From: a virus
IMG/VR virus record: IMGVR_UViG_3300014350_000112
Coordinates: 721-64,720 of that record
Length of the DNA stretch: 64,000 nucleotides
Direction: 5' to 3' (one strand)
Shown here: positions 1-64,000 of the stretch, in pieces
Position numbering within the stretch: position 1 is the first letter of the stretch
How the letters are laid out: the number at the start of each line of letters is the position of its first letter
The notes under the pieces: model-generated
What the model was told of the DNA's origin: nothing
The model's input: only the letters and a program-made list of their open reading frames with translations
Database searches by the model: none
Position numbers and translations under genes: made by a program

Positions 1-122
1 TGATTTTGTAGCCAAGTTTTCATGCGGTAATAAACTTGACCGACTTTATCGTAAGACGCGTCAAATTCCAGACGCTTTACGAGCTTTTCGACCTCGTTTT
101 TATTCAAGATGAAATTTTCCAT
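1..122 (-). CDS. Hypothetical protein, partial (runs off the left edge)
   Basis: Manual translation from ATG at 122: MENFILNKNEVEKLVKRLEFDASYDKVGQVYYRMKTWLQN; starts 3 nt after the stop of the upstream minus-strand gene. Confidence 0.65.
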   Translation of the reverse strand, partial: MENFILNKNEVEKLVKRLEFDASYDKVGQVYYRMKTWLQN

Positions 123-125
123 CTT

Positions 126-410
126 TTATTCCATTGCTGCGACGACGTTTTCGGGAAGCAATCGCCAGCTGCGGACTTCCTCCATTTTAGCGAAAACAAA
201 ATGGACGCCAGCTTGCCCAAAAAAGAAGCCTCGCCGCCACGCCGCATCTGAAAATTCAGATACGACTTGCGGTGTAAATTCTAAAAGATCCGATTCTGCA
301 ATCCGCTTCATATGTGTGTCGTAAAGAAAAAACTTTCCCACGTCTCCACCAAATTGCATGTCGTAAAGGCTGATTAGTTTTTCGATTGCGTTTATAGCGA
401 TTTTATTCAC
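126..410 (-). CDS. Hypothetical protein, 94 aa
   Basis: GTG start preceded by GAAGGA RBS; co-oriented with neighbours. Confidence 0.7.
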   Translation of the reverse strand: MNKIAINAIEKLISLYDMQFGGDVGKFFLYDTHMKRIAESDLLEFTPQVVSEFSDAAWRRGFFFGQAGVHFVFAKMEEVRSWRLLPENVVAAME

Positions 411-426
411 GTTGTTTTTCCTTCAT

Positions 427-714
427 CTAGGCCGCGCCTTTGGCGACCCACTTGATAAAAGATTCAGTAGGTTTGACGTTGTGCGCTATAACATAATGCA
501 GCGCGCCCTCTGGAATCAAATATTCCAGATTAGAATTTTTATGGGAAAGAAATATGTCCATTGATCCAAGGCGCATCTTGCAAATACGGCATATAGAATA
601 GCCTTTGTAAAATTTGCCTTTTGTGCTTTTTATTTTTTGAAAATTGGAAAGAAATTTTTTACGGCCTTTCCACGGTTTTTCGTATCGCGCGACACGCGAT
701 ATGACGTATTTCCG
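427..714 (-). CDS. Hidden ORF with CxxC...HY..HN motif (95 codons, no upstream ATG; non-canonical start or frameshift product)
   Basis: Manual translation ...YEKPWKGRKKFLSNFQKIKSTKGKFYKGYSICRICKMRLGSMDIFLSHKNSNLEYLIPEGALHYVIAHNVKPTESFIKWVAKGAA*; resembles a recurrent phage family (YRG.S.CRIC...W..PEG..HY...HNV.P). Confidence 0.55.
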   Translation of the reverse strand, partial: RKYVISRVARYEKPWKGRKKFLSNFQKIKSTKGKFYKGYSICRICKMRLGSMDIFLSHKNSNLEYLIPEGALHYVIAHNVKPTESFIKWVAKGAA

Positions 715-1013
715 TTATAAAACAAAGTGGATTTGCTGGACGAGATATGGTCAAACGCCGACTTATCAGCTACGCCGATAATTTGGCTATATTCGACACA
801 TTGCGGAATACGGTTGAAATAATCTCTTTCGAATGGTCTGTCGAAAAGAACCATAAATTCTCTATAGTTGTTGTTACCGGTTTTTGTTACAATGCCGACT
901 TCAAATATGTTGGAACCAGTTTCGGAAATAAAACAGACTTCAACAATATTCCCGGCTCGAATTTTACGGGCCTGCATCAGCGTAATGCCTTTAAGGCCGT
1001 TGACAGTTTTCAT
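630..1013 (-). CDS. Hypothetical protein, 127 aa
   Basis: ORF track; downstream of the hairpin at 1047-1081. Confidence 0.65.
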   Translation of the reverse strand: MKTVNGLKGITLMQARKIRAGNIVEVCFISETGSNIFEVGIVTKTGNNNYREFMVLFDRPFERDYFNRIPQCVEYSQIIGVADKSAFDHISSSKSTLFYNGNTSYRVSRDTKNRGKAVKNFFPIFKK

Positions 1014-1046
1014 GGCTTTATTCCCAAAAAGTTGGTGGATTTAAAA

Positions 1047-1081
1047 AAGAAAATCAGAAAAATGCTTCCTGATTTTCTTTT
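1047..1081 (-). terminator. Probable intrinsic terminator
   Basis: AAAGAAAATCAG-N11-CTGATTTTCTTT inverted repeat between genes. Confidence 0.5.
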
Positions 1082-1095
1082 TTAATACGATTTCC

Positions 1096-1401
1096 TTACG
1101 CCTTGCGCGTAAGGATGAAGTCGGAAAAAATCCGACACATAACAGTGCGGAGACGATACATGGTCTTTTCATCCACACCATGAAACAGGGTTTTGATATT
1201 GGAAAAAGCCATTTCCAATTCTTCGGAACAGGTTTTTCCGTTCTTTAGAAAACGGATTTCCTTTTCCGATTTCGTAGAACCGCAACGCATAGAAACGTTG
1301 AGATTCAACACACGGACTTCCGACTTTTTCGTGCCGGAAAGGGACGCAATGACCACGAATTTATTTCCGGGGTCAGAAATAACATTGTGGGCTTTGAGCA
1401 T
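1096..1401 (-). CDS. Hypothetical protein, 101 aa
   Basis: ATG with GAGGG RBS. Confidence 0.7.
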   Translation of the reverse strand: MLKAHNVISDPGNKFVVIASLSGTKKSEVRVLNLNVSMRCGSTKSEKEIRFLKNGKTCSEELEMAFSNIKTLFHGVDEKTMYRLRTVMCRIFSDFILTRKA

Positions 1402-1460
1402 AAAATCCCTCGCTAATTTAGAAAATGCACCATTGCATTTTCCGACTTCAATTCAAAAGA

Positions 1461-1490
1461 AAAAAGGCGAGGAATATTCCTCGCCTTTTT
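1461..1490. terminator. Perfect 30-bp palindrome, probable bidirectional terminator
   Basis: AAAAAGGCGAGGAAT|ATTCCTCGCCTTTTT, downstream of the 1539..2342 gene. Confidence 0.75.
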
Positions 1491-1538
1491 AGTTTGTGTG
1501 GAATCACATCATAGAGGAAGACGCTTCTTGAAGCCGAC

Positions 1539-2342
1539 TTACGTCTTCATGCCGTAACCGGCGATCACGGCGCGCGCCGCATAACGATCACGGCGCAAAT
1601 CATCCGACTTCCGTCCGCGCCCCAAGGCCACGTCGGCGCCGGCCTTTTCCGCGATCTTCAGAGCGAAATCAGCCGACTTATTCGCCTTCTCCCACTTTTC
1701 CTGAAGTCCGATGATACGGCGAGCGGTGGTGCGCAGCGCGATAAGCTTCTTCTTCTGATCCGCAGACTTATACATCTTCTGCAAATCGACGGCGATCCAT
1801 TCCGTGAGAAACGCCTTATCCGAAGTCGGATCAACCTGCGACTTGATCCATTCCTTCAGATCATTCGCCTTCATCTTGTCGAAGTCGATTTCTTCCGATT
1901 CCTCGTCTTCCGAATCGTCTTCTTCCGATTCCTCGTCTTCCGATTCTTCGTCTTCCGAATCGTCTTCTTCCGATTCTTCGTCTTCCGATTCCTCGTCTTC
2001 CGATTCCTCGTCTTCCGAATCTTCGTCTTCCGAATCTTCGACTTCTTCCTTCTTCGGGCGACCGCGACCGCGCTTCACGGGCTTTTCCTCGTCGTCGGAA
2101 TCATCCGACTTATCGGACCCCGCCGCGTCCTGCACGCGCGACACCTGATCCTCGTCGTCGAAGTCGACGGAAACGTTGCCCTCGCTCGCTTCCATCATCG
2201 CGGCGAAAAGAGTGTCCGTCGAAACACTCGAAAGATTCAGCGCCATCGCTGTAAGAGCGCGGGCCAAATCCGTATTGACGGGAGTAGCGATAGTGAAAAC
2301 CGCAACGGCGGTCTTATTCGACTTCTTTGCCATGATAATCAT
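1539..2342 (-). CDS. AT-hook/acidic-tract protein (HMGA-like architecture), putative nucleoid-associated protein
   Basis: KRGRGRPKK AT-hook followed by about 50 aa of D/E/S repeats and a globular C-terminus; GC-rich codon usage; AGAGGA RBS. Confidence 0.7.
   Translation of the reverse strand: MIIMAKKSNKTAVAVFTIATPVNTDLARALTAMALNLSSVSTDTLFAAMMEASEGNVSVDFDDEDQVSRVQDAAGSDKSDDSDDEEKPVKRGRGRPKKEEVEDSEDEDSEDEESEDEESEDEESEEDDSEDEESEDEESEEDDSEDEESEEIDFDKMKANDLKEWIKSQVDPTSDKAFLTEWIAVDLQKMYKSADQKKKLIALRTTARRIIGLQEKWEKANKSADFALKIAEKAGADVALGRGRKSDDLRRDRYAARAVIAGYGMKT
1888..2045 (-). repeat. 15-nt tandem repeat encoding EDEES/EEDDS units
   Basis: Repeats such as TTCCGATTCCTCGTC / TTCCGAATCGTCTTC on the + strand. 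Confidence 0.85.
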
Positions 2343-2397
2343 AGTCCTCTTGTTGGTTTATATTGAAAGTGAATTATTCACTCTCAACCAAAAATGG

Positions 2398-2429
2398 AAA
2401 AAGGGACACGTTATAACGTGTCCCTTTTT
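2398..2429. terminator. Perfect 32-bp palindrome, probable bidirectional terminator
   Basis: AAAAAGGGACACGTTA|TAACGTGTCCCTTTTT. Confidence 0.75.
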
Positions 2430-2451
2430 TCAGCATTTATTCTGCCGACTT

Positions 2452-2634
2452 CTAGTTGACGGCCAGCACGTTCCATCCGCGACGGGCCATTTGCATAACC
2501 CAATTCTTGCGCCAATTGAAATTCTCAAACTTGTTTTTGAGAACTTCAACGGTGCGGATTTTCCTGTCGTCGTTCACATTGGGAAGTCGGTAATTGCGAT
2601 TCCCCAAAAGAACCGTGACCGTATTCTTGCTCAT
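2452..2634 (-). CDS. Small hypothetical protein, about 60 aa
   Basis: ATG at 2634 with AAGGA RBS; MSKNTVTVLLGNRNY... Confidence 0.6.
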   Translation of the reverse strand: MSKNTVTVLLGNRNYRLPNVNDDRKIRTVEVLKNKFENFNWRKNWVMQMARRGWNVLAVN

Positions 2635-2651
2635 TTTGATTCCTTTCTCGA

Positions 2652-2990
2652 TCAACGAGGAAGCAACTGGTTGATTCTGATGCTGAGATGATTGTCGAGT
2701 TGCGCAATGCGCTTTTCGAGTTCGAAAATCTTGGAAAGAGCGAAATCGATCAATTCGCTTTTCGTCATTTTCTTCGGGGCCGTCGACTTCACCGACTTCT
2801 GCTTCTTCCCCAAATTCTCGAAAGCCTTTTTCGCTTTCTTACGCGCCTTCTTTTCGGCCTTCTCCGACTTCTTCGCGGCCTTCTTCGCGGCCTTCTTCAC
2901 CGACTTCACCGCATCCTTTGAGGATTGCTTTACGGTGGGAATATCACCGACTTCCGAGGTGACGATTTTATCCGACTTCTTACTCTTCAT
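2652..2990 (-). CDS. Lys/Ala-rich histone-like protein with C-terminal coiled coil, about 112 aa
   Basis: Start re-set to ATG 2990 (GAGG RBS); KKAAKKAAKKSEKAEKKARKKAKK tract. Confidence 0.7.
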   Translation of the reverse strand: MKSKKSDKIVTSEVGDIPTVKQSSKDAVKSVKKAAKKAAKKSEKAEKKARKKAKKAFENLGKKQKSVKSTAPKKMTKSELIDFALSKIFELEKRIAQLDNHLSIRINQLLPR

Positions 2991-3045
2991 AGTGGGCCTC
3001 GCTGATAGGATTATATTCAGGGATAGGGCAAGCCTCCCCATTATG

Positions 3046-3074
3046 ACACTAGCATCGATTCGAATCCACGTCAA
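3046..3074 (-). promoter_or_regulatory. Candidate host sigma70-type promoter for the left gene block
   Basis: Minus strand TTGACG-N17-TAGTGT with GCTA at the start of the -10, as in alphaproteobacterial housekeeping promoters. Confidence 0.45.
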
Positions 3075-3228
3075 CCCCGGCTAAACCCCTAAAATCTAGG
3101 ATAACATGCCTATCCGTTAACCATTTGGGCGGGAGAATTCGAATGCAAAAAAATCGGGATTGATAGGAATATTTACCAAAAAAGTATTTGAATTTATTTT
3201 TAGATATAAATCTACTAGACTTCCAAAA

Positions 3229-3837
3229 TTACTCATTTTGAAGTCGGATATTATCGTTAGATGTTTTGATAGCTAACCTAACAGCAGGGAAGTCGGAATA
3301 AAATGCTGGATAATCAGGGTGTTCTGAGGTTGCTTTAGTAATTAAAAAGTCGGAATCTAGCCAATAATCCCATGAGTTATTTTGAGCTAAGGAATATTCG
3401 ACTTCTACTAGGTAAGAAGCCATGTTAAAAACAATATTAGAATACCAATTATATTGAGATATAAAAACGATACTATAAGCCGATACTGTTAGATAATAAT
3501 TTGAGCCATCATTTCTTAAAATTCGTTCATAATATTTAGGCATAAAATTAATTAAAGGATTTCGTAAAAAGAAAACTTTTTTATTTGAATCTAAAATTTT
3601 AGAACTTTTAACGTGGTTTAATTTAGCCTCCTTTACAAAATCGTATGCGTGCATAAGATCATTTAACATAATTTTAGGTGCTTTAATTGTTTGATAACTA
3701 GCACCAGAATCTAAAAACCCTGTCTTTAAAAATGAATCTGTAAAATTAAATGGCGTTTCGCACCATTTAAAAAACCATCTATCTAATGACGGTAGTTTTT
3801 CTAAAGACAGACCAAAAGTAGGAAAAGGTAAAAACAT
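3229..3837 (-). CDS. Hypothetical protein, 202 aa
   Basis: ORF track; operon with SbcC. Confidence 0.7.
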   Translation of the reverse strand: MFLPFPTFGLSLEKLPSLDRWFFKWCETPFNFTDSFLKTGFLDSGASYQTIKAPKIMLNDLMHAYDFVKEAKLNHVKSSKILDSNKKVFFLRNPLINFMPKYYERILRNDGSNYYLTVSAYSIVFISQYNWYSNIVFNMASYLVEVEYSLAQNNSWDYWLDSDFLITKATSEHPDYPAFYSDFPAVRLAIKTSNDNIRLQNE

Positions 3838-3845
3838 TTTATATT

Positions 3846-4256
3846 TTAAAGAGGAATAAGAGTAAAATCTTCACTACCATCAGGCTTTTTCTTTTTCTTA
3901 GTAAGTAACTGATAGCTAGTGGGCATATTTTGCTTACCTTGTTGTTGAATTTTTACTATAGCGGTAACAGATTCAATATCTTCACCGTTTTTAGCTTCTC
4001 TTAAAGCTCTAGCAAAAATAGGTAAAAGATTATTAATTGCTTCTTCGTTATCTGAAACAAAAGAAAATACAGTTGCACCAACAAAAGTTATAGGTTCAGC
4101 ATTTATAACAGGAGTATTATGATCTATTGTAGGAGTAGGAGAAGGTTCAATAGCAGGAGATTCCGATGCAGATTTCTCTGCAAGAGTTTCATCTTTTTTA
4201 AGAATTTCGTGTGGTATAACAGCCGCTTCAATTTCTTGTTTTTTTACTTCTTCCAT
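3846..4256 (-). CDS. Hypothetical protein, 136 aa
   Basis: AAGGAA RBS; CGGTAAA motif 38 nt upstream. Confidence 0.75.
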   Translation of the reverse strand: MEEVKKQEIEAAVIPHEILKKDETLAEKSASESPAIEPSPTPTIDHNTPVINAEPITFVGATVFSFVSDNEEAINNLLPIFARALREAKNGEDIESVTAIVKIQQQGKQNMPTSYQLLTKKKKKPDGSEDFTLIPL

Positions 4257-5097
4257 TTTTAGTTCCTTTATTTAATATTCCACGAGTTACAGATTTACCG
4301 CTTTTAACAAATTCATTCTTTTTTATTATCCTACCTAACACCCCCGAATCTCTACTTTCTCCCTTAGTCCAAAGCATAACAAAATAGCGAACGTCAAACG
4401 GAGAAATATCATATTTATTGGCTATTTGCTTGATATTTTTTTCAACTTCTTTAGTTTTTAAAACCTCAACAACCGCTTTTTTTAAAGTTAAACCTATATC
4501 AGATATAGTAAGATCTATAATTCCTTGAAAACGGATCAGAGCATTTCCTCTTTTTGGAGAAAAGGAAAGCATCTTAGTTTTAAAATCTTCAATACCAATT
4601 TTATTTGTTAAAAACAATAGCACTGCATTTTTTATATCTTTTTGCATAGAAAATTGAAATGTATAAAATAACGCTTGGTATGCTTGTAAAAAACTCTTTT
4701 CTGATTTTGACTTAGCAACTAAATCGAATATATCTGCATCGCGTTTTAGTGTTGGTATTTTACTAGGGGGTTGCGTATTTGGGTTATTAATTATATAAGA
4801 AGCAATATTTATATTAGTTATGGTTTTATTATCCAGTATATTAATTCCTAATTCTTCCATAATCTTTTGTGGAGCAAATAATAAAATAGTATGCCTAGCC
4901 TTTTTAACAGCTATCTGTCTTAAAAAAGACATCATTTTAGGTATTGTAAAAAATATAGCAAGTATATTTTTACCAACTTTTTCCTCTGTCTTATTTGGTT
5001 CTATTAAATAACGTATTTTATCCTTTCCCTTCCTACCCTCTATATAGTTTAAAAAAGTTATTGGGTTTGTTTTTGAAAGACCATAGATAACGAACAT
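4228..5097 (-). CDS. Hypothetical protein, 289 aa (possibly a clamp-loader accessory subunit)
   Basis: ORF track; accessory role is only a guess from size and context. Confidence 0.6.
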   Translation of the reverse strand: MFVIYGLSKTNPITFLNYIEGRKGKDKIRYLIEPNKTEEKVGKNILAIFFTIPKMMSFLRQIAVKKARHTILLFAPQKIMEELGINILDNKTITNINIASYIINNPNTQPPSKIPTLKRDADIFDLVAKSKSEKSFLQAYQALFYTFQFSMQKDIKNAVLLFLTNKIGIEDFKTKMLSFSPKRGNALIRFQGIIDLTISDIGLTLKKAVVEVLKTKEVEKNIKQIANKYDISPFDVRYFVMLWTKGESRDSGVLGRIIKKNEFVKSGKSVTRGILNKGTKNGRSKKTRN

Positions 5098-5105
5098 GAA
5101 AATTA

Positions 5106-7445
5106 CTATCCCTCAATAACACGAGAAATGCCATTCTTTTTTTCTATAATTAATTCATGCGCGTGGGGAGAATAAAATTCATTCTTATTAGTAGGCGTAA
5201 GTAAAATAACGGTTGAATATGCCTGTTGAACAGCGGGTAAAAACTCTTCACTAAATAATCGTCTAGAAGGTGCATCCATATTAGCTTCTATCTCATCAAA
5301 TATAATAAAGTTAAACCTTTTATCTGGAGGCAAAAACGTAGCTAAAGCAAGAGCAGACAATGCTGTAAAACACCTAGCTTCTGCACCAGATAAAGTTCTA
5401 ACATCTTCGGGTGATCTTTTATTTCTTTCAGCAAAAATACCAAAAGATGTTGATGTAATATTACAAGAAAATACCATTTTTTCTGGATACAATAAATGGG
5501 ATAAAGTATTTAAATTATCTACATAGCGATTAGCCATTGCCTCCATTTTAAAAATGCGCACTCCACGGGCACCATAGGCTTCTTTAAGTTTAGAATATAT
5601 TGAAGCATGCTTGGTTTTATTTTGTAAAATTTCAATATCATTACGTAACTTAACTGTATTTTTATGAGAAGCTTTTCCAACTTCGATTAATAATTTATAA
5701 GAAGCAATTGTTTCATTTATATTGGAAGCAGAATTGCTTACTTTATCATGCTCTTCTTTAAGTTTTATATTTTCTTTTTTTGCTTCATCTATAGAATTAA
5801 AACGCACGGGTAAATTTTTTAGAGCTTTAAAAAGGCGTTTAATTTCTAATTGCTTACTCAACTCATTTTGTAAATTTTTCTCCAATTTTTCAAAATTAGA
5901 AGATTTAATACTCTTTGGTATTTTTATAACTTTTGGTCTATTTAAAAGCTTAAAAGTCGCTTTATTTTCGTTTAGCTCTTGTAATTTTTTTAAGGTGTTC
6001 TTATTAGATAGACCAATTTTAATATCCTTTTTTAACTGGATAATTTTATCTCTTAAAGAATATGCTTCTTCTTTCAATTTTTTGTATAACAAAAAATTGT
6101 CAAATTCTTTTTTATGTGTTTCTAATTTTTGCAATGCAGTTTTAGCAACACTAAATTCCTTTTTAACTCTTTTTTGTTCAGACTCAATATGCTCTAAAGT
6201 AACTGGTTGCAAACAAGAAGGGCATTTTCCATTAGCTGAATTTATTTTAAGTAACTTTTTATATTCTTCCTTTAGTGAATGTGCTTTACCTAAAATTTTC
6301 TTTAATAATTTATCGTCTACTGGTTCTTGTTGTCTTGCTTTATTTTTAATCTTTTTATATTCATTCATTATACGTAAAAAAGTCTTTTTAGATTGTTTAT
6401 AAAGAGACAAATTATCATAATAATTATCAACGGCTTTTTTAATATCAGTAGATAATTCTTCAATCCCATCAAGTTCTGTCTTAAGCGTAACAATATTTCT
6501 CTTTATTTTTTTACTCTTATTATTATATTGTTTCAAATTTTCTTTATACTGTATATATTGTTCTTGTATTTTTCTACTTTTTCTTACTGTAATTAATTTT
6601 TCTTCTAATTTTTTAATCTTAATATTTATTTGATTTTCCGAGCTAGAATCTAAGGGTAAGGATCTTATTTCTTCTGTATCCGCCACAGCTAAAAAGGTTG
6701 CTATATTTTGTAGATGCTTTGTTATTTTATTTAATATATTTTTATTTTTTAGTTGTTTACGTTCTAATTGCTTTACTATTTTTTCTTTTTTTTCAATATC
6801 TTCTAACGAAAGAACATCACCTGTTTCTTTTAAATCTTCTTCTAATTTATCTTCCAGCTTTTTTAAAAGAGCCATGTCTGATTGAATATCTTTCAATTTT
6901 TCTGCTATAATATCAAAAGCTTTATCATATGATATAAAATCAACAATATTTTCAAAAAAAGCAAAACGCTGTGCCCCTGTTCCTTTTAAAAGAGGATTGA
7001 AACGCATCACATCTATATAATTAAAAGCATAAAATTGTTCCTCTGGTATAGGAAACAACTTGGCTATAGCTTCTTTAGCTTTAACAACTTCTCTATAAGA
7101 TTGTTCTTTTCCATTTATATTAAGACCTAGCTTTATTGAAGAACGGCCTGACATTTCTTGAGTTAAACAAAATCTATTCTTATCTTTAGAAAGAACAACA
7201 GAGATTAAGCTATTTTTCTCGTGTAGAGATTTAGCGGAATTTTTCTTAGCAGCAGATGGTGGGGCAGAATAAATTAATGTAGGTAACGCCGACAAAAGTA
7301 AGCTTTTACCTACACCATTAGCAGCATTTTCTTGTTTTCTATCTAAATTTCTACCACGAATAACATACAAGGGGTCGCTAAATTTTACCTCAGCTTCCTT
7401 ATATGTTATAATATTACGTAGAGAAATACTTTTTAAATTAATCAT
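5106..7445 (-). CDS. sbcC: SbcC/Rad50-like SMC ATPase (recombination endonuclease subunit)
   Basis: Walker A NGVGKS, long coiled coils, zinc hook CPSC, signature LSGAE, Walker B/D-loop IIFDEIEANMD. Confidence 0.93.
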   Translation of the reverse strand: MINLKSISLRNIITYKEAEVKFSDPLYVIRGRNLDRKQENAANGVGKSLLLSALPTLIYSAPPSAAKKNSAKSLHEKNSLISVVLSKDKNRFCLTQEMSGRSSIKLGLNINGKEQSYREVVKAKEAIAKLFPIPEEQFYAFNYIDVMRFNPLLKGTGAQRFAFFENIVDFISYDKAFDIIAEKLKDIQSDMALLKKLEDKLEEDLKETGDVLSLEDIEKKEKIVKQLERKQLKNKNILNKITKHLQNIATFLAVADTEEIRSLPLDSSSENQINIKIKKLEEKLITVRKSRKIQEQYIQYKENLKQYNNKSKKIKRNIVTLKTELDGIEELSTDIKKAVDNYYDNLSLYKQSKKTFLRIMNEYKKIKNKARQQEPVDDKLLKKILGKAHSLKEEYKKLLKINSANGKCPSCLQPVTLEHIESEQKRVKKEFSVAKTALQKLETHKKEFDNFLLYKKLKEEAYSLRDKIIQLKKDIKIGLSNKNTLKKLQELNENKATFKLLNRPKVIKIPKSIKSSNFEKLEKNLQNELSKQLEIKRLFKALKNLPVRFNSIDEAKKENIKLKEEHDKVSNSASNINETIASYKLLIEVGKASHKNTVKLRNDIEILQNKTKHASIYSKLKEAYGARGVRIFKMEAMANRYVDNLNTLSHLLYPEKMVFSCNITSTSFGIFAERNKRSPEDVRTLSGAEARCFTALSALALATFLPPDKRFNFIIFDEIEANMDAPSRRLFSEEFLPAVQQAYSTVILLTPTNKNEFYSPHAHELIIEKKNGISRVIEG

Positions 7446-7710
7446 TTAATAAATCAACTTTTTCAAAACGTCCATCGTGAAACTCGTCAACGGGCCGCAC
7501 CCAATAATTGCCTTCGTGTTCGTAGATAATTAAAGGTTCCATATCGCTTATGCTTCTTCCATCTTCTACTTGCAAAGAACCGATAGCTATAATTTTACAC
7601 TCAACATTACGTTTTTTGTGTTTCCATACATCACCAGCCTTAGCAGTAAATTTGACTAAATCAGATCTTTTTGGGATAACAACTATTTCGTTTTCTAATT
7701 CTTTAGTCAT
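7438..7710 (-). CDS. DUF1653-like small protein
   Basis: WKHKK...IIYEHEGNYWVRPVDEFHDGRF pattern. Confidence 0.6.
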   Translation of the reverse strand: MTKELENEIVVIPKRSDLVKFTAKAGDVWKHKKRNVECKIIAIGSLQVEDGRSISDMEPLIIYEHEGNYWVRPVDEFHDGRFEKVDLLND

Positions 7711-8167
7711 TAGTTAACTTGCCTTTCCTTTCAGATAAGAATTTAATTGTCTGCCCTTGATGGGTAGGCAGATGATTACCTTGATGAGAGGTCATCCAAA
7801 ATTCTAAATCAATTCTTTTAAATTCATTTAAAGTTAACGCGTTTTCTCTTACTACACTTTTTAAATCATTGTATTCAAAAATTCCATACATAACATAATT
7901 GGTAAAAGATATTGAGGAAAAATAAAAATAAGCTCTATGGGGTATAATAACAGGAGTTGTTATAGATAACACATCTATGTCTGGCAATGTCCATTTCTTA
8001 ACAATGGAATCAGCTTCAAATTCTAAATCACCGTCTTCGTCAATATAAAATTCTCTAACATTAATGTATAAAGAAAATTCTTTTTGATTATTTTCAATAT
8101 CTCTATTATTAGATAATACTAAAAAATCACACCCAATTTTTTTTGAAATTTTAGTAAAAGGCCACAT
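7703..8167 (-). CDS. Hypothetical protein, 154 aa
   Basis: Overlaps neighbours by stop/start coupling. Confidence 0.7.
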   Translation of the reverse strand: MWPFTKISKKIGCDFLVLSNNRDIENNQKEFSLYINVREFYIDEDGDLEFEADSIVKKWTLPDIDVLSITTPVIIPHRAYFYFSSISFTNYVMYGIFEYNDLKSVVRENALTLNEFKRIDLEFWMTSHQGNHLPTHQGQTIKFLSERKGKLTND

Positions 8168-9246
8168 TAATCTTTCTCCTTAACATAATTTTTTACTATA
8201 AAAGCACAATCTAAACAGGTGCTGTAAACAATCGGTGCGGTTACTATAGAAGGCAGGCCGTTTAAATTTTTCGCGGCGTCTCCTAATCTTTTCATTATAG
8301 AAGATATAATCTTATAAGGTAAATTTACCGTTTCATCCTCTTTATATAATTTTATTTTCTGGCCTCTAGCAGCATTTTGCTGCGCCCATACTAAACGTTT
8401 TAATATTTCACTTGTAAACTTAAAATCCATACGATAATAATATCCATTAACAAGAGAAGCCATTGTATTTGGTTCTCCCTTTAAAATAAGATCGACTATT
8501 TGATCCGCCCCTTTTTCTGAAGAACTAGTTCCCTGTATAACAGACATAACCATGTCTGATGTTATTTCTTTTTTGGATTTAGAATAACGTAACGCTAATC
8601 CATTTAAACCATTCAGCATAGTTCTAGGATCGCCATTAGCGGCTTCATAAATATACTTTAATAGTTTTTTATATTTTTTGGGAGGAACAAATACATTTTC
8701 TTTTTTACAAACTTTAGCCAATAATCTAATACCGCTTGAAATATCAGGATATTCCAATCTAAATACTGTGCAACGACCCAACATTGTATCTAACAAAGTT
8801 TGAGGTTCGTTAGTGCATAAAATCCAAACATTCTTAGATGGATTTTCTAATTCTTTTAATAATGCACTTACAGCTTGCCTAGTCAAAAGATGGGCTTCAT
8901 CAAGTATGATTATATTATATTTTAAGGTTGGTAAAAATTTAGAAGCATCAATCAATGCTCTTGCATCGTTTACGCCGCCATCTTTACCACAATTAATGTC
9001 TTTAGCCAGACTTTTCTTAAATGTAGGAACACCATTTAAACGTTTAGCTATAATTTGAGCTAAAGTAGTTTTACCAACTCCTGTTGGTCCAGTGATTAAA
9101 ATAGCTTGAGGGGGACGATCCTCTTCTATAAACGCCTCGATACCAGAAACTGTATCTTCATTACCAACAAAGTCTTCTAATTTTCTAACTCTATATTTTT
9201 CTCCCCACGAATTTGAGGAGACGCTATCATCTTTAACTTTAACCAT
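8167..9246 (-). CDS. Clamp-loader AAA+ ATPase (DnaX/RFC-like)
   Basis: WGEKYRVRKLEDFVG, Walker A GPTGVGKT, Walker B IILDEAH, ILCTNE, GRC sensor. Confidence 0.92.
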   Translation of the reverse strand: MVKVKDDSVSSNSWGEKYRVRKLEDFVGNEDTVSGIEAFIEEDRPPQAILITGPTGVGKTTLAQIIAKRLNGVPTFKKSLAKDINCGKDGGVNDARALIDASKFLPTLKYNIIILDEAHLLTRQAVSALLKELENPSKNVWILCTNEPQTLLDTMLGRCTVFRLEYPDISSGIRLLAKVCKKENVFVPPKKYKKLLKYIYEAANGDPRTMLNGLNGLALRYSKSKKEITSDMVMSVIQGTSSSEKGADQIVDLILKGEPNTMASLVNGYYYRMDFKFTSEILKRLVWAQQNAARGQKIKLYKEDETVNLPYKIISSIMKRLGDAAKNLNGLPSIVTAPIVYSTCLDCAFIVKNYVKEKD

Positions 9247-9249
9247 ATT

Positions 9250-10140
9250 TAAAATCCTACGACTAATTATAGATAGGCTTTACCGTATATGAGTAAATAT
9301 TGTTTATATCAAACACGGTAAAGGAATGTTACAACTTTTATTTATGGTGATAATCGCCTAGCACCGACTACGGACGCAAGCCGTCTATGAAACCATATTC
9401 GGTGATCGCTGCACTGGATTGTTTACACCTCTTGGCCGGTCTAACCGGAGCCGAATTGCTATGTGTAAACAAAATTCCTTCGTGTGCAGACTATTATTAC
9501 GTCTTGTGTCACGCGCGCGGGCCAAGGGGGTAGGGGGTTGCGGTAAAGATCCTAATATTAGATACAGGCGCAAAGTGGAGCCGAAATGAAAATCGAGAAA
9601 AAAGAGCCAAAACCGCAAAACCGGCGCGAAGCGCCTAATTTGCGTAATTGGCCTCATTTTCATAAAAGTTTTCAGGAAGGGCCGGAGGCCCTAAACCTAT
9701 ACGCGCGTAGCGCGAGGACTTTAGACGCGCGCCAGCGCGTCTTTAAAACTATAAACTATTTACCTAAAAATAACAATTCCCTATTAATACAGGAACAACC
9801 CCTTCGGGGTTGTTCCTCTACTAAGAGAATAGCTATTAGCGAAGCAGCCTACGGCTGCTTTTGTCTTCTTTCTTTTTCCTATTTAACTTTAATTAGAATA
9901 TTACGCGCGCGCAAATTAGGATTAGGAAATTATGAATTAGGATTTTCAAATTTGAATTTTTGAATTTTTGAATTTTGTTAAAACTTTTAAACAACTCGGG
10001 GAGTTAATTAAACAACAAGGTATTTTGATAAAACTTCAATAAAAAATCTTATTTCTGCCAGTTACTAATTATAAACAAGGGCGTTGCCTTTAAAAAGGCT
10101 TATAACGCCCTATTGTCACGTCTTCTTTAGTAAATAAAGG
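9250..10140. other. Divergence zone with multiple hairpins; candidate origin or structured RNA locus
   Basis: About 0.9 kb between divergent gene blocks; hairpins at 9678-9692, 9723-9742, 9791-9817, 9842-9860, 10078-10111; CGCGCG runs; AT-rich GAATTTTT repeats near 9950-9975. Confidence 0.5.
9586..9963 (+). CDS. Doubtful ORF, 125 aa
   Basis: GGAG RBS and CGGTAAA about 39 nt upstream favour it; overlap with strong hairpins and atypical composition argue against. Confidence 0.25.
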   Translation: MKIEKKEPKPQNRREAPNLRNWPHFHKSFQEGPEALNLYARSARTLDARQRVFKTINYLPKNNNSLLIQEQPLRGCSSTKRIAISEAAYGCFCLLSFSYLTLIRILRARKLGLGNYELGFSNLNF

Positions 10141-10141
10141 T

Positions 10142-10543
10142 ATGTTAATGTTAGGATATGAACTTCCTGCTAGTTATAAACTTTTAGAACAAAATACAGT
10201 AGCTAACATTTATTATCATGCTAGAAAAGCAGGAATTAAACTATTGTTGGAAGTTAGAATACCAGTTTCTCAATTTAAACGAGGAAATTGTAGAGTTGAT
10301 TTAGCTCTTGTTCATAAACGTTTAGTTTTAGCAGTGATTGAAGTTAAACGATCAAATAATTCAGATATAAGTTTTCAAAATAACAAAAAAAATCGAAACG
10401 GAAAACAATATCAAAAATATAAGCAATTAGAAGAAAATTACGGAGTAAGAATTTTCTTTGCTAATAACAAAACAGATATTTCTCTTCTTGTTAAACAGTT
10501 ATTAAAAATTCAAAAATTACATATAAAGAAACTAAAAGCATGA
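10142..10543 (+). CDS. PD-(D/E)XK-fold endonuclease-like protein
   Basis: EV...RVDLALV...VIEVK motif, Q..KY. Confidence 0.6.
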   Translation: MLMLGYELPASYKLLEQNTVANIYYHARKAGIKLLLEVRIPVSQFKRGNCRVDLALVHKRLVLAVIEVKRSNNSDISFQNNKKNRNGKQYQKYKQLEENYGVRIFFANNKTDISLLVKQLLKIQKLHIKKLKA

Positions 10544-10623
10544 ATTGAAGTCGGCGTGTATTAGAAAATACAAACAACGGTAAATATACGAAATCAAGAG
10601 AACCAAAAGGAAAGTTATAGATT

Positions 10624-11211
10624 ATGACTCTTTGGGCAATATCAGACCTTCATTTAGGTCATGCAAATATTCTCAATTTTACGCATCCCAAAGATTTTAC
10701 AAAAAGAATTCGTCCGTTTGAGACAGTGCATGAAATGCACAATGTTATTATAGAGCGTTGGAATTCCAAAATAAAAAAAGATGATACTGTTTATATATTA
10801 GGAGATTTATCATTCAGTAGGCAAGCCTACGATGAAATTTTTTATAAATTGGAGGGTAAACCCCATTTAGTGTTAGGAAATCATGATAAATTTAGCAGAT
10901 TTCATGTGGACGATTTTCTTTCTATAAGTTCTTTGATTTTTAAGGATATACGTTTGCATAACGGAAAGAAAGTCCCGGTTTGCTTTAGCCATGCCCCTAT
11001 TCACGCTAGTTCTATATATCCTAGAGCAGTAATAAATTTTCATGGACATACTCATACTGAATTTGTCGTTACAGACAATAAAGAAAAAGATTTAAGATAT
11101 ATAAATGTTTCTTGTGAAGCGGTAGATTTTTATCCTGTTGATGTTATAGAAGCGGTAAGCAATCAACTGCAACATAAGGACTTTCCATATGACCCATACG
11201 AACGTTATTGA
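10624..11211 (+). CDS. Calcineurin-like metallophosphoesterase
   Basis: SDLHLGH, LGDL, GNHD, FSHAP, HGHTH motifs. Confidence 0.92.
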   Translation: MTLWAISDLHLGHANILNFTHPKDFTKRIRPFETVHEMHNVIIERWNSKIKKDDTVYILGDLSFSRQAYDEIFYKLEGKPHLVLGNHDKFSRFHVDDFLSISSLIFKDIRLHNGKKVPVCFSHAPIHASSIYPRAVINFHGHTHTEFVVTDNKEKDLRYINVSCEAVDFYPVDVIEAVSNQLQHKDFPYDPYERY

Positions 11212-11497
11212 TTTATATAAAGACGTAAGCGATCTTATTCCAGATTTACTATTTTGTATAAAAAATACAGATATGGATAATGTAAGACAATTTTCAGGAT
11301 CAATTTACCCATTACCTACATATTATAAAAGAGCAAGGTTATTAACCGCAAAATTTATCAAAGAAAGAAAAGACGGTTCCTTTTATGTAACCTTGATAGG
11401 AAAAGAAGTAGCTGAATCATTTTCTCGTAATAAAAACAGAGATATTAATTTTATAGAAAAATTAATTGAATATAATAAAGACAAAACTAAATTGTAA
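11189..11497 (+). CDS. Hypothetical protein, 102 aa
   Basis: ORF in operon. Confidence 0.6.
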   Translation: MTHTNVIDLYKDVSDLIPDLLFCIKNTDMDNVRQFSGSIYPLPTYYKRARLLTAKFIKERKDGSFYVTLIGKEVAESFSRNKNRDINFIEKLIEYNKDKTKL

Positions 11498-11510
11498 AGG
11501 AGTGTTTTTT

Positions 11511-12062
11511 ATGAGTATTAATCGTTTTCATTATAATGAAATTGAATATTGCTTTTTTTCTTATAAACGCATATTAGATATGTTAGATGGAAAATTTGAT
11601 CCCATGGCTATGGAAGAATCTATTACTAGTATTATGGATAAAAACTTTGCAAAAACAATAATAAATAAGTTTAAATTGTTTGTTAAAAACGACGGTTCCA
11701 ATGGGTTGTTGTCTCCGTCAGGACATTTTATTCCATGCGATTATGAAGGTCATATTTATCTGTATTGTGCTCTTGGAATACACAGCACTTTTGAAAAAGA
11801 TGGGACCATTGATTTAACGCCGGATATTATAGGAGATAGGTTTGGGTGGATAAAAATATCGGACGCAGTAGCTCATTGTTTGTATAGACCAACTATACTG
11901 CAAAAAAGAACACTACGTAAAATCGAAGAATTTCTGTCTAGTAATAGAATTAAGTTTGATATAATTGAACATAGCTCAGATGCTCCGCTGAATGGTTATA
12001 ATTCTTTTTGTATGGACAATTTTTTATCAAAACACCGATTAATAGGGTTGTATGATGGGTAA
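11511..12062 (+). CDS. Hypothetical protein with GLLSPSG..IPC...H motif
   Basis: Start re-set to ATG 11511 (AGGAG RBS). Confidence 0.7.
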   Translation: MSINRFHYNEIEYCFFSYKRILDMLDGKFDPMAMEESITSIMDKNFAKTIINKFKLFVKNDGSNGLLSPSGHFIPCDYEGHIYLYCALGIHSTFEKDGTIDLTPDIIGDRFGWIKISDAVAHCLYRPTILQKRTLRKIEEFLSSNRIKFDIIEHSSDAPLNGYNSFCMDNFLSKHRLIGLYDG

Positions 12063-12630
12063 CATTTATACAATTTTAAATAAGCGTAAATTTATTTTAA
12101 AACCAGAACTGTCTTATAAAATAAACTCTAAAAACTTTACAATTAAAACAAAAAAATTGGAATTGGAACATATACATAATAGTAATTTTCCGTTTCCAGA
12201 AAGCAATAATGTTTCAAAAAGCAATAAAAGTAATAATGTTATTTTTATAAATAATAAGAGTGCTAGGTATGAGTTAGAATTTGAATACTTTGCATATATC
12301 GACAATCCTTTAGAATATTCTTTAAGTATAGCATTACTAAATACAAACGTCATTAATATGCTAAATCCTATAAAAATTCTTTTATCTATTTTTCCTATAA
12401 ATCCTCAAAGATATTTTTCGTCTTTTAGAGTTAACGGAGACAATTTAGAAGACTTATTGCTGGAATTAATTATATCTAAACCAGTTAAAAAAATAAATTT
12501 AAATATGAATACTATTGAAGAGTCAGCAGTGGTTATAGATAATTCATATGATAATACTCTGTTATCGGAAGAAAGAAAAATAAATAGTTTAGTAATACAA
12601 AATATTCGTTTACTTAAATTTGATCGCTAG
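12052..12630 (+). CDS. Hypothetical protein, 192 aa
   Basis: ORF in operon. Confidence 0.6.
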   Translation: MMGNIYTILNKRKFILKPELSYKINSKNFTIKTKKLELEHIHNSNFPFPESNNVSKSNKSNNVIFINNKSARYELEFEYFAYIDNPLEYSLSIALLNTNVINMLNPIKILLSIFPINPQRYFSSFRVNGDNLEDLLLELIISKPVKKINLNMNTIEESAVVIDNSYDNTLLSEERKINSLVIQNIRLLKFDR

Positions 12631-12641
12631 GAAAATTTACT

Positions 12642-13139
12642 ATGAGTTCAAAAAACATTAAACCTTGGGAAGTAAAAAGAAACTTTTTTAATGAATTTTC
12701 TTATTTTTATCTTAAAAAAAATAAAAATGTTCTTTACGGACAAGAAGGCCCGTTTAAAGAACTAGAGGCATCAAATGCTTTTTCTTCTTTAGAAGATGCT
12801 AAAGCAAGTAGAGATAAAAACTTATCAGAGTATATAGAATGGTTAGGAGATATGCGCAACATTGCGGCCGCAGCACTAAAAAATATACAATTTCGATTGA
12901 ACGCTATTGAAAAAAATATTTTAGTCGATTTCTCTGATATAAAAAGTGTTTTTCGTAAAGGAAAATTTGGTAAATATTATTATAGAATTCCTTTCAATAA
13001 AAAAATCTATCAATCTATACATGGATATTCTAGCAGCTTTGATGCTAAAAAACAAAGAGCAATCTTAATGAAAATGATTTTAGATAAAACTCTTACTGAT
13101 AAATATTTATCAGAACGTCATCATATCATAATATTGTAG
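12642..13139 (+). CDS. Hypothetical protein, 165 aa
   Basis: AGGAAA RBS. Confidence 0.7.
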   Translation: MSSKNIKPWEVKRNFFNEFSYFYLKKNKNVLYGQEGPFKELEASNAFSSLEDAKASRDKNLSEYIEWLGDMRNIAAAALKNIQFRLNAIEKNILVDFSDIKSVFRKGKFGKYYYRIPFNKKIYQSIHGYSSSFDAKKQRAILMKMILDKTLTDKYLSERHHIIIL

Positions 13140-13152
13140 GGAAAGAACTCAA

Positions 13153-13515
13153 ATGACCAGTTTTCAAAAAAACAGAGCAGTCAATATTTCTCCTTTTAGT
13201 ATAGCTGAAAAACTAAAAAAAGAATATGAAAAAATTAGTAATGATCGTTTGATGATATATAATATACGTGTTAATTCTTTATTAGAAACACGAGGAATGT
13301 TATTGAACGAAAGAGTAGATGAGCTTTTCCAAGCAAATAAAAATTATGTGGAAAAATATAGAGATATAAGAAACAAAACAGAACTAGCTCTTACTACAGT
13401 AGTAGAAAATTTAGAGACGGCCTTAAATCTTAATTTAGATGGTGATATTAGTAATATATTAGCTTCCATATCAGAAATTCTTAGAGATTTATGTGATGAA
13501 ATATTTGAAGATTGA
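13153..13515 (+). CDS. Hypothetical helical protein, 120 aa
   Basis: AGGGA RBS. Confidence 0.7.
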   Translation: MTSFQKNRAVNISPFSIAEKLKKEYEKISNDRLMIYNIRVNSLLETRGMLLNERVDELFQANKNYVEKYRDIRNKTELALTTVVENLETALNLNLDGDISNILASISEILRDLCDEIFED

Positions 13516-14074
13516 AGATATATCTATTGAGAATAATAAGCTAGAAAAGTTACAAAAATATATTAGTAAAAGAAAAGTAGTAGCTGTTGCCGGACACAGG
13601 CCAAATCATCTTGGAGGATATTCCAACGATGTTCATAAATTATTAGTGAAAACAGCCAAGCGCGCTTTAAAAAAAGTTAAGCCTGACGTAATTATAACTG
13701 GTATGACTTTAGGATGGGGTCAGGCTGTTGCAGAAGCTTGTATTAAACTAAATATACCATTTATAGCAGCGATACCTAACAAAGACTTTGGTAAATCGTG
13801 GAGCGAAAGTTTTGTTGCGCGTTACCTTGATTTATTAAGTCGTGCTAAATATGTTTACTTAGCTTATTCTAAACCTTATAGTTTTTTTACTATAGCTAAT
13901 AGAAATATGTGGATGGTTGATAATGCAAATAAATTATTAGCTTGCTGGAATGAAGAACTATTAAAAGGAGATACTTACGAAACAGTTGAATACTGTAAAA
14001 AGGTTAACAAACCTATAGAAAACGTGTATTCTATTTTTAAAAAATTACAAGAAAAGGGAACGGTAAATGGATAA
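13493..14074 (+). CDS. YspA/DUF1273-like SLOG-family protein
   Basis: VAVAGHRPNHLGGY, GMTLGWGQAVAE, RNMWMVDN, G.T..TV.Y motifs. Confidence 0.8.
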   Translation: MMKYLKIEDISIENNKLEKLQKYISKRKVVAVAGHRPNHLGGYSNDVHKLLVKTAKRALKKVKPDVIITGMTLGWGQAVAEACIKLNIPFIAAIPNKDFGKSWSESFVARYLDLLSRAKYVYLAYSKPYSFFTIANRNMWMVDNANKLLACWNEELLKGDTYETVEYCKKVNKPIENVYSIFKKLQEKGTVNG

Positions 14075-14573
14075 CAGCATTTTAAAAATTTCAAAATTGC
14101 ATCCAGAAGCTATTATACCTGAAAGAGCAACCCCTGTAGCGGCTGGTCTTGATTTGTTTGCGTGTCTTCCAGATAAAAAGTTTTTCATTCTTTATGGAGA
14201 AAGAGTTTTAATACCAACAGGTATTAGTGTATCTATTCCTGATGGTTATTATGGTAGAATAGCCCCTCGCTCTGGATTGGCTTTAAAATCTGGTTTTGAT
14301 GTTTTAGCTGGAGTTATAGATCAAGACTACCGGGGAGAACTAAAAGTTATGTTAGGAGTCACGACTAGCCATAACTTAGATATTTCCAGTCTAAAAGTTT
14401 CTATAAGTGATGTATATAAAGATACAAAAGTAAACGATAATTTTGTTATTAAACATGGAACAAAAATTGCGCAACTTATTATAGAAAAAATTGTCTATCC
14501 AAAAGTAGAAATTGTAGACAATTTAGATAATACAGTGCGTGGGGATGGAGGCTTTGGTTCTACTGGTATTTAA
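14067..14573 (+). CDS. dut: Trimeric dUTPase
   Basis: AAGLDL, IAPRSGLA, GVIDQDYRGE, IAQL, RGDGGFGSTG. Confidence 0.96.
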   Translation: MDNSILKISKLHPEAIIPERATPVAAGLDLFACLPDKKFFILYGERVLIPTGISVSIPDGYYGRIAPRSGLALKSGFDVLAGVIDQDYRGELKVMLGVTTSHNLDISSLKVSISDVYKDTKVNDNFVIKHGTKIAQLIIEKIVYPKVEIVDNLDNTVRGDGGFGSTGI

Positions 14574-14636
14574 ATACCAAAGCTTTATAATGTTAAAAAC
14601 AGGAAGTAGTTAAACAGGTAATAAAGAGGTTATGTA

Positions 14637-15143
14637 ATGAGCATTATCAATCATTTTGTTAGCGAAATGCGTATTGCTAAATTTTCGCAGGCTGATATTG
14701 ATGTATTACAGCGTGCAATGGAAAAGTTTTTAGAGCATTACGACAGTGGAGGGTCTGTTTGGGCTATGTCTAACTATCTCCAACAGCTTAAAACATACGA
14801 CAATAAAGAAGGTGAAATCGGTGAAGTAATAGACATATTACGTAAGCGTTTTAATACAGATAAAAGCATGAAAGATGCAATTGAAATTTTTGTTCGAGGT
14901 TTGGCTTTTGCTCCATTAACTCCTCTCGCTGGCGAAGATGATGAGTGGATTGAGGTAGGCACGGGCGTATATCAAAATACCAGAATGGCAACGGTATTTA
15001 AAGACCCCCGTTTTCACGATGGAAAAAAAGCTTTTGATTTAGAAAATCCAGAAGGTGCTCGCGCAGCTATTTCATTTCCATACATGCGTAAACAAGTATC
15101 GGTTTCGTCTCCAGAAATGATTTTTGAAACTGAGTCTGCATAG
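14637..15143 (+). CDS. Conserved-type phage hypothetical protein
   Basis: LTPLAGEDDEW..V..GVYQN.R...VFKD motif; AGAGG RBS. Confidence 0.75.
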   Translation: MSIINHFVSEMRIAKFSQADIDVLQRAMEKFLEHYDSGGSVWAMSNYLQQLKTYDNKEGEIGEVIDILRKRFNTDKSMKDAIEIFVRGLAFAPLTPLAGEDDEWIEVGTGVYQNTRMATVFKDPRFHDGKKAFDLENPEGARAAISFPYMRKQVSVSSPEMIFETESA

Positions 15144-15155
15144 AAACGTATTGAA

Positions 15156-15863
15156 ATGAAACGTTATACGCCCCATTCAAAAATAAAACGACGTGAAATA
15201 ACGCCTGAAGAAAAAAAAGCACGCGCTCGCAAGATGAAGTTAATCAAGCGAGCGACGCGCGAACAGACGTTTAGAACACCATATTGGATTTTTAAATATC
15301 TTATTAAGCTTTATCCTCATTATTTTAAAGGCCGTGTCCTTGATCCGGCTGCTGGTGATGGGCGTTATATTAAGGCATTAATTAAACATTTCAAGCATAA
15401 AGAATATCGTATGCTTGAGTTACGTAATGAAGAAAAAGCTGCGTGGAAAATTAATGGTTTATACGATAAGTTGGGTAAGCAAAATTGCCGCATAGTTGAT
15501 TTTTTTGATTACGACGATCCTAAACTTTTTGATAATGCTGTTACAAATCCACCATTCACTATGTCTATTCTTTTTATTAAAAAAATGTTGAAGCATGTAA
15601 AAAAAGGAGGCCACGTTACTATTCTTGAGAAGCACTCGTTTGATACTGGCGAAAAACGTTCATTAGAATTAGATTCTCTTCCATTGAAAGAAATAATTGT
15701 AATGCCGTTTCGTATAACGTTTGAGATTGATGGGTTGAAATCTAGCGAATTACAAAGCGCAACTTATTGTCATAGTTTCTTTGTCTTTAAAAAAGGTTAT
15801 AGTGGTCCTGTCACCAGAACGTTCTATCATAAACCGGGACATTTACGTAAACGTAGTAAATAA
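15156..15863 (+). CDS. N6-adenine (or N4-cytosine) DNA methyltransferase
   Basis: SAM-binding VLDPAAGDG and catalytic NPPF. Confidence 0.8.
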   Translation: MKRYTPHSKIKRREITPEEKKARARKMKLIKRATREQTFRTPYWIFKYLIKLYPHYFKGRVLDPAAGDGRYIKALIKHFKHKEYRMLELRNEEKAAWKINGLYDKLGKQNCRIVDFFDYDDPKLFDNAVTNPPFTMSILFIKKMLKHVKKGGHVTILEKHSFDTGEKRSLELDSLPLKEIIVMPFRITFEIDGLKSSELQSATYCHSFFVFKKGYSGPVTRTFYHKPGHLRKRSK

Positions 15864-15882
15864 GCAATAGGAAAACAGGACT

Positions 15883-16215
15883 ATGGACAACGCCTTGTTG
15901 ATTATGTTTCTTGCTTTAGTTTGGGCGCATACTTTACTAGATTACGCCCTTCAAGGTGATTTCGTGTCAAAGGCTAAGAATTTTGTCAGTCCAATTTCCG
16001 GTGTGCCGCCGCGTCTCATTCTTTTTCAACACGCCTTTTTACAGGCGGGTGCGGTTGTTTATATAACTGGTTCATTGTTGCTAGGAATAGTTGAATTGAT
16101 TGCACATTATATCATCGATTCTTTAAAAATTACAAATAAGATTTCGTTTTATATCGATCAGTTCTTGCATGTATTATGTAAGGTCATCTATATTTTAATT
16201 ATAGCAAAGATTTAA
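15883..16215 (+). CDS. DUF3307-like membrane protein
   Basis: AH...DY.LQGDF...K, H.FL, HY.ID..K, DQ.LH pattern. Confidence 0.75.
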   Translation: MDNALLIMFLALVWAHTLLDYALQGDFVSKAKNFVSPISGVPPRLILFQHAFLQAGAVVYITGSLLLGIVELIAHYIIDSLKITNKISFYIDQFLHVLCKVIYILIIAKI

Positions 16216-16267
16216 ATTTATAGGAAAAGCTTCTTGACATTAAAAAGTAAATTTAGAAAGGTATCTT

Positions 16268-16957
16268 ATGAGTGAAAATTCTTGTATATTATTGTTAAAT
16301 GGTCCTCCGGGTTCCGGTAAAGATACTATAGGAAATATTATTCAATCTTTATACGAAAATCACTCAATAAAAATTACTCGTTTTGCCTTTGCGGACCCAA
16401 TTAAAAAAGGTTTACATGCTTTACTTGGTATAGATCATTTAGATAAAGAAATATTTGAAACGTCTAAAGATAAACCATTAAAAGTATTAACATCAGGAAC
16501 TATAGATAACGAAGAAACGTTACGGGATTGTTATATAGATATTGCAGAAAACTTTATGCGTAAAAAATATGGAAAAGACATATTTGCTAAAATAGCGGTA
16601 AATAAAATTAACACTTCCAGCGCGTCTTATTTAAAGCCGCCCCTTACAATTATAACTGATTTAGGGTTTGATTCTGAATTAGATATTATACAAAAAGCTT
16701 TAAAAAATTCCTATTATATATCTGTATGGAATGTATTTAGACCAGAAAAAGATTTTAGTAAAGATAGTCGTAATTACGTATATCCAAAAAACGAATTGGA
16801 AGAATCTCCTAATAAAATTGTATCTATAAAAATCATCAATGATGGGCCATTACATCTTTTAAGTGATAAAGTAAGAAACGCTCTATATGAATGGGGTAGT
16901 TATATTAAACTATCTGAAAAAGAAAACCGTAATAACATACAAAACGAAGAGAAATAG
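16268..16957 (+). CDS. Deoxynucleoside monophosphate kinase
   Basis: LNGPPGSGKDT P-loop, RFAFADPIK, IITDLGF..E. Confidence 0.85.
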   Translation: MSENSCILLLNGPPGSGKDTIGNIIQSLYENHSIKITRFAFADPIKKGLHALLGIDHLDKEIFETSKDKPLKVLTSGTIDNEETLRDCYIDIAENFMRKKYGKDIFAKIAVNKINTSSASYLKPPLTIITDLGFDSELDIIQKALKNSYYISVWNVFRPEKDFSKDSRNYVYPKNELEESPNKIVSIKIINDGPLHLLSDKVRNALYEWGSYIKLSEKENRNNIQNEEK

Positions 16958-16958
16958 C

Positions 16959-17792
16959 ATGATTTTTGCAACAAAAAATTTTGATGCCTATTATCTTTTA
17001 CTTCTTAATCATCTTCTTTCTTTTGGAGAAAAACGTCCAGATAGAACAGGAGTTGGGACTTTTTCATTATTTGGTCAACAGTTAAATTTTGACATATCCA
17101 CATATTTTCCTTTACTGACTACGAAAAAAATGTTTTGGCGCGGTATAGTGGAAGAATTATGTTGGATGTTAAGGGGGGACACTAATTGGAAAACTTTAGC
17201 AGAAAAAGATGTTCACATATGGGATGATTGGGGTGATAAGGAAACAGGAGAGCTTGGACCTGTTTATGGAAAAATGTGGACTCAGTGGCCGGGTAAAGAA
17301 AAAAAGACTATTAACCAATTGAATGATCTTCTTATAAATATGGAAAAAGACCCCTTTTCTCGTAGACACATAGTAACAGCATGGAATCCTGCTTATATAA
17401 AAGATCAATCCCTTCCGCCGTGTCATTGTTTCTTTCAATTTTATGTTCATAATACAACGGGAGATAAAAAGGGTTTATCTTGTAAACTCTATATGCGCTC
17501 GTGCGATATATTTTTAGGATTACCCTTCAATATAGCTTCTTATGCTTTATTAACATATATTATAGCTGAAAAACTTAACATGACTCCAAATCAATTATCT
17601 ATAACATTTGGAGATTTACATTTATATGAAAATCATATTGAACCAGCTAAGATACAATTAACAAGAAAGCCTTTTGATTATCCTACTTTAAAAATTCTTA
17701 AAGTTACCGATCTTGATAATTATACATATTCGGATTTTCAACTTTTAAATTATAAATCTCATTCTACTATAAAAGCACCAATAGCAGTTTAG
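16959..17792 (+). CDS. thyA: Thymidylate synthase
   Basis: DRTGVGT, FPLLTTKK, ELGPVYG, LPPCH, RSCD.FLGLPFNIASY; start re-set to ATG 16959. Confidence 0.97.
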   Translation: MIFATKNFDAYYLLLLNHLLSFGEKRPDRTGVGTFSLFGQQLNFDISTYFPLLTTKKMFWRGIVEELCWMLRGDTNWKTLAEKDVHIWDDWGDKETGELGPVYGKMWTQWPGKEKKTINQLNDLLINMEKDPFSRRHIVTAWNPAYIKDQSLPPCHCFFQFYVHNTTGDKKGLSCKLYMRSCDIFLGLPFNIASYALLTYIIAEKLNMTPNQLSITFGDLHLYENHIEPAKIQLTRKPFDYPTLKILKVTDLDNYTYSDFQLLNYKSHSTIKAPIAV

Positions 17793-17802
17793 GAGAATAG
17801 TA

Positions 17803-17898
17803 ATGGCAAATTTCAAAAAAGACGGAGACGGTTTCTTTTTTGTAATTGTGGTTAATTTAATTGTTATATTGGCTATTTCAACATTTTTTATGTTGTAG
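17803..17898 (+). CDS. 31-aa single-TM micro-protein
   Basis: AGGAGA RBS; MANFKKDGDGFFFVIVVNLIVILAISTFFML* (below the ORF-track cut-off). Confidence 0.6.
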   Translation: MANFKKDGDGFFFVIVVNLIVILAISTFFML

Positions 17899-17909
17899 AA
17901 AGAATTTAA

Positions 17910-18977
17910 ATGTTTAAAATAGATAAGTTGAGGGAGTTTCTACCCAAGAAACATACAATTGTAAATAAGTTGAATAATGTCGTGGAATCTGTATATGACG
18001 TTGTTACTGTAGAGCCTATACCGTGGAATCCTAGGGCATCTGGATTACCATTGTGTATTCCATATGAATTATACAACTTCTTAAATAAGAAAACTAAAGA
18101 AATAGATTATCCTTTTAGTTTCTATACTAGAGTTGGAACAGCAATTCACGATGCTTTACAATACAATTTTCCAAAATCTAAGCACGGATCAAAAGTTTTT
18201 GGTAATTGGCGTTGTAGCAGGTATAAAGACGATAAAAATCCATGCGATTACACTAAAAATCGGTCAACTCTTCCGGGGAAAAGATGTCCGAAGTGTAAAA
18301 AAGGAGAACTTTTGTATGAAGAGTTAAATTTATCTTATAAATCGAAAAAAGACCCTAATGCTGCTATTACTGGTCATTGTGATTTAGTTTCATGTTTTAA
18401 TGGTGCTAAGGGCAAAAATTATGTGGTGTGGGAGTTTAAATCTACATCAGATTGGAATGTGAATAATCCAAACAAATTTTTACCATACGACAAGCATCTT
18501 TTTCAGGCATGGTCATATGCAGTAATGTTAACGGATATGGGATTTCGCCCAAAATATATAGCTATTGGATATTTTTCTAGAGATAAAGCGCGCAAAGGTG
18601 TTGGCTCTAATAAAACTACCGATGGTATTAGGGTTCATTCTTCTAGAAAAGAAGCTGTTATATCTCACGTAGTTTATTTTAAAGTAACAGATAAGCGACT
18701 TAAATTAGCTCGTGATATTTTAGATTATACTGTAGATCAAGTATATTTAGCTAATAACGTAATGGCTAACGACAAAAACTCTGTAAAAAGTTTGAAAAAA
18801 ATTCATGCCGATAGACCTTGCCATACTGAGTCAGATTATAATGGTTATATGAAGCATCATTGGTTTTCAAATGAAAAGTGTGAATTTGCCAAGCCCGGAA
18901 GACTAGGTGGTTGTTTTACTTCAGATGCAGTTACTGGGTTATTTAAGAAAACAAAAAAATTGCTCGAACAAACTTAA
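17910..18977 (+). CDS. Cas4-like PD-(D/E)XK exonuclease
   Basis: SGLPLC, GTAIH, CPKC, GHCD, WEFKS, Q...Y, C-terminal Cys pair. Confidence 0.8.
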   Translation: MFKIDKLREFLPKKHTIVNKLNNVVESVYDVVTVEPIPWNPRASGLPLCIPYELYNFLNKKTKEIDYPFSFYTRVGTAIHDALQYNFPKSKHGSKVFGNWRCSRYKDDKNPCDYTKNRSTLPGKRCPKCKKGELLYEELNLSYKSKKDPNAAITGHCDLVSCFNGAKGKNYVVWEFKSTSDWNVNNPNKFLPYDKHLFQAWSYAVMLTDMGFRPKYIAIGYFSRDKARKGVGSNKTTDGIRVHSSRKEAVISHVVYFKVTDKRLKLARDILDYTVDQVYLANNVMANDKNSVKSLKKIHADRPCHTESDYNGYMKHHWFSNEKCEFAKPGRLGGCFTSDAVTGLFKKTKKLLEQT

Positions 18978-19007
18978 TTTTAAGTAGGAAACAGAGTAAT
19001 ATGTATT

Positions 19008-19643
19008 ATGAACAAATTAGACCCCAAACTAAACTTAGCTATAGCTAAAAGACTTTCTAAACATTTATCCGCAATACGGGCAGCCCATCGTAATATGATA
19101 AAAGTAACGGGGGCTACCGAAGGTAAGTCGCCTGTTCAATCTGCTATAATTAATGGTAATAAAAAATCTATCCTATGGTCTTTAGATGGCGTAGTTCCTA
19201 AAAAGCGTATTATAAAAAATAATACGTTAACCTTTAAAGAACTTTTTAAAGTTTCTTGGAGATCTCGTAAGATAAATGCTATACGAGATAAAGTTACTAT
19301 AGTAATGATGAAAATATCAAAAAAGAATCCTAATAAAATCAATTCAAGATCACTAACATATCAAAGAAAAGAAGGTAAATCAACTAAATATGATATAAGA
19401 TCCTATAAACACGTTTTAATTAAGCTTGAACCGGATAAAAAATTTACAGATAGCAAGGTTTTGTTTTCTTGTTCTTGTCCAGACCATATGTTTACTTGGG
19501 AATACGCTTTAACTAAGCGAGGTAATTCTCAAATTATTTTTAGTAATGGAGAACCGGCAGATTTACGTAATCCTAGAAATTCACCGGGTTTATGTAAACA
19601 TGGTATAGCTTTGTTTCGTGCTATATTAGCAGAAAAGAAATAG
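19008..19643 (+). CDS. SWIM-type zinc-finger protein
   Basis: FSCSCPDH...GLCKH (CxC...CxH). Confidence 0.7.
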   Translation: MNKLDPKLNLAIAKRLSKHLSAIRAAHRNMIKVTGATEGKSPVQSAIINGNKKSILWSLDGVVPKKRIIKNNTLTFKELFKVSWRSRKINAIRDKVTIVMMKISKKNPNKINSRSLTYQRKEGKSTKYDIRSYKHVLIKLEPDKKFTDSKVLFSCSCPDHMFTWEYALTKRGNSQIIFSNGEPADLRNPRNSPGLCKHGIALFRAILAEKK

Positions 19644-19645
19644 TC

Positions 19646-19984
19646 ATGTTTTCTTTTTTAGTTCCTGTTACTTTATATTGGTATGATGTTTTTGTTATAA
19701 TATTTACTTGTTTAGCACAAGTATTTGATTATAAAAGCACTAAAGCTGTTATATCGCTTGGCGGTAAAGAGAAGATACCATTCATTCGATGGTTAATGCA
19801 AAAACTGCCCAAGTATTGGTGGATACCTAAATACGTTATTGGTTCTGGCGTAGGAATTGGTATAATCTTTTACACCGATGGCTGGCCTAAATATGTGATA
19901 TTATTATGTTACAATCTCGCGTTTATCGGTGCAATAATAAACAACTACTTAGTTCTAAAAAGACTAAGAGAAAAAAGAAATTAA
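19646..19984 (+). CDS. Membrane protein, about 3 TM
   Basis: Hydrophobic segments; D..ST...I..GG.E pattern. Confidence 0.7.
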   Translation: MFSFLVPVTLYWYDVFVIIFTCLAQVFDYKSTKAVISLGGKEKIPFIRWLMQKLPKYWWIPKYVIGSGVGIGIIFYTDGWPKYVILLCYNLAFIGAIINNYLVLKRLREKRN

Positions 19985-19989
19985 CTATT

Positions 19990-20481
19990 ATGTTTAGTAA
20001 GGGGATGGGTCAATATTGCTCCAGCCGTAAATTACAGAAATTTTCGTATGTTGGAGTAGATTCTTCTAAAGATAAACACGCATATCTTATGCGGTGTTTT
20101 ATAAATAAAGACTTTTTAGAAAGTCAAATTAAATTTTTTCGATCTATTATAGATGAAAAGGTAGTAGAGGCCTGTGCATTTTCTTTAAGAAAAGATGATT
20201 CAAAAAATTTTTCATATAAAAGATTACAATCGGAGATATGGAATCTTCTAGCTAACGTAGATTTAGACGACAACGAAGATATTGAAAGACTTAAAGAATA
20301 CATTAAATTTCATTATTTACGCACATCAAGTAACATAGATAACATGGAATATGTTGCTTTTATTGTTTATAGCGATTGGGATAAAGAATTTGGCCTTGAA
20401 TTATTATGCTATGTAGCTGCTTTAAAAAAGATAAATCATTTCTTATTAAAAGTCAATGGTTCTTCTATAGGTAATGCTTAA
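19990..20481 (+). CDS. Hypothetical protein
   Basis: Start re-set to ATG 19990. Confidence 0.65.
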   Translation: MFSKGMGQYCSSRKLQKFSYVGVDSSKDKHAYLMRCFINKDFLESQIKFFRSIIDEKVVEACAFSLRKDDSKNFSYKRLQSEIWNLLANVDLDDNEDIERLKEYIKFHYLRTSSNIDNMEYVAFIVYSDWDKEFGLELLCYVAALKKINHFLLKVNGSSIGNA

Positions 20482-20510
20482 CCACAGTCTGTTTATATAA
20501 CAAATACGGT

Positions 20511-20552
20511 AAATCTAAGGGGTGCAATTTATAAATTGCACCCCTTAGATTT
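20511..20552. repeat. Perfect 42-bp palindrome
   Basis: AAATCTAAGGGGTGCAATTTA|TAAATTGCACCCCTTAGATTT. Confidence 0.9.
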
Positions 20553-20564
20553 TGGAATTAACAA

Positions 20565-21575
20565 ATGAAAATTTCAGAACACGATTTCCTCATAATTGAA
20601 TATGAAGATCGGTTACGGCTAGTGTTGGCGGAAGATAATAAAGGAAAAAGTTTTCGTTTACGAGATAAGCAGTCTATCCATTTTGACGACTACAATTCTG
20701 TAATAGAAGTTTCTGAAGAATCTTTAGTAGCTAACCTAGGAACAAATCCTAGACCCGGTAGAGCGTATGGGGTTGGGTGTGAACCTATTTTAAGGCACGT
20801 TAAAATTGATTATATTGGGGACGTTTTCTTCTTTAGAAGATTAAAGAAAGAAGAACGAAAAGGTCTTCTTAAAGCAATGGAAAAAGCGGCCAAGATTTTT
20901 AAGGATAATGAAATTTTTCCTTATAAGCCTTTTGTAACTTTTATTATGCCATATCGCAAATCAAAAATGTATTCTGGAACTTATCATTATTTTAAAACTG
21001 AAACTAGGCATGATGAATTAACATTGTTCGCTGATTCATATACTGATAAAGAAAGAGCTTTGTATATTGTGTTACATGAATTGGCTCATGGTATGTGGTT
21101 TTGGCGGTTAGATGAAGATATGAGGTCTGATTGGATTGAGGCTTATAATGAAAATCTTGATAAAATGAAATATGGAGGAAATAAACTTTCAGAAATTCGA
21201 AGTGAGCTTAAAAAAGCTGGCTCTATAGGAGTATATAGAAAAACAGCAGATGACGATGATAAGAGTGTGCTAGATGAGATTTTACGTTTTATAAAAAGGG
21301 TTTATAGATTAAATAATCATAATATAAATGAATTACTTTCAAATGGAAGACCAATTAAAGGTATATGGCCTTCTGATCCTGTGGAACTTTCTAAAAAAGC
21401 ACCTATTATTAGTGAATATGCTAATGAAAGTCCAGAAGAGTTTTTTGCAGAAGCTATGGCTTATCATTTATCAGGCATGAAAATGCCAAAATCTTTACGC
21501 AAACTTATAGAATCAACAATGGATCGTGCTAAAAATACTATAAACCCATTAGAAGAAAAACATAAGAAAGAATAA
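20565..21575 (+). CDS. Zincin-like metallopeptidase
   Basis: VLHELAHG (HExxH) and ISEYANESPEEFFAEAMA third-ligand motif. Confidence 0.75.
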   Translation: MKISEHDFLIIEYEDRLRLVLAEDNKGKSFRLRDKQSIHFDDYNSVIEVSEESLVANLGTNPRPGRAYGVGCEPILRHVKIDYIGDVFFFRRLKKEERKGLLKAMEKAAKIFKDNEIFPYKPFVTFIMPYRKSKMYSGTYHYFKTETRHDELTLFADSYTDKERALYIVLHELAHGMWFWRLDEDMRSDWIEAYNENLDKMKYGGNKLSEIRSELKKAGSIGVYRKTADDDDKSVLDEILRFIKRVYRLNNHNINELLSNGRPIKGIWPSDPVELSKKAPIISEYANESPEEFFAEAMAYHLSGMKMPKSLRKLIESTMDRAKNTINPLEEKHKKE

Positions 21576-21578
21576 GTC

Positions 21579-22106
21579 ATGGCGGAACTTATATTTGATT
21601 CAGTTAATGATATGTTTGCATTACAATACAAACTTAATGGTGTCGATGCTATCGTAAATCCTTGTAATTTAGTAGGTGCTGCTGGAAAGGGTTTATCTAA
21701 AGAATTTCAAAAAAGATACTCTAAAAATTATGCAGAATATTATAGAGCTTGTAAAGAACATTCTATAGGAATAGGAGAAAATCTTGTAGTTAAATTACAA
21801 GATAAGAGCAATTATTCTACTCCACGTTTTGTAATAAATTTAGCTACTAAAAATCATTATGCAGAAAATAGCAGAGCTTTGTTTGTGGAGCGTGGATTAA
21901 AATGTTTAGTAAAAAATATAAAAAAGTATGAAATTAAAACATTAATTATACCTCGTTTAGGTTGCGGGTTAGGTAATCTAAACTTCGATTTAACGGTTAG
22001 GCCGTTAATGGTTAGTTATCTTAAAGATCCCGACATTGATTGTAAAATTTATGTTTCAGCAGATTATAAGCCAACAAAAATTTTTAAACCAGTAGGATTT
22101 AGATAA
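21579..22106 (+). CDS. Macrodomain ADP-ribosylhydrolase (DarG/Poa1p-like)
   Basis: AIVNPCN..G..GKGL..EF..RY, INLATK.H, IPRLGCGLG.L. Confidence 0.88.
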   Translation: MAELIFDSVNDMFALQYKLNGVDAIVNPCNLVGAAGKGLSKEFQKRYSKNYAEYYRACKEHSIGIGENLVVKLQDKSNYSTPRFVINLATKNHYAENSRALFVERGLKCLVKNIKKYEIKTLIIPRLGCGLGNLNFDLTVRPLMVSYLKDPDIDCKIYVSADYKPTKIFKPVGFR

Positions 22107-22134
22107 CTAAAAACTTAATTTGGGTTGATAAATT

Positions 22135-23184
22135 ATGGACAGAAAACAGATTCTTGAATCTAAAGAATCTCTTAAAGAAAATTTATCAGGCGAGCAAATT
22201 GAGTTTATTTTAAATTCTTTGATTCATTCGCCAATTGAACAGCTTATGAAACATACTACTTTGGTAGAGGATACAATATCTGAAAGTTTACAACTTATTG
22301 TAGCTAATCAAAAACGTAAATTGGCGGTTATAGAAGGTAATGATTTAGTAAGTGCTATTTTTTCGATAATTATATCTAAAGATGTTAATTATAGAGCATC
22401 AGCTTTAAAAGAATTACAACTAGAACGCTCTGTATACTTTCGTATATTTAAGAACTTTGATGATGCTTTTAATGTCTATTGCGATAATTTACCTAAATAT
22501 TTTGAGGCCGTAGCATCTAAAGATTTTGAAGCCCAAGAACAATTTTACAGTGCTATGATTAAAGCACAAAAAGATCTTCGATTGATAAATAATACCTTAC
22601 CCTATCAAGAATTTCTTCTTATTAAAGAGAACATCACAAAAGCCTATCGTTTTCGATCTATGTTGATAGAAAAATACATACGTTTTGTTCATCAACGCGC
22701 CATTAAATTCCGTAAAGGAACTAGTTTGAATATAGATTTAGATGATCTTTTTAAAAATTTATTAGTTAGTATACCAAAAGCTATAGATAAATATAGAGCG
22801 GAAAAGGGTCCGCTAACCACTCATATAGAATGGTGGTTAAAAGACGCTATAACACAAAACGCATCTTCGCATGAATATGGTATAGCTTATCATATACCGT
22901 CTTCTAAAAGGCGAAAAATGCAAAAATCTAATGAAACTATACAAAACTTTTCTTCTGCTATTGATGATAATGTATTAGAAATGGAAGGAGAAGATTCTTT
23001 AGAAGAAAAAGTCCTTCAATCAAGTAACGATACAAGATTAGCGCGTATTGCTGCTGAAGCAGATAAGAAAAAAATGGGCTTTTTAGAATTAGGTTTTGTA
23101 TATGTTTTAAACCCAGTTGAAAAATTTCGTTTACGTAAAACTTTAATTAGGAAAACTAAAAATGAAAAAATTAGTTCTGTTTAA
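22135..23184 (+). CDS. Phage sigma70-family sigma factor
   Basis: Region-2-like LIEKYIRFV...DLDDL...AIDKY..EKG.LTTHIEWWLKDAI. Confidence 0.8.
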   Translation: MDRKQILESKESLKENLSGEQIEFILNSLIHSPIEQLMKHTTLVEDTISESLQLIVANQKRKLAVIEGNDLVSAIFSIIISKDVNYRASALKELQLERSVYFRIFKNFDDAFNVYCDNLPKYFEAVASKDFEAQEQFYSAMIKAQKDLRLINNTLPYQEFLLIKENITKAYRFRSMLIEKYIRFVHQRAIKFRKGTSLNIDLDDLFKNLLVSIPKAIDKYRAEKGPLTTHIEWWLKDAITQNASSHEYGIAYHIPSSKRRKMQKSNETIQNFSSAIDDNVLEMEGEDSLEEKVLQSSNDTRLARIAAEADKKKMGFLELGFVYVLNPVEKFRLRKTLIRKTKNEKISSV

Positions 23185-23821
23185 ACCAATTAAGAAACCG
23201 TCATATAAAATATTAATTGACGCTTATTCTTTAATGTGTAAATTTGGTGGTAATACAGGAGCCGATATTCATCGCTATATGGGCATTGGTTATACTCCAA
23301 ATAATGTAAAATATATTCAAGAAAATATATATCCGGCTAATATGCTTTTATTAGAAACTGCTTTAGAGAGAGCGGCTGCTGGAGTAAATCCTGCTAAGAA
23401 TAAAAAAGGGCAAATTATATATTATGTGGCGTATCCTTATCCAGAAACAATTAATTACGAAGCTTATAATGATGCCCTACTTGCTCTGTCTAGAGCTTGT
23501 TATAGTAGTGCTATAGGAAAAAAATTATACAGTAAATTTAAACTTATGAGGGGGTTAAGCGAGCTTCAACCTTTGGCTTATTTATCTCCAGTTTGTGATC
23601 GTAGAGATTGGTTACAACTTTTTTCTTTAGCTATATCTATATGTTATAAAGATGAAAATATAAACAGACAACATTACATTCAAACTCTTAAAAAGATTAA
23701 AGATAAAAATTTACGATCTTCTTTAAAAGATTTTGTATCTTCATTAGAAGATGTTTCAGTAAATACATCTAAAAAATTAAATGTTAACATTGATCCTTTT
23801 GCAGAACTTAAGGTAAGATAA
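23162..23821 (+). CDS. Hypothetical protein, 219 aa
   Basis: ORF in operon. Confidence 0.7.
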   Translation: MKKLVLFKPIKKPSYKILIDAYSLMCKFGGNTGADIHRYMGIGYTPNNVKYIQENIYPANMLLLETALERAAAGVNPAKNKKGQIIYYVAYPYPETINYEAYNDALLALSRACYSSAIGKKLYSKFKLMRGLSELQPLAYLSPVCDRRDWLQLFSLAISICYKDENINRQHYIQTLKKIKDKNLRSSLKDFVSSLEDVSVNTSKKLNVNIDPFAELKVR

Positions 23822-24135
23822 TGGAAACTCAATCAAACAACTTAATTTGGAATTGGGCTATACGGAGTATAAAATTTACAAAATTTGTTATAACCGTGTT
23901 GGCCTTTACTGTGGTGCTAACCGCTTTTGTATTAGTTTCCTTACCAGTATTAATTTATGGGGTTAGTGGGTTTATTGTTTTAGTTTTTGCCTCTGTAGTA
24001 TTATTTGGGCTATTTTGGTTATTACTTTTTCTATTAAGACAATTATTGCCTGAATTTAATGTCACTATTACAACTTTATTAGAACGTAATAAAACACATG
24101 AAGAAGGAACAACAAATTTTCCTTTTAAGGAATGA
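23821..24135 (+). CDS. Membrane protein, 2 TM
   Basis: Long hydrophobic stretch, residues about 22-75. Confidence 0.7.
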   Translation: METQSNNLIWNWAIRSIKFTKFVITVLAFTVVLTAFVLVSLPVLIYGVSGFIVLVFASVVLFGLFWLLLFLLRQLLPEFNVTITTLLERNKTHEEGTTNFPFKE

Positions 24136-24195
24136 TAGCTAATAACAAAACGGTAAAACTTATCCAGTTACTCTGAAATCTAAAGGAAATATACT

Positions 24196-25524
24196 ATGCA
24201 AAGTTGGGATAATGCTAAATCGTCTGGTGGGCGGGGGAAAACTCCCTACTTATCTGATATTGTAGAAGTTTTTGATTTTGGTAAAAAAGCAAAATTTCGT
24301 CGGATGCGTTTTATCGACGGTCTTGTAACATACTGGCAATATACTTTCCGTATTAAAACTAAGAACGGAACATCTAATATTACAAAGGTTGCTTTGTCGT
24401 TTGATCCTTCTTCTGGAGAATTTATAAAAAAGAAAGATCCTTACACCAAACTTGCTGCAAAATATGGTATTAGAGGTTCTCAAAAGTTTTTGTCGAATGT
24501 AATTGATCGACAGGAACAAGCAGATGCGCCAAATAAAAAAGGAAAGATGACTAAAAAAGAAGCTAAAACCGGATGTAAGGATTCTAAAGATTCTGACGCT
24601 TGGACTCCGGTTAAAGTTTTATCCTTTGGGCCGTCTGTTTTTAATCCCATCAAAGATTTAAACGCTGACAATGTTCATAAAGGGAAAAATTATCCTATAT
24701 CGCATCCTAAGTTTGGGTATGATGTAAAAATTAAATATGATGCTTCTAGTGCCCCCGCTACTATGTATAATACACAAAAAGAAGATGCCAGTAAGCTAAC
24801 TGAAGAAGAACTAGCTTACTTAAAATGGGATTTAGATGCTGCTCTTAAATCTATTATAGAAAGCCCGGAATTAGCGGCTGAAAATGCTAAAGATTTGGAA
24901 GGTAAATTAATAGATGAAAAAGGGAAAAAATTAAAACCCGTTGACTTGAAAGACGATGATGACGATGATATGCCTGATGATTTAGACGATGATGACGACG
25001 ACGATGACGATGATGAAAAACCTTCTAAGAAGAAAAAGAAGGTGGATAAAAAGAAGAAAAAAGACGACGACGATGACGATGATGACGACTTAGATGATTT
25101 AGACGATGATGATGACGATGATGATGATGACGACGACGATGACGACGATGAAAAACCTTCTAAGAAGAAAAAGAAGGTAGATAAAAAGAAAAAGAAGAAA
25201 GACGACGATGATGACGATGATGACGACTTAGATGATTTAGATGACGACGACGATGATGATGACGATGATTTAGATGACGACGATGACGACGATGAAAAAC
25301 CTTCTAAGAAGAAAAAGAAGGTAGATAAAAAGAAAAAGAAGAAGAAAGACGATGATGATGACGATGACGACGACGATAATGACGACTTAGATGATTTAGA
25401 TGACGACGACGATGATGATGATGATGAAAAACCTTCTAAGAAGAAAAAGAAGGTAGATAAAAAGAAAAAGAAGAAGAAAGATGACGATGATGACGATGAC
25501 GACGATGACGATGATGACGATTAA
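24196..25524 (+). CDS. Putative ssDNA-binding protein with extreme Asp/Lys block-repeat tail
   Basis: N-terminal domain and acidic tail as in phage SSBs (HP..GYD..I..D....TMY); position in replication cluster; AAGGAAA RBS; family call is an inference. Confidence 0.65.
   Translation: MQSWDNAKSSGGRGKTPYLSDIVEVFDFGKKAKFRRMRFIDGLVTYWQYTFRIKTKNGTSNITKVALSFDPSSGEFIKKKDPYTKLAAKYGIRGSQKFLSNVIDRQEQADAPNKKGKMTKKEAKTGCKDSKDSDAWTPVKVLSFGPSVFNPIKDLNADNVHKGKNYPISHPKFGYDVKIKYDASSAPATMYNTQKEDASKLTEEELAYLKWDLDAALKSIIESPELAAENAKDLEGKLIDEKGKKLKPVDLKDDDDDDMPDDLDDDDDDDDDDEKPSKKKKKVDKKKKKDDDDDDDDDLDDLDDDDDDDDDDDDDDDDEKPSKKKKKVDKKKKKKDDDDDDDDDLDDLDDDDDDDDDDLDDDDDDDEKPSKKKKKVDKKKKKKKDDDDDDDDDDNDDLDDLDDDDDDDDDEKPSKKKKKVDKKKKKKKDDDDDDDDDDDDDD
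24952..25521 (+). repeat. Four EKPSKKKKKVDKKKKK(K) units separated by poly-Asp tracts
   Basis: Direct repeats GAAAAACCTTCTAAGAAGAAAAAGAAGGT(G/A)GATAAAAAG and GAC/GAT runs. Confidence 0.95.
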
Positions 25525-25547
25525 TAAAGTTTAATATATTGTATTTA

Positions 25548-25583
25548 ATAAGGGCTGTGGCATATAACCACGGCCCTTTATTC
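25548..25583 (+). terminator. Intrinsic terminator
   Basis: AAGGGCTGTGG-catataa-CCACGGCCCTT followed by TATTCTC. Confidence 0.7.
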
Positions 25584-25604
25584 TCTTAAAAAGGAGATAA
25601 ATTA

Positions 25605-25970
25605 ATGTTTAATAAGTTTGATTTTAATGATCCAGAGTATTGCTGTAGTAACTGTAAATTTTTTTCCATTTCTGATCCCGGTGCGTCAGAAATATCTAAA
25701 TTGGATGCTTTAAGCGAATCTACTAGACAGGGACAACCTATAAATAAAGAAATTGGTTCCTGTTTAGAAAGTCCTCCAACTTTTAATATAATCAGTGTAG
25801 CTGTTAGAGGACCGGGCGGGGCAATTCAACCTATGGTTCAGCCTGTAATGGGTTTTCCTAGAGTGCATAAAAGTAGAAAATGTGGAAAATTTGAACCTAA
25901 ATCATTTAAGATAGATACTATTGACGGTAAAATACATATAGTAACTCAAAATGAGGAATATAATGACTAA
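25605..25970 (+). CDS. Cys-containing hypothetical protein, 121 aa
   Basis: AAGGAGA RBS; CCSNC...C...C. Confidence 0.7.
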   Translation: MFNKFDFNDPEYCCSNCKFFSISDPGASEISKLDALSESTRQGQPINKEIGSCLESPPTFNIISVAVRGPGGAIQPMVQPVMGFPRVHKSRKCGKFEPKSFKIDTIDGKIHIVTQNEEYND

Positions 25971-27885
25971 GAAAAAAGTTAAATTAAATTCAGATGAAGT
26001 AGCTATAAGGGGTTTAATTAGAAAAGATTTTTATAAAAAGGCAGTCCGTAATACTGAACGAGCGTATACTCTTACGTCTTCTTCTTTAAAAGTGCCTTAT
26101 AGACAATCTTTTGGTTTATTAATTTTTGATTTTTTGTCCGGTGGTGGTATTATTCCGGGAACTATGGTTCAAATATCAGGCAAGGAAGGAAGCGGAAAAA
26201 GCACTCTTTCGGGACACGCGTTTGGGGAAGCTTTAAAAGTAAAATTACCTATTATTGAATACCGTGACCCTGAAAATGCCCTTACTGAATCAATGTTACA
26301 ACATATTGTAAGAGCAAAAGATTTAAATACCCTTTTTGGAGGAGATGATCCTCAAGCTTATTATTATACAGATCAAGGATTAGAGGTATTTTATAATTCT
26401 GTAAAGCATACACTAAAACAACTTCCCGATAAGTTGTGGCATAACGAAGAACGTAAATGGTATTACGTTTTCGATCAAGATAAAGTCGGGCGACAAATGT
26501 TTAGTGATGCCGGATTTACTTCATATGATAAGAAAAAATTTCAAGAAACAAAAAGATTATGGGTAGAAACTAACAATTCTTATCCCCAAGGAATCATCTT
26601 TCTAGATTCTTACCCCGCCTTGCTTGCAGAAAAAGATGATGAAGATGATGATACTTCTGCGGCTATGGCATTAGATGCTAGAGCTTTTTCAAAAAATATT
26701 AAACGTATTGTAGGCCGTTTAAAAAGAAAAGGTTTTATTGTATTAGGCGTCAATCAAATCAGAGATCGTCCGGGTCAAATGCACGGCTGTTTGCATAGTG
26801 ATACGTCTATTCCTTTTGTTAATGGTAATACTTATACAATTAGCGAAATTGTAGAAAACAAAATAAAAGGTGAGGTATGGGCTTGGGATGAAAATAAAGA
26901 AGAATTTGTCGCTGCCACAATTGTTAATTGGTTTAACAACGGCAATGTAAGAAAAGAGTCCGACTGGATTACTATTTCGTCAAATGAAGCCGTTTTTAGT
27001 AAAAACGGAGTCGTGTCTGTAACAGTTACACCAGACCATAAAATTTTAACTCATGCTGGCTGGAAAAAAGCGAAAAACATTACTACAAATGATATGATTC
27101 TGACTAAGGAAACGACAATAGAGAAATGGGTTGCTGTCACGTCCATTACGCGCGGTTCAGGTCGCAAATTCCGTAAAAAAGAGAAGTTTGATATTGAAGT
27201 GAAAGGCTTTCACAATTATTTGGCTGGTAATAAGAACAACGGATTTGTTGTTCATAATAGTCCCGAATATGAACCCGGAGGAAACGCATTAGCCTTTTAT
27301 TCTGGTCTGCGCTTTCAAGTAAGAAAAGTATCTGTTCCTCAAGGTATGCCTAGAGGCAAAACAGAAGATGGGACAGATAGCGGAGAATTTTCTACTGAAA
27401 GTTCTATCTATGGTAAAAATAGAACAGATAATTATATTTATATAAACGTGCGTAATACTAAAAATAAGGGTGGCACTCCGTATGGACGCGCAAAAATGCG
27501 TATCTTATATAGCGATGGTAAACGCCGTATGTTAGGTTATGATCCTGTTTGGGATACTATGGAATATCTTAAATTAACTGGTCGTATTAATGGGACTTTT
27601 AAAAAAGGTTTTACAATTAATGTTCCTGAAATGGATAAATTTTTAAAAGGGTTTACAAAGAAAAAATTTGAATATTTAGATTTTAAACTTCTTATAATGG
27701 CAGAGGTTCTTAAAGAGTCTAAATTATTAGAACGCGTGCGTAAAGAGTTAAAAATAAAAAAGCCGTGTTTACGTAGTATTTTATTTAAAGAAATTCGTAA
27801 CAAAAATAAGATGATGGATTTGTTAGATAAACATCAGGATAATAAAGCAATTAAGACCGATGACGAAGAAGATTTAGAAGCATAG
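25963..27885 (+). CDS. recA: RecA/UvsX-like recombinase with intein
   Basis: Walker A GKEGSGKS, Walker B IFLDS, VNQIRD, PGGNALAFY, VRNTKNK; start ATG 25963 (GAGGA RBS). Confidence 0.92.
   Translation: MTKKKVKLNSDEVAIRGLIRKDFYKKAVRNTERAYTLTSSSLKVPYRQSFGLLIFDFLSGGGIIPGTMVQISGKEGSGKSTLSGHAFGEALKVKLPIIEYRDPENALTESMLQHIVRAKDLNTLFGGDDPQAYYYTDQGLEVFYNSVKHTLKQLPDKLWHNEERKWYYVFDQDKVGRQMFSDAGFTSYDKKKFQETKRLWVETNNSYPQGIIFLDSYPALLAEKDDEDDDTSAAMALDARAFSKNIKRIVGRLKRKGFIVLGVNQIRDRPGQMHGCLHSDTSIPFVNGNTYTISEIVENKIKGEVWAWDENKEEFVAATIVNWFNNGNVRKESDWITISSNEAVFSKNGVVSVTVTPDHKILTHAGWKKAKNITTNDMILTKETTIEKWVAVTSITRGSGRKFRKKEKFDIEVKGFHNYLAGNKNNGFVVHNSPEYEPGGNALAFYSGLRFQVRKVSVPQGMPRGKTEDGTDSGEFSTESSIYGKNRTDNYIYINVRNTKNKGGTPYGRAKMRILYSDGKRRMLGYDPVWDTMEYLKLTGRINGTFKKGFTINVPEMDKFLKGFTKKKFEYLDFKLLIMAEVLKESKLLERVRKELKIKKPCLRSILFKEIRNKNKMMDLLDKHQDNKAIKTDDEEDLEA
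26788..27258 (+). mobile_element. Mini-intein (157 aa, no homing endonuclease) in RecA
   Basis: GQMHG|CLHSDT...TPDHKIL...FDIEV...HNY...VVHN|SPEYEPGG: Cys1, TxxH block B, terminal His-Asn, Ser+1. Confidence 0.93.
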
Positions 27886-27898
27886 AAAGTATGAGTAA

Positions 27899-28507
27899 AT
27901 GACTAAAGAAAACTGGAAATGGCTTTACGATAATTTAAAAAAAGAATTTGATGAACTACAAGAAAAATATTATCAATTAAAAACTTTAGTTAAGAACATT
28001 GAAAAAGAAGCTAATGCGGTGCAAATTCAAACACCGCATTTAACCCCAATTGAAAAGATCATTATTCTTAAATTTTTATTTTCAACTTCTGGATTACACG
28101 GAAAGCGTATTTGTAATATTATACAAGCTTATAATTCTGATAGACATTATGATAGAAAAGATGAAGTAAATATCTCTATGTTAACCAAAGTGTATATAAG
28201 TAAGATAAGAACAAAGCTTTATAGTTTTGATATATACATATTAAGTAAACCGGGTAATTCAAATTTTTATTTCATGGACCCATTTGATAAGATTAAACTT
28301 TTAAAATTGAATGGTTATGACCCTAAAGAAATATTAAATTTAGACCCTGAAACTATAACTAAGTATCAATATCCTTTGGTCTTTACTAAAAAAAATTCTT
28401 TGAGGGTAGAGTATGACGATATTAATAGGGAAGTATATAAAAAGACTCGTAATAAATCTAGATTTGTGGGTGAACAAGAACGTCCATTAAAGGATGTTCA
28501 AAAATGA
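27899..28507 (+). CDS. Coiled-coil plus OmpR/PhoB-type winged-helix regulator
   Basis: LTPIE..IL..L, KVYISKIRTKL, I.SKPG...F resembles the OmpR C-terminal domain; no receiver domain. Confidence 0.55.
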   Translation: MTKENWKWLYDNLKKEFDELQEKYYQLKTLVKNIEKEANAVQIQTPHLTPIEKIIILKFLFSTSGLHGKRICNIIQAYNSDRHYDRKDEVNISMLTKVYISKIRTKLYSFDIYILSKPGNSNFYFMDPFDKIKLLKLNGYDPKEILNLDPETITKYQYPLVFTKKNSLRVEYDDINREVYKKTRNKSRFVGEQERPLKDVQK

Positions 28508-29580
28508 AAGCTATTTTTGTAGGTGATCTTCATTTGGGTAGTTTGAATAAATATTTTCCTAATCATCCGAACCCTGATGATTTTATTTATGAGGCACTTG
28601 AAAAAGTTTTTTCTTACGCTAGAGAAGAAAACATTAAACACATTATTTATTTAGGAGATATTTTCGATAACCCACTACCTTTACCTACGAGCGTAATTCG
28701 TTTTACTAAATTTAATCTTAAAAACTTATCTAAGTGGAAAGATCTAAATTTGTATCTTATACCCGGTAATCATGATTATGAAAAACAAGGAGATACATCT
28801 TTACGCATACCTATGTATATTAAAAGTCTTGGAGTTATGGATAGATTTCATATTTTTTCACAACCAAGCAAAATTAAGGTAGAAAAAATTCCTTTTCAGT
28901 TTCTACCTTGGCCTTTTCATAAAAGATTAGAAGGTTCTGCTTCTGTTATTGTAGCTCATATTACATTAAATGGGCATGTAATGAACTCTGGTTATAAAGC
29001 TAAAAATAAGATTGAAGTAGAAGTAGGTAAAGATGTTTGGGTTGTTGGCGATATTCATGAACGTTGTAAAGTAAAAAAAGGCTTTTATCATCCCGGAACG
29101 TTATATCAAACACGTTCAGATGAAAAGCTCCCTAAAGGTTTTACTATTATGACCGCTAGTAAATTAAAATCAGGAAAATTGAAAACTAATTTTAAATTTA
29201 TGCCTATTGACCCTCCGCATAGATTAGAAACGAAAATAATTGAAGTTAAAGAAGATTTTGACAATTTAACTAATCAGCCCAATATAGCTTACAAACTTTT
29301 TATATCCGAAGGAATACGTATTCCTTCGGATTTACGAAGTCGCTTTCCTAATATATGGAAAATTGAAGGCTATAAATCTAAGGAAGATTTAAAAAAAGTT
29401 CAAAATACTCCTAAATGGTTGGAGAAATTTTTCCAGAACGAAACTGATTCTGTAAAAGGTAAATCTTTGTTAACTGGTTTAGGCCCATGGTTAAAATCAA
29501 AAGGATTAAAAGCTAAACAAATAAAAATAGCTAAAAAAATAATGAAAAAAGAAATTCAGCCCCTTTTATCCGATGGCTAA
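28504..29580 (+). CDS. sbcD: SbcD/Mre11-like nuclease
   Basis: GDLHLG, LGDIFD, PGNHD, VAH, GDIH, PGT.YQ. Confidence 0.9.
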   Translation: MKAIFVGDLHLGSLNKYFPNHPNPDDFIYEALEKVFSYAREENIKHIIYLGDIFDNPLPLPTSVIRFTKFNLKNLSKWKDLNLYLIPGNHDYEKQGDTSLRIPMYIKSLGVMDRFHIFSQPSKIKVEKIPFQFLPWPFHKRLEGSASVIVAHITLNGHVMNSGYKAKNKIEVEVGKDVWVVGDIHERCKVKKGFYHPGTLYQTRSDEKLPKGFTIMTASKLKSGKLKTNFKFMPIDPPHRLETKIIEVKEDFDNLTNQPNIAYKLFISEGIRIPSDLRSRFPNIWKIEGYKSKEDLKKVQNTPKWLEKFFQNETDSVKGKSLLTGLGPWLKSKGLKAKQIKIAKKIMKKEIQPLLSDG

Positions 29581-30547
29581 TCCTTTTGTGATAGAACGGG
29601 AGTTAAAAAAACTTCCCGCAAGATTTGGTTTACAGCGTGTCGGTAATGATTTTAAAATCAGATGCCCGGATCATGCCGGAGGCAATGAGCGCACGCCTTC
29701 TTTTATAATTAATGGAACTAATTCTTCAAAATTTCCAATAGGGTCTGGTCACTGTTTTGCTTGTGGGGCTTCCTACCCTTCATGGAAAGCAACTTTATCC
29801 AGACTGTATGGTGGTGAAAAATCTACATTATCTAATGCAGATGTTATGGATCTTTCGTTTTATGATTTTACAAAAGATCTTGAACAGATCTTTTTATCTG
29901 AAAACATAGATATTAAAGAAATTCAGCCGGAATTAAAAGCTACCCGTCCTTGGGACGATAAAAATTGGCGCTCTATACCAAGCGAAACAATGAAAGCCGT
30001 TGGAGCGCGTCTTACATTTAATCCAAAATACGGTGAACGTGCTTTTATACCTTGCTATGTTCATAAAAAACTCGTAGGCGGTATATTTGCTAATCTTAAA
30101 AAGAATGGTAAAAGAAATTATTTTAATACCAAAGGAGATTGGGTAAATACTATATTAGTTTTTTATGACTATGTTAGAAAAAATTTTAAAGGACTAAATA
30201 CTATTGTTTTAGTTGAAGGTCCGCGTGATGCTTTACGCTTATTATCATGGGGGATACCAGCATTAGCTCTATTAGGAACAGCCCACGCAAAAAATGAATA
30301 TAAGTATGATCTTTTATCAAATTTTGATAATTTAGAAAATATTATTTTAGCCTTTGACGGTGACGAAGCTGGACGCATGGCTACAAAAGAAGCTTATAGA
30401 CATTTAAAAGATGAGTATAACGTAATAACTTTTAAAGTTGGAGATAATCAAGATATTTGTAGCATAAAAGAAAAGAAAATTAGTAAATTAAAAAAGCATA
30501 TTAAAGTTAAAATGAAAGGCCGCTTACTCAAAAGAGTAGCGGCCTGA
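29573..30547 (+). CDS. dnaG: DnaG-type primase
   Basis: Zn ribbon CPDH...ERTPSF...CFAC; Toprim VEGPRD, FDGDEAG. Confidence 0.9.
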   Translation: MANPFVIERELKKLPARFGLQRVGNDFKIRCPDHAGGNERTPSFIINGTNSSKFPIGSGHCFACGASYPSWKATLSRLYGGEKSTLSNADVMDLSFYDFTKDLEQIFLSENIDIKEIQPELKATRPWDDKNWRSIPSETMKAVGARLTFNPKYGERAFIPCYVHKKLVGGIFANLKKNGKRNYFNTKGDWVNTILVFYDYVRKNFKGLNTIVLVEGPRDALRLLSWGIPALALLGTAHAKNEYKYDLLSNFDNLENIILAFDGDEAGRMATKEAYRHLKDEYNVITFKVGDNQDICSIKEKKISKLKKHIKVKMKGRLLKRVAA

Positions 30548-30571
30548 CATAATTTAAAAGTGTTATATTAT

Positions 30572-31207
30572 TTAAATGACGGGGGTTTCAACTCCCTCTA
30601 AACCTTCAGAGGAAAATCTACGTAGCACGTCTGAAGTTGAGTTAGCGAGAATATACTTATAATCTTCTTCTGTAATTTGTTCAGAAATAACTCGCAGACG
30701 GCTAACTTTTTCCCTGTCATTAATTCCATCATCACCAATGATAGCGATGACCGCCGCTGTAATATTAGTGGTGTTTTCTTTATTCTGGCCCGGAATAAAG
30801 CTATTGCTATCTTCTCCATTAGCTACTCTGATAGCTTCATCCCTAATAATACTATTTACTTCTAAAAGCTGTTCTGCCACACCGGGTTTAAACACAAGAA
30901 CCTTTTGTGTATTAACAAGGCTTGCAAAATATTGAGAATTGACAATAGACCCAACATCAATTACGGATGAAAGATCAAAAGGTGCGTATGTTAAAGGAAT
31001 AGTAACTGGTCTTTGTTCTCCAGAGTTACTATCGGTTACGGGCAAGGTAATAATCCCCCGCGCTCGTCTTCCTCCCATATCAATATTATTTAAAACATAA
31101 AGAACAGGCAGCTTTTTTTCGTCATATAAACGACGAATAGTAGATAAATTTAAAAACGGGTTTGAATCAATTTTACCGAGTAACTCAAGAACTTTTTCAA
31201 TTTTCAT
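30572..31207 (-). CDS. Hypothetical protein, 211 aa
   Basis: AGGAGA RBS. Confidence 0.75.
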   Translation of the reverse strand: MKIEKVLELLGKIDSNPFLNLSTIRRLYDEKKLPVLYVLNNIDMGGRRARGIITLPVTDSNSGEQRPVTIPLTYAPFDLSSVIDVGSIVNSQYFASLVNTQKVLVFKPGVAEQLLEVNSIIRDEAIRVANGEDSNSFIPGQNKENTTNITAAVIAIIGDDGINDREKVSRLRVISEQITEEDYKYILANSTSDVLRRFSSEGLEGVETPVI

Positions 31208-31836
31208 TTTTTACTCTCCTGTAAATTACGGGCCACCCCCGCAAGTTTCTTTAATCTAATAAGCGTAGAACGTTTAACGCCTATTAGGCGATGAAGTGGA
31301 GTAGAAGTTTTCTCCACTAATCTCAAGTTGTTCATTTTTGAACTATATAAAGCTAAACCAAAATTAAAAAGTTTTTCTTTATTCAATTCTAGTGTTTTCA
31401 ATTTAAAAGGAAATTTATTTAAGTTGCGTTCTGCAAAACGTCTTCTTTTATTACATTTTTTTATGTTTAAACAATTGCCATGACTAGCTTTTTGAATACC
31501 GCATTTTGGGCAAGTAGGATATTTTAATGTTGGCAATTCATCAAGTAAAGAGGCTAAAAATAAAGCCTTTCTTATTCGTAATCTTCCTATTTTAGCAGAA
31601 TCATTAGCTATTTTTACTGTAGTTTTAAATAAAAAGCTTAGAGCAAATTTATCTAGTCTTGTTCCGTTATGAACATTCATATAAGCACAGCCGCCATTTT
31701 CTTTTCTAATATGTGAAATATTTGCGGGACAACGACGTATAGGACAAACATTAGTAAAGGATTCAAAGGAAGTTGGGCAAGAATAAACTTTTTTAGAATT
31801 TACATTAATAATAGGTTCTGAAGTAAGTATAGTCAT
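31204..31836 (-). CDS. Cys-rich, probably Zn-binding hypothetical protein
   Basis: CP...CPIRRC...C and CPKC...C..C clusters; CGGTAAA 41 nt upstream. Confidence 0.7.
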   Translation of the reverse strand: MTILTSEPIINVNSKKVYSCPTSFESFTNVCPIRRCPANISHIRKENGGCAYMNVHNGTRLDKFALSFLFKTTVKIANDSAKIGRLRIRKALFLASLLDELPTLKYPTCPKCGIQKASHGNCLNIKKCNKRRRFAERNLNKFPFKLKTLELNKEKLFNFGLALYSSKMNNLRLVEKTSTPLHRLIGVKRSTLIRLKKLAGVARNLQESKK

Positions 31837-31851
31837 AATGAACCTTTGTTT

Positions 31852-32385
31852 TTAACTGAAATGTCTCTCTAATTGTTTTACCGCTTTTTTATAAGACAAT
31901 GAATTAAAATTTCCTTTAGCTATATAATAAGACATAAATATGGCATCAATTCTATGTATGTGTTTTTTGAAAAGTTTATAAATATCCGGTAATTTTTTGT
32001 TAATAACTCTGTTCAACGAGTTTTTCCATGCACTAGGAACCACTAAAGTAAATTTTATACCTAAACTTTTAGCAGTAGCCGCCATTACTCCTAACATTAT
32101 ACCAATCTTTTCAATCAAGTTACCCATAAAACCACGGGTTAAAAATCGTTCTGCTATTATCTCTTTAGGACGATATTTTACTAAAAGTCTTTGAAATTCT
32201 TTTGTAAATTTTTGAAGTTGAATATCAAAACTTTTTGTTAAGTCGTTAATTGGGTTTAAAAACATTCCAGAAGAGTGTATAAAATTTTTCTTCTTTTTAT
32301 ATACTGCCCATGCTAAGTTTTTAGCCCCCATGTCAAATCCCATATAACGACCGTTAATTGGATTAATCTTACTAATTTTAAGCAT
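31852..32385 (-). CDS. ruvC: RuvC-like Holliday junction resolvase
   Basis: MGFDMG.KNLA, IIAERF, WK, IDAI acidic tetrad; start re-set to ATG 32385 (GAAGGGGG RBS). Confidence 0.82.
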   Translation of the reverse strand: MLKISKINPINGRYMGFDMGAKNLAWAVYKKKKNFIHSSGMFLNPINDLTKSFDIQLQKFTKEFQRLLVKYRPKEIIAERFLTRGFMGNLIEKIGIMLGVMAATAKSLGIKFTLVVPSAWKNSLNRVINKKLPDIYKLFKKHIHRIDAIFMSYYIAKGNFNSLSYKKAVKQLERHFS

Positions 32386-32486
32386 AAACACCCCCTTCAA
32401 TATTACTATCAATCCTGTATTGACCCCACACTTATAATTACACAAATTTAGCACCCCCTTAACAAAAATCTTTAGGTAATAAACAA

Positions 32487-35360
32487 ATGCGAATTGGCAA
32501 TCCGTTCCGTGGTATTCAAACGCAAGGCCCTAAAAATTACGGGCGCGCAGAAAATGAATTGCCTTTTGTTCAAGATGCTCTGGATGCTACTGTAAACCGT
32601 GCTAATCGTCAATATATAGAAGCTTTTAAAGTAGATGGCGTGCGTTACCTTCATTGGGGACGTGCTATGGAAGGTTATGTTTGCACTTGTAAAGCCGTAA
32701 AGCCGGAACAAGCGGACGGCACTGGTGTAAATTCAAGTGGACTTTCTAATAGCGATGATCCTTCATATTCTCCTTCTATATCCGACCCTTGGGATGCACT
32801 TACTGTTAGGGGTGTAAAAAGTTCTAGACATTCTAGGGACGATGGAATTTATGTAAACGAAGATGATTCATATTCTTCAGGAAAAGTTCGTGACGCAGAA
32901 GTTGATGAAGCGGCTTATACTATTGATTTTAATGATGAAGATTTTGGTCCCGTAGATTTAAGCGATAATACTTATACACAAAATATTCTTGATCTTTTAG
33001 GTAAGCCGTTATCTAGCGGCGAGATTCAATGTGGTATTTGTTTAGATACGGGATATGTAAACGGTTATCGTCTTACAGGCGGAGATAGAATTATATTTGA
33101 TGCGTCTGGTCAAGTTCCTGTTTATTCAGTGACCGGTTTTTCTATTGATAAACTTAAATCGCCAAATGTGTTTACTTTATCAAGCGCCATGTCAGGCGCT
33201 TACGTGCAATGGCTATGGGAAGTTCCCACACACTTTAAAAAAGCTTTATCTGTTTCCGTTAGAAATAATCAAAACCCTGCTAAGAACGTTCGTTTAGAAT
33301 ATAAACCATTTCAAGAAACACAAGATTTATGGAAAGAACTTACAGTTGAAGTTCTTAATTCGTTTAAAGGTTTACCTACGAAACTTATTTTACGCGTATA
33401 TGCTACGGCAAATGATTTGAGTGCTACTGTTGCATTTACTCATGTTGAGATAACACTCCAGTATAAAGACTGGAATAAGATGCAGATGCCGCCATTATCT
33501 GAAAACGGTAATCTTGCTATATTTGAAACTCCTACAAGTATGTCGGTTGTTCTCCCGCCTTCTCATCAAAATATTAAGCCTTTAGATTATATTTTAGATT
33601 TGAAATATGATAGATTATGGAGAGTATTAGACGTTACTGATGCTAAAACATCTAAACAACAAATTTTAGGCTGGCAAGTAAATTTAAGACTTATTTTGAA
33701 TCACGAAACGGCTCATGTTTTACGTGTAGCGTATGATCCTGAATTTGGATTGTCTTTTGCTACTATGCAGCCGCATCAAGAAAAGACGTTTACTAAAAAC
33801 GATGTAATGACATATGTTGACAAACTAGTAGGTATTCAGGAAAAAGCGCGCTTGCTAATACGTTCTTTGGTTTTGAATCCGCAAACTGGAGAATTTAGTA
33901 TAGGAACTTCAAAAGTAAAACGTAATAACATTTTCGATAACGTAAACGAAGATGGTCTAACTTATTTAGAAGCTGCTGTTTATCATTTTAAACGAAATTA
34001 TCCAAACTTAACTTGGGTATGGTTAGAGCCTTCTTGGTTTGGAACAGATTTACGTGCAGGATCATGTCAAATTCTTCCAAAGGTTAAAAATACTGTAGAT
34101 ACAACTGCACCTTATTCTTGGGTAGTAAATAATTTATCTCGTTCTGATGTTTCTGCCATATCCTCTTTTAATTCTAAGCCAGCATATGATGGAACATTTA
34201 GTGATAAATCTTTTGTAGAAGCTATAAATTATTTAAAAGCAAATGGTTATAAGGTTGGAATAAAACCTAAAATATTAATGGACATAACAGATGCACAAGC
34301 ATTACCTGCTATAGGCGGAGGGGTTCAACCGAGATACCCTAATGCTAATAACATAAATTACGACGGGGATGTAAATAAGGTTGTTAACGTAAATACGTTT
34401 TTTGGAACTCATGTAATTCCTGATTTTACGGCGGATGAATTAGAGTTGACGACTATTTCTAATAAAGTTGGATTTACTTATTCCCGTTTCATTATTCATT
34501 ATATTTTGTTATCGAATATTGCTGGTGGTGTAGATGCTTTTATTATAGGATCGGATCTTCGTAATTTAACAATCAATGTTCCTGAAGCAATAACACATTT
34601 ATTAACGTTAGCTCAAGCCGCGAAAGAAACCTTAAATTGTTTAGTATCTTATGAAGCATCTTCTTTTGAATATGGTGGACAAATTTCTGGTCAGGCATTA
34701 TCGTTTCCGTTAGATGCTTTATGGTCAAACGTGAATATTGATTTTGTAGCTATTAAGTTTGATTTAGAATGGACCGATTGGGCAACTGAAGGTTCTACCG
34801 ACCAACTTGCTTATACCTCATTATACGACCCAACTTATTTAAATGCCACCTTGAAAGGCGGCATACATTATGATTATTATTATTCTAGTGAACCTAACAG
34901 AACAAATGGTATACGCACACCCATTTCTGGAGATTGGCGTAAACGTAAAAAAGCCTTTTCTTCTTGGGTTTCAAATTCTCATATCACAATCGATGGTTCA
35001 GGAATTGATAGTGCAGCTACTTCTTGGGCGGCAATGTCTAAACCTATAGTATTTACAACTTTTTCAATACCAGCAATAGATAGAGGAACAAACGGTCCGT
35101 ATTCTTCTTCCATGTTACGTGCTGTTGATACCAAACCCTATTTCACTGATTCTAGTATAGATAATATGATTACAAAAGTTGGAGTATATACATTTCTTTT
35201 ATATTGGCTTGATAAAACTAATAATTTAATGAATACTTATAATGTGCCTGCTGTTAGATTTTCTATGAATTGTGCTGGTTATTTTAATATTCTTAATGGA
35301 AGTAAATTACCTACAGAATTTACTATTACAAATCGTGAATTGATTAATAATCAAATATAA
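32487..35360 (+). CDS. Virion protein: neck/head-closure-like N-terminus fused to a GTA baseplate (GTA_TIM) domain
   Basis: N-term CTC...CGICLDTGYVNGY; C-term WFGTDLRAGSC.I.PKV, PAYDGT.SD.S.VEAI..LK..G, GVDAFIIGSD, PLDALWS..NIDF, RTPI, SKPI.FT, AIDRGTN. Confidence 0.8.
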   Translation: MRIGNPFRGIQTQGPKNYGRAENELPFVQDALDATVNRANRQYIEAFKVDGVRYLHWGRAMEGYVCTCKAVKPEQADGTGVNSSGLSNSDDPSYSPSISDPWDALTVRGVKSSRHSRDDGIYVNEDDSYSSGKVRDAEVDEAAYTIDFNDEDFGPVDLSDNTYTQNILDLLGKPLSSGEIQCGICLDTGYVNGYRLTGGDRIIFDASGQVPVYSVTGFSIDKLKSPNVFTLSSAMSGAYVQWLWEVPTHFKKALSVSVRNNQNPAKNVRLEYKPFQETQDLWKELTVEVLNSFKGLPTKLILRVYATANDLSATVAFTHVEITLQYKDWNKMQMPPLSENGNLAIFETPTSMSVVLPPSHQNIKPLDYILDLKYDRLWRVLDVTDAKTSKQQILGWQVNLRLILNHETAHVLRVAYDPEFGLSFATMQPHQEKTFTKNDVMTYVDKLVGIQEKARLLIRSLVLNPQTGEFSIGTSKVKRNNIFDNVNEDGLTYLEAAVYHFKRNYPNLTWVWLEPSWFGTDLRAGSCQILPKVKNTVDTTAPYSWVVNNLSRSDVSAISSFNSKPAYDGTFSDKSFVEAINYLKANGYKVGIKPKILMDITDAQALPAIGGGVQPRYPNANNINYDGDVNKVVNVNTFFGTHVIPDFTADELELTTISNKVGFTYSRFIIHYILLSNIAGGVDAFIIGSDLRNLTINVPEAITHLLTLAQAAKETLNCLVSYEASSFEYGGQISGQALSFPLDALWSNVNIDFVAIKFDLEWTDWATEGSTDQLAYTSLYDPTYLNATLKGGIHYDYYYSSEPNRTNGIRTPISGDWRKRKKAFSSWVSNSHITIDGSGIDSAATSWAAMSKPIVFTTFSIPAIDRGTNGPYSSSMLRAVDTKPYFTDSSIDNMITKVGVYTFLLYWLDKTNNLMNTYNVPAVRFSMNCAGYFNILNGSKLPTEFTITNRELINNQI

Positions 35361-35517
35361 AAGCAAACTTAGTTTTTATATTTTTCGAAAGAGTCTAATT
35401 ATATATGAGAGCATAAAGCGCAAACTAAGTTTTGACTTTATTCTCTTAACTTGAACCCGAAGAATCCCGGCTAAAAGCTTTCGGTTTCTTCACCCCTTTA
35501 GAAAAGGAATAACTTAA

Positions 35518-36159
35518 ATGGCTCGTTTGCTTAAAGCAAAAGGCAAGAAGGCCGGGATGGGCGCTGCTAAATTTCCCGGTGGTAAGAAAAAAGCGGCTGG
35601 TAAAAAGGTTGCTAAATCTTCGGCTAAATCTGTAAAGACGACTAAGAAAGCTAAGGTCGTTGCAGCTAAAGGAAAAGGCCACAAGCGCCGTCCTGATCCG
35701 TCGAAGTGGGCGAAGCGTAAAAAGCCTTATGCGTGGCAGCTTGGTGAAGGTCAGATCAAGCAGCGTATTGCTAAATATCGTCAGAAGCACTCTTCGCTTA
35801 CTAAAGCGGCTCGCCCCGCCCTTCCTAAAGCTGTTAAAGCTTATGCCCGTAAATATTTTGCGGCTACTCGTAAATCGAGCAAGCTTCGCATGTATGATAA
35901 GGTGCGTGGTGCTTTTTATAGAAAGACTCTTAAAGATAAATACGGCACAACTAATACGTCGTTTTACGCGAAGGGTTTTAAAGCTGGCCGCCGCCCCCGT
36001 AAGGGTTCTCGCACCCGTGTTTATAAAAAGACTTCTGGAAAGCGCGGTCGTCCCGCCGGTAAGAAGACTGCGGCTAAAAAAGCGCCGGCTAAACGTGGCC
36101 GTCCCGCTAAGAAGACTGTTGCCAAACGTGGCCGTGGCCGCCCCGCTAAAAAGAAGTAA
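35518..36159 (+). CDS. Histone H1-like/HMGA-like basic DNA-binding protein with three AT-hooks
   Basis: Very K/R/A-rich; KRGRP, KRGRP, KRGRGRP at C-terminus; AAGGAA RBS; own terminator. Confidence 0.82.
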   Translation: MARLLKAKGKKAGMGAAKFPGGKKKAAGKKVAKSSAKSVKTTKKAKVVAAKGKGHKRRPDPSKWAKRKKPYAWQLGEGQIKQRIAKYRQKHSSLTKAARPALPKAVKAYARKYFAATRKSSKLRMYDKVRGAFYRKTLKDKYGTTNTSFYAKGFKAGRRPRKGSRTRVYKKTSGKRGRPAGKKTAAKKAPAKRGRPAKKTVAKRGRGRPAKKK

Positions 36160-36185
36160 TTTTAGCTTGGGATACTAAATTTGTT

Positions 36186-36221
36186 TAAGGCGGCAGTTTC
36201 TCTTTTGAAACTGCCGCCTTA
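36186..36221 (+). terminator. Strong hairpin terminator
   Basis: TAAGGCGGCAGTTTC-tctttt-GAAACTGCCGCCTTA. Confidence 0.8.
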
Positions 36222-36257
36222 CTCAATTTAATAATCTTAATTTGTAAAGAAATTGTT

Positions 36258-37490
36258 ATGACTCTTAACGTTAGATCGTTTTCAAATCAAGAAGACATGC
36301 AACGCGCGTTAACTACGCTTGCAAAATCAATTATTGATTTAAGATCGCGTTTAGATATAGAAAAACGTTCTATAAACGTGCAAAAAATTCGTAGCGCAAT
36401 ACAACGAGCTATGGCAGGCGGCTCTTTGTTTGATGAATTTCAAACCCGAGGACGCTCTAATTACGTAGATAAAAAAATAGAACAACAAAAAAAGAAACAA
36501 CCGATTTCGCCAGCAGATAATATAAATAAAATTATAGAAGACGCTAAAGGTAAATTAGATGCTTTAACTAATATAAAAGCTTTGTTGTTAAAATATTTTG
36601 ATGAAAAATATCCAATAGCAACAAAGATGAAAGTATTGGTTGATAAATTAATAACAAAAATAAAAGATTTAGACGAAGAAGCTAAAGACATATTAGATAG
36701 TAAAGTTCAATCGGCCTTACCTACAAGCTTAAAATTACATACTGAACGTGTAGTTAAATGGGCAAGAGATAGCGAACTCTCTAAAGAGGGAGTAGATTTT
36801 TATTATAAGGTTGATACTGTAAATGGTTCCGTTTCATATATAAGCGAAATAAAAATTTCTGGTGTTCGTGTAAGTGGATTAAAACTAAATTACTATGTTT
36901 ATATAGTAGCGATTCCAGCGAAAACAAAACAGCGTTTTAATTTCTTTATATCTGTATATAACGAGCCTGTTTCTGTAAAACAGCTTCGTTCTGATAATTA
37001 CGGGCAATCTTTTGTATCTACTAATAATGCTATAAATATATTACAATCTGAGTTGGATTTGTCAAAAAATAAGTCTTCTAAAGTCGAAAAGGTAACAATT
37101 ATTACGACTCCTTTTATAGAAAAATTTCGCGTTAAGGAACTAACTATATCTAAAAATGGTAAAAATACTATTGTAAGATTGGCCCTTATTGGTAAAAAAG
37201 CTAAACCTATAAATACACTTAAAGAATTACAAACAATTTTAACAGAAACTTTTCCAGAAATTAAAGATTGGGTTTCTCGTGTTAAGGCTAAAGATGGTGT
37301 TTCTTATGCTTTAACGGGTTCCGTTATAGTATCACCCAAAAATGTAAAAAATAGGTTAATTGAATTTAAGTTTGAAAAGAAATCTGTAGGTAATCCTAGT
37401 CGTATATTTATTACGGAATTCTATAAACGTTTTGGTCAGAGTATTAATCCTAATAAAATAGATCAAGCCCTATTAGCCTTTTACGGTTGA
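36258..37490 (+). CDS. Hypothetical (probably virion) protein, 410 aa
   Basis: ORF in late block. Confidence 0.75.
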   Translation: MTLNVRSFSNQEDMQRALTTLAKSIIDLRSRLDIEKRSINVQKIRSAIQRAMAGGSLFDEFQTRGRSNYVDKKIEQQKKKQPISPADNINKIIEDAKGKLDALTNIKALLLKYFDEKYPIATKMKVLVDKLITKIKDLDEEAKDILDSKVQSALPTSLKLHTERVVKWARDSELSKEGVDFYYKVDTVNGSVSYISEIKISGVRVSGLKLNYYVYIVAIPAKTKQRFNFFISVYNEPVSVKQLRSDNYGQSFVSTNNAINILQSELDLSKNKSSKVEKVTIITTPFIEKFRVKELTISKNGKNTIVRLALIGKKAKPINTLKELQTILTETFPEIKDWVSRVKAKDGVSYALTGSVIVSPKNVKNRLIEFKFEKKSVGNPSRIFITEFYKRFGQSINPNKIDQALLAFYG

Positions 37491-37500
37491 GTAAATTAAA

Positions 37501-38661
37501 ATGAAACTAGTAGAAGCTGTATTAGGACAAGAACTTGAAACGGAAATCTTTTTCCGTAGCGATTCGGGCTCGGGATTAGTAGTTGCTGCGCCACCGAAAT
37601 ACGAAATACGAGATTTTAATGATGCGCTAGTTTTATCTGGATTTGGTTCACAGGATGCTTTTAATTTAGCACGATGGACCACAAGATTTACTATACCTAC
37701 AAATTCTCCTATAGGTAAAGCTGGTCAAAAATATAAAATAGTTTGGTCAGTTAAAGAGTCTGCTTCTGGTGATCGCTATACTCAAACAGATTTCTTTGAC
37801 GTAAAATCTAATATAGATTTTAGTTCTCAATATACAGATATTGATGAACGTCTGGTTATAGAACAGACTTTTTTTGAAGACACATTAATTATTCCTGCCA
37901 ATATAGAGATAGATTCTTTATCTGTTTCTGTTTCAGACATTTTAGGAACTCTTATTTACGACTCTGGTTCTCTTCCGACTGCTCCTTCTGTATCAGATGC
38001 TTCAGTGCAAGTATTTAATCATAAAAGCGCAGCAACAATACCAACATTAGTAGTTGCGGGCCTTAATTGTATGCCTTATCAAATAAAGTGGGTATATAAT
38101 GACGGTGTTAGAGATTCTTACGTGATTCATTATTTATATGCTATTAATGCACGTATACTTGATATGCTGCATCAAATTCGTGCTCGCATAGATAAAGCCC
38201 GTAATCAATCCTATAATCCTGCACTAACATATTTAGATACCGATCTTTTAAAATATTTAGATCAGGGTCTTTCTATGTTTAATGCCAAAAAGCCTGTGCT
38301 TACAAATTTTACTATGAAAAACCTTCCTGATATATTCAGATACCCTGTGCTTGAATGTTCTTGTTATAATGCTTTGCGCGCGCAATTAGGTGCAGAAGGC
38401 CAAGCTACTTTTAATTTCGGAGGACAGTCTGTATCTTTAGATATGGATAGAACGCAATTTATAGAATCAGAATTAGGCCGTATTCAAAATTATATAGATA
38501 CAGACGTTCCTAGTGTTAAAAGACAATGGAATAGGCAAGGTGGAATTCGTGGTGCGGCTGGTGTATTGGGTGTAAATGTTGGAGCATCTTTTAATTGGAG
38601 CCCACCTCTTTATAATAGAGGAGGTTTACTTATTGGTTCTTATTCCTCAAGGAATAGATAA
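37501..38661 (+). CDS. Putative head-tail adaptor/neck protein
   Basis: Ig-like N-terminus; C-term DTDLLKYLDQGLSMFN...Y.ALRAQ...FNFGGQSVSLD resembles head-completion proteins (inference). Confidence 0.5.
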   Translation: MKLVEAVLGQELETEIFFRSDSGSGLVVAAPPKYEIRDFNDALVLSGFGSQDAFNLARWTTRFTIPTNSPIGKAGQKYKIVWSVKESASGDRYTQTDFFDVKSNIDFSSQYTDIDERLVIEQTFFEDTLIIPANIEIDSLSVSVSDILGTLIYDSGSLPTAPSVSDASVQVFNHKSAATIPTLVVAGLNCMPYQIKWVYNDGVRDSYVIHYLYAINARILDMLHQIRARIDKARNQSYNPALTYLDTDLLKYLDQGLSMFNAKKPVLTNFTMKNLPDIFRYPVLECSCYNALRAQLGAEGQATFNFGGQSVSLDMDRTQFIESELGRIQNYIDTDVPSVKRQWNRQGGIRGAAGVLGVNVGASFNWSPPLYNRGGLLIGSYSSRNR

Positions 38662-38681
38662 TCTAATTTTATATGTAGCAT

Positions 38682-38707
38682 AAAAACGTAAGCCCACACT
38701 TACGTTT
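38682..38707 (+). promoter_or_regulatory. Hairpin in leader of the 38754 gene
   Basis: AAAACGTAAG-cccaca-CTTACGTTTT. Confidence 0.45.
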
Positions 38708-38753
38708 TATCTTAGCTAGAAAGATAACTAACACCATTTCATTGGAGAAAAGT

Positions 38754-39566
38754 ATGTCTAAACTTTCGCGTTTACTCACAGCAACTGCTTCTATTGCTGG
38801 TTTGGCTTCCGTTCCGGTTGGAATTTCTGTTGCCGAGGTTCACAAATTAAATAAAGATTCTATTTTTGATTTTGAAGTTAATTCCAATTTAGGTCATACC
38901 GGCGAAGAGATTATTGCCGGTGTTAATTCTTATCTTAAAGAGGTAACTAATTCAGATAATTATACAGCGGTTGCTGGTAGTCTTTTTCCTATAGATGAAA
39001 CTGGTTTTCGTTTCCGCGTAGCTGTTAAACGTAACACTGTTTCTCTTGCTTACAATGATGAAAATCTTAAAGATAAGCACGTTATTAGTGCCAATGTATT
39101 TAAGGATGCGTCAGACGATCTTTGGCGTTTAGTTGGAGAAGGCGATAATCGCCGCCTCGTTCAGATTTCCGAAGAGGATCAAACAGAAATATTGAAGCGC
39201 GCTTATAATCCAAATTTAAAACGTGCTCTTGCTTCTGTTTATAAAGAGCTTCCGTGCGAAGCTGGTGATTTTGTTGCTTATTATAACGAAGACACCGCTT
39301 CTGTAGAATTTGGTTTAGCAGCTTCCTATAATGATAAAAATAAAACTATAGGCGTTGTTTCAAAAGATAAAAAAGAACTAGTAACCGCTCCCTCTGTTGC
39401 TATTCTTGCCAGCACCAATGCTGTAGATTTTAGAACTACAAGTTTAGAAGCTACTGCTAGTGATGCCCTTCAGCAGTATATAAACTATTTACGTTCCTAT
39501 TACGGTGAAAATAATGCTCTTATTGAAGGATTCCAGTCTTTCTTGACTAGTAAACGGCGCGGTTAA
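38754..39566 (+). CDS. Putative virion protein, about 270 aa
   Basis: GGAGA RBS; codon pattern of highly expressed genes; late block. Confidence 0.75.
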   Translation: MSKLSRLLTATASIAGLASVPVGISVAEVHKLNKDSIFDFEVNSNLGHTGEEIIAGVNSYLKEVTNSDNYTAVAGSLFPIDETGFRFRVAVKRNTVSLAYNDENLKDKHVISANVFKDASDDLWRLVGEGDNRRLVQISEEDQTEILKRAYNPNLKRALASVYKELPCEAGDFVAYYNEDTASVEFGLAASYNDKNKTIGVVSKDKKELVTAPSVAILASTNAVDFRTTSLEATASDALQQYINYLRSYYGENNALIEGFQSFLTSKRRG

Positions 39567-39625
39567 AAATTCAGCATGTCGAAAAATATTAGTTAAGTTT
39601 TGTGGGAAACAAGAGGGCGTTAACT

Positions 39626-40195
39626 ATGAATAATTTATCGACATGCACTTTAAATAAAAGCTTAAGAATTCTTGCTTCTAGCCCGGCAGGAACTCCTACA
39701 CACTTGAGCATTAATAAAAATGATGCTCAATTAATAGTAAAAGCTTTAGATAAACTCAGCAGCCAAAATGCTTCTGATCTTTTATCTCACGGAGAAAATG
39801 AAATGGTGTTTCTTGCTAAGGCTGTCTTGGAAAATCCCAAGACAGCCTATGCTGTTTTGAAACAAAACCATGCTTTTATTTTAGAAGCTAGGTCAACTAA
39901 CCATTCCTTAGGACGCCTTGCTAAAGGATTAACTAAAAAACAATTACTAAGTAAAATATCAACTATTTTAAAACGTAGTGGATTACCATCTTCTAAAACA
40001 ACTATAAATATTACAAGAGTTAGCCTTGGTCAGCAAGTAGAAATTCCAATAAAAGTTGGAACTCCTTATACTACCATAACGATGTTTAGGGCAGAGTTAG
40101 CTAAACATTATGAAATCCGTGGTAGCGTAAATCTTCAGGGAGCAGGCAAAGATCTTAAAATTCAATTTACAATTATTAATTGCAAGACCAAGTAA
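39626..40195 (+). CDS. Hypothetical (probably virion) protein
   Basis: GAGGG RBS. Confidence 0.7.
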   Translation: MNNLSTCTLNKSLRILASSPAGTPTHLSINKNDAQLIVKALDKLSSQNASDLLSHGENEMVFLAKAVLENPKTAYAVLKQNHAFILEARSTNHSLGRLAKGLTKKQLLSKISTILKRSGLPSSKTTINITRVSLGQQVEIPIKVGTPYTTITMFRAELAKHYEIRGSVNLQGAGKDLKIQFTIINCKTK

Positions 40196-40219
40196 TCTTT
40201 TAACAAAGGCAACAACACA

Positions 40220-41539
40220 ATGAGCCATATTTTAATTGCTAGAACTTTAGCTAATAACATTAACAAAACTTATACTGTTGATCTTATTGCTAAAACATTA
40301 TCTAAAAATTTAATTAAAGTTGTTGCAAAAGAAGAAAATAATAAGCAAGATGATAATAAGCAAGATAATTTTGATAATGAAAAATCTAATATTTCTAATA
40401 TTTCTAATGAGCCTACTCCTCATGAATTTATAGTTCGTATGTTGGAGCAGACTGCTAAAGCTAACGAAGGTTTGCACGAAAAGCTTGGTATAACTTTTCC
40501 AGTAATTGATTACGAGCGTATTACTAGAGCGCAAGAAGCAGCCGCCTCTGTTGATGAATATATGGATAATCAAAGAAAACTTTCATCTAACATTCCTATT
40601 GAAGTTTCTTTTTCTGTTTTAGCTCACTCTAAAGACGAATATAAATCGTCTAAACTTCTTCATCTGCTTGCTAAGGCAGCCGCAGCAGATATTAATAAAA
40701 CTAAAGAAGTTGCTGAAGGTGAACCTGATGATCCGGCCAGAGAAGATAATAAACTTTTAATTTTAATAGACCCTGATTCTGCTAAGTTAGTTCAGCGTGT
40801 TTTTGCAGATTATGTTTCTGAAGACGATCTATCTAAATTTGCACAGTTTCTTTTATCCTTTGATAAGTTGTTATTCAAGTTTAGAGACGGTAAACCGTTA
40901 GAGCGCGAAGAAATTGAAGAGTTAGAAGAAATTGAAGAAGCACGCGCTCAGAAAAAGAGACAACGTCGTGCCAGTAGATCTAAGAAGAAAAAGAACATAA
41001 AACCCAACGACGATTCGTATGACGAAGAAGGTAATGAGGACTTAGAGGAAGTTGAAGTTGCCAGCGTAGAAGAAAATGCTGGTTCATATAATGCTGAAGT
41101 TGTAAAAGCTTTCAATTCGTGGATGACTTCTTTTGTTTCAGAGCCGATTATTTTTTCTTGGCTAACATTAGCTACTGCAAATCTTATTCGTGCCGGTAAC
41201 AAAATTCAAGATATTCTTTCTTTTTTCCGGATGCTTACCGAAGTTAGCTCATTTAAAATGATAGGTATGAATCATGGAAACATTTTACTAGAAAATAAGT
41301 TGGGAATTAATTTAGAAGTTAAACTTCCGGTATTTGATAATAAACCTGTTGTTCTTCTAAGTGAAAGTATTAGAGATTCTTCTAATAACGTTATTCAAAA
41401 AGTTCTTGTTAAAATACCTAGATTAGCCGCAACAAGAATCTTAACAGCCGCCTTAGAATCATATGATAAAACTTCATACGGGCAACATGAAGAATATATA
41501 AAATCTTTAGGGCCTGCATTTAATTACAACGAGAATTAA
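40220..41539 (+). CDS. Hypothetical (probably virion) protein, 439 aa
   Basis: ORF in late block; charged low-complexity linker. Confidence 0.75.
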   Translation: MSHILIARTLANNINKTYTVDLIAKTLSKNLIKVVAKEENNKQDDNKQDNFDNEKSNISNISNEPTPHEFIVRMLEQTAKANEGLHEKLGITFPVIDYERITRAQEAAASVDEYMDNQRKLSSNIPIEVSFSVLAHSKDEYKSSKLLHLLAKAAAADINKTKEVAEGEPDDPAREDNKLLILIDPDSAKLVQRVFADYVSEDDLSKFAQFLLSFDKLLFKFRDGKPLEREEIEELEEIEEARAQKKRQRRASRSKKKKNIKPNDDSYDEEGNEDLEEVEVASVEENAGSYNAEVVKAFNSWMTSFVSEPIIFSWLTLATANLIRAGNKIQDILSFFRMLTEVSSFKMIGMNHGNILLENKLGINLEVKLPVFDNKPVVLLSESIRDSSNNVIQKVLVKIPRLAATRILTAALESYDKTSYGQHEEYIKSLGPAFNYNEN

Positions 41540-41552
41540 AAGGTTTAATTCG

Positions 41553-41867
41553 ATGCGCCTTCTTACAAACGCTGGTTTAGGTATGTCTTCGGAGCACCCA
41601 AATCAATTGGGTGCTCCTGCTTTTATTAATATTCAAGACCCTACAGCGCGTTTTCAAGCTAGGGGAACATTTGGCGTAGCTGGTAGCGTAAAAATATATT
41701 TAGGTCATTCTTTTAATGCACCTAAGTCGTCATGGGGATTATTAGCTACTATAACTGACGCAACTCCCGTTGTAATAACAAACTTAACTAATGGATATAT
41801 TGTAGCTCAAATAGAAGCCGGTGACGGAACTACCAATTTAACTGTAGATATGCTATTAGTTGGATAA
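41553..41867 (+). CDS. Small beta-rich protein, possibly structural
   Basis: 104 aa, G/T/V-rich. Confidence 0.7.
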   Translation: MRLLTNAGLGMSSEHPNQLGAPAFINIQDPTARFQARGTFGVAGSVKIYLGHSFNAPKSSWGLLATITDATPVVITNLTNGYIVAQIEAGDGTTNLTVDMLLVG

Positions 41868-41872
41868 CTTAA

Positions 41873-42523
41873 GTGAGTATTGTTGTAAGAGACCACCCCA
41901 AAACAAAAGATAAGTGGAAAACAAAACCGGAAAATAAAAAAAAGGGTAATCCTCTTTTTTCTACTTCGACTTTGAAATCTGAAAAAGCTCTTGCTAAAGA
42001 AGCGGATAAAGTTGAAAAGCTGTTAAAGAAAACAGCCAAACAACGTAAACGTCTTTTATCTGTTGCTAGAAGTAGCGGTTATTCAGACAAACAGTCCGCA
42101 AAACTTTTATCTTCTATGCGGTCCATGACTATTAATATGTTACCGCGCGCTGAAGAAACTTACCAACGTTTTGGTAACGAACGAGCAGCTTACGCTTATA
42201 ATTCTTTAGTATCTCAAATAAGAGAAATAGAAAATGATATGCGCTTGGTGGCTGACTTAGGGCATCAAGCTGAAAAAGTTGTTGATATATTTTCGGAAAA
42301 TTTTCGTAACGTTGCTCGTAATATGGTTCAACGTGCAGTTTATGTAAAACGAAATTTAGTCAATATTGCTGGTAAAAAAGCTTCTAAAGCTAAAGATTTA
42401 ATTGATGAAATGATTAAAGACCACGCTCAATTTATGGAAACTACTTTACAAAAAGTGCGCGATGATATTTTTGCGTTAATGACTGAACCTAAACCAAAAC
42501 AAATGCGTAAAAAAAGAAGGTAA
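41873..42523 (+). CDS. Helical basic hypothetical protein, 216 aa
   Basis: GTG start; ORF in operon. Confidence 0.7.
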   Translation: MSIVVRDHPKTKDKWKTKPENKKKGNPLFSTSTLKSEKALAKEADKVEKLLKKTAKQRKRLLSVARSSGYSDKQSAKLLSSMRSMTINMLPRAEETYQRFGNERAAYAYNSLVSQIREIENDMRLVADLGHQAEKVVDIFSENFRNVARNMVQRAVYVKRNLVNIAGKKASKAKDLIDEMIKDHAQFMETTLQKVRDDIFALMTEPKPKQMRKKRR

Positions 42524-42581
42524 TATTATGAAATATAAAAAAGCCATGGTTTTTTCTAATAACATAACTTAATTAAAACGC

Positions 42582-42881
42582 ATGGCTTACGGTAGAAGTG
42601 GATCAAAAGGTTATCGTGTAGCAAAAATAACAGGCAATAATTGGAAAGATCGTTATCCAGATCGCGCTACGTGGTCTAATTTACGTAAGCAAACAGTTGT
42701 TGTTAAAAAGTGTAAACGTTGCGGCTGCACGCCTACTAAAGATAATCCTATAGAGGCTGGTCATTGTGTTCCTTTATCTAAAGGGGGACGAAACACTCTG
42801 TTAAATTTGGGTGAAGAGTGTCGTCGCTGCAATAATTTAAAAGCTTCTCGTAAACCCTCGCACTTTAAAGGAAAACGCTAA
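42582..42881 (+). CDS. Small HNH endonuclease
   Basis: CKRC...AGHCVPLSKGG.N...NL...CRRCN..K. Confidence 0.85.
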   Translation: MAYGRSGSKGYRVAKITGNNWKDRYPDRATWSNLRKQTVVVKKCKRCGCTPTKDNPIEAGHCVPLSKGGRNTLLNLGEECRRCNNLKASRKPSHFKGKR

Positions 42882-43381
42882 TGAATAAACTTCGTGTATA
42901 TCAAACTACTGCTGCTAAACATAAAGTTGGTAGTAGTAACCGTATTTCTTATAATGTTCCTAATGATGTAGGAGAGCATGTTCTTATTTTGAAGGAAATT
43001 AAGAAAAATCTTCCCGGCTCTAAAATTTTTGGTGATTTAAAATTTGTTCCTCAAGATAAGAAAAAGAATAATGACCCATATTCTGAAGCTTTTTCGGCTT
43101 ATGTAAAATATAAAGGCTGTCTTATTATAATAGAGGATGGTAAGTATAAGTGTTACACATCCAATTATAAATCTAAAATGAATAAGTTCGTAGATGACAT
43201 TCTTTCATTTACAGATATTAATCTTTATATGCCTTTCCCCATTAAAATTCCTCTAGATAAAATTGAGGCTATATTCAATAAGTTCAAAAAAGAAGTTGAC
43301 AGCAATAATACCTTCTTTAAACAAATTAATAAGGCAGTTTATGATGCCATTGTAACTGTTCGCAATAGAAAGAAAAAGTAA
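42881..43381 (+). CDS. Hypothetical protein, 166 aa
   Basis: TAATG coupling with the HNH gene. Confidence 0.7.
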   Translation: MNKLRVYQTTAAKHKVGSSNRISYNVPNDVGEHVLILKEIKKNLPGSKIFGDLKFVPQDKKKNNDPYSEAFSAYVKYKGCLIIIEDGKYKCYTSNYKSKMNKFVDDILSFTDINLYMPFPIKIPLDKIEAIFNKFKKEVDSNNTFFKQINKAVYDAIVTVRNRKKK

Positions 43382-43382
43382 G

Positions 43383-43952
43383 ATGAAAAACCTCCTTTTA
43401 TCTTTGTATAATTACAGAGTAGAACCTACAAGAACATTTAAAAAAGATGCGAAGGAGGATCTTCAAAATTTAACAAAAAGAATGTTAGCTAATTATAATC
43501 GTTATTTACTGGACAAGTTAAAAACGATTACTAATGATATTCTAAATATTAAAAAAGAATTTTCTAAAGACCCTAACAAAAATATGTTAGTTAAAAATGC
43601 TTCTAATGAATTGGAACGTATTAAAATCTATCTTAAGCGTATTGCTAAACAATTACGAAAAAATAAGCCTTCTGAAGTTCGTAAGAGATTAAAAATACGC
43701 AAACACGCTATAAAATCTTCTGATTTTGATACTTCTAGTTACCCAATTCCTGCAAAAAAGAGGTTTGAAGCATTAAACAAAATTGTAACTGAAAAACAGA
43801 TGGGTAAAGTTGACGGTAAAACTATAGATATGCTAACAGCCCATACAGTTATTAGTATATTGAAACGAGTATCCATTGATAATCAAAGAAAGCTTTTATC
43901 TTTGCCTATTAATAAGATGATAGATGTTGTTTATAAAGTATCAAGTAAGTAA
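43383..43952 (+). CDS. Hypothetical protein with KVDG..IDM.TA..V C-terminal motif
   Basis: Motif recalled from small myophage proteins. Confidence 0.65.
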   Translation: MKNLLLSLYNYRVEPTRTFKKDAKEDLQNLTKRMLANYNRYLLDKLKTITNDILNIKKEFSKDPNKNMLVKNASNELERIKIYLKRIAKQLRKNKPSEVRKRLKIRKHAIKSSDFDTSSYPIPAKKRFEALNKIVTEKQMGKVDGKTIDMLTAHTVISILKRVSIDNQRKLLSLPINKMIDVVYKVSSK

Positions 43953-43970
43953 TCTGGAAAGGATCGTGCT

Positions 43971-44186
43971 ATGGACGGATTTATTCCTTTTGTTGCAGTA
44001 GGCGTTCTAGTTATTTTTGTAGTAGTAGGCTTTATTCTTCGTAACAGAAAAAAGAAGGCCATTATATCTACATCAACACCACCTACATCTAAAGATCCTT
44101 TAGATGGATGGGATGGATCTATGATAAGCGTTCCTCAGTTTCCTAATAAAGTAATTACAAGTATAAATACGGACCCTAAAAAATAA
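43971..44186 (+). CDS. Small single-TM protein, 71 aa
   Basis: N-terminal hydrophobic helix followed by RNRKKK. Confidence 0.65.
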   Translation: MDGFIPFVAVGVLVIFVVVGFILRNRKKKAIISTSTPPTSKDPLDGWDGSMISVPQFPNKVITSINTDPKK

Positions 44187-44283
44187 GTATTTATTAATAA
44201 ATAATTGCAAAGGTTCTATAAAATATCTTGAAGATGGATAAACTATAATAAAAAGCGTTGTGTCTATTATTAAGGTTATATAA

Positions 44284-46590
44284 ATGCCAATTAAGACACC
44301 AAATTTTTTAAAGCCGCGCCTATCTGAATTTAGACGTGCAGCTATTAAAGACAATCGTAACAGAATAATGCGAATTAGTGTGGGGGCAAATGCCCCCGCA
44401 CCCTTTTTTGCCGTAGTTACTAATGAAGTTTTTGTTGGTGTGCATCCAGATAGGGTGCAGACTATTTTTTTTGAAAACAATGTTTCTGAAGCTGTCAATA
44501 AGCTTTTAAATAAAGCCAAGTCGAAAGCGGTAATTAAAACACAACAGTCAAGTCGCGTTGATAACTTTATTCAAGTTATGAAAAAGCTTCGCACTAATAA
44601 TGTGAGGCTTCTAAAATTTAAGACCTCCAACGGTCTTTCGTATTACGTAACACGCGATCCTATGACATTTGTGTTAGCTACACATTATGTTAAAGATAAA
44701 GAACCTGATTGGGAAAAAATAGATTCTTTTTTGAAGAAACAAAATTTTGCCTATCATAGCGGTAGCACTCAATCTAAATTAACAGACCAAGAATTTGATA
44801 ACTGGAAAGAAACATATTTAATATATGGTAAAAAATGGCCCTTCGATAATACAGTAGGAGCTGCACCGCGTTCTAAAGAAAAAATAACCTTGCCCCAACA
44901 AATGGGTTCTCTTGAAAAAGAAAACACTTCTAAAGGTATTTTTGTTTGGGCCAAAAAGAATAAAATTACCGCAAAAATAGCTACTCCTAAATTAGATGGC
45001 ATATCGGCTCTTGTTGTTTATAAAAAAGGCTTACTTACAAATGTTTATACCAGAGGTGATGGTATAAAAGGTAGAGATATTACTAGACATGCTTATCTAG
45101 TCAAAGACATTCCTAAGAGTATAAATATAAAAGAACCTTTGCATGTGCGCGGTGAGTTACTAATAAAAAATTCAACTTTTATACAAAAATTTGAAGGGGC
45201 GTATGCTAATCCCCGTAATATGATGGCGGGAGTTGTTAACAGGTCGAACTCTAGTTTAAGTGAACTGGAAGAAACTTCTTTTTTCGTTTTTGATTCCGAC
45301 TATCAAGCTAAATCAAAAAGTGAAATGCTAAATAGCTTGAAAAAGACAGGATTTAAAACGGTTCCTTATATAACAGTTGATGATTCTATATCATTAGATA
45401 ATATTCTTTCAGAATTTAAAAAACGCTTAGATTTTGATATGGATGGATTGGTAGTAGAAGCGAATAATCCTAAAGAACGAAAGAAAATAGGCTACGAAAC
45501 GAACTCTTTAAATCCAAAATTTGCTAGAGCATACAAACCACCCAAATTAGATAATATAACTCAAGCTACTATAAAAAGCGTTGAATGGAATGTATCTCGT
45601 CATAGGCAGTTAAAACCAGTAGCAATAATAAAACCCGTTAAATTGGCCGGTGTAACAGTTTCTCGCGCAACGCTTTTTAATGCCGCTTTTGTGATTCAAA
45701 ACCGTATAGGGCCGGGAGCTATAGTGGAATTAACACGCAGCGGAGAAGTAATTCCGCATGTTATGCGTGTTATAAAAGGCGTTTCTATTGGAGTTGCTAT
45801 AGCTTCACCAGATAAGAAAAAATTTGGAGACTATCATTTAAATGAAACTTCTGTAGACTACGTTTTAGGGGAAAAAGTTTTTTCTGAAGACGTTGAGATT
45901 AAAAATACTTTACATTTTCTTGAAAAATGCGGAGTAGAGCGTATTAAGGAAGAAACCGTTCGTGCTTTTTATAATACGGGTTTTAACTCCATAGAAAAAA
46001 TCGTCAAAATGAATTTTGATGATCTTATGAAAGTAGAAAGAATGGGAGAAAAGTCTGCTAATAACATAATAGAAGAATTTAAAAAACTGCAAGCGGTTCC
46101 AATGGATCGTTTAATGTATGCTTCTAATATGTTTGGGAGAAATTTTGGAACTAGACGATTTAAGTCTATATTGGAAAGATTTGGACGTAATACCTTAAGA
46201 TGGAATGGTCAAACTATTAGAGAAATAGCAGAACAAATAGCAACCATATCAGGTTTCTCCTACGAAGGGGGAAAGCAGTTTGCTAAGGGCATTAAACCGT
46301 TTCTTAGATTTAAGAAAAGCTTAGAGCCGTATGTGAACGGAGTCTATCCAACTAAAACAAAAAATAAATCAAATAAGCTGTCTGGAGCATCTGTAGTATT
46401 TACAGGAATAAGAGATACACTTTTAGAGGATATTATTGTTAATAATGGTGGTTCTATAGGAGGTTCAGTTTCTAAAAATACTTCCCACGTTATATGGACT
46501 GGAAATAAGACTTTAAAATCCGATAAAGCTAAATCTATGGGTATTCCATTATTAACTATCGAACAATTCAAAAAGAAGTATAGTCTGTAA
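44284..46590 (+). CDS. ligA: NAD-dependent DNA ligase with N-terminal extension
   Basis: TPKLDG adenylation motif, TRGDG..G.DIT, VRGE, NPRN..AG, DGLVVE, OB fold VSRATLFN, HhH, C-terminal BRCT (VVFTG). Confidence 0.95.
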   Translation: MPIKTPNFLKPRLSEFRRAAIKDNRNRIMRISVGANAPAPFFAVVTNEVFVGVHPDRVQTIFFENNVSEAVNKLLNKAKSKAVIKTQQSSRVDNFIQVMKKLRTNNVRLLKFKTSNGLSYYVTRDPMTFVLATHYVKDKEPDWEKIDSFLKKQNFAYHSGSTQSKLTDQEFDNWKETYLIYGKKWPFDNTVGAAPRSKEKITLPQQMGSLEKENTSKGIFVWAKKNKITAKIATPKLDGISALVVYKKGLLTNVYTRGDGIKGRDITRHAYLVKDIPKSINIKEPLHVRGELLIKNSTFIQKFEGAYANPRNMMAGVVNRSNSSLSELEETSFFVFDSDYQAKSKSEMLNSLKKTGFKTVPYITVDDSISLDNILSEFKKRLDFDMDGLVVEANNPKERKKIGYETNSLNPKFARAYKPPKLDNITQATIKSVEWNVSRHRQLKPVAIIKPVKLAGVTVSRATLFNAAFVIQNRIGPGAIVELTRSGEVIPHVMRVIKGVSIGVAIASPDKKKFGDYHLNETSVDYVLGEKVFSEDVEIKNTLHFLEKCGVERIKEETVRAFYNTGFNSIEKIVKMNFDDLMKVERMGEKSANNIIEEFKKLQAVPMDRLMYASNMFGRNFGTRRFKSILERFGRNTLRWNGQTIREIAEQIATISGFSYEGGKQFAKGIKPFLRFKKSLEPYVNGVYPTKTKNKSNKLSGASVVFTGIRDTLLEDIIVNNGGSIGGSVSKNTSHVIWTGNKTLKSDKAKSMGIPLLTIEQFKKKYSL

Positions 46591-46635
46591 TCTTTATCTA
46601 ATTTTAAGTGATACTTTTTATAAGAGTGCCGCACC

Positions 46636-48564
46636 ATGAACGACTTTCATACTATTTTAGCAGCTAAACTTGCTAAAGGTTCTAAAACTAGTAAGAAACT
46701 AGTCTCCAAACCTAAAAAGAAAAAAGTCGGTAGTGGAGGTAGCATTAAGAAGACCAAATCTCCGACTACAAAAACTACGAAAACTATAGTAAAAAAAGAT
46801 ATTAATAAACGTAATGCTAATATTAAAACTAGAATGAAAAATGGCGGCGGGAAGAAACCAGCTAATCCAAATAAAGTTGAAAAAGTTTTAGAACGTCATA
46901 AGGCCCTTCAGAGTAAATCTCCTAATAAAAATATACCCATTAAAGCAGCTTTAGTAAAACAAACAAGAACAGAAACTAAAAAAGCTGTTAAGTCTATTAA
47001 CTCTAAAGCGCGTAAAGCTAATTCAAAAACTAGAACGAAAGCGGCTTCTAAGACCGCTAAAATGCGGCCTTCTCAATTGGCAAAAAAACTTGGTATGCCA
47101 GTTAAAGAAGCAGAGAAGCAAGCCCAAACTCTTTTAAATTCTGCTAAGAACCCAGTTAACTTTAATTATAAACTAAATTCTTTTCTAGGTAAATTGGGAG
47201 CGTTTACTATTAACGCTTTATTAGTTGGTGGTGCTGTAGCTGGCGTAACCGCATTAGCTGTAGCTTTACCAACTTCAATCCAGTTAGTGTTAGGTGCAGG
47301 CCTAATGCAAATGATTGCTGGTGGTTTAGGAATTTCAAAAGCCTCAGATGAAGATGAAGGTAATTCTTATAATTTTCCTGCTTTGAATAATTTAATTCCT
47401 GTTTTAGCTGATTATATAAAAAGCGGTAACTTAGAAGAAATTTTTGGAATGATAGAATCAATGTCGGACGATCCAGAACATGACGATGCTAGTAACAAAA
47501 AGAAATTTTTAACATATTCTCATAAAAATATTTTAAATAGATTAGAAACTCTTTCTGGAGTGACACCTAATTCCCGAATTAAGCGTTTAGCTCCTATAGA
47601 ATATCCAGAAGCAAGTATATATTCTTCTGGTATTTATGTTTGTTGGTCTTTAAAAAGAAGCTGCGCCGTAAAATTGGAACAGTGGGCTAGGGACAATTCA
47701 ATTCCTAATGTGAAGCCCGCTAACTACATGCATTGCACTATTATTATGTCTAAAACATCACCCATGATTTTAGACGCAAAAAAGAATTATTTTGAAGGCG
47801 CTGGTTTATTTAAAAAACCTTTATCTCCACAGAGATTAATCAGGCTTAGAAAATTAGGGCCTTCTGCTATCGTTATTGAAATGGAATTTTATGAAGCGCA
47901 TAATCGTTTTGAAATGTTAAAAGATTTGGGATGCACTTCCGACTTTCCTTCTTATGTAGCTCACGTAACTGTTGGTGAGGATAAAGAAGTCTTGATTAAT
48001 AATAAGAATCTTAAGGCAATAAGCCTTCCTACTTTTCCATTAGAATTTGATTATGAATATTGCGGTCCATTATTAGATGATAAAAAACAACGTCATGCTG
48101 TTAATGCGTCTACCGACGTATTAGATGCCCTTGTTTACAAATCAAAAAAAGCAGCCTTAACCGATAAAGTTTTACGAAAGAAAAATACTATGCTAGTTAA
48201 TAAAACATTTGCTTCTGTATTGGCTTCTTCTATGGAAGAACTTGCCGGTCGTAAAAAGAAGGCAGTTGATCCTTCTCCTCCTAAACATCGTAAAAATGCA
48301 ATTAAAGAATATCGGGCTATAATTGAATTTTTTAAAGAATTTGATTTGACTAAAAAGATAACCGAAATTGAAGAAATGGTAGATGCTGCAGAAAAAGTTT
48401 CTGATAAAAACGAAATGAAAGATCTTGCTAAAAAATTACGTGCTATGGTTGATACTGATTCTGGTATTATTAATAACGACTTTTTCTCTAAATGTTTAAA
48501 GCTTGACGATGGCCCTAAAGAAATTGCCCGTTCTTTGTCTCGTTTAGCTAAATATAAAGAATAA
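46636..48564 (+). CDS. Multidomain protein: Lys-rich N-terminus, TM hairpin, Acb1/T4 gp57B-like 2H phosphodiesterase, helical C-terminus
   Basis: GIYV...IPN......MHCTI...LGCTSDFPSYVAHVTV...FDYEYCGPL matches the Acb1 pattern GLYV...VPN.....IHSTI...LGATHDFDDYTPHITL...LDREYKEPL. Confidence 0.82.
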   Translation: MNDFHTILAAKLAKGSKTSKKLVSKPKKKKVGSGGSIKKTKSPTTKTTKTIVKKDINKRNANIKTRMKNGGGKKPANPNKVEKVLERHKALQSKSPNKNIPIKAALVKQTRTETKKAVKSINSKARKANSKTRTKAASKTAKMRPSQLAKKLGMPVKEAEKQAQTLLNSAKNPVNFNYKLNSFLGKLGAFTINALLVGGAVAGVTALAVALPTSIQLVLGAGLMQMIAGGLGISKASDEDEGNSYNFPALNNLIPVLADYIKSGNLEEIFGMIESMSDDPEHDDASNKKKFLTYSHKNILNRLETLSGVTPNSRIKRLAPIEYPEASIYSSGIYVCWSLKRSCAVKLEQWARDNSIPNVKPANYMHCTIIMSKTSPMILDAKKNYFEGAGLFKKPLSPQRLIRLRKLGPSAIVIEMEFYEAHNRFEMLKDLGCTSDFPSYVAHVTVGEDKEVLINNKNLKAISLPTFPLEFDYEYCGPLLDDKKQRHAVNASTDVLDALVYKSKKAALTDKVLRKKNTMLVNKTFASVLASSMEELAGRKKKAVDPSPPKHRKNAIKEYRAIIEFFKEFDLTKKITEIEEMVDAAEKVSDKNEMKDLAKKLRAMVDTDSGIINNDFFSKCLKLDDGPKEIARSLSRLAKYKE

Positions 48565-48568
48565 TTCT

Positions 48569-49201
48569 ATGGCTAAGAAAATTTCTACTGTTAAGGATAA
48601 AAGAAAAAAGTCGGTAATAAAACCTTCTTCTAAAAAACAGGCTGTGAAAAAATCTACTAGTAAACAGAATGACAAAACACCTTTAAAGAAGCCTTTTGTT
48701 AAAGACCCTTTTTATGTTACACCTATAACCCAAAAGGATCTTCCCGAAAATAGAGTTGTATGGAACAAGCAGTCATTCATTAATAATGAAGTTGATGTTC
48801 CTCGTAAAGATGCAGTTTCTCTAAAACCTGTTATGGTTCCTAAGAGTTCTTTGCCGCCGGATAAGTCTTTTAAGGCAGCAGGCTTTGCCCTTAAAACAAA
48901 AATAGCTTTTGAAAACGTATTACATTCTGTTCAAACATTACGAGAACAACGAGTAGCTTTATTATTAGACGACGTAACTAGAGAAGTAAATTCCTTAGAA
49001 GATTCATTAAAAGCAAAAGATAATCGTATAGATAATAATGAAATTTTAAAACGAACTAAGAAACTTCATAATATGGTTCGAAATGTAGGAGATTTTGTAA
49101 TAATAGAACATTACATACGAGATATAAGAAAAACAATAGAAAGCTTATGTAATCATATTTACTCTTCATTAAAAGAAGTCGGCAAATCTAATTTTAAGTA
49201 G
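48569..49201 (+). CDS. Hypothetical protein, Lys-rich N-terminus and coiled-coil C-terminus
   Basis: ORF in late block. Confidence 0.7.
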   Translation: MAKKISTVKDKRKKSVIKPSSKKQAVKKSTSKQNDKTPLKKPFVKDPFYVTPITQKDLPENRVVWNKQSFINNEVDVPRKDAVSLKPVMVPKSSLPPDKSFKAAGFALKTKIAFENVLHSVQTLREQRVALLLDDVTREVNSLEDSLKAKDNRIDNNEILKRTKKLHNMVRNVGDFVIIEHYIRDIRKTIESLCNHIYSSLKEVGKSNFK

Positions 49202-49284
49202 GACAGAGTTAGTTACGAAAAGTTTTGTATTAATTTGGGGCGGCAAATTATACATTAAAATTTTTCGTTGCGAGGAAGGTTTAA

Positions 49285-49647
49285 ATGGAAACTACCATAG
49301 CAGGAAGTCAACAGATACTTTCTAAAGTAATGGAATACAGCATATCTCTTTTTTTGCTGTTATTTATGGTTATAGGACTTTCAATTGCCTTATACTTTTC
49401 AATTAAACGCATAGGTAAATTACAGGACGCTCTTTTATCTAAAGATAAAGAACATTCAGATAATCTTCAAATAATATTTGATAAAAATAAAGAAGATTTA
49501 GAAAAAATGCAGGTATCTACAGTAATCAAAATATCTGAAATGAGTAATAGTGTATTGAATACTCTTACTCGCGTTTCTACCGTAATGGATATAATCTTTA
49601 GACCTAATGTGCAGTTAGGTCAAGGACAATCGTTTAATAATCCTTAA
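49285..49647 (+). CDS. Single-TM membrane protein (holin/antiholin-like?)
   Basis: YSISLFLLLFMVIGLSIALYFSI TM then coiled coil; GAGGAAGG RBS. Confidence 0.6.
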   Translation: METTIAGSQQILSKVMEYSISLFLLLFMVIGLSIALYFSIKRIGKLQDALLSKDKEHSDNLQIIFDKNKEDLEKMQVSTVIKISEMSNSVLNTLTRVSTVMDIIFRPNVQLGQGQSFNNP

Positions 49648-49680
49648 TAAGTTGTAACGATAAAAATTTGGAAATTAAAA

Positions 49681-50055
49681 ATGTCTCAACACAAATTTTT
49701 ATCTTATAACATAACCCCCGGCGTTGTAGCCATGTCTCATAAACTTTCTTCTTCTCCAAATAAAAGTATATCAAATGTTCTTGAACGACTAGAACAAAGT
49801 TATACTGATAAAAGAAAAAGACAAATAGAAGAAAGTGAAAATAAAAAAGAAATTGTAGATGAAAAAGGAAAAATAGATATTTCTGTAGTTTCTAGCGTTT
49901 TAGACGGCTCTACAGAAGCTTTTACAAAAGTATTGGATTGTGTTGTAAATAACGTAAAAGAAGTAGCTCATAATATAGGTAGATCTTTATCTATTTCCAT
50001 GGAAGATAGTGGGTTACATAAAAATAATCATAATAATTTAAGTAAACAAGATTAA
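49681..50055 (+). CDS. Hypothetical protein, 124 aa
   Basis: ORF in operon. Confidence 0.65.
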   Translation: MSQHKFLSYNITPGVVAMSHKLSSSPNKSISNVLERLEQSYTDKRKRQIEESENKKEIVDEKGKIDISVVSSVLDGSTEAFTKVLDCVVNNVKEVAHNIGRSLSISMEDSGLHKNNHNNLSKQD

Positions 50056-50069
50056 ATAAGAGTTTAACA

Positions 50070-50546
50070 ATGTCCTTTTTTCTAGTTACTACTAGTTTTG
50101 TAGAAAATTTTCAAGATTTTTTTAATAAATTAGTTGTTAGTTTACAAATATCTTGGTTAATGCACGCTTTTATTTTAATTATGTTGTTTTCACCCGGAGT
50201 AATTTTATTCTTATATAAGATCTTTCATTTAAGAGAACCGGTCGAGCCTAAAACAACTAATCCAATGATTTTTCAAATAGGTTATTTAACAAGCCTTTTA
50301 GGTTTATTGATGTTTGGATTAACCGCCATTAATAAACTTATAACAGGAAATCTTCATTATGAGTGGATGCAAAACGATAGTTTGGCTCATTTAATTATTC
50401 TAGGCGTAATTTTAATAAGTGTTGGGCATACAATTCAAGTATTTGCTTTTGAAAAGCAAAGACATGTTAAGAAAGGTTTTTCACCTTTCTATCTTAGTTT
50501 GATAATTTGGATAACTTGCACCATCGGAATTTTTATTGTTGTTTAA
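50070..50546 (+). CDS. Multi-TM membrane protein (about 4 TM)
   Basis: Four hydrophobic segments. Confidence 0.7.
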   Translation: MSFFLVTTSFVENFQDFFNKLVVSLQISWLMHAFILIMLFSPGVILFLYKIFHLREPVEPKTTNPMIFQIGYLTSLLGLLMFGLTAINKLITGNLHYEWMQNDSLAHLIILGVILISVGHTIQVFAFEKQRHVKKGFSPFYLSLIIWITCTIGIFIVV

Positions 50547-50557
50547 AGGTTAAAATT

Positions 50558-52585
50558 ATGCTTAGTAGCTTTACATCTTACAAACTTAATCTTAATAAAA
50601 AACCCATAACAGCGATTGCTTCTTTAAAAAAGAATCCTGTTAGAAGAGTTACTTTTGTTTTTGCTAACGAACAAGAAATTCAAAGTGAAGCAAAAAAACA
50701 AAAGGAAAAGTCTTCTGTAAATGCAGTTAGATTTTACGACCTTGAAACGGAAAGGGCCTTTGCATTTGTAAACGATGAATTAATCGTTGTAGCAGATGAT
50801 AAGGCTCGGCGTGCAACAGATGCTTTTATTAAAGTATTAGCAGTCATTGCACTTAAACGGCGTAGAACCCTAATTAAGGCACTGATGCCTTTTTATGATA
50901 AATATTTATTAGAAGCGAAAGATTTTATTAAAAAGCATAAAGTTAAAGCCGACGTTTTCAATAACATGGCATCTAAGACTAGTGTCCTTAGAGGCGATGC
51001 TAAGGAAACTGAAGATGGGACAAAACTTTCCGAAAGAGTTGGAGAATTCTTAAAAAGTTTTCGTTCTTTATACCGTAATTCAATCAAAGCAGATATGGAT
51101 TCCATATCTCGTAGTCAGTATCACATCATAAACGCTTTATTGACCTTATTGTCCTCTCCTAATTCTGAAAATGCTTATAAAGCAGTATCTAAATATATTA
51201 CTTATTTAAAAGATTCTAACCTTACTCCGTTTTTCACATTTACAGATGAAGACACCGGAGGATCAGGCAAAGATCTTATGAGTGAACGTCGCACTATGCT
51301 TAAGAAACTCGGAGGCGATGTTGAAAAAGGTTTATCGGCTGAAACTAGGGAAATAGCTAAGAAGAAAAATCCTGAGTTACTTAAGGCATACAATAAACTG
51401 AATTCAAATTTAGCAAATCGTTTTAAGCATGATGTTCGTAAGATTGTTATGGACACCAAGGAACCTTGGGTGTTTTTAGAAAGAATTATACCGTCTCTTA
51501 AAAAGATGGGATGGCCGCAGGGTTATTTGGAACGTATGTATTCTAAAACTTTATTAGATACCAAAAAATATATCGGTATAAATACTTCTTCTGAACTAAC
51601 AGATAAATTCGGCAATTCTATTGGAGTTCATGCGGTTCCTCCCGGTGTTGAAACTTTAAAAATTAATCCGAATTATGGTGAGGAAGGCGCTAGGGCAGCT
51701 TTCGTTTATCAAACTCAATCTAAAAAACAAGTTGCTGAAGGTAAAGGCGAGTCTGCCAAAACTTATACTAAAAATCGAACGGCTCACGTTAAAACAGAAA
51801 ATAAATGGCAGCCCGTGCAATCTTTAATTAAAGATATATCTTCTGTAAAACTTAAATGGCGTAAAGCTGCGCAGTTAAAAGATACTAAACATGGTATGTT
51901 TAGTTTAATCGTTGAAGCTTTATTTTGGACAGCCGGTCGTGTAGGTGCTCGTGTAGGAACTTCTGAAGGTAAAACTACCTTTGGTATTTCTTCTTTGTTA
52001 AATAAGCACGTTATATCGACAACGCCACAGAAAGCAAAAATAGTTTATTTAGCTAAAGCAGGACAAAAGCAGACTCATGTTTTAGATATAACACAAGTAA
52101 AAAATGCTTCTGACGCAGATAAAAAAGCATTGAAGAATTTACTTGCATACATAGCAGAACGTAAAGCTAATTCTACAAAAGATTCTTTGTTGTTCCCTAT
52201 TCCAAATGCCGGACGTGTTAATACCCATGAACTTATGTTATGGATGCGTAAAATAACCGGCATTTCTAAATTTAAAAATCATATGATTCGTTATCTTAGA
52301 GGGACCGAAATTGCCGTTAAGGAACTAGAAGAAGCAAAGAAAAAAGCTCTTGCTTTAAAGAAGAAAAACAAATTAAATCAAAAAGAAGCTGATAAATTAT
52401 TTAAAGAGGCTATTACTCCTGTAGCAAATTCTCTTGGTCATTTTCTTAATGAAAAACCAAATATTAATACTTCCATTAAGTCTTACATTCAACCTGAGTT
52501 AATGACTAGCTGGTATAAAGAAGTAGGTATGCGCGCACCTAAAAACGTAGAAGACGCGTTTGATTCAATGACGAAAGTTGGTTAA
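50558..52585 (+). CDS. Type IB DNA topoisomerase with long N-terminal region
   Basis: Catalytic pentad R (GRVG), K (LAKAG), R (MIRY), H (LGH), Y (KSYIQP); TFGISSLLNKHV resembles bacterial TopIB SYGLTTL..RHV. Confidence 0.82.
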   Translation: MLSSFTSYKLNLNKKPITAIASLKKNPVRRVTFVFANEQEIQSEAKKQKEKSSVNAVRFYDLETERAFAFVNDELIVVADDKARRATDAFIKVLAVIALKRRRTLIKALMPFYDKYLLEAKDFIKKHKVKADVFNNMASKTSVLRGDAKETEDGTKLSERVGEFLKSFRSLYRNSIKADMDSISRSQYHIINALLTLLSSPNSENAYKAVSKYITYLKDSNLTPFFTFTDEDTGGSGKDLMSERRTMLKKLGGDVEKGLSAETREIAKKKNPELLKAYNKLNSNLANRFKHDVRKIVMDTKEPWVFLERIIPSLKKMGWPQGYLERMYSKTLLDTKKYIGINTSSELTDKFGNSIGVHAVPPGVETLKINPNYGEEGARAAFVYQTQSKKQVAEGKGESAKTYTKNRTAHVKTENKWQPVQSLIKDISSVKLKWRKAAQLKDTKHGMFSLIVEALFWTAGRVGARVGTSEGKTTFGISSLLNKHVISTTPQKAKIVYLAKAGQKQTHVLDITQVKNASDADKKALKNLLAYIAERKANSTKDSLLFPIPNAGRVNTHELMLWMRKITGISKFKNHMIRYLRGTEIAVKELEEAKKKALALKKKNKLNQKEADKLFKEAITPVANSLGHFLNEKPNINTSIKSYIQPELMTSWYKEVGMRAPKNVEDAFDSMTKVG

Positions 52586-52587
52586 CC

Positions 52588-53166
52588 ATGAAAATAAGCA
52601 ATTTTTATCCGGGAATGAACCCTTTACTAGCTAAAACCTTAATAAAAGAACTATCTTATAAAGATGAAAATTTTGTTAAAGCAGACGACAACGACGACAT
52701 AGAAAATGAAGATGATTATGAAAAACTTTATTTTGAATTGAAAGAAAAGTTAGAATCTTTAGAAAAAGAAAATGCGTTGTTAAAAATGCAACAACTAGAA
52801 CTATCTGAGAATAATGATATTTTATCAACTAGATTAGAACGAATTGAAAAGCAGTTTGACAAAAATTTAGATACTATAATATCTTCAATTTATCGTATAA
52901 AGACTTTTAAAGAAGCTGTAGATGCTACTTTACAATTTAATAGAGACTGGTTTATATCTGTGCAATTATCCGAAGACGGAAAAATAAAATTTGCTCAGAC
53001 TTTATTAGAAATAGTAAAACCCATTCTAAAAGAAGAAAATTTAGAACTAATTTCAAATATAGCCAATAGAGATTCTAAAACTTTACAAGATATTTGGGCT
53101 GGTAAAACGGATGAAGAAAGCGGTATTACACCAAAACTTAGTTCTTATGAACAAAATGATTTATAA
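52588..53166 (+). CDS. Coiled-coil hypothetical protein, 192 aa
   Basis: ORF in late block. Confidence 0.7.
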   Translation: MKISNFYPGMNPLLAKTLIKELSYKDENFVKADDNDDIENEDDYEKLYFELKEKLESLEKENALLKMQQLELSENNDILSTRLERIEKQFDKNLDTIISSIYRIKTFKEAVDATLQFNRDWFISVQLSEDGKIKFAQTLLEIVKPILKEENLELISNIANRDSKTLQDIWAGKTDEESGITPKLSSYEQNDL

Positions 53167-53180
53167 CGGTAAACACTGTA

Positions 53181-56100
53181 ATGAGTATTAATCAAGCGGC
53201 ATCTGGTATTCTTATGGGTAATTTTGAAAGAAGCAATGTTATGCTAGAACAGAATTTATTTAAAAAAGCCCGTATCAATCATAGCGCATTAGAAATGCAC
53301 AGTTCTAAAGTAGCTGGAGTCGTGGCTCGTATGTTATTAAATGGCACTCCTTTTAAGAAAGCACGTAAATATATCAGAAAAAATATAGAGGAAGCAGCTA
53401 AGAAACAAATTATTCTTCCTAAAAAAGTTTCAGATAAATTAAAGTCTCGTATAAAAACCATTAAGAAAAAGATATTTAATCCTCGTAAACCGGACGCTGT
53501 TTCTTTAGAAAATAAACGTATAAAAAAATCCGGTAAAAAGGCGGAAAACTTTACATTTAAGATGCCGCCGGAATCAAAAATCGTTGAAAAATATTCTAAG
53601 TTATTTGGAACTCTTGCTAAATCCAATCACGATTTTATATATAGGCCTATTATTCATACTTTTCATATGCTCCGGCATATTTTTTCGGCGGCGGAATTTC
53701 ATTTAAGCTATGGTTCTCAACCCGATCAAGGGGTTGCTTCTGTATATAGAAATTGGCGAGATACAAACCTCTTAGCTGCAATTGAAGAACCTAATTCTTA
53801 TTTAAAAGATGCCGGAGAATACTTAGAAACTAATATACAAAAATTACCTAATCACAATTTTGTTCTGTCTATTGCTAACCAGCAATCCGAACCGGAATTA
53901 ATGGAAGCAACTAGAAAAGCGGCTAGAATTATTCAGACATTTTTTAAAGATTACAAATTACCAAATAGTTATAAAACAATTAATTTAGATGACCATGATC
54001 CTTTAACAAAGGAATTAATGGGCGTAGGCGGTTACACTGGAAAAGCTATTGTTTTTGATCAAAATACATTAAGGGTGCGCTACTCTTTTAAAGAGTTAAA
54101 AACATTACGCCCTGTTTATTCCCACTTTGATGAAAAAGCTTGGGCTGCCGGTCCTAATAATATCGGTATGCCTCCTGAAGCAGCAATGGGTCGCAAGGTT
54201 CCTTCTGGTGTAGAATCTATATTAGACTCTATGTTAGATTTTGAGCTTATACTAACTCCAACTCCAATGAGTAATAAGTCTGTTAATAATTGGGCTATTA
54301 GAGATAAAAAGACAGAAGGGGATTTTTCAGATAGTTCTTCTCCTAAAATGCTTTTATCTTATTCTCTACAAGTAATTCCTTACATCAAATGGCCGCGTGA
54401 AGTTGCCTATTATTTTACTTCTTCTGAAAAAGAGGAAGATTTTATTCCGGCGTTTTTCTTCCGTTATGTTGCTTTGCATAAACAATACTCTGGTAGAGTT
54501 AATCAGCATACTGGAGGCTTTAAGCCTCCTAGTAAAATTCAACCTCTTAACAAAATCAAAAAACTTATAGAACAAGAAGCAAAAATACGTAAGATTACTC
54601 CTCGTTCTAATAAAGAAGGTTTTGTTATCGTAGGGCCTTCTGAAAAAAGTTTATCCGGCACTGTAATCCATGTTCCTGAAAGTAGGGCGGATAATGTTGA
54701 GGCTTACACAAATCTCTATAGAAATGCGTTTGATAAAGAACAAAATCAGATTCTTTTTGATAAAAATGATTTAATGTCTAATAAGCCCGTCTTAATTGAT
54801 TGGGCTAATAGTATGTTTACTTACGCTAACTCTGTTGCTGATAGAGATTATCTTAAACATGGTGTAACAACTATTAATTTAACTGGTTCTATTCCTTTAA
54901 ACGATGTAACTATAGGCAGAGATTTAGATAGAACTTTATATGATGATAATTCTATAACAGTAGCTTTTAGAGACAGGCTTACCAATTTTACAAATGAATT
55001 TGGCATTAGAGATACTAAGAAAGAACTTACTTCTAGTGATGTTCCTCGTTTGGTATATGAATCTGGATTTAAATCTTTTCCAACTTTAATTGAGGCTGAT
55101 GGTGTAAGAGAAAAATTTGATATTGACAATGATGAGCACAGAGAACTATTAGCGGCAGATGCTTATGATTCTTTAGATGATAACATTAAAAGCACGCTTG
55201 AAAATTTACGAATATATACTGTAGTAGAGGCTTTCAATCGTTTAATTCATAATATAAGTTTAGACATTAAATGGATACATATAGGTAATCCAGATCATCC
55301 TGATTTAAAAGATAGCCCCGTGTTACGTGCAAGCTGCGCTTTTATTAAAGCGCAGTGTGAAAGAGCTTTATCTAAAATTGATGATTGGGGTATAGCCTAT
55401 AAAGATAAAATAGAGTTTTTACGTTATCGCCTTTGGCTTATTTGTCGTTATTCTAAACGTAGCGAACATTTTATTAAGGTATATCAAAAAGAAATAGAAG
55501 TAAATCAGGGCAAAGACATTAAAAAGGATGCTCCTGTTCCTGTATACAATCTTCCAAATCTTAAGGTATTATTACCGCATACCGTAGAAGCGGTTAACTG
55601 TTTAAATGCACCTGAAAATAAAAATTCTTTTGTTAGTATTCAGGCTGGCGGTGCAAAAACTATTACTTCTATTTTAGATATTACTAATGCTATAGCAACT
55701 AAAAAAGTAAAACGTGCAGTAGTGGTTCCTCCTAATGGTTTGGTAGGGACTTGGGTAGATGAAATTAATAGTAAATCAGAAGGTTCTATTAATGCTATAC
55801 CGTTAACTACTGCTATTTTACGAGATATTGAACGCACCGTTTCTAATCGTCATCAGGGAGCTAATATAGATACACCAGATTATAAAAATTTGGGACGTTA
55901 TCTATTATCTGCTCCCCCAAATACCATTTTTATAGCTAGTATGTCTTTTCTAAAAAGTCATACTGAAACTGTGGTATATGGCGATAAAACTACTAGCCGT
56001 TACTATATGGCTGAATTTATTAGAGACTTATTTAATGCCCCGGAAGATTTATTATGCTGTGTTGACGAATCGCACTTTGTTAAACGTATAGGTTCTGCTA

Positions 56101-58688
56101 GAACCTCTGCTGTTGCTGTTCTTCTTACCGCAGCAAAAGTTAAACGCCTTATGTCGGGAACTATGATTTTTGATAGATTAACCGACTTAGTTGGACAAAC
56201 GGCTTTAGTAAATCCTGCCGCATTAGGTAATGAAAATTATTTTGACAATAAATACAGAGAAGAAAAATCTTCCTTATTTAGACCAGATGCACAAGAAGAA
56301 ATATTAAAAGATTTACAGCCGTTTACTCAGAATATAAGGCATAAACGTAGAGATTGGGCTTTTACATTACCTACTCTTATAGAGAGTTTTCATCAATGTA
56401 AGTTGACTGAAAAACAGCAAGAATATTATAATTCGTTAGTAACTAATGCAATAGAAGAAATTAAAAAAGATTCAAAATTATTTGATGAATTAAAAAAGGA
56501 TAGTGAAAAAAATGAATCCATGGTCTTAGCTGGCCTTGATGTTCATTTATCCAAAATTGAATCTTTTATCTATGCTCCTGATGCACATCTTCTAATTGAA
56601 GAGTTTCCTTATCTTAAAGATGATTCTAGAGAAGCCTACGCTTTTCAAAAAGCCTTTGCAAAAACTTCAGGAGTTACTAAGGAAGATTTAATATCTCCAA
56701 AAGTATCTAAAATAGATAGTATTATTGATCGCCATATAAACGGTTATGTATCTGAAGATGGTAGTAAAGTAGACCCAGAAAATTCTAAAATAATTGTTTT
56801 CTCTTACAGACGAGTAAATTCTGCTCACTTTTATAAGCACACTAAACATCAAAAAATTGCTGTTCATTATAGTGCTGGCGATGAAGCGGCATTAACAAGA
56901 TTTTTGAATGATGACCGTATTAAAGTTTTAGTTGCTGATGAAGTTTCTATTAATACAGGGAAAAACTTTCAAATAGCGGCTCGTATTATAAGAACGGAAA
57001 CTTTATGGGTTCCCGGAGGGCAGGAACAGGCTATTGCTCGTATCTGGCGTCCTGACTTTACTGATTTAAATTTAAAAAAGCGTCCATATGTTTATATGGA
57101 TTGGGTTTATACTGTTCCTTCATTTGAGGCTTTGAAAATTGCTAGATTAATTTCAAAGCTTATAAATATGAAAAAATATGATGAAGGTGATAATCCAGCC
57201 TTTATGAGAGAACCTTTAGGTTCTTTAAATAATCCAAATATGGAAAAAATTATAAAAGATTTAGGTATTTACGTTGATAAGAATATACCTATAAACGAAC
57301 AATTATTTGCACTAAGAGAACTTAAATTAAACCTTAAAAATTTAGAAAGCGTTCGTTATCCACAGCAAGTTAAAGAGTATTTTGGATATTACGCTTTATT
57401 AAATTCTTGGGAAGCTAGAGAATTTGAAAAAGCTAAAGTTGATCCTAAAAATAAAATCACTGTAATATCGCAACAACAAAGAAAAGAAATTCCCGGTTCT
57501 AAAAAAATGCGTTTCTTGCCTCGTGTTCCGGGCATGATGCCACTTGATCCGGGAAATAAATATAGCTTTGAACCTATTGCTGTTTTACAAGAAAAACTTA
57601 AATTGGACGCTGAAATATCAAATGAAGAGAATATGGAGGATGATTTTGAAGGTGATGAAAATGAATTAATGGAATTGTTGGAAATTCATCCAGTTAAAAA
57701 AGGTGATGTTGTAGATACTCAATGGGGATTTGGCTTTGTAGTTAAAACCACTAAAGATACTATAGGAGTTGCAATCCCCGGTTTTAAAGAACCAATTTTA
57801 CGTATAAACAAAGCTTGTGCTTATTTAATTGGTAATAAAGATGCCGAAAAAAGAATTCGTTTAAAACTCAAACGTAAAGAGCTTAGCCATAGATTCCCTG
57901 AAGGAATGGATGGAAGTTTAGTATTAAGTAATTCTTCCAAAATGCCTAAGTTTGATGATGATAATCTTGATAAAAATATTCCAAAATTTAATCCTTCTAA
58001 GATTGTAAATGATATTAATGAAGAAGACGAAGAAATAGTTACTCGTTTTGGTAAAGAAAAAGTTAACGTAACAGATAAAAACAAAACTATCGAGATTACT
58101 CCATTAATAGTGGATAAACAAGTTGCTCTGATGGTTTATGAAGCAGACGATGATTCTTCTTTCTTAGAAGTTAATCATGGTTTCCGACGTTTAAATGACT
58201 TTGTTGCTGTGTATATACAAAACGTTAGAGTTTTAGACGCAGTTTTAAATAAGCTTCAAGCTTCATTTAAAATACATGAGAAATATATCAATAATATTGA
58301 TAGTTATCGTTCCGCTCTTATTAAAAAGCGTTTAGACGTTTTTGATCCGCACGAATATGCAGGTTCTTTACGTTTCTTAGCCATAGAGCAACATAAAAAG
58401 ATTAAGGAAGGTGTTTTAAGACCTTATCCAATTATTTGGAATAATAGACTTTATATTTGCTTTGACAAAGAAAGTCAGCCTTCTTCTAGAAAAGTGCGTA
58501 TGAAGTTATCTAATATACCCGGAGTTAAAATTACAAATGAACCATCTTCTCTTATCCATATTTACAAAACCGCAACACAGGCTATTTCGTCTCTTAAAGA
58601 AGTAAAAGAAAAAGTTAAGATAACGAATTATCTTACTGTTCTTGAAAATTTAAGAAAAGCAAAAACCCTTAATCTTCGTAGAAAATAA
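53181..58688 (+). CDS. Large SNF2/SF2-like helicase-ATPase, 1835 aa
   Basis: Motif I variant QAGGAKT, Ia VVPPNGL..W..EI, II VDESH, III LMSGT, V INTGKNFQ.A, VI QAIARIWR. Confidence 0.82.
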   Translation: MSINQAASGILMGNFERSNVMLEQNLFKKARINHSALEMHSSKVAGVVARMLLNGTPFKKARKYIRKNIEEAAKKQIILPKKVSDKLKSRIKTIKKKIFNPRKPDAVSLENKRIKKSGKKAENFTFKMPPESKIVEKYSKLFGTLAKSNHDFIYRPIIHTFHMLRHIFSAAEFHLSYGSQPDQGVASVYRNWRDTNLLAAIEEPNSYLKDAGEYLETNIQKLPNHNFVLSIANQQSEPELMEATRKAARIIQTFFKDYKLPNSYKTINLDDHDPLTKELMGVGGYTGKAIVFDQNTLRVRYSFKELKTLRPVYSHFDEKAWAAGPNNIGMPPEAAMGRKVPSGVESILDSMLDFELILTPTPMSNKSVNNWAIRDKKTEGDFSDSSSPKMLLSYSLQVIPYIKWPREVAYYFTSSEKEEDFIPAFFFRYVALHKQYSGRVNQHTGGFKPPSKIQPLNKIKKLIEQEAKIRKITPRSNKEGFVIVGPSEKSLSGTVIHVPESRADNVEAYTNLYRNAFDKEQNQILFDKNDLMSNKPVLIDWANSMFTYANSVADRDYLKHGVTTINLTGSIPLNDVTIGRDLDRTLYDDNSITVAFRDRLTNFTNEFGIRDTKKELTSSDVPRLVYESGFKSFPTLIEADGVREKFDIDNDEHRELLAADAYDSLDDNIKSTLENLRIYTVVEAFNRLIHNISLDIKWIHIGNPDHPDLKDSPVLRASCAFIKAQCERALSKIDDWGIAYKDKIEFLRYRLWLICRYSKRSEHFIKVYQKEIEVNQGKDIKKDAPVPVYNLPNLKVLLPHTVEAVNCLNAPENKNSFVSIQAGGAKTITSILDITNAIATKKVKRAVVVPPNGLVGTWVDEINSKSEGSINAIPLTTAILRDIERTVSNRHQGANIDTPDYKNLGRYLLSAPPNTIFIASMSFLKSHTETVVYGDKTTSRYYMAEFIRDLFNAPEDLLCCVDESHFVKRIGSARTSAVAVLLTAAKVKRLMSGTMIFDRLTDLVGQTALVNPAALGNENYFDNKYREEKSSLFRPDAQEEILKDLQPFTQNIRHKRRDWAFTLPTLIESFHQCKLTEKQQEYYNSLVTNAIEEIKKDSKLFDELKKDSEKNESMVLAGLDVHLSKIESFIYAPDAHLLIEEFPYLKDDSREAYAFQKAFAKTSGVTKEDLISPKVSKIDSIIDRHINGYVSEDGSKVDPENSKIIVFSYRRVNSAHFYKHTKHQKIAVHYSAGDEAALTRFLNDDRIKVLVADEVSINTGKNFQIAARIIRTETLWVPGGQEQAIARIWRPDFTDLNLKKRPYVYMDWVYTVPSFEALKIARLISKLINMKKYDEGDNPAFMREPLGSLNNPNMEKIIKDLGIYVDKNIPINEQLFALRELKLNLKNLESVRYPQQVKEYFGYYALLNSWEAREFEKAKVDPKNKITVISQQQRKEIPGSKKMRFLPRVPGMMPLDPGNKYSFEPIAVLQEKLKLDAEISNEENMEDDFEGDENELMELLEIHPVKKGDVVDTQWGFGFVVKTTKDTIGVAIPGFKEPILRINKACAYLIGNKDAEKRIRLKLKRKELSHRFPEGMDGSLVLSNSSKMPKFDDDNLDKNIPKFNPSKIVNDINEEDEEIVTRFGKEKVNVTDKNKTIEITPLIVDKQVALMVYEADDDSSFLEVNHGFRRLNDFVAVYIQNVRVLDAVLNKLQASFKIHEKYINNIDSYRSALIKKRLDVFDPHEYAGSLRFLAIEQHKKIKEGVLRPYPIIWNNRLYICFDKESQPSSRKVRMKLSNIPGVKITNEPSSLIHIYKTATQAISSLKEVKEKVKITNYLTVLENLRKAKTLNLRRK

Positions 58689-58697
58689 GGAAAAACC

Positions 58698-59183
58698 ATG
58701 ATTGACCATAAAGATTCTGTAAGAGTGTTTTCTGCTGCCAAACTTATGTTTATAGGTATGGGAATTAGAGCCTCCTTATCCTCTGTTGATGGAAACGTGT
58801 GGACAGAACAAGATATTTTCGATTGGAGAAGCGTTCAATATAAGTTTCAGCAACCTACAAGGACTGAAAGTCCGGTTGTAGGATCTTTTACTCCGGAATT
58901 GTTGGAAGAATTTACTAAATATTGGGAAATGACTTCAGCTTCTTCTGATGAATTGAAAGCCATTGTTACTGATTTACAGGAACAGGCTTCGGAGGGTTCT
59001 TCTACAGTTCAACAGGAACAGCTTGATAAAGCCGAAGAAAAAGCAGAACAGCAGAATGAAAATTTGACTGGCGGTTTAGACAATATGCCGACAGCCGATC
59101 CTGAAATGGCAGAAGCTTTTAATAACGATGAGATAAAAACTGTGGTTCCTAATGCTAATGTCGAGGAAGACCCTAATAACTAA
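58698..59183 (+). CDS. Acidic hypothetical (probably virion) protein, 161 aa
   Basis: AAGGAAAA RBS. Confidence 0.7.
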   Translation: MIDHKDSVRVFSAAKLMFIGMGIRASLSSVDGNVWTEQDIFDWRSVQYKFQQPTRTESPVVGSFTPELLEEFTKYWEMTSASSDELKAIVTDLQEQASEGSSTVQQEQLDKAEEKAEQQNENLTGGLDNMPTADPEMAEAFNNDEIKTVVPNANVEEDPNN

Positions 59184-59213
59184 TTTTTAATTACTAAAAT
59201 ATAATCTTAGTTT

Positions 59214-59250
59214 AAAGAGCCGTGGGTATTTCAACCTCACGGCTCTTTTT
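59214..59250 (+). terminator. Intrinsic terminator closing the late block
   Basis: AAAGAGCCGTG-N13-CACGGCTCTTTTT. Confidence 0.75.
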
Positions 59251-59294
59251 ACATTTGCGGTAAAGCATATGTAATAAAAACATACAGGTAAAAT

Positions 59295-62200
59295 ATGATT
59301 AAAACTTCTTTTCTTTTTGATATTGATAAATTTAAAGAATTACCTAGATTATCTGTTAGGTCTTCATCCATGTTGGATGATAATTCTAATGGGCCTAGGG
59401 TGCTTTTTGTATGCGATTATATACCATATAAAGATATTGATAAAGCCAAAGCAGGGGAACCCTCTATAGTTTTAGGGGATATGGAGGGTCAAGTTCTTTC
59501 TAATGTTTTAAAAGCTGTAACGAGAGATAATGATGGATTTAAGGAGTTTACTGTCTTTAATTGGTATAATGTAGATAATGACTTAATAAATTACAACAAT
59601 TTTGAAAATAAAAAAGCTTTTGACACTTTAACAAGAAATTATGCAAATGAGCGTTTGCGTAAATTTATTCTTAAGATGAAACCAAACGTCGTGTTTTTTT
59701 CTGGTATGGAACCGTTTGTATCTTATCTTGAAAAGTATAACAGAAATGATTTTCCAAAAAATGTAAATTTATATAACAAGTTTGGCCGCCTACTAAATAT
59801 TAAAGTAGGATCATTTGAAACTAACTTTATAGGTTCTTTAGATATTAGGCGCGCTGGCTCTCAAAAACAAGAAGATATTAAAAAATATCCAAACTTATTA
59901 GGTTTTTTCGCTTCTGCTTTAGATACAGCTAGAAGGAACGAGAATCGTTATAACATAGAACTTGGAAAGATAAAGTATAATTATATAAATACTATAGAAA
60001 AATTCGATCTATTCTATAGAAAATTATTAAAAAAAGATATTGTTTCTATAGATTCTGAAACATTAGGTTTGGGCCGTATTAGTAATAAACTTTTTTCTAT
60101 ACAATTTACTTTTAACCGTAATGATAAAGAATCTTATTTTATACCTTTAGACCATACAGACACCCCATTCAATAAAAATGAATTATTGTCTATTAAAAAT
60201 AAACTTCGTAAATATTTTGAAATTGGTCAATCTGTTTTTCATATATATCAAAACGGAAAATTTGATATACAACAATTTATAGAGCAGTTAGGAGTGCGCT
60301 ATTATAATCATCATATTTACGATGTAATGGCTGGAGAATATGCACTCGACGAGAACAGAAAATTACTTGCTAAAAAGGGCGGTATTAACGCTGTAACTAA
60401 ACCTTTTTCTCTCGATGCTATAGCAGAATACTATGGTTGTGATATTTACTCTAGGATTGCCTTTTCAAAAGGTGATCGTGGAGATATGTCTTCTACGAAA
60501 TTAGATAAAAAGTTTATAAAATATTCTTGTTTAGATACAGTAGTTCCAATTCATATTGTTCGATGCCAATTACAGGAAGCGAAGAGAGTAAAAAATAGGC
60601 ATTTCAAAAGATTTATCCTTCATGTTATCAGTAACACTATTTTAGCAATTGCTCAAATGGAGCATACTGGTGCTCTTTTAGATAAAAAGTATGTCTTTTC
60701 TTTGAAATCACACGATTCTCCTTTAGACAAACAAATTAATGATACGTTAAAAGAGTTATACGCGTTACCGAACGTCAAAAAGGCCAATAGGCTTTTAATA
60801 GAAAAAAATAATATTCCTATAGGATTTAAACAGCCTTTTATTTTCAATATCAATAAGGAAGAATCAAAACAGGTTCTTTTCTTTAAAACATTAAAATTAG
60901 AACCTACGCAGTTAACTAAAAAAGGCACAGGAGCTGTTAATCGCCAATTTAAAGATAAATATAAACACTTACTTGAAATTCAATTGATAGATAAGTATGA
61001 AAAATTAAAAAAACTTAAGACAACTTATGTAGATGGTTTCTTTAATAAATTAACCAAAAATAAAGATTCTAAAGACAGTCGTATTCGTTCAGATTATATA
61101 TGGAATGAAATAAGCACAGGAAGATTATCTTCCCGTGATCCAAATTTACAAAATATCATTTCTCGTGGCGAATTAGCTAAAGCAATTAAGCGCACTTTTA
61201 TTGCTGGTTATGGAAAAATTCTTATTAAGAATGACTATTCAGCACACGAGGTTCGTGGGTGGGCTAACATTGCTAACGATAAACGTTTATCAAAATCTTT
61301 TGACTCCGGATTAATGATGCGCCGTAGATTACGCATATTAATGAATAAAAATAGAGAATTAGCAGAGACGTGGCGGAATAGAAAAGAAAAAATTAGATGG
61401 GGTGTTAAAGAAAAGAAAAAAGGTGATGTTGTAATAACACCAGCAGGCATAGTCGATTATAACGATAAGAAAAATTATATCTCTAAACTTTTAAATAATG
61501 AAGAGAAAGAAATTGCCTCTTTAGAACTAGAACTAGAAGTTTTTGGTGATATTCATAAACTTAATGTGCAACATTTTTGGGGAACGCACCCATTAGAAGT
61601 AACAGAGGAACAACGCTATGCTGTTAAGGCAGTTGTTTTTGGCGTAATTTATGGTAAGACCGCTCCGGGACTTGCTGAAACCTTGAATACTACAGAAGAA
61701 AAAGCTCAAGAAATTATTGATCTTCTGTTTGAAAAATTCAAAGAAGGCGGTGACTGGATTAAAACAGTAATACGTGAAGCTCAAAGAGTTTTTCATGTTA
61801 TTTCTCCTGCTGGTATGGTTCGTCATCTTTGGGCTTATTTACATAATAAACAAGGCGTTCGAAGTGCTATGGATCGCCGCGGACCAAATTCAATTATCCA
61901 AGGGTTAGCTTCTCAACAAGGAGTCGACTCTATGCGTAATCTACAAACCTTATTTTGGGAATATTTTATCAAAAGAAATATTGATGTTCCTTGGAAAATA
62001 ATTACAAACTATGTTCATGATTCAGTAGAATCTGAAAATTATATCCATCTTCTCCCATTGCATCTTTATTTTATGGAACATGCTGCCACTACACTTGTTC
62101 ATAAAAATTATGAAGATATACATGGTATGAAATTTAAGGTAGGTCTTGAAATTGAATTTCAAATGGGACCATCAATGGATAAATTAGATACATGGAAATG

Positions 62201-62459
62201 GGGACTTTTAGAATTACGTTCTTATGCTGAAAAAACTCTAGATTGGCAGGGAGACTATTATAATATAAAAAATCATTCTAAGATCAAAAAAAGAATAATG
62301 CGGGCTTTTGACATTAATGCTGATTTAATATTTAAAATAAGGGCTAAAGAGTTGAAAGGCCTTAGCGGTAAATCAAATGTAATTGAACGTGATCTAATTC
62401 TAAAACCGCAGCATATGAAAAAACTTAAATTTGTATATAATGTAAATGGAGTTAATTAA
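59295..62459 (+). CDS. polA: Family A DNA polymerase with 3'-5' exonuclease and N-terminal UDG-like region
   Basis: Exo I DSETLG, NGKFD, YSCLD; LSSRDPNLQNI, motif A DYSAHE, motif B R..VKAVVFGVIYG, NSIIQG, motif C VHDS. Confidence 0.95.
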   Translation: MIKTSFLFDIDKFKELPRLSVRSSSMLDDNSNGPRVLFVCDYIPYKDIDKAKAGEPSIVLGDMEGQVLSNVLKAVTRDNDGFKEFTVFNWYNVDNDLINYNNFENKKAFDTLTRNYANERLRKFILKMKPNVVFFSGMEPFVSYLEKYNRNDFPKNVNLYNKFGRLLNIKVGSFETNFIGSLDIRRAGSQKQEDIKKYPNLLGFFASALDTARRNENRYNIELGKIKYNYINTIEKFDLFYRKLLKKDIVSIDSETLGLGRISNKLFSIQFTFNRNDKESYFIPLDHTDTPFNKNELLSIKNKLRKYFEIGQSVFHIYQNGKFDIQQFIEQLGVRYYNHHIYDVMAGEYALDENRKLLAKKGGINAVTKPFSLDAIAEYYGCDIYSRIAFSKGDRGDMSSTKLDKKFIKYSCLDTVVPIHIVRCQLQEAKRVKNRHFKRFILHVISNTILAIAQMEHTGALLDKKYVFSLKSHDSPLDKQINDTLKELYALPNVKKANRLLIEKNNIPIGFKQPFIFNINKEESKQVLFFKTLKLEPTQLTKKGTGAVNRQFKDKYKHLLEIQLIDKYEKLKKLKTTYVDGFFNKLTKNKDSKDSRIRSDYIWNEISTGRLSSRDPNLQNIISRGELAKAIKRTFIAGYGKILIKNDYSAHEVRGWANIANDKRLSKSFDSGLMMRRRLRILMNKNRELAETWRNRKEKIRWGVKEKKKGDVVITPAGIVDYNDKKNYISKLLNNEEKEIASLELELEVFGDIHKLNVQHFWGTHPLEVTEEQRYAVKAVVFGVIYGKTAPGLAETLNTTEEKAQEIIDLLFEKFKEGGDWIKTVIREAQRVFHVISPAGMVRHLWAYLHNKQGVRSAMDRRGPNSIIQGLASQQGVDSMRNLQTLFWEYFIKRNIDVPWKIITNYVHDSVESENYIHLLPLHLYFMEHAATTLVHKNYEDIHGMKFKVGLEIEFQMGPSMDKLDTWKWGLLELRSYAEKTLDWQGDYYNIKNHSKIKKRIMRAFDINADLIFKIRAKELKGLSGKSNVIERDLILKPQHMKKLKFVYNVNGVN

Positions 62460-63580
62460 TGGTAGCTATAAATGAGGCTCTTTTAGCTACTATGATTGGG
62501 TTAGCCGTTAAGGCTATGCCATCTAAACCCGAAACTGTAGGATTTAAATTTAAAAAGAATAGTTTAGCTATACGAACAAACGCTGACAATTTTGATTGTT
62601 TAATTACTATTCCTTTGAAGGAAGAGGTTGATAAAGTAGACAGAATCTCTTTTGCTTTAGAAACTAACATTGCTGGAACTTTGTTTAACAAAAATCAATC
62701 TATACGAATTTCTTTATCTAAAAAAGGAAATGTAATTTTTTTCAAAAAGATTCAGGGCAATATTAAAAAAAGCGGACGTATTGAATCTGTAGAACTAACT
62801 GATGACGTTGACTGGCAAGATTCCCATAGCAGTCAATTGCCTTCAGATTTATTTATTACTGCAAGTAAACTCCATAAACTTATTCAAATATCACCGTTGT
62901 TCGGCCATCCTGATCCTAATGTAATCATTTCCTTAAATGGAAATAAAGGGCGGGTGTTAACTGCTGATAACCATCATATGTCATGTGTAGATTTTCCAGT
63001 AGACTCTGTTAAAAAAGAAAACTTTTCTTTTATGTTACCTAAATTCTATATGAATTATTTTGATGGATTTGGTAATACAAATGGAGTTTTTCTTACAGCA
63101 AACAAAAAATTAGAGATTCATAACACTTTAAAAGAGTGCCAAATTTTACTTTCAATTCCTAGTATCGCCCAAGAAGATGAAACCACCGCTGTATTTGAAA
63201 ATTTAATTAAGCCTAAAGATAAATCGGTTAGATTTTCTTTAACTAAAGAAATATATGAAACATTAAATGAAGATATTATTAAAAATGGTATAGAAGATAT
63301 TGCTTTTCATATAGAAAGAAAAGAGTGTGTTATTAAAGGTATAGGTAAAGGATATGAGTTATCTAACAAAATTGTCCAAAACACTGATATATTAAAATCA
63401 ATATCTTTTTCGTTGCATATGCTCCAACTTAAGGAAGCATTATCAATAATATCAACTGTTTTTGATGCTGCTAAAGAAAAATTTGTAGTTGACTGTGTAT
63501 TAGAAAAAAGCACACTAGGATTATTTTTTAAAACTCCAAAACGCTCTCATGTTATCATGTTATCGCTTTCGGTAAAGTAA
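62459..63580 (+). CDS. Sliding clamp (DNA polymerase III beta-like)
   Basis: 373 aa, directly after the polymerase; VLTADNHHMS resembles the beta-clamp LVATDGHRLA; a clamp loader is in the window. Confidence 0.65.
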   Translation: MVAINEALLATMIGLAVKAMPSKPETVGFKFKKNSLAIRTNADNFDCLITIPLKEEVDKVDRISFALETNIAGTLFNKNQSIRISLSKKGNVIFFKKIQGNIKKSGRIESVELTDDVDWQDSHSSQLPSDLFITASKLHKLIQISPLFGHPDPNVIISLNGNKGRVLTADNHHMSCVDFPVDSVKKENFSFMLPKFYMNYFDGFGNTNGVFLTANKKLEIHNTLKECQILLSIPSIAQEDETTAVFENLIKPKDKSVRFSLTKEIYETLNEDIIKNGIEDIAFHIERKECVIKGIGKGYELSNKIVQNTDILKSISFSLHMLQLKEALSIISTVFDAAKEKFVVDCVLEKSTLGLFFKTPKRSHVIMLSLSVK

Positions 63581-63581
63581 C

Positions 63582-64000
63582 ATGACAGAAGAAGAAATAA
63601 TATTAGAATGTAGCGTTACTTCTCCGCGTATGCAGTTTTTTAATATGTCTGCTAATAAAATATATAAGCAGATGATGCGTGGTAAAAAAAGAGGCCCACT
63701 ATATACTATTTTACGGATAGATAATCCAGTTAACCGTAATGTTTTATCTTTAGGTGAAAATCAAACCACTATTCAATTTATAAATATGCGTATGCTGGAA
63801 TCATCTGGACTATTTTTTGGTTTTCTTTTTGAAATTCCTGACATATGCGAAATTAATATAAAATTAGATAGAATGATTATAATTAAAAAAAGATTAGTTG
63901 AATACACAAACGTAGAATTACGTTACCAAGACAATTTTTTGAATATTTTTTCTGCTCCTCAAGGTGCTATATTAATGACTACTTCTGCTATGAAACTTTT
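63582..64000 (+). CDS. Hypothetical protein, partial (runs off the right edge)
   Basis: MTEEEIILECSVTSPRMQFFNMS... open to the window end. Confidence 0.7.
   Translation, partial: MTEEEIILECSVTSPRMQFFNMSANKIYKQMMRGKKRGPLYTILRIDNPVNRNVLSLGENQTTIQFINMRMLESSGLFFGFLFEIPDICEINIKLDRMIIIKKRLVEYTNVELRYQDNFLNIFSAPQGAILMTTSAMKL

Follow-up and report, generated by a model that had tools for sequence, protein, structure and literature searches.

The DNA analysed here, referred to as the window, is a 64,000-nt stretch of an uncultured large phage (positions 721-64,720 of the IMG/VR record IMGVR_UViG_3300014350_000112); the island was analysed in the context of the 66.6-kb contig, which is itself a fragment of a larger genome. 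The left end of the window is occupied by a GC-rich block (1-3080, minus strand; GC content 0.40-0.59 vs about 0.31) of small co-directional genes without relatives, which on the genome starts ~200 nt before the contig does and reaches genome position 3800. No families or homologues were found for the island genes, and no relatives in IMG/VR or among 5.8 billion proteins. The block is genuine phage sequence; AT-rich phage DNA lies on either side of it, its junction is bridged in other assemblies, and pieces of it are present in an independent marine sample. Neither in the island nor elsewhere in the 66.6-kb contig did searches with Pfam and PHROGs reveal a domain that binds specific DNA sequences.

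Between positions 40 and 3353 the 7-mer CCGACTT/AAGTCGG occurs in 21 exact copies (~6.3 per kb), and this region of ~3.3 kb is hereafter called the core domain. CCGACTT is on the plus strand in 15 copies and on the minus strand in 6. An exact recount returned all 21 coordinates, the 7 copies elsewhere in the window and the 15 vs 6 split that had been given in an earlier sequence-only reading, and its expectation of ~0.4 copies is close to the 0.63 obtained with a first-order Markov model for the left 4.1 kb.

The leftmost copy of the core (40-46, +) lies in a 47-aa gene in the K-V-G frame, and the next two (758 and 895, spanning 758-901, +) are in gene 630-1013 (−) in the K-S-A and E-V-G frames. 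Gene 1096-1401 holds one copy in its tail (1118-1124, −; S-D-F frame), within a hairpin at 1107-1130, and another at 1320-1326 (+; K-S-E frame). The 267-aa gene 1539-2342 (−), whose product has an AT-hook and a long acidic tract, carries four copies within 1604-2111 (1604+, 1673+, 1823−, 2105+), and the 67-aa gene 2452-2655 carries one at 2584-2590 (−; Y-R-L frame). Three copies, all on the plus strand, are non-coding: 1442-1448 has the start codon at 1401 on one side and a terminator hairpin (1461-1490) on the other, 1534-1540 overlaps the stop codon of gene 1539-2342 by 2 nt, and 2445-2451 lies between a terminator (2395-2432) and gene 2452-2655, ending 1 nt before its stop triplet. These three had been described as intergenic copies right after stop codons; they are indeed non-coding, but their precise positions are those given here.

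The sole sizeable intergenic gap of the block is at 2991-3228. It contains four GATAGG/CCTATC boxes (3004, 3022, 3109 and 3162), such that 4 of the window's 13 copies of GATAGG fall within 164 bp, and on its minus strand TATAAT is found 19 nt upstream of the ATG at 2990, together with a GAGG ribosome site. The two densest heptamer groups flank this gap, inverted relative to each other, with a 262-bp core between them. The left arm consists of five same-orientation copies (2792, 2864, 2900, 2947 and 2972; 2792-2978, +) within 187 bp of the Lys-rich gene 2652-2990 (−). The right arm consists of three copies in the opposite orientation (3241, 3290 and 3347; 3241-3353, −) within the final 45 codons of AT-rich gene 3229-3837, where three copies had also been placed before, and it ends in a sharp right domain edge. 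The inverted five-and-three layout could be a consequence of the available codon contexts; the tail of the 202-aa gene permits antisense-type heptamer opportunities only.

One possible interpretation of this bracket is a packaging, terminus or first-entry signal, in which the gap would be a cut site or a genome end and the heptamers would be bound by the small subunit of a terminase or by a protein that binds ends or pulls DNA. The five and three opposite-orientation copies around the 262-bp core are arranged as such a signal might be, and the sharp right edge with a density that declines leftward over ~9 kb resembles a run that starts at one point and proceeds one way. In phage P1 pac, seven TGATC(A/G) hexamers, four plus three, flank the cleavage region; P1 pac, with words that are Dam-methylation sites, measures ~160 bp in total and adjoins the packaging genes. 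The heptamer array is likewise composed of two groups of a short word around a central core, but it has 13 further copies over 3 kb, and we know of no pac or cos site that needs these. In addition, there is no terminase gene nearby or elsewhere in the 66.6-kb fragment, and contigs from assemblies read straight across 2991-3228 without a break. We consider a packaging signal quite improbable. Contigs crossing the gap are still compatible with a permuted or terminally redundant genome.

The excess of the heptamer is local and the word is sharply defined. Dinucleotide shuffles of the whole window gave a mean of 4.4 heptamers and a maximum of 10, compared with the 28 observed. The remaining 62.5 kb contain 7 copies vs 3.8 expected; this does not fit a genome-wide signature word of the uptake-sequence or HIP type. 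DNA uptake sequences and HIP1 are similar in that a short exact word occurs in unrelated genes and in all frames, but they are spread genome-wide, whereas the heptamer is restricted to one sharp-edged domain. The exact heptamer is found 21 times, and all 21 one-mismatch variants sum up to 18. With its flanks the consensus is D-CCGACTT-C; the leading G that gives GAAGTCGG is present in 14/21 copies, and the TCCGAC context in 11/21.

A word that is exact, short, asymmetric and tolerant of orientation is also what Type IIS, IIG, III and BREX-type sites look like, and TCCGAC matches the MmeI-type word TCCRAC. The heptamer might be recognised by a methyltransferase or by some other enzyme that modifies or senses DNA, with the local surplus serving regulation or as a decoy. 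However, phages normally lose such sites rather than accumulate them, searches of the contig turned up neither methyltransferase nor restriction domains, and we know of no mechanism that profits from a local surplus of restriction or modification sites. A restriction, modification or defence word appears highly improbable.

The copies are distributed over coding contexts in a way that proteins alone do not account for. Eighteen of the 21 are in genes, spread over 8 genes and 6 frame-and-strand classes, and the frames are K-S-x (9), (K/E)-V-G (3), S-D-F (3), x-R-L (2) and P-T-S (1); this per-copy table bears out the claim that the heptamer occurs in differing frames and on both strands. Together with the three non-coding copies, it does not fit a coding tandem repeat, the class to which the CGATCAC cluster of G001 belongs, as do those loci of the IMG/VR triple-word scan that were tabulated or examined closely. 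When synonymous codons were shuffled with the proteins kept (5000 shuffles), the GC-rich genes gave 4.3 ± 1.8 heptamers with a maximum of 11, compared with 15 observed, and the AT-rich gene 3229-3837 gave 0.08 expected vs 3 observed. In a ranking of all 7-mers, the heptamer (z = 5.8) and the overlapping CGACTTC (z = 6.8) were the top outliers other than tandem repeats. Positions at which the protein sequence permits the heptamer were realised in 18/29 cases in the core (~60%) vs 6/189 elsewhere (61 control genes; Fisher P = 3.6e-14). The sequence-only reading had argued for a DNA-level signal rather than codon bias, a claim that would have fallen if a codon- and amino-acid-preserving shuffle gave similar counts; the shuffles do not reproduce them, so the claim stands. 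The heptamer array is a genuine signal at the level of the DNA, not a product of codon bias.

The same data bear on the reading that the array has no function and arose incidentally from internal duplications, from low-complexity coding for Lys/Ser/Asp/Glu and from codon-pair bias that came with a foreign GC-rich block. About 4-5 of the 15 in-gene copies are indeed expected from protein sequence and codon usage, Lys-Ser dipeptides are frequent, and the block is compositionally foreign. Some copies also share a longer repeat, TTCACCGACTTC, that is found twice, and some in the Lys-rich gene may be related through internal duplication, in which case the copies are not all independent. What speaks against a by-product, besides the shuffle maximum, is that three frames, both strands and non-coding sites are used, that near-variants are fewer than exact copies, that copies continue into the AT-rich flanks including a 30%-GC gene, and that a GC-rich 168-aa gene and a GC-rich late Lys-rich gene carry none. 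Outside the block, the GC-rich Lys-rich gene 35518-36159 has the heptamer at 0/3 permitted positions. The no-function reading is already disfavoured, and we regard it as very unlikely.

The heptamer domain and the GC-rich block have different borders. The first ~960 nt of the block have no heptamer and 0/5 opportunities realised, and the remaining 720 nt of the contig left of the window also contain none. The next 6.4 kb leftward, taken from another contig (L122), hold 7 heptamers vs 0.57 expected (P = 2e-6), separated from the copy at 40 by ~2.2 kb. The suggestion that the array continues to the left is therefore correct for this thin tail, but the density of the core is not maintained. At the right edge, 3/4 local opportunities are realised and then 0/14 across the next three genes; in the left arm the figure is 5/6. 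The AT-rich flanks on both sides carry heptamers, the right one with 3 copies in 113 bp and the left one with the 7 in its 6.4 kb; one gene among them has 30% GC. The heptamer domain overlaps the ~4-kb GC-rich block without coinciding with it, and heptamer placement is independent of base composition. A minor second cluster is present at 46724-49182 (46724−, 47939+, 48608−, 49176−), in which two copies lie in an identical 17-nt stretch near adjacent gene starts.

Orientation relative to the genes is informative about whether the word is read on RNA. T4 RegB cuts GGAG in early mRNAs, and by analogy AAGUCGG in the leftward transcripts might be the target of an endoribonuclease, an RNA-binding protein or a small-RNA seed that shuts the operon off. 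In the GC-rich block 15/18 copies have AAGUCGG in the same sense as the leftward genes, the three non-coding copies being among them, and 7 nt is a typical length for a seed or a cleavage site. However, antisense copies make up 6/21 in the core and 3/7 in the left tail, the trio at 3241-3353 is wholly antisense to its own gene, and the rates at which antisense and sense opportunities are used are similar (in the per-gene table tally for the core, 6/11 or 55% of antisense-type and 12/17 or 71% of sense-type). No Rfam family was found in the block. An RNA-level signal is scarcely probable.

Several known DNA-level arrangements were compared with the array. Besides a packaging or ejection signal, a Chi-like signal and a mark on first-entering DNA, a parS-like tether had been among the earlier proposals, but the word is asymmetric, the spacing is irregular (25-718 bp) and no ParA/ParB family was found in the contig, so the layout is not that of parS or a plasmid-type centromere. 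The spacing, irregular and without helical phasing, gives no sign of ordered cooperative binding. The omega protein of plasmid pSM19035 binds 7-bp WATCACW units, direct or inverted, in operator and centromere arrays; the likeness lies in the 7-bp unit, the use of both orientations and the position beside promoters, and omega occupancy is set by copy number. The omega heptads, however, are contiguous and intergenic, while the phage heptamers are 25-718 bp apart and mostly intragenic, and neither a ribbon-helix-helix nor a ParA gene was found. The datA DnaA-box titration locus and the parS clusters near oriC, with ~4-10 sites of 9-16 bp that are often palindromic and spread over larger distances, resemble the array in having many sites of one protein within a few kb, some of them intragenic, and differ in having a known reader protein, whose gene is in the same genome. 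Replication-origin iterons or a DnaA-box cluster do not fit either, as 18/21 copies are intragenic, the block is GC-rich and no initiator gene is adjacent. Closer to an origin in layout than the heptamer array are the 37-nt repeats found in L122 and a non-coding stretch of 0.9 kb at 9250-10140, which are origin candidates by layout.

The main rival is that the heptamer is the Chi of the host, the signal that makes a RecBCD/AddAB-type helicase-nuclease give up the degradation of linear DNA in favour of recombination; the array would then be a firewall or a recombination-start zone by a DNA end or break. The heptamer is short, asymmetric, exact and placed regardless of reading frame, as Chi would be. 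GAAGTCGG is the S. aureus AddAB Chi GAAGCGG plus one inserted T, and AGTCGG within the heptamer resembles the B. subtilis Chi AGCGG. If a DNA end is assumed within the gap 2991-3228, 18/21 copies face it alike (18:3). This polarity, however, makes CCGACTT the active strand, unlike the G-rich known Chi, and with G-rich polarity the arrays converge on the gap. Without such an end, the orientation is 15:6 (19:9 for core plus left tail), and both orientations are realised at similar rates. A screen for the heptamer in 401 genomes of one phylum found no convincing hyper-abundant carrier.

A precedent for a Chi-like reading is provided by the terminal Chi clusters of the lambdoid phage LLS (GCTGGTGG, 23 sites, 20:3, concentrated at one end) and the Pseudomonas phage MD8 (GCTGGCGC, 32:0, terminally clustered) (Genome Res 2025, PMC12315714). 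These arrays resemble ours in that a short asymmetric exact word occurs in ~20-30 copies in one part of the genome, is intragenic in any frame, and is common relative to its near-variants; in the last 6 kb of LLS, by our own count, 7 exact and 12 one-mismatch Chi copies show a similar sharpness. They differ in that the word there is the known Chi of the host, the orientation bias is near-total and the cluster abuts a mapped genome end, whereas the heptamer array is split 15:6 and known from contigs. Our recount for LLS gave 12 Chi sites (10:2) in the last 12.9 kb, a density of about 1 per kb vs ~6 per kb for the heptamer. Phages of the LLS class lack a recombination/anti-RecBCD module of their own, whereas the phage studied here encodes a UvsX/RecA-like recombinase, an SbcC-like protein and an SSB, which places it outside that class. 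We consider a host Chi rather unlikely.

Our preferred reading, held tentatively and at somewhat less than even confidence, is that the domain is a multi-site, high-density zone around the gap 2991-3228 at which one sequence-specific DNA-binding factor loads or nucleates. The surplus of copies, the exactness of the word, its indifference to frame and strand, the borders of the domain and the arrangement around the gap are observed; that a protein reads the word is our inference, and what is said below of its identity and of the effect of binding is conditional. CCGACTT/AAGTCGG would be a recognition word read on the DNA itself, whose copy number selection would have raised inside the bounded ~3.3-kb domain, the word being written in through synonymous codon choice and probably also through favoured Lys-Ser dipeptides. 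The reader may be one phage or host factor, although the Pfam and PHROGs searches of the contig yielded no candidate for it, with loading centred on the promoter-bearing gap, which is bracketed by the five copies to its left and the three inverted ones to its right. Occupancy would spread from the gap into the transcribed small-gene operon and thereby control, mark or tether the accessory block. Sites of transcription factors are usually degenerate, dyad-symmetric and intergenic; an exact, asymmetric and mostly intragenic word suits DNA-tracking, word-reading enzymes at least as well as a transcription factor.

A bolder version, which we regard as possible but rather doubtful, is that the phage labels one accessory block of foreign composition with its own 7-letter word to near saturation, and that a dedicated reader treats that DNA differently. 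The word may then be a new Chi-like word of the GAAGTCGG type that surrounds a programmed break or a DNA end with a nuclease firewall, or a private address label for silencing, tethering or first-loading the block.

Chi, uptake sequences and parS show that short words read on DNA organise the protection, movement and recombination of bacterial and phage DNA. To our knowledge, very few such words are known for phages, and a domain-scale DNA mark written via synonymous sites has not been described for large phages. The clearest phage case, the terminal Chi clusters, was described only in 2025 (PMC12315714). The presence of the heptamer at ~60% of codon-compatible positions amounts to strong synonymous-site selection, suggesting that something reads the word. 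The 3.3-kb fragment, with copies that can be removed synonymously, is a clean test object. The identity of the reader would reveal either a Chi-type word of an unstudied host or a new way in which a phage labels part of its genome, and, if the address-label or the Chi-like firewall reading is true, the array would be a domain-scale mark of that synonymous-site kind.

An exact search of the window returned 28 copies of the heptamer CCGACTT/AAGTCGG. The sequence-only reading had placed 21 of them at positions 40-3353, 15 on the (+) and 6 on the (−) strand, and about seven elsewhere; all 21 matched precisely, the strand split was reproduced, and the number outside the array was exactly seven, at the positions claimed. 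Shuffles of the window preserving dinucleotides gave 4.4 ± 2.1 copies (maximum 10), compared with the 28 observed. A first-order Markov model predicts 0.63 copies in the left 4.1 kb, where the word is the most frequent 7-mer, and it is also the top locally clustered 7-mer of the composite sequence, in which the only others were the Asp-codon tandem repeats of the SSB tail. The word is sharp: its 21 one-mismatch variants pooled amount to 18 copies, fewer than the 21 exact ones. Its flank preferences are weak: C never precedes it and G never follows it, and C follows in 14/21 copies. A modification-linked role of the word seems to us very improbable.

The window corresponds to bases 721-64720 of one virus contig, which is 66,603 bp long. 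Its replication and repair genes encode an SbcC-like protein, a clamp loader, SSB and a UvsX/RecA-like recombinase with an intein, and it also encodes a NAD-dependent ligase, an Acb1-like domain, thymidylate synthase and dUTPase. Because the DNA polymerase is ~30% identical to those of 255-315-kb jumbo phages, and a 129-kb IMG/VR relative is rated 48% complete, the contig is taken to be a fragment of a large uncultured phage. It occurs in public runs of two independent origins, a bioreactor study and a marine metagenome; no RNA runs were listed among them.

The left end of the contig has a GC content of 0.40-0.59, versus ~0.31 elsewhere. An overlapping ENA contig, L122, matches genome positions 1-1450 (contig numbering) at 100% identity and reaches 6.4 kb further left into AT-rich phage DNA, so the GC-rich block is an internal island of ~4 kb (genome −200 to 3800) and a chimeric contig end is excluded. 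The right junction is bridged by the JGI/IMG contig, a 24.8-kb ENA contig (99.97% identical) and a 17.7-kb Logan contig, three contigs that may share one source study; in the independent marine sample both sides of the junction were present at equal depth, with 46 nt unbridged among the pieces listed. The block consists of about ten small co-directional genes on the (−) strand with strong bidirectional hairpin terminators between them, and no mobile-element flanking repeats were found around it. One of its proteins (267 aa) has an AT-hook and a 75-residue acidic tract; another (113 aa) is Lys-rich in one half and has a heptad-repeat C-terminus.

To separate the word from codon bias, synonymous codons were shuffled 5000 times among the block's ten GC-rich genes, with all protein sequences and the pooled codon usage left unchanged. 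These genes contain 15 copies, whereas the shuffles gave 4.3 ± 1.8 with a maximum of 11, so the check that had been named earlier as decisive against a DNA-level signal did not reproduce the count. Shuffling codon order gave 1.6 copies, and the AT-rich gene 3229..3837 contains 3 copies where synonymous shuffling predicts 0.08. When all 7-mers were scored by the same shuffle, AAGTCGG (z = 5.8) and the overlapping CGACTTC (z = 6.8) were the strongest outliers, tandem acidic repeats aside. We then enumerated every opportunity, meaning a three-codon context in which synonymous choice could yield the word in either orientation. The core (window −21 to 3353) realised 18/29 (62%), whereas 61 control genes elsewhere in the window realised 6/189 (3%; Fisher P = 3.6e-14) and the 6.4-kb extension on the left realised 4/18 (P = 0.006 vs controls). 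The phage's other GC-rich, Lys-rich gene, the control 35518..36159, realised 0/3. Lys-Ser-rich coding could account for about one third of the in-gene copies and not for the remainder; the array is statistically very strong, and we give little credence to its having no function.

The copies fall into six frame-and-strand classes and eight genes, with three in non-coding DNA, which bears out the earlier claim that they disregard frame, strand and coding status. Within the core, the per-gene tally gave similar rates for sense-type (12/17) and antisense-type (6/11) opportunities, so the 15:6 strand ratio is largely set by which peptides are available. These similar rates argue for recognition of the word independently of transcription sense; no Rfam families were found in the island, and a signal acting at the RNA level is in our judgement very unlikely.

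The array is also bounded. No copy occurs in the first ~960 nt of the GC-rich block, a stretch that includes a 50%-GC gene for a 168-aa protein and realised 0/5 opportunities. The right edge is sharp: the AT-rich gene 3229..3837 has its three copies within the final 45 codons, and the next three genes realised 0/14 opportunities. Left of the core, ~2.2 kb are free of copies and then a thin tail appears, with 7 copies in 6.4 kb versus 0.57 expected (P = 2e-6). Density peaks at the right end of the array, where five copies in one orientation lie within 187 bp (2792-2978, the left arm) and three inverted copies within 113 bp (3241-3353, the right arm). Helical phasing or regular spacing of the copies was not seen. 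A second, minor cluster, four copies in 2.5 kb, lies at window 46724-49182. Two of these are embedded in the same 17-nt sequence, once near the start of the Acb1-like gene and once near that of the next gene; the two genes probably have a basic N-terminal peptide in common.

The two arms are separated by a 238-bp gap (2991-3228), and the block has no other sizeable intergenic region. Of the 13 GATAGG/CCTATC hexamers in the window, four lie in this gap within 164 bp (3004-3167), at 3004, 3022, 3109 (−) and 3162. On its (−) strand, TATAAT lies 19 nt upstream of the ATG of the Lys-rich gene 2652-2990 (−), which has a GAGG ribosome site; the hexamers may be operator boxes around the TATAAT element. 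The gene caller of the public record places a 125-aa Phe-rich ORF at 2692-3084 (+), opposite the Lys-rich gene. The Lys-rich reading runs in the same direction as its neighbours, has the GAGG site and shares 4 nt with the next gene; on these grounds it seems to be the real gene.

No family or homologue was found for any block gene in the collections searched, Pfam, PHROGs and the ESM Atlas gave nothing usable on the function of the island's proteins, and neither the 127-aa nor the 202-aa protein had a relative in IMG/VR. Among 5.8 billion proteins, three queries each matched only themselves (the 127-aa protein, the C-terminal portion of the 267-aa one and the 125-aa ORF), and the 90% protein clusters contain near-identical strain variants only. 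Strain variant L121 is 99.97% identical; L128, from another ENA assembly that probably represents the marine sample of run X3, shows 99.6% identity and retains the three copies of the right arm, its differences being too few to inform. Between the marine and bioreactor strains, the differences listed (amid unrelated low-complexity contigs) amount to ~2-10% divergence with indels over genome 1-533, 1996-2652 and 3119-3788, versus 0.4% in the adjoining AT-rich genes (genome 3835-6153); the GC-rich block thus appears to evolve or recombine faster than its flank.

An IMG/VR scan for three word copies within 15-45 nt gave at least 118 loci, and every listed locus with at least 6 copies was tabulated. 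Two of them, L081 and L107, proved on detailed reading to be tandem peptide-coding repeats, and the other top clusters had same-strand copies with spacings mostly in multiples of 3; no array comparable to the core was found among the loci listed. The 129-kb relative (IMGVR_UViG_3300013121_000034), a distant one whose SbcC-like protein is 39% identical, shows no clustering of its 23 copies. A word that does cluster there, CGATCAC, was rejected as a similar array, being a 30-nt periodic coding repeat; at 81-97 kb this relative carries ~70 same-strand ACGATCAC copies whose spacings are multiples of 30 nt, which encode a repeat with a 10-residue period in very long genes that are probably fibre-like. 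Neither spelling of the word was found in the relevant literature.

The leftward contig L122 carries several further features. At 7507-7865, ~6.8-7.1 kb beyond the left end of the window, lie a tRNA-Lys(UUU) gene and, after it, a tRNA-Leu(UAA)-like gene split by a group I intron (Rfam RF00028, 64 bits). In the 5' exon of the latter, a 27-nt stretch is identical to plastid trnL, which may hint at a cyanobacterial host or donor. At 6200-6520 are ~8 units of a ~37-nt repeat (GAACC, ~12 nt, then GATTTGTT), non-coding, adjoined by two heptamer copies and upstream of a gene for a 219-aa acidic protein; it could be an iteron or promoter array. The proteins of L122 6762-7421 and window 1539-2342 have a common architecture, with an N-terminal MAKKS, a long Asp/Glu tract and a C-terminal GRGR-x-DDL; their BLAST similarity (E = 0.004) is confined to the last motif, which looks like a helix-extension-helix (SAP/Rho_N-type) element. 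Amid small phage genes, L122 4781-5773 encodes an IS110-family-like transposase (PHROG 4285, E = 1e-37) whose gene contains two heptamer copies 44 nt apart.

Searches for the host led to none. Close relatives of this transposase were absent from GTDB genomes. Matches to the tRNA-Leu exon were limited to short scaffolds of unrelated assemblies, classed as plastid contamination by their size alone, and to one 21.8-kb contig of a Clostridia MAG, rejected as a host lead since its sequence is plastid-like. Across 401 genomes of one phylum, GAAGTCGG was usually rarer than its reversed control. The one apparent outlier was G361, a genome from the Clostridia-containing phylum, in which the 8-mer was ~3-fold over a uniform-composition estimate and the 7-mer 2.5-fold over control; its control word was nearly absent. 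This control, GGCTGAAG, occurs 7 times in 1.7 Mb, and since it contains CTGAAG its scarcity may reflect restriction-site avoidance.

The main rival, which we consider unlikely, is that the heptamer is a Chi-like word. GAAGTCGG resembles GAAGCGG, the Chi of S. aureus, into which one base has been inserted. There is precedent in the Chi clusters of lambdoid phage LLS, whose 23 sites, oriented 20:3, gather at one end of its genome (2025; PMC12315714), and of Pseudomonas phage MD8, with sites oriented 32:0 (PMC12315714). In the last 12.9 kb of LLS we confirmed 12 sites (10:2), and the ratio of exact to near-variant sites in LLS resembles that of the array. These recently described clusters are the closest in kind to the array, which differs from them in density, orientation and context: it is six times as dense as that of LLS, and its overall orientation bias is weak. 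The Chi-like reading would also need the word to be the Chi of the host. Also against it, the phage encodes its own recombination genes and no known terminus lies nearby. A packaging or terminus signal strikes us as a distant prospect.

The exact asymmetric word, the selection on copy number, the tolerance of orientation, the bounded domain and the density peak at a promoter-type gap together point to a specific, putative factor that reads the word on DNA. Pfam and PHROGs gave no candidate reader in the contig, and an exact word placed within genes is unusual for regulator sites. Our preferred reading, held tentatively, is nonetheless that the array is a multi-site loading or nucleation zone for a candidate DNA-binding protein. 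The zone would have its centre at the gap and reach into the operon.

Follow-up and report, generated by a model that had tools for sequence, protein, structure and literature searches.

The 64,000-nt stretch of DNA analysed here (the window) is an approximately 26% complete fragment of a jumbo phage of about 250 kb and of the PaBG/Lu11/Salmondvirus type, which is known from metagenomes only and whose DNA is AT-rich (~32% GC). An ORF at 35518..36159 on the plus strand, stop codon included, encodes a protein of 213 amino acids, referred to below as the basic protein. A Shine-Dalgarno-like AAGGA, read from the sequence, lies 9 nt 5' of its ATG (35504..35508, +). The upstream neighbour is a tail gene (32487..35360; GTA_TIM, E 4.4e-50; phrog_4271 'tail'), and on the downstream side one unannotated gene for a 410-aa protein, to which the neighbouring genes in PaBG and JA29 show no similarity, separates the basic-protein gene from that of the head-tail connector (phrog_17327, E 1.1e-42). 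The region belongs to a syntenic block that the window shares with the PaBG group in the order SbcD, connector, HNH and giant helicase, and in which the basic-protein gene is located upstream of the connector. The gene stands alone, with spacers of 157 nt on its 5' side and 98 nt on its 3' side, in agreement with an earlier note on this DNA that described it as monocistronic.

The coding sequence has a GC content of 0.50 and a GC3 of 0.42, against a GC3 of about 0.20 for the bulk of the genes of the genome. Its codon use deviates as well: none of the 7 leucines is encoded by TTA (versus 54%) and only 1 of the 24 arginines by AGA (versus 34%). These atypical codons could reflect a recent acquisition instead of high expression. 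Where contigs from 4 runs (3 studies) overlapped the gene they were at least 99% identical to it, the region of the C-terminal hooks described below being incompletely covered. They carried one non-synonymous variant (A72V, at 35732) and one synonymous variant (at 35988), too few for a reading of selection. A search for RNA runs that contain the locus found none.

A promoter-like element, CTAATTATATATGAGAGCATAAA, is located at 35395..35417 (+), 123 nt 5' of the start of the gene. It is one of three copies in the window of the composite motif CTAATTWT-N0-8-GCATAAA, of which 0.05 are expected; none of 100 shuffles reached three. All three precede genes of the structural block. The sister copies, located by motif scan, were found at 32372..32388 (+), 115 nt 5' of the tail gene 32487..35360, and at 38663..38684 (+), 79 nt 5' of the gene 38742..39566 that follows the connector gene. 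The replication genes bear another motif, ACGGTAAA, with 11 copies found against 2.8 expected. From this distribution the element at 35395..35417 is a candidate promoter of the late or structural class for the basic-protein gene. The earlier note had placed a candidate late promoter at 35395 and a leader of roughly 150 nt; the candidate is real as a repeated element, and its distance of 123 nt from the gene would imply a leader of about 100 nt instead. A consensus scan of the spacer called neither a sigma-70 promoter nor a terminator, and the structure of the leader (35361..35520) was not unusual (z = -1.2).

The promoter-like element is flanked by two exact copies of a palindromic 14-mer, GCAAACTTAGTTTT at 35363..35376 (+) and GCAAACTAAGTTTT at 35420..35433 (+), the latter just 3' of the element. 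Exact copies were present at 35363 and 35420 only, and the 14-mers may form an operator or another protein-binding site. With up to 2 mismatches there was no enrichment, either of the palindrome GCAAACTNAGTTTT (7 found, 5.85 expected) or of the 14-mer TCTAATTWTATATG (6 found, 5.7 expected). Of the motifs in the leader, only the composite motif and the exact 14-mer copies stand out. On the other side of the gene, 27 nt past the stop codon, a hairpin with a perfect 15-bp stem and a 6-nt loop is present at 36186..36221 (+); its folding energy corresponds to z = -8.4, and none of 200 shuffles folded as well. The stem had been described correctly in the earlier note, which called it a terminator. 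No T-run (U-run in the transcript) follows the stem and the terminator scan was negative; a terminator or a 3'-stabiliser is the probable function.

The encoded protein contains 53 lysines, 34 alanines, 24 arginines and 21 glycines and has a pI of 11.9 and a net charge of +73, with 36% of its residues being Lys or Arg and 2% (4/213) Asp or Glu. Close to the C-terminus three RGRP cores were found, at residues 176-179 (36043..36054, +; context KRGRPAGKK), 193-196 (36094..36105, +; context KRGRPAKK) and 206-209 (36133..36144, +; context KRGRGRPAKKK, at the very C-terminus). Three such cores were not obtained once when the whole protein was shuffled 200,000 times, nor in 200,000 shuffles of the tail only, which bears out the K/R/A-rich protein with three RGRP cores that had been noticed before. 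On its N-terminal side each core has K or G-R and on its C-terminal side A-K-K or A-G-K-K, in agreement with the AT-hook core (PF02178). The Pfam AT_hook model itself, which has 13 positions only, matched three stretches of the protein at 9 bits (E 1.9), below its cut-off of 17.4. RGRP is the AT-hook consensus of HMGA and binds the minor groove at AATT (PMC8476142). The hooks of the basic protein are predicted from their sequence to bind the AT-rich minor groove. The last of them had been noted as a near-duplicate (KRGRGRPAKK) of the hook KRGRGRPKK in an acidic protein encoded at 1539..2342 on the minus strand. The peptides are indeed alike. At the DNA level, 15 of 21 bases are the same and the third codon positions differ in 6 of 7 codons, which indicates a likeness of peptides and rules out a recent duplication as the origin of the two KRGRGRP hooks of the window.

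The basic protein belongs to a family that is new and rare, as 4 real matches were found among 1.84 billion representatives. The 9 family members are 37-67% identical to the target in the alignment and share an N-terminal motif, a core and an AGRRPR element; judged from this alignment, the pattern of conservation is a purifying one. Residues 1-56 (35518..35685, +) comprise the conserved motif MARLLxAK..GMGAAKFPG followed by a Lys/Ala-rich tail with a net charge of +20 that is disordered in the AF2 model (pLDDT <50). Residues 57-145 (35686..35952, +) form the conserved helical core, with helices at 61-66, 77-90, 104-119 and 121-142, a net charge of +24, 11 aromatic residues and an invariant YDK. 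The AF2 model of the core is all-helical and without strands, with block pLDDT values of 81-91 across residues 71-140. At the junction between core and tail lies the AGRRPR motif (35983..36000, +), an AT-hook-like Arg/Pro element that is conserved as AGR.PR in 9/9 members and as AGRRPR in 8/9. The C-terminal segment with the RGRP cores is again disordered in the AF2 model. RGRP hooks occur in 5 of the 9 members (PF02178 matched 2 of the 9 at E<=10) and are missing from the other 4. This implies that the hooks cannot be the core function of the family.

Searches detected no known family and no recognisable fold. Pfam and PHROGs gave no family for the protein at E<=0.01, a PDB sequence profile search gave nothing at E<=1, and Foldseek of the model against PDB and BFVD gave no match at E<=0.001. 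The best hit of a wide VIA-align search had a Z of 5.3 over a helical hairpin of 42 residues, which is inside the noise range of the tool for helical models. The ESM Atlas yielded no usable feature match, its own model of the protein being poor (pLDDT 0.42). Likewise, blastn and tblastn searches of the locus or the protein against 50,697 phage records found no match. When viral, metagenome and genome contigs were searched with the family alignment no locus was confirmed, and the same was true when P0006 was run against metagenome contigs and P0005 against genome contigs; the connector protein as query revealed no related locus in viral contigs.

The surroundings of the connector gene were compared in 9 related jumbo-phage loci. 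Six of these encode, 2-4 genes upstream of the connector, a protein with a pI of at least 11 and a Lys+Arg fraction of at least 0.28: PaBG (O152_gp295, YP_008433514.1), Lu11 (Lu11_0110), JA29 (gp175), Yoloswag (gp181), Y3 (Y3_185) and RHph_I42 (EVC12_148). In PhiXhv-12, phiRSL1 and BcepSaruman no such basic protein was found near the connector. The same-slot proteins resemble the target in pI (11.1-12.0), Lys+Arg fraction (0.28-0.33) and size (206-429 aa), and like the target gene their genes are stand-alone units with a long spacer on both sides. In 6 of 7 loci, namely the target and 5 of the 6 relatives, CTAATT[TA] precedes the gene in this slot by 77-123 nt; its background frequency is 0.02-0.06 per 200 nt. 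The 3' flanks of the same-slot genes were folded for 5 relatives, and each contains a strong hairpin with a U-run, whereas the hairpin of the target has none. The Lu11 protein carries 6 PGRPKKT cores with an AT-hook-type GRP as in the target; the PaBG protein, unlike the target, has no GRP core. The N-terminal motif, the helical core and the AGRRPR element belong to the target family and are not shared by the same-slot proteins. No homology was detected between the target family and the proteins of PaBG, Lu11 and JA29/Yoloswag/Y3 (hhalign probability 0.1-0.5%), and that between the PaBG and Lu11 proteins was not significant (E 0.49). The target thus agrees with the PaBG type in its slot and flanking signals and not in sequence homology.

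The experimental (virion) evidence among the same-slot proteins comes from PaBG. Its protein computes to 35,272.47 Da, and Table 1 of the PaBG paper lists virion band 8 as 'gp191, Unknown, 35,272.92 Da', present in several bands (PMC7412058). By this mass match the same-slot protein corresponds to a Coomassie-visible band of virions that had been purified and CsCl-banded (PMC7412058). The giant SNF2-type ATPase of PaBG matches a virion band of 221 kDa, also by mass, and the gene numbering agrees for gp191 and the 221-kDa helicase band (191+295 = 202+284). The text of the same paper gives 'gene 191' as sbcD, in conflict with its own Table 1 (PMC7412058). Since the target family lacks homology to the proteins of PaBG, Lu11 and JA29/Yoloswag/Y3, the virion evidence carries over to it by position, composition and flanking signals only. 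The Dickeya JA phage paper contains no virion proteomics. Apart from the unannotated PaBG band, no description of AT-hook or basic low-complexity proteins in virions of tailed phages was found among the papers listed by literature searches. Proteins with 36% Lys+Arg give tiny tryptic peptides, so that standard virion proteomics may systematically miss them.

The reading that we favour, with a probability of about 0.5, is that the basic protein is an abundant, late, sequence-non-specific DNA-coating protein of the jumbo phage that is packaged with the genome. The two disordered Lys/Ala/Arg-rich tails and the basic helical core (+73 in total) would neutralise phosphate charge, while the C-terminal RGRP hooks would enter the narrow minor groove of the AT-rich (~32% GC) phage DNA, into which the AGRRPR element probably inserts too. 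Expressed from its own promoter within the block of structural genes, the protein would most likely be packaged in the head with the genome, easing condensation, and at infection it would exit together with the DNA. What had been proposed from the sequence as a stand-alone, extremely basic protein of the late module with AT-hook-type motifs is supported, and its suggested part in compaction inside the capsid gains indirect support from the mass match of the PaBG protein to a virion band.

An unpackaged late architectural protein of the nucleoid type, coating or bridging newly made AT-rich phage DNA in the cell, would have the same DNA-binding features, and we regard it as a possible though distinctly weaker candidate. 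Such a protein might order the DNA for packaging, modulate late transcription or exclude silencers of the H-NS/MvaT/Lsr2 type from minor-groove sites. H-NS, Lsr2 and Bv3F act on AT-rich DNA through Q/RGR motifs that resemble AT-hooks (PMC8476142), so that on a genome of 32% GC a protein with RGRP cores could be their competitor. The promoter-like motif contains AATT, and the target family is linked to the virion only through the same-slot protein of PaBG. However, the gene lies among the tail and connector genes and has its promoter-like motif in common with structural genes, and the sole same-slot protein with experimental data is, by mass match, found in CsCl-banded virions. A role against the host, in which the protein would act on the host nucleoid like chlamydial Hc1 in E. 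coli, coating and compacting it and so halting transcription and replication, appears quite improbable. Its composition is comparable to that of Hc1-type proteins, whose expression in E. coli lowers the synthesis of protein and DNA (PMC12619734), but it has no Hc1 domain, its position and class of promoter-like motif fit the structural genes and not the early-looking block, and AT-hooks would prefer AT-rich phage DNA over the DNA of most hosts. We give still less credence to a basic protein that binds RNA or ribosomes rather than DNA, as an mRNA chaperone or a mimic of a ribosomal protein. The core is basic, helical and rich in aromatic residues, and only its isolated helices are modelled with confidence, a picture known from many ribosomal proteins; several weak fold matches were to ribosomal or pre-ribosomal chains (Z 3.6-4.2), and the PaBG paper reports several proteins resembling ribosomal ones (PMC7412058). 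Those Z values all fall in the stated noise range of the tool for helical models, there is no Pfam or PDB sequence match, and RGRP hooks are classically binders of the DNA minor groove (PMC8476142).

A wider idea, put forward in the earlier note, is that of an integrated chromatin system in which the basic protein, the acidic AT-hook protein 1539..2342, an SSB-like protein, a giant SNF2 ATPase and a topoisomerase IB compact and later unpack the genome. Every component named there is present in the window: we retrieved the Lys/Ala-rich ORF 2652..2990, the SSB-like protein with its poly-D/poly-K blocks, an SNF2-related domain in a protein of 1835 aa, and topoisomerase IB (PF01028) in ORF 50507..52585 at 32.3 bits against a cut-off of 23.7, although hmmscan of this ORF at E<=0.001 gave nothing. 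The 1835-aa protein is homologous to the giant ATPase of PaBG (27% identity over residues 797-1341, E 1.5e-50), and in PaBG both the basic protein and this SNF2-type ATPase match virion bands by mass. To this extent the idea is partly supported. The co-occurrence, however, is not specific, because 7 of the 9 related loci have a gene for a large helicase close to the connector, among them phiRSL1 and BcepSaruman, in which no basic protein was found near it, and topoisomerase IB is annotated in phiRSL1 as well. Besides, a published comparative analysis reads such Snf2 helicases as UvsW-like recombination helicases (PMC7824862), the two KRGRGRP hooks are no shared module at the DNA level, and no connection of the acidic proteins with the basic protein was found. 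An integrated eukaryote-like toolkit is not supported as a finding, and as an explanation we consider the integrated system unlikely. A further conception, on which we would also place only a small bet, is a minimal 'chromatin' of the PaBG group. Here a fast-evolving and repeatedly replaced basic protein, in this phage the new family with AT-hooks, would coat the AT-rich genome in the head, enter the cell bound to it and shield it from H-NS-type silencers and nucleases, and a co-packaged giant SNF2-type ATPase would remove the protein or translocate the DNA. In that case the conserved slot, with a promoter-like element and a terminator on either side of basic proteins that lack homology, would mark a functional niche kept by non-orthologous replacement.

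Tailed phages are generally held to package essentially naked DNA. A conserved slot for the independently transcribed gene of an extremely basic protein, occupied by unrelated families and, in the cultured phage PaBG, by a protein that its mass match indicates to be abundant in virions, points to an overlooked protein part of the packaging and delivery of jumbo-phage DNA. With the folded core and the bona fide RGRP hooks that it contributes, the target family offers biochemistry a concrete handle, and it makes testable whether co-delivered DNA-coating proteins guard AT-rich phage genomes against silencing or restriction on entry.

The basic protein had been likened to histone H1 and HMGA. As in HMGA, its three RGRP cores have Lys/Arg on their flanks and lie in a disordered segment, and this implies minor-groove binding to AT-rich DNA. 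It differs from HMGA in ending with KKK, in its double length and conserved helical core, in the lack of sequence homology and in that the hooks are missing from 4 of the 9 family members; with neither an acidic C-terminal tail nor the character of a small fold-free protein, it was not assigned to HMGA. With H1 and Hc1 it has in common the arrangement of a basic tail, a small folded core and a second basic tail, and regions of low complexity rich in Lys and Ala, but its core is a helical hairpin and not a winged helix. A linker histone was rejected, as PF00538 was matched nowhere in the record at E<=1 and the AF2 core is strandless, and so was Hc1 (PF07432; unmatched in the record at E<=1 and in the 9 family members at E<=10). 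Membership of H1 or HMGA was consequently dropped, since no linker-histone or Hc1 domain, winged helix, HMG fold or acidic tail was found. Hc1-type proteins were recently reported in large aquatic 'moraphages', where genome compaction was proposed (PMC12619734).

Among proteins that travel with viral DNA, adenovirus protein VII and the inner-body proteins of phiKZ are virus-encoded and enter the particle in many copies together with the DNA, with which they are also delivered, as are the internal proteins IPI-III of T4. Internal head proteins of the T4 type carry an N-terminal capsid-targeting peptide that is cut at a conserved protease site containing Glu. The family of the basic protein has a conserved N-terminal motif; this motif is without Glu, and the one Glu of the protein (residue 77) is not conserved among the members. 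Inner-body proteins of the phiKZ type are not known to be notably basic or of low complexity. While homologous to none of them, the basic protein would in its proposed role be the counterpart of adenovirus protein VII, T4 IPI-III and the phiKZ inner body.

The gene at 35518..36159 (+) encodes a protein of 213 aa with 53 Lys, 34 Ala, 24 Arg, 21 Gly and 4 acidic residues, a pI of 11.9 and a net charge of +73. RGRP cores begin at residues 176, 193 and 206, which confirms the Lys/Arg/Ala-rich ORF with three AT-hook cores described in an earlier note. Three such motifs were reached in none of 200,000 shuffles of the whole protein and in none of 200,000 shuffles of its C-terminal 48 residues alone (at most two in both cases). 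The Pfam AT_hook model (13 positions) found three stretches at 9 bits, under its cut-off of 17.4. The only other ORF in the window with such a hook is 1539..2342 (-), a very acidic protein with a single one. The likeness between this hook and the last hook of the basic protein, also reported in the note, was confirmed for the peptides. The coding DNA agrees at 15 of 21 bases and differs at six of seven third positions. This rules out recent copying and implies that the likeness is kept at the protein level.

The codon usage of the basic gene is anomalous. Its GC3 is 0.42 versus about 0.20 in nearly all other genes, the tail and connector genes included, and TTA serves 0/7 Leu, AGA 1/24 Arg and AAG 49% of Lys, against 54, 34 and 21%, respectively, in 22 bulk genes. 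Many amino acids are affected, so that poly-A avoidance by itself is insufficient to explain the shift; adaptation to high expression and a foreign origin are both possible. The anomaly recurs in the genes at 126..2990 (-), including that of the acidic AT-hook protein (GC3 0.66). The small-gene block 126..3074 (-) has a GC of 0.40-0.55 and a GC3 of 0.43-0.69 versus about 0.20 elsewhere, with a hairpin plus T-run after several genes. It includes the acidic protein (267 aa, phrog_30618), with 28% Asp+Glu, one KRGRGRPKK hook and an extended tract of repeats rich in Ser, Asp and Glu, as well as a Lys/Ala-rich ORF of 112 aa.

A word-indexed search yielded six relatives of the basic protein at 49-63% identity, and an exhaustive profile search of 1.84 billion representatives gave five proteins at E<=0.001, four of them true members. 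The fifth (P0017) was rejected, as it has only a repeated PAGRRPRMGRK segment in common. It is an unrelated protein of 277 aa with a hydrophobic N-terminus and a unit of about 45 residues present four times, each containing this Arg/Pro element that is near-invariant in the family. An alignment of nine sequences revealed an N-terminal motif rich in invariant positions, a conserved core (residues ~60-165) with an invariant YDK and a near-invariant AGRRPRxG, and a variable C-terminal tail. Net charge ranges from +45 to +73 across the family, and RGRP hooks are present in 5/9 members and absent in 4/9. The hooks are a lineage-specific addition to a protein that is very basic to begin with. AF2 on the same alignment gave a mean pLDDT of 58, with residues 1-56 and 174-213 disordered (residue 209 excepted), helices at 61-66, 77-90, 104-119 and 121-142, and a block of pLDDT 81-91 across residues 71-140. 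Foldseek against PDB and BFVD returned no match at E<=0.001, and the best hit of VIA-align among 48,161 chains was a helical hairpin of 42 residues (Z 5.3), so that the modelled core is without a recognisable known fold. Pfam, PHROGs and PDB sequence searches with the protein were negative. It is a real feature and represents a new, rare protein family.

The virus record, of which the window covers bases 721-64720, is linear and 66.6 kb long, with a GC of about 32% and a CheckV completeness of 26%, pointing to a full genome of about 250 kb. By PHROGs and Pfam it carries genes for replication and nucleotide metabolism (clamp loader, SbcCD, primase, UvsX-like recombinase, SSB-like protein, sigma factor, NAD ligase, DNA polymerase and a 1835-aa SNF2-domain helicase) and a short structural block. 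The latter includes a 957-aa tail protein at 32487..35360 (+) with a GTA TIM-barrel-like domain (PF13547, E 4.4e-50), a domain typical of gene-transfer-agent and phage host-specificity proteins. Two anti-defence candidates were also seen, a Tad3-like anti-Thoeris protein at 14637..15143 (+) (PF25185, E 4.8e-20) and a 642-aa protein at 46636..48564 (+) with an Acb1 anti-CBASS domain (PF23474, E 7.5e-17). The head-tail connector (37501..38661) matches 92 phage records, all below 60% identity and the best 20 at 24-31%. Of the 45 matches listed, nearly all come from jumbo myoviruses with genomes of about 190-280 kb, with one at 108 kb; PaBG, Lu11, the Dickeya JA phages, Erwinia Yoloswag and Y3, phiRSL1 and BcepSaruman are among them. 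The order SbcD, connector, HNH, giant helicase is common to the window, PaBG and JA29.

The surroundings of the connector (5-8 annotated ORFs per record) were surveyed in nine of these 92 records, picked as different genera. Six hold a basic protein (K+R >= 0.28) two to four genes upstream of the connector: PaBG gp295 (332 aa, pI 11.3), Lu11_0110 (429 aa, pI 11.1), JA29 gp175 (221 aa, pI 11.2), Yoloswag gp181 (228 aa, pI 12.0), Y3_185 (225 aa, pI 11.6) and EVC12_148 of RHph_I42 (206 aa, pI 11.3). In PhiXhv-12, phiRSL1 and BcepSaruman no basic protein was found within these ORFs. The proteins of JA29, Yoloswag and Y3 belong to a single family (56-65% identity), and those of PaBG and Lu11 align co-linearly without significance (E 0.49). 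Using hhalign, no relation of our family to the same-slot proteins was detectable (probability <= 0.5%), and the gene adjoining ours is not similar to its PaBG or JA29 counterpart. Lu11_0110 contains six PGRPKKT cores, and AT-hook-type motifs therefore arose in at least two unrelated occupants. CTAATT[TA] is located 77-123 nt 5' of the basic gene in 6/7 loci including ours, RHph_I42 being the exception, against a background of 0.02-0.06 per 200 nt. A strong GC-rich hairpin follows within about 30 nt of the basic gene in 6/6 loci tested, with a U-run in the five relatives tested. A conserved slot, with a promoter-like element and a terminator, is occupied by non-homologous basic proteins across this jumbo-phage group. 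This arrangement, with one occupant matched to a virion band, is the most interesting aspect of the feature.

The basic gene is flanked by spacers of 157 nt upstream and 98 nt downstream. The candidate promoter at 35395 proposed in the earlier note belongs to a composite element, CTAATTWT-N0-8-GCATAAA, which occurs three times in the window versus 0.05 expected (0/100 shuffles reach three). All copies are on the + strand, 115 nt upstream of the tail gene (start codon 32487), 123 nt upstream of the basic gene (35518) and 79 nt upstream of the gene that follows the connector (38742). The element is a putative late, structural-class promoter. A sigma-70 consensus scan of the upstream spacer gave no call, and the leader structure is not unusual (z -1.2). 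A 14-nt palindrome, GCAAACTnAGTTTT, is present at 35363..35376 and 35420..35433 and nowhere else exactly in the window; the pair brackets the promoter-like element in what looks like an operator-like arrangement. At the 3' side, the 15-bp stem announced as a terminator exists (36186..36221, z -8.4) and is very stable; it is followed by no U-run and the terminator scan made no call there. In PaBG (L002, 3815..3937), Yoloswag (L005, 5410..5559) and Y3 (L010, 5969..6118) an extra GCTAATTT element lies between the terminator of the basic gene and the next gene, which fits with CTAATTT being a general late-promoter element of the group. A second word, ACGGTAAA, occurs 11 times across 8324..53173 (e.g. 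10577, 20506, 24150, 25924, 53166) versus 2.8 expected (0/100 shuffles reach 11), mostly just 5' of genes for replication or nucleotide metabolism. The Lu11 record annotates a similar word (CTGTAAATAG...) as 'putative middle/late promoter', and ACGGTAAA probably marks a second class of promoter in this phage group. The 895-nt divergent intergenic region 9247..10141 between minus- and plus-strand blocks (GC 0.39, above its surroundings) holds several copies of CTAATT and ACGGTAAA and a probably spurious 92-aa ORF (9385..9663); it could be a control region or an origin, or encode a non-coding RNA. No tRNA was found in the window.

Table 1 of PMC7412058 lists 14 Coomassie-visible bands from CsCl-purified PaBG virions. 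Band 8 is 'gp191, Unknown, 35,272.92 Da', with gp191 peptides in several bands. The RefSeq same-slot protein of PaBG has a computed mass of 35,272.47 Da and matches this band; its neighbours compute to 40,444, 37,132, 38,832 and 36,174 Da. Likewise, band 1 ('gp202 RuvB helicase-like, 221,161.95 Da') agrees in mass with the giant helicase of 1969 aa (221,159.27 Da). The two gene numberings are consistent, because 191+295 = 202+284. The text of that paper conflicts with its Table 1 in that 'gene 191' there is sbcD. This PaBG helicase (NC_022096.1 148541..154450) is the orthologue of the 1835-aa SNF2 protein of the window (53181..58688 (+); E 1.5e-50). Judged by the mass match to band 1, the giant ATPase appears to be a virion component and not only a replication or recombination enzyme.

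We predict that the basic protein is an abundant late DNA-coating protein packaged with the genome, at a probability of about one half, since the case is one of analogy in position, composition and signals with the PaBG virion protein, not of homology. Its tails and basic core would neutralise DNA charge, and the RGRP hooks would anchor it in the minor groove of AT-rich DNA, in line with the consensus and binding mode outlined in PMC8476142. A simple calculation puts the number of copies that would neutralise 10% of the phosphates in a genome of 256 kb at about 690. The main rival is that the same DNA-binding protein acts only inside the cell, possibly in competition with H-NS-type silencers, which according to a passage in PMC8476142 use AT-hook-like motifs on AT-rich DNA. 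By analogy with the band 8 protein, packaging is on balance the likelier fate.

The wider 'chromatin system' of the earlier note is only partly supported. Its parts are present, and in PaBG both the basic protein and the SNF2 ATPase match bands in the virion table. However, a large helicase gene is present near the connector in 7/9 related loci surveyed, among them those of phiRSL1 and BcepSaruman, which showed no basic protein close to the connector. phiRSL1, one of these two, also has an annotated topoisomerase IB. Such Snf2 helicases have been interpreted as recombination helicases (passage in PMC7824862). In the window the topoisomerase IB model (PF01028) scored 32.3 bits in ORF 50507..52585 (cut-off 23.7), and hmmscan of this ORF at E<=0.001 listed nothing. 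The SSB-like protein (24196..25524 (+), phrog_15004) ends in four near-identical repeats in which poly-Asp runs alternate with EKPSKKKKKVDKKKKK blocks, giving about 190 residues in which extreme charges alternate.

The description of the protein as H1/HMGA-like does not extend to membership. It differs from HMGA in being without an acidic tail and from linker histone H1 in being without a winged helix, and both H1-type Pfam families (linker histone H1 and Hc1) are absent across the whole record. In the literature searched, AT-hook or basic low-complexity proteins are undescribed as virion components of tailed phages, beyond the unannotated PaBG band. For Hc1-type 'histone H1-like' proteins of large aquatic phages, a passage in PMC12619734 suggests genome compaction, so that the general idea has already been published for a different family. 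The protein would act in the manner of an AT-hook or H1-type architectural protein while being neither HMGA, linker histone H1 nor Hc1; it belongs with the known virus-encoded basic DNA-condensing proteins, as a protein family that is itself new.

Follow-up and report, generated by a model that had tools for sequence, protein, structure and literature searches.

The DNA analysed here, a stretch of 64,000 nucleotides referred to below as the window, comes from a large uncultured phage that belongs to a clade of jumbo phages. On its plus strand, an ORF at 46636..48564 codes a multidomain protein of 642 amino acids (P0001), exactly as given in a preliminary description of this DNA. The assignment is supported by the ORF call, by full-length homologues and by synteny. 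The gene order is ligase, Acb1-domain gene, four small genes, topoisomerase IB and SNF2. The ligase, identified by Pfam and PHROGs as an NAD-dependent DNA ligase (44284-46590), is the immediate upstream neighbour, and the SNF2 helicase gene is followed by that of PolA. Three small ORFs nearby code clear membrane proteins, whose transmembrane helices score -2.2 to -3.3 kcal/mol on the Hessa scale. The nearest recognisable virion genes, those of the connector (37501-38661) and of a tail protein (32487-35360), are found 8-14 kb upstream. The earlier placement of the gene in a "virion gene block" is imprecise, as ligase on one side and topoisomerase IB, SNF2 and PolA on the other flank it. Structural and replication genes are interleaved in this phage lineage, as in PaBG, and the position of the gene therefore says little for or against packaging of its product into virions. 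No match was obtained when the 40-60 kb region of the window was compared to phages by megablast.

The Acb1-family 2H domain

Acb1 is the prototype of the signal-degrading anti-CBASS enzymes, used by phages to destroy bacterial alarm nucleotides. To our knowledge it has been studied so far only as a small soluble protein. In P0001 an Acb1-family 2H phosphodiesterase domain spans residues 331-485 (47626..48090, plus strand), as assigned by Pfam, PHROG, PDB, AF2 and Foldseek. The Pfam family PF23474 (Acb1) matches residues 332-485 with 61.8 bits (cut-off 27; E 7.5e-17) over positions 2-143 of the 144 in its profile, a similarity that at the level of sequence lies far beyond chance. At E ≤ 0.01 Pfam returned no 2H family besides Acb1, and neither LigT nor CPDase. 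The domain also matches PHROG 755 (E 2.5e-17) and, in a PDB search, Acb1 7t26 (E 5e-6), the alignment pairing the two HxT motifs. Its AF2 model has a pLDDT of 94-98. Foldseek ranks two structures of FBB1 Acb1 at the top, 7t27 and 7t26 (E 2e-8 and 1e-7, TM by target 0.72-0.79), making this the nearest solved fold, while LigT is far behind (TM 0.40-0.47) and CPDase and Usb1 are also clearly worse. An Acb1-like 2H domain embedded in a far larger protein, as initially proposed, is borne out by Pfam, PDB alignment, AF2 and Foldseek alike, and the identity of the enzyme as a member of the Acb1 family is solid.

The first catalytic motif, H366-C367-T368 (47731..47739, plus strand), corresponds to H44-S-T46 of T4 Acb1 in the alignment with T4 gene 57B. 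The second, H443-V444-T445 (47962..47970, plus strand), corresponds to H113-I-T115 in the alignments with T4 57B and 7t26. HCT and HVT thus start at the nucleotides reported at first reading, and the accompanying signatures are present as well: GIYV (Y334), IPN (356-358), LG..DF..Y..H.T (431-445) and EY..PL (474-479). The tetrad H366/T368 and H443/T445 is nearly invariant among 63 sequences.

P0001 has the Pfam family, the 2H fold and the HxT/HxT tetrad in common with T4 gp57B and Erwinia phage FBB1 Acb1 (PDB 7T26, 7T27; PMC9117128). T4 Acb1 is, however, a stand-alone protein of 152 amino acids with ~25% identity to the domain described here. The residues Y12, H44/T46, F107, Y110 and H113/T115 of T4 57B are kept. 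Of the four aromatics that stack on bases in T4 Acb1, two are conserved, Y12 (Y334) and F107 (F437), whereas W74 is replaced by R, E141 by G (G477) and the lid W147 by K. The positions of W74, E141 and W147 vary also among stand-alone members of the Acb1 family, and their loss therefore concerns specificity more than membership. In T4/FBB1 Acb1, E141 (contacting adenine N6) and the lid Trp contact cGAMP (PMC9117128). The lid is a short flexible C-terminal segment (residues 145-152) of the ~150 amino acids-long stand-alone protein (Hobbs et al. 2022, PMC9117128). The domain in P0001 is internal and has no free C-terminal lid, the chain continuing for 157 residues. Owing to this feature and to the loss of W74, E141 and the lid Trp, its substrate range may differ.

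The second-best structural match is 2H PDE-9 of the Burkholderia jumbo phage BCSR5 (PDB 9Q2Y, 9Q2G; E 2e-5, TM 0.61-0.63), a stand-alone protein of ~160 amino acids with 14-16% identity to the domain. BCSR5 also carries a topoisomerase IB related to that of the phage studied here. PDE-9 belongs to the Acb1 structural group, in which specificity is set by the core and not by the lid, and both enzymes cleave 3'3'-cGAMP (Doherty et al. 2025 preprint, 10.1101/2025.08.21.671373). The PDE-9 lid is found at the opposite terminus, showing that lids are interchangeable, and some viral 2H structural groups were inactive on a panel of 18 compounds (10.1101/2025.08.21.671373).

Regions flanking the enzyme

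The first 13 residues of the protein (46636..46674, plus strand; M-x-D-F-x-x-x-L-A-A-K) form a conserved segment whose mean pairwise identity (0.65) is the highest of all segments, while the 60 residues that follow are poorly conserved. When the window was inspected for a T4-like capsid-targeting tag, no other ORF was found to start like M-x-D-F-x-x-x-L-A-A. Composition and AF2 define a Lys-rich polybasic region at residues 14-175 (46675..47160, plus strand), which is partly helical (helices at residues 49-171, pLDDT 66-93) and includes an NPNK..ERH...SKTR segment kept family-wide. There are 50 K/R versus 7 D/E in residues 1-175 (net charge +43). A hydrophobic Gly/Ala-rich segment, delimited with the Kyte-Doolittle and Hessa scales, follows at residues 183-233 (47182..47334, plus strand) and is composed of two halves around the conserved Pro211. 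Its hydrophobic character is kept in all homologues, at a sequence identity of just 0.25.

Between this segment and the 2H domain, invariant columns identify a conserved acidic linker (residues 244-276; 47365..47463, plus strand; P..L.DYI..GN.EE..G), modelled by AF2 as helical at residues 248-274. The C-terminus is a helical bundle (residues 531-642; 48226..48561, plus strand) predicted by AF2 with a pLDDT of 83-97. An invariant A-G-R-K-K-K motif is found at its start (nt 48244-48261), and its invariants are AGR.KK, N613, F616 and DDGPKEIAR-type motifs. The Lys-rich N-terminus, the glycine-rich hydrophobic stretch and the helical C-terminus noticed initially are all recovered in this layout. 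Searches with the C-terminal domain gave nothing below E 0.05 among PDB profiles, generic helical bundles with VIA-align (best Z 8.0) and nothing below E 0.6 in BFVD. These structure searches are uninformative and do not argue for a new fold. For the N- or C-terminal parts, no usable matches came from the ESM Atlas. A downstream ORF of 210 amino acids was considered as a copy of the C-terminal domain and rejected (hhalign probability 1.7%). The architecture as a whole, an Acb1 module within a 642-residue basic/hairpin/helical protein, is new for a known anti-defence enzyme.

A conserved, syntenic and modular family with a shared upstream motif

Within the clade the gene belongs to the fixed core and keeps its synteny. 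It is found in at least seven divergent contigs of uncultured jumbo phages; the survey of other jumbo phages that had been suggested for this fusion finds the architecture kept in related phages. The family comprises seven full-length representatives and one C-terminal-only protein. Full-length homologues have 42-48% identity, and more distant ones are also present. Synteny is identical at three further loci (L001, L006/7 and L008). An apparent absence of the gene from another contig (L009) was a gene-calling artefact: its DNA is 96% identical to that of L011 and contains an open frame of 788 codons. The proteins are modular. Either one or two 2H modules are found in relatives, some of them partly decayed, and in a sister clade the C-terminal helical domain is coded by a separate gene (148-149 amino acids) located directly downstream. 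The Acb1 domain has a mean pairwise identity of 0.48, above that of every segment except the 13-residue tag. The clade spans a GC content of 32-52% and its sample sources include at least bioreactor and marine ones. A tblastn search of the whole protein against 50,697 phage records retrieved the Acb1 domain only, in three records, and no full-length relative. No relatives were retrieved from IMG/VR when it was scanned using the family alignment, and NCBIfam gave no matches.

A conserved promoter-like motif, TCTAATTTTA (46597..46606, plus strand), is positioned 39 nt ahead of the start codon, as defined by an alignment of four loci. The motif first noticed at 46598, CTAATTTTA, is present and kept upstream of the orthologous genes: at 34-43 nt from the gene it is found as exact CTAATTTTA in three of the four loci and as TTAATTTTA in the fourth, and TAATTTTA is invariant across the four aligned upstream regions. 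The window and three relatives contain 12 plus-strand copies of CTAATTTTA, 10 of which are intergenic, compared with an intergenic fraction of 4.6% (P about 3e-12, for copies that are not independent). Further exact copies in the window are located at 38662, after the head-tail connector gene, and at 49187, and near-copies precede a tail gene and an H1-like gene. The motif-sharing genes at 38742 and 40220 were not classified by tblastn and the ESM Atlas. Replication genes have a different sequence, CGGTAAA, at ~45 nt before their start, which is absent before the Acb1-domain gene. CTAATTTTA is a phage-specific motif distinct from it, and it may represent a late class, as initially proposed.

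A shorter motif (TTATCTWA/ATCTWA) was about two-fold enriched but occurred mostly within genes, and was dropped for CTAATTTTA. The 'promoter' annotation of Lu11 is a record-wide feature and uninformative. A scan for sigma-70 promoters and terminators (43000-53500) yielded 48 promoter-like sites versus 41 in shuffled sequence, with nothing specific upstream of the Acb1-domain gene.

Function and placement of the enzyme

We consider it probable that P0001 is a clade-specific scaffold protein carrying an active Acb1-family 2H phosphodiesterase module with an anti-signal role. Working like T4/FBB1 Acb1, by metal-independent acid-base catalysis through HxT/HxT, the module (residues 331-485) would most likely hydrolyse the cyclic oligonucleotides with which hosts signal in immunity of the CBASS or type III CRISPR type. 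The remaining parts, namely the 13-residue tag, the +43 polybasic region, the weakly hydrophobic Gly/Ala hairpin, the acidic linker and the C-terminal four-helix domain, would most likely position the enzyme rather than catalyse, preferably at nucleic acid and/or at the cytoplasmic face of the membrane. Transcription would be driven by the phage-specific CTAATTTTA promoter class and not by the CGGTAAA class. Here we infer the substrate, the anti-defence role, the localisation and the timing, whereas the domain, its tetrad and its fold are observed, as are the conservation, synteny and modularity of the family and the conservation of the motif. Counting against this explanation are the marginal, low-confidence hydrophobic segment, the replacement of W74, E141 and W147, and the inactivity of some viral 2H structural groups on the 18-compound panel. 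Being a fixed core gene with conserved synteny, between ligase and topoisomerase, is also less usual for an accessory anti-defence gene and would be compatible with a role on nucleic acid.

In the family described here, from uncultured jumbo phages, a large non-enzymatic scaffold carries one or two copies of the Acb1 catalytic core. Should this scaffold serve to localise or deliver the enzyme, selection would act on when and where signals are destroyed, beyond catalysis, and the family would provide an experimental handle on a prediction of injected 2H phosphodiesterases made in 2017. Lacking the Glu that contacts cGAMP and the lid Trp, it is also a candidate for enzymes with another range of substrates, a point that matters for Panoptes-type systems, by which promiscuous phosphodiesterases are punished.

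A tentative alternative is that the protein is an ejected effector of the polyvalent type: made late, packaged into the head while bound to DNA through its basic tail, and ejected with the genome, its hairpin then inserting in the inner membrane at the site of entry so that immune signals are destroyed before phage gene expression. Elsewhere, Acb1 domains matched by the one in P0001 are fused to head-internal proteins of three portal families and to MuF (P0012, P0034, P0056, P0054), and they are also found in giant SprT or NUDIX+ART proteins (P0057, P0040, P0074). According to a prediction by Iyer et al. (2017, PMC5512222), phages inject such 2H fusions, which then degrade defence nucleotides. 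The delivery idea is consequently not new, which weakens the earlier view of P0001 as an unusual way to deploy an anti-defence enzyme. Packaging would also agree with the CTAATTTTA copy after the connector gene and the near-copies before tail and H1-like genes, and with a conserved N-terminus ahead of a variable region that could be a targeting tag. The marginal hydrophobicity would suit a soluble protein that inserts only once delivered. Like the polyvalent portal/MuF fusions (PMC5512222), P0001 has an Acb1-type module inside a larger phage protein, but combines it with a polybasic region, a hydrophobic Gly/Ala hairpin and a novel helical domain, and its gene is located among jumbo-phage replication genes. 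Against packaging, Pfam and PHROGs found Acb1 alone in P0001 and no virion domain such as portal or MuF, the adjoining genes code ligase and topoisomerase, and the tag is seen in no other ORF of the window. There is precedent for a virion/ejection protein that blocks CBASS in the ICP3/T7-type ejectosome protein Gp15, a stoichiometric inhibitor of the CapV effector that does not degrade cGAMP and is unrelated to P0001 in sequence and fold (10.1101/2025.07.23.666291). The fully specified version, in which the basic tail lies on the genome, the tag directs the protein to the prohead, the hairpin inserts where the DNA enters and signals are destroyed at the membrane before any transcription of phage genes, seems to us quite unlikely. 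If true, packaged Acb1 would be a delivery scaffold of this jumbo-phage clade unrelated to portal or MuF.

It is unlikely that P0001 is instead a constitutive inner-membrane protein, in which a two-helix hairpin with both ends cytoplasmic would hold the phosphodiesterase near membrane-bound CBASS effectors, with no packaging involved. All homologues have the hydrophobic stretch of ~50 residues with its conserved central Pro, clear membrane proteins are coded nearby, and the Kyte-Doolittle 19-residue means (1.5-2.1) pass the usual threshold of 1.6. The position-independent Hessa dG of the two halves is, however, marginal (+1.7 to +2.0 and about +4 (+4.1) kcal/mol) when compared to the neighbours' transmembrane helices, in every homologue the second half is particularly weak, and AF2 gives low confidence and no confident helices at this segment. 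Of the "membrane-anchored" protein of the preliminary description, the hydrophobic stretch stands, but a constitutive anchor is doubtful because the hairpin is only marginally hydrophobic.

Finally, it is improbable that the 2H domain, instead of acting on immune signals, targets RNA or the ends of nucleic acids, processing 2',3'-cyclic phosphates in the manner of LigT/CPDase or Usb1 or serving as an RNase, in concert with the DNA transactions of ligase, topoisomerase and helicase and with the polybasic tail binding nucleic acid. The gene is fixed in the ligase/topoisomerase IB/SNF2/PolA block in all relatives, the polybasic region resembles the tails of nucleic-acid-binding proteins, the cGAMP-recognising E141 and lid Trp are absent, and an RNase function was also considered for phage 2H domains by Iyer et al. 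(PMC5512222). Against it, Acb1 is the sole Pfam family scoring, the structures of Acb1 and PDE-9 are clearly better matches than those of LigT, CPDase and Usb1, the ligase encoded next to it is of the NAD-dependent DNA type and not an RNA ligase, and the variable copy number of 2H modules with their partial decay looks like arms-race turnover rather than housekeeping.

Acb1 module and source phage

The gene at 46636-48564 (+ strand) encodes a protein of 642 residues that carries an Acb1 family enzyme as an internal 2H phosphodiesterase module. Residues 332-485 match Pfam Acb1 (PF23474) with 61.8 bits (cut-off 27 bits) over nearly the whole profile, the sole family found in the protein, and PHROG 755 matches the same residues. 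The sequence match to FBB1 Acb1 (7t26; E 5e-6) aligns both HxT motifs. The domain has a pLDDT of 94-98 in an AlphaFold2 model computed from 63 sequences, and its top Foldseek matches in the PDB are Acb1 structures 7t27 and 7t26 (E 2e-8 and 1e-7; TM 0.72-0.79). They are followed by PDE-9 of a Burkholderia jumbo phage (TM 0.61-0.63) and, behind both, by LigT, CPDase and Usb1 (TM ≤0.47). These profile and fold searches, proposed in the preliminary description, bear out the Acb1-like domain recognized there and make the assignment secure. Its coordinates were all correct: H366-C-T is encoded from nt 47731 and H443-V-T from nt 47962, the N-terminus is Lys-rich (50 Lys/Arg versus 7 Asp/Glu in the first 175 residues) and the hydrophobic stretch occupies residues 183-233.

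The window makes up the greater part of a 66.6-kb IMG/VR virus record; CheckV puts the completeness of this record at 26%, which suggests a jumbo phage with a genome of roughly 250 kb. The family A polymerase of the window shows ~30% identity to the corresponding enzymes of PaBG, Yoloswag and other myoviruses of 250-310 kb. In GC content, positions 1-4000 (41-44%) exceed the remainder of the window (27-37%).

Modular scaffold, with possible delivery and membrane association

An exhaustive phmmer search identified seven full-length representatives with 30-48% identity, and also a 148-aa protein that corresponds to the C-terminal domain alone. Gene order is identical in the window and in related phage loci L001, L006/L007 and L008: connector-cluster genes, NAD ligase, the Acb1 gene, four small genes, topoisomerase IB, a ~190-aa protein and a ~1,800-aa SNF2 protein. 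The number of 2H modules differs between relatives. A second module follows the first in proteins P0003, P0004 and P0007; it is intact in P0007 and has an eroded second His motif in the two others. P0008 and P0009 have an additional module ahead of the usual one, and in the P0009 copy both His are replaced. In a sister clade (50-52% GC) the protein stops past the second 2H module: its 801-809 aa product is made up of the basic region, the hydrophobic stretch and two 2H modules, and a separate 148-149 aa gene for the C-terminal domain starts 5 nt downstream (loci L010, 7566-10447; L011, 7566-10447; L012, 10001-12861). This separate gene and the varying module number indicate that the scaffold is modular and its C-terminal domain a separable unit.

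The AlphaFold2 model predicts helices in the basic region (residues 49-171) with moderate confidence, a conserved short acidic helical linker (residues 244-276) and, confidently, four helices in the C-terminal domain (about 545-642), for which sequence and fold searches gave no informative match. Conservation by segment peaks at 0.65 in the N-terminal 13 residues, followed by 0.48 for the Acb1 domain.

Weaker matches to the domain include Acb1 modules fused to other phage proteins: three portal families (PF04860, PF06074 with MuF, and PF06381), MuF alone, SprT-like domains (in proteins of up to 2,105 aa), NUDIX plus ADP-ribosyltransferase, and cytidylyltransferase-like domains (P0012, P0034, P0056, P0054, P0057, P0040, P0074, P0015 and P0017). 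The Acb1 core thus occurs in a broad range of architectures. Multidomain proteins account for 13 of 75 phage 2H enzymes (Doherty et al., 10.1101/2025.08.21.671373). Iyer et al. 2017 (PMC5512222) had already described fusions of 2H domains to MuF and portal in polyvalent proteins; they predicted that these are packaged and injected, and proposed that they break down the nucleotides of defence systems that are nucleotide-activated. Inhibition of CBASS by a virion ejection protein that acts through a different mechanism has also been reported (10.1101/2025.07.23.666291). Delivery of Acb1, presented earlier as an unusual deployment, is consequently not a new concept, having been predicted in 2017. 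The new elements are the scaffold of polybasic region, Gly/Ala hairpin and novel helical domain, the constant position of the gene in a clade of jumbo phages, and the changes at ligand-contact residues. Packaging of the window protein in the virion appears rather unlikely to us.

Constitutive anchoring in the membrane through the Gly/Ala hairpin is somewhat less probable still. The hydrophobic stretch noted in the preliminary description clears the Kyte-Doolittle threshold, but conservation is confined to its hydrophobic character (0.25 by segment), and the stretch has no confident structure in the model. On the Hessa insertion scale one half scores +1.7 to +2.0 and the other about +4 kcal/mol, compared to -2.2 to -3.3 for the transmembrane helices of three small neighbour proteins (43971-44186, 49285-49647 and 50070-50546), and this pattern, with a conserved central Pro, recurs in all homologues, which makes the anchor doubtful. 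The protein may instead associate with the membrane conditionally or peripherally, or act away from it.

Ligand-contact residues and probable function

The domain was aligned with T4 gene 57B, using the sequence from the T4 record. Hobbs et al. 2022 (PMC9117128) give H44/T46/H113/T115 as the catalytic tetrad of T4 Acb1, with the bases stacked by Y12, W74, F107 and W147, adenine N6 read by E141 and a C-terminal lid made of residues 145-152. The window protein shares the tetrad, Y12 (Y334), F107 (F437) and Y110 (Y440), but has R, G and K in place of W74, E141 and W147, and its chain runs on beyond the lid position. Its substrate range can therefore not be taken for granted. In the Acb1/PDE-9 structural group the lid is found at either terminus, cGAMP activity tolerates its deletion and specificity is set by the core; some other 2H groups were inactive on the compound panel used (Doherty et al., 10.1101/2025.08.21.671373). 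Since the lid is movable and dispensable for cGAMP, and the core sets specificity, the residue changes and missing free lid are no argument against activity. We consider an anti-signalling function moderately probable; a role on RNA or another nucleic acid is a minority alternative that we hold to be improbable.

Upstream motifs and neighbouring genes

The motif at 46598 pointed out earlier is real: CTAATTTTA lies 34-43 nt ahead of the start codon in the orthologous loci; the window, L001 and L006 have the exact 9-mer and L008 has TTAATTTTA, among loci with only 37-48% protein identity. Intergenic sites account for ten of the 12 plus-strand copies in the window and three relatives, versus an intergenic fraction of 4.6%, the copies being partly orthologous and thus non-independent. 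Further conserved sites are found immediately behind the head-tail connector gene and in front of the second small downstream gene. A second motif, (A)CGGTAAA, is four-fold enriched in the window (11 copies versus 2.8 expected; 9279-9322, 10577, 20506, 24150, 25924, 43813, 53166 and the 59258 region). Replication genes with a copy upstream are those for SSB, polymerase and a phosphoesterase, as well as the clamp-loader divergent region; the typical distance is about 45 nt, with a spread of about 26-58 nt. A copy also stands ahead of the SNF2 gene in all relatives, and none ahead of the Acb1-domain gene. CTAATTTTA is thus a putative promoter of a class other than that of the replication genes, and its tie to the connector cluster hints at late expression.

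The NAD-ligase ORF contains, ~95 nt from its annotated start, a strong terminator-like hairpin (44378-44401) whose 10-bp stem includes 8 GC pairs and is followed by a T run. Unless the ligase in fact starts further downstream than annotated, the hairpin would be an attenuator. ORF 48569-49201 begins 4 nt past the stop codon of the Acb1 gene and may, because of this short gap, be translationally coupled. Its product, Lys-rich at the N-terminus and helical in the C-terminal half, matched no family and is unrelated to the Acb1 protein's C-terminal domain. The 692-aa protein encoded at 50507-52585 has a long N-terminal extension and no Pfam match of its own, but PF01028 (topoisomerase I) is present in its orthologues and it is 21-25% identical to the topoisomerase IB gene products of PaBG, Lu11 and phiRSL1. 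The small transmembrane ORF at 49285 is also preceded by CTAATTTTA.
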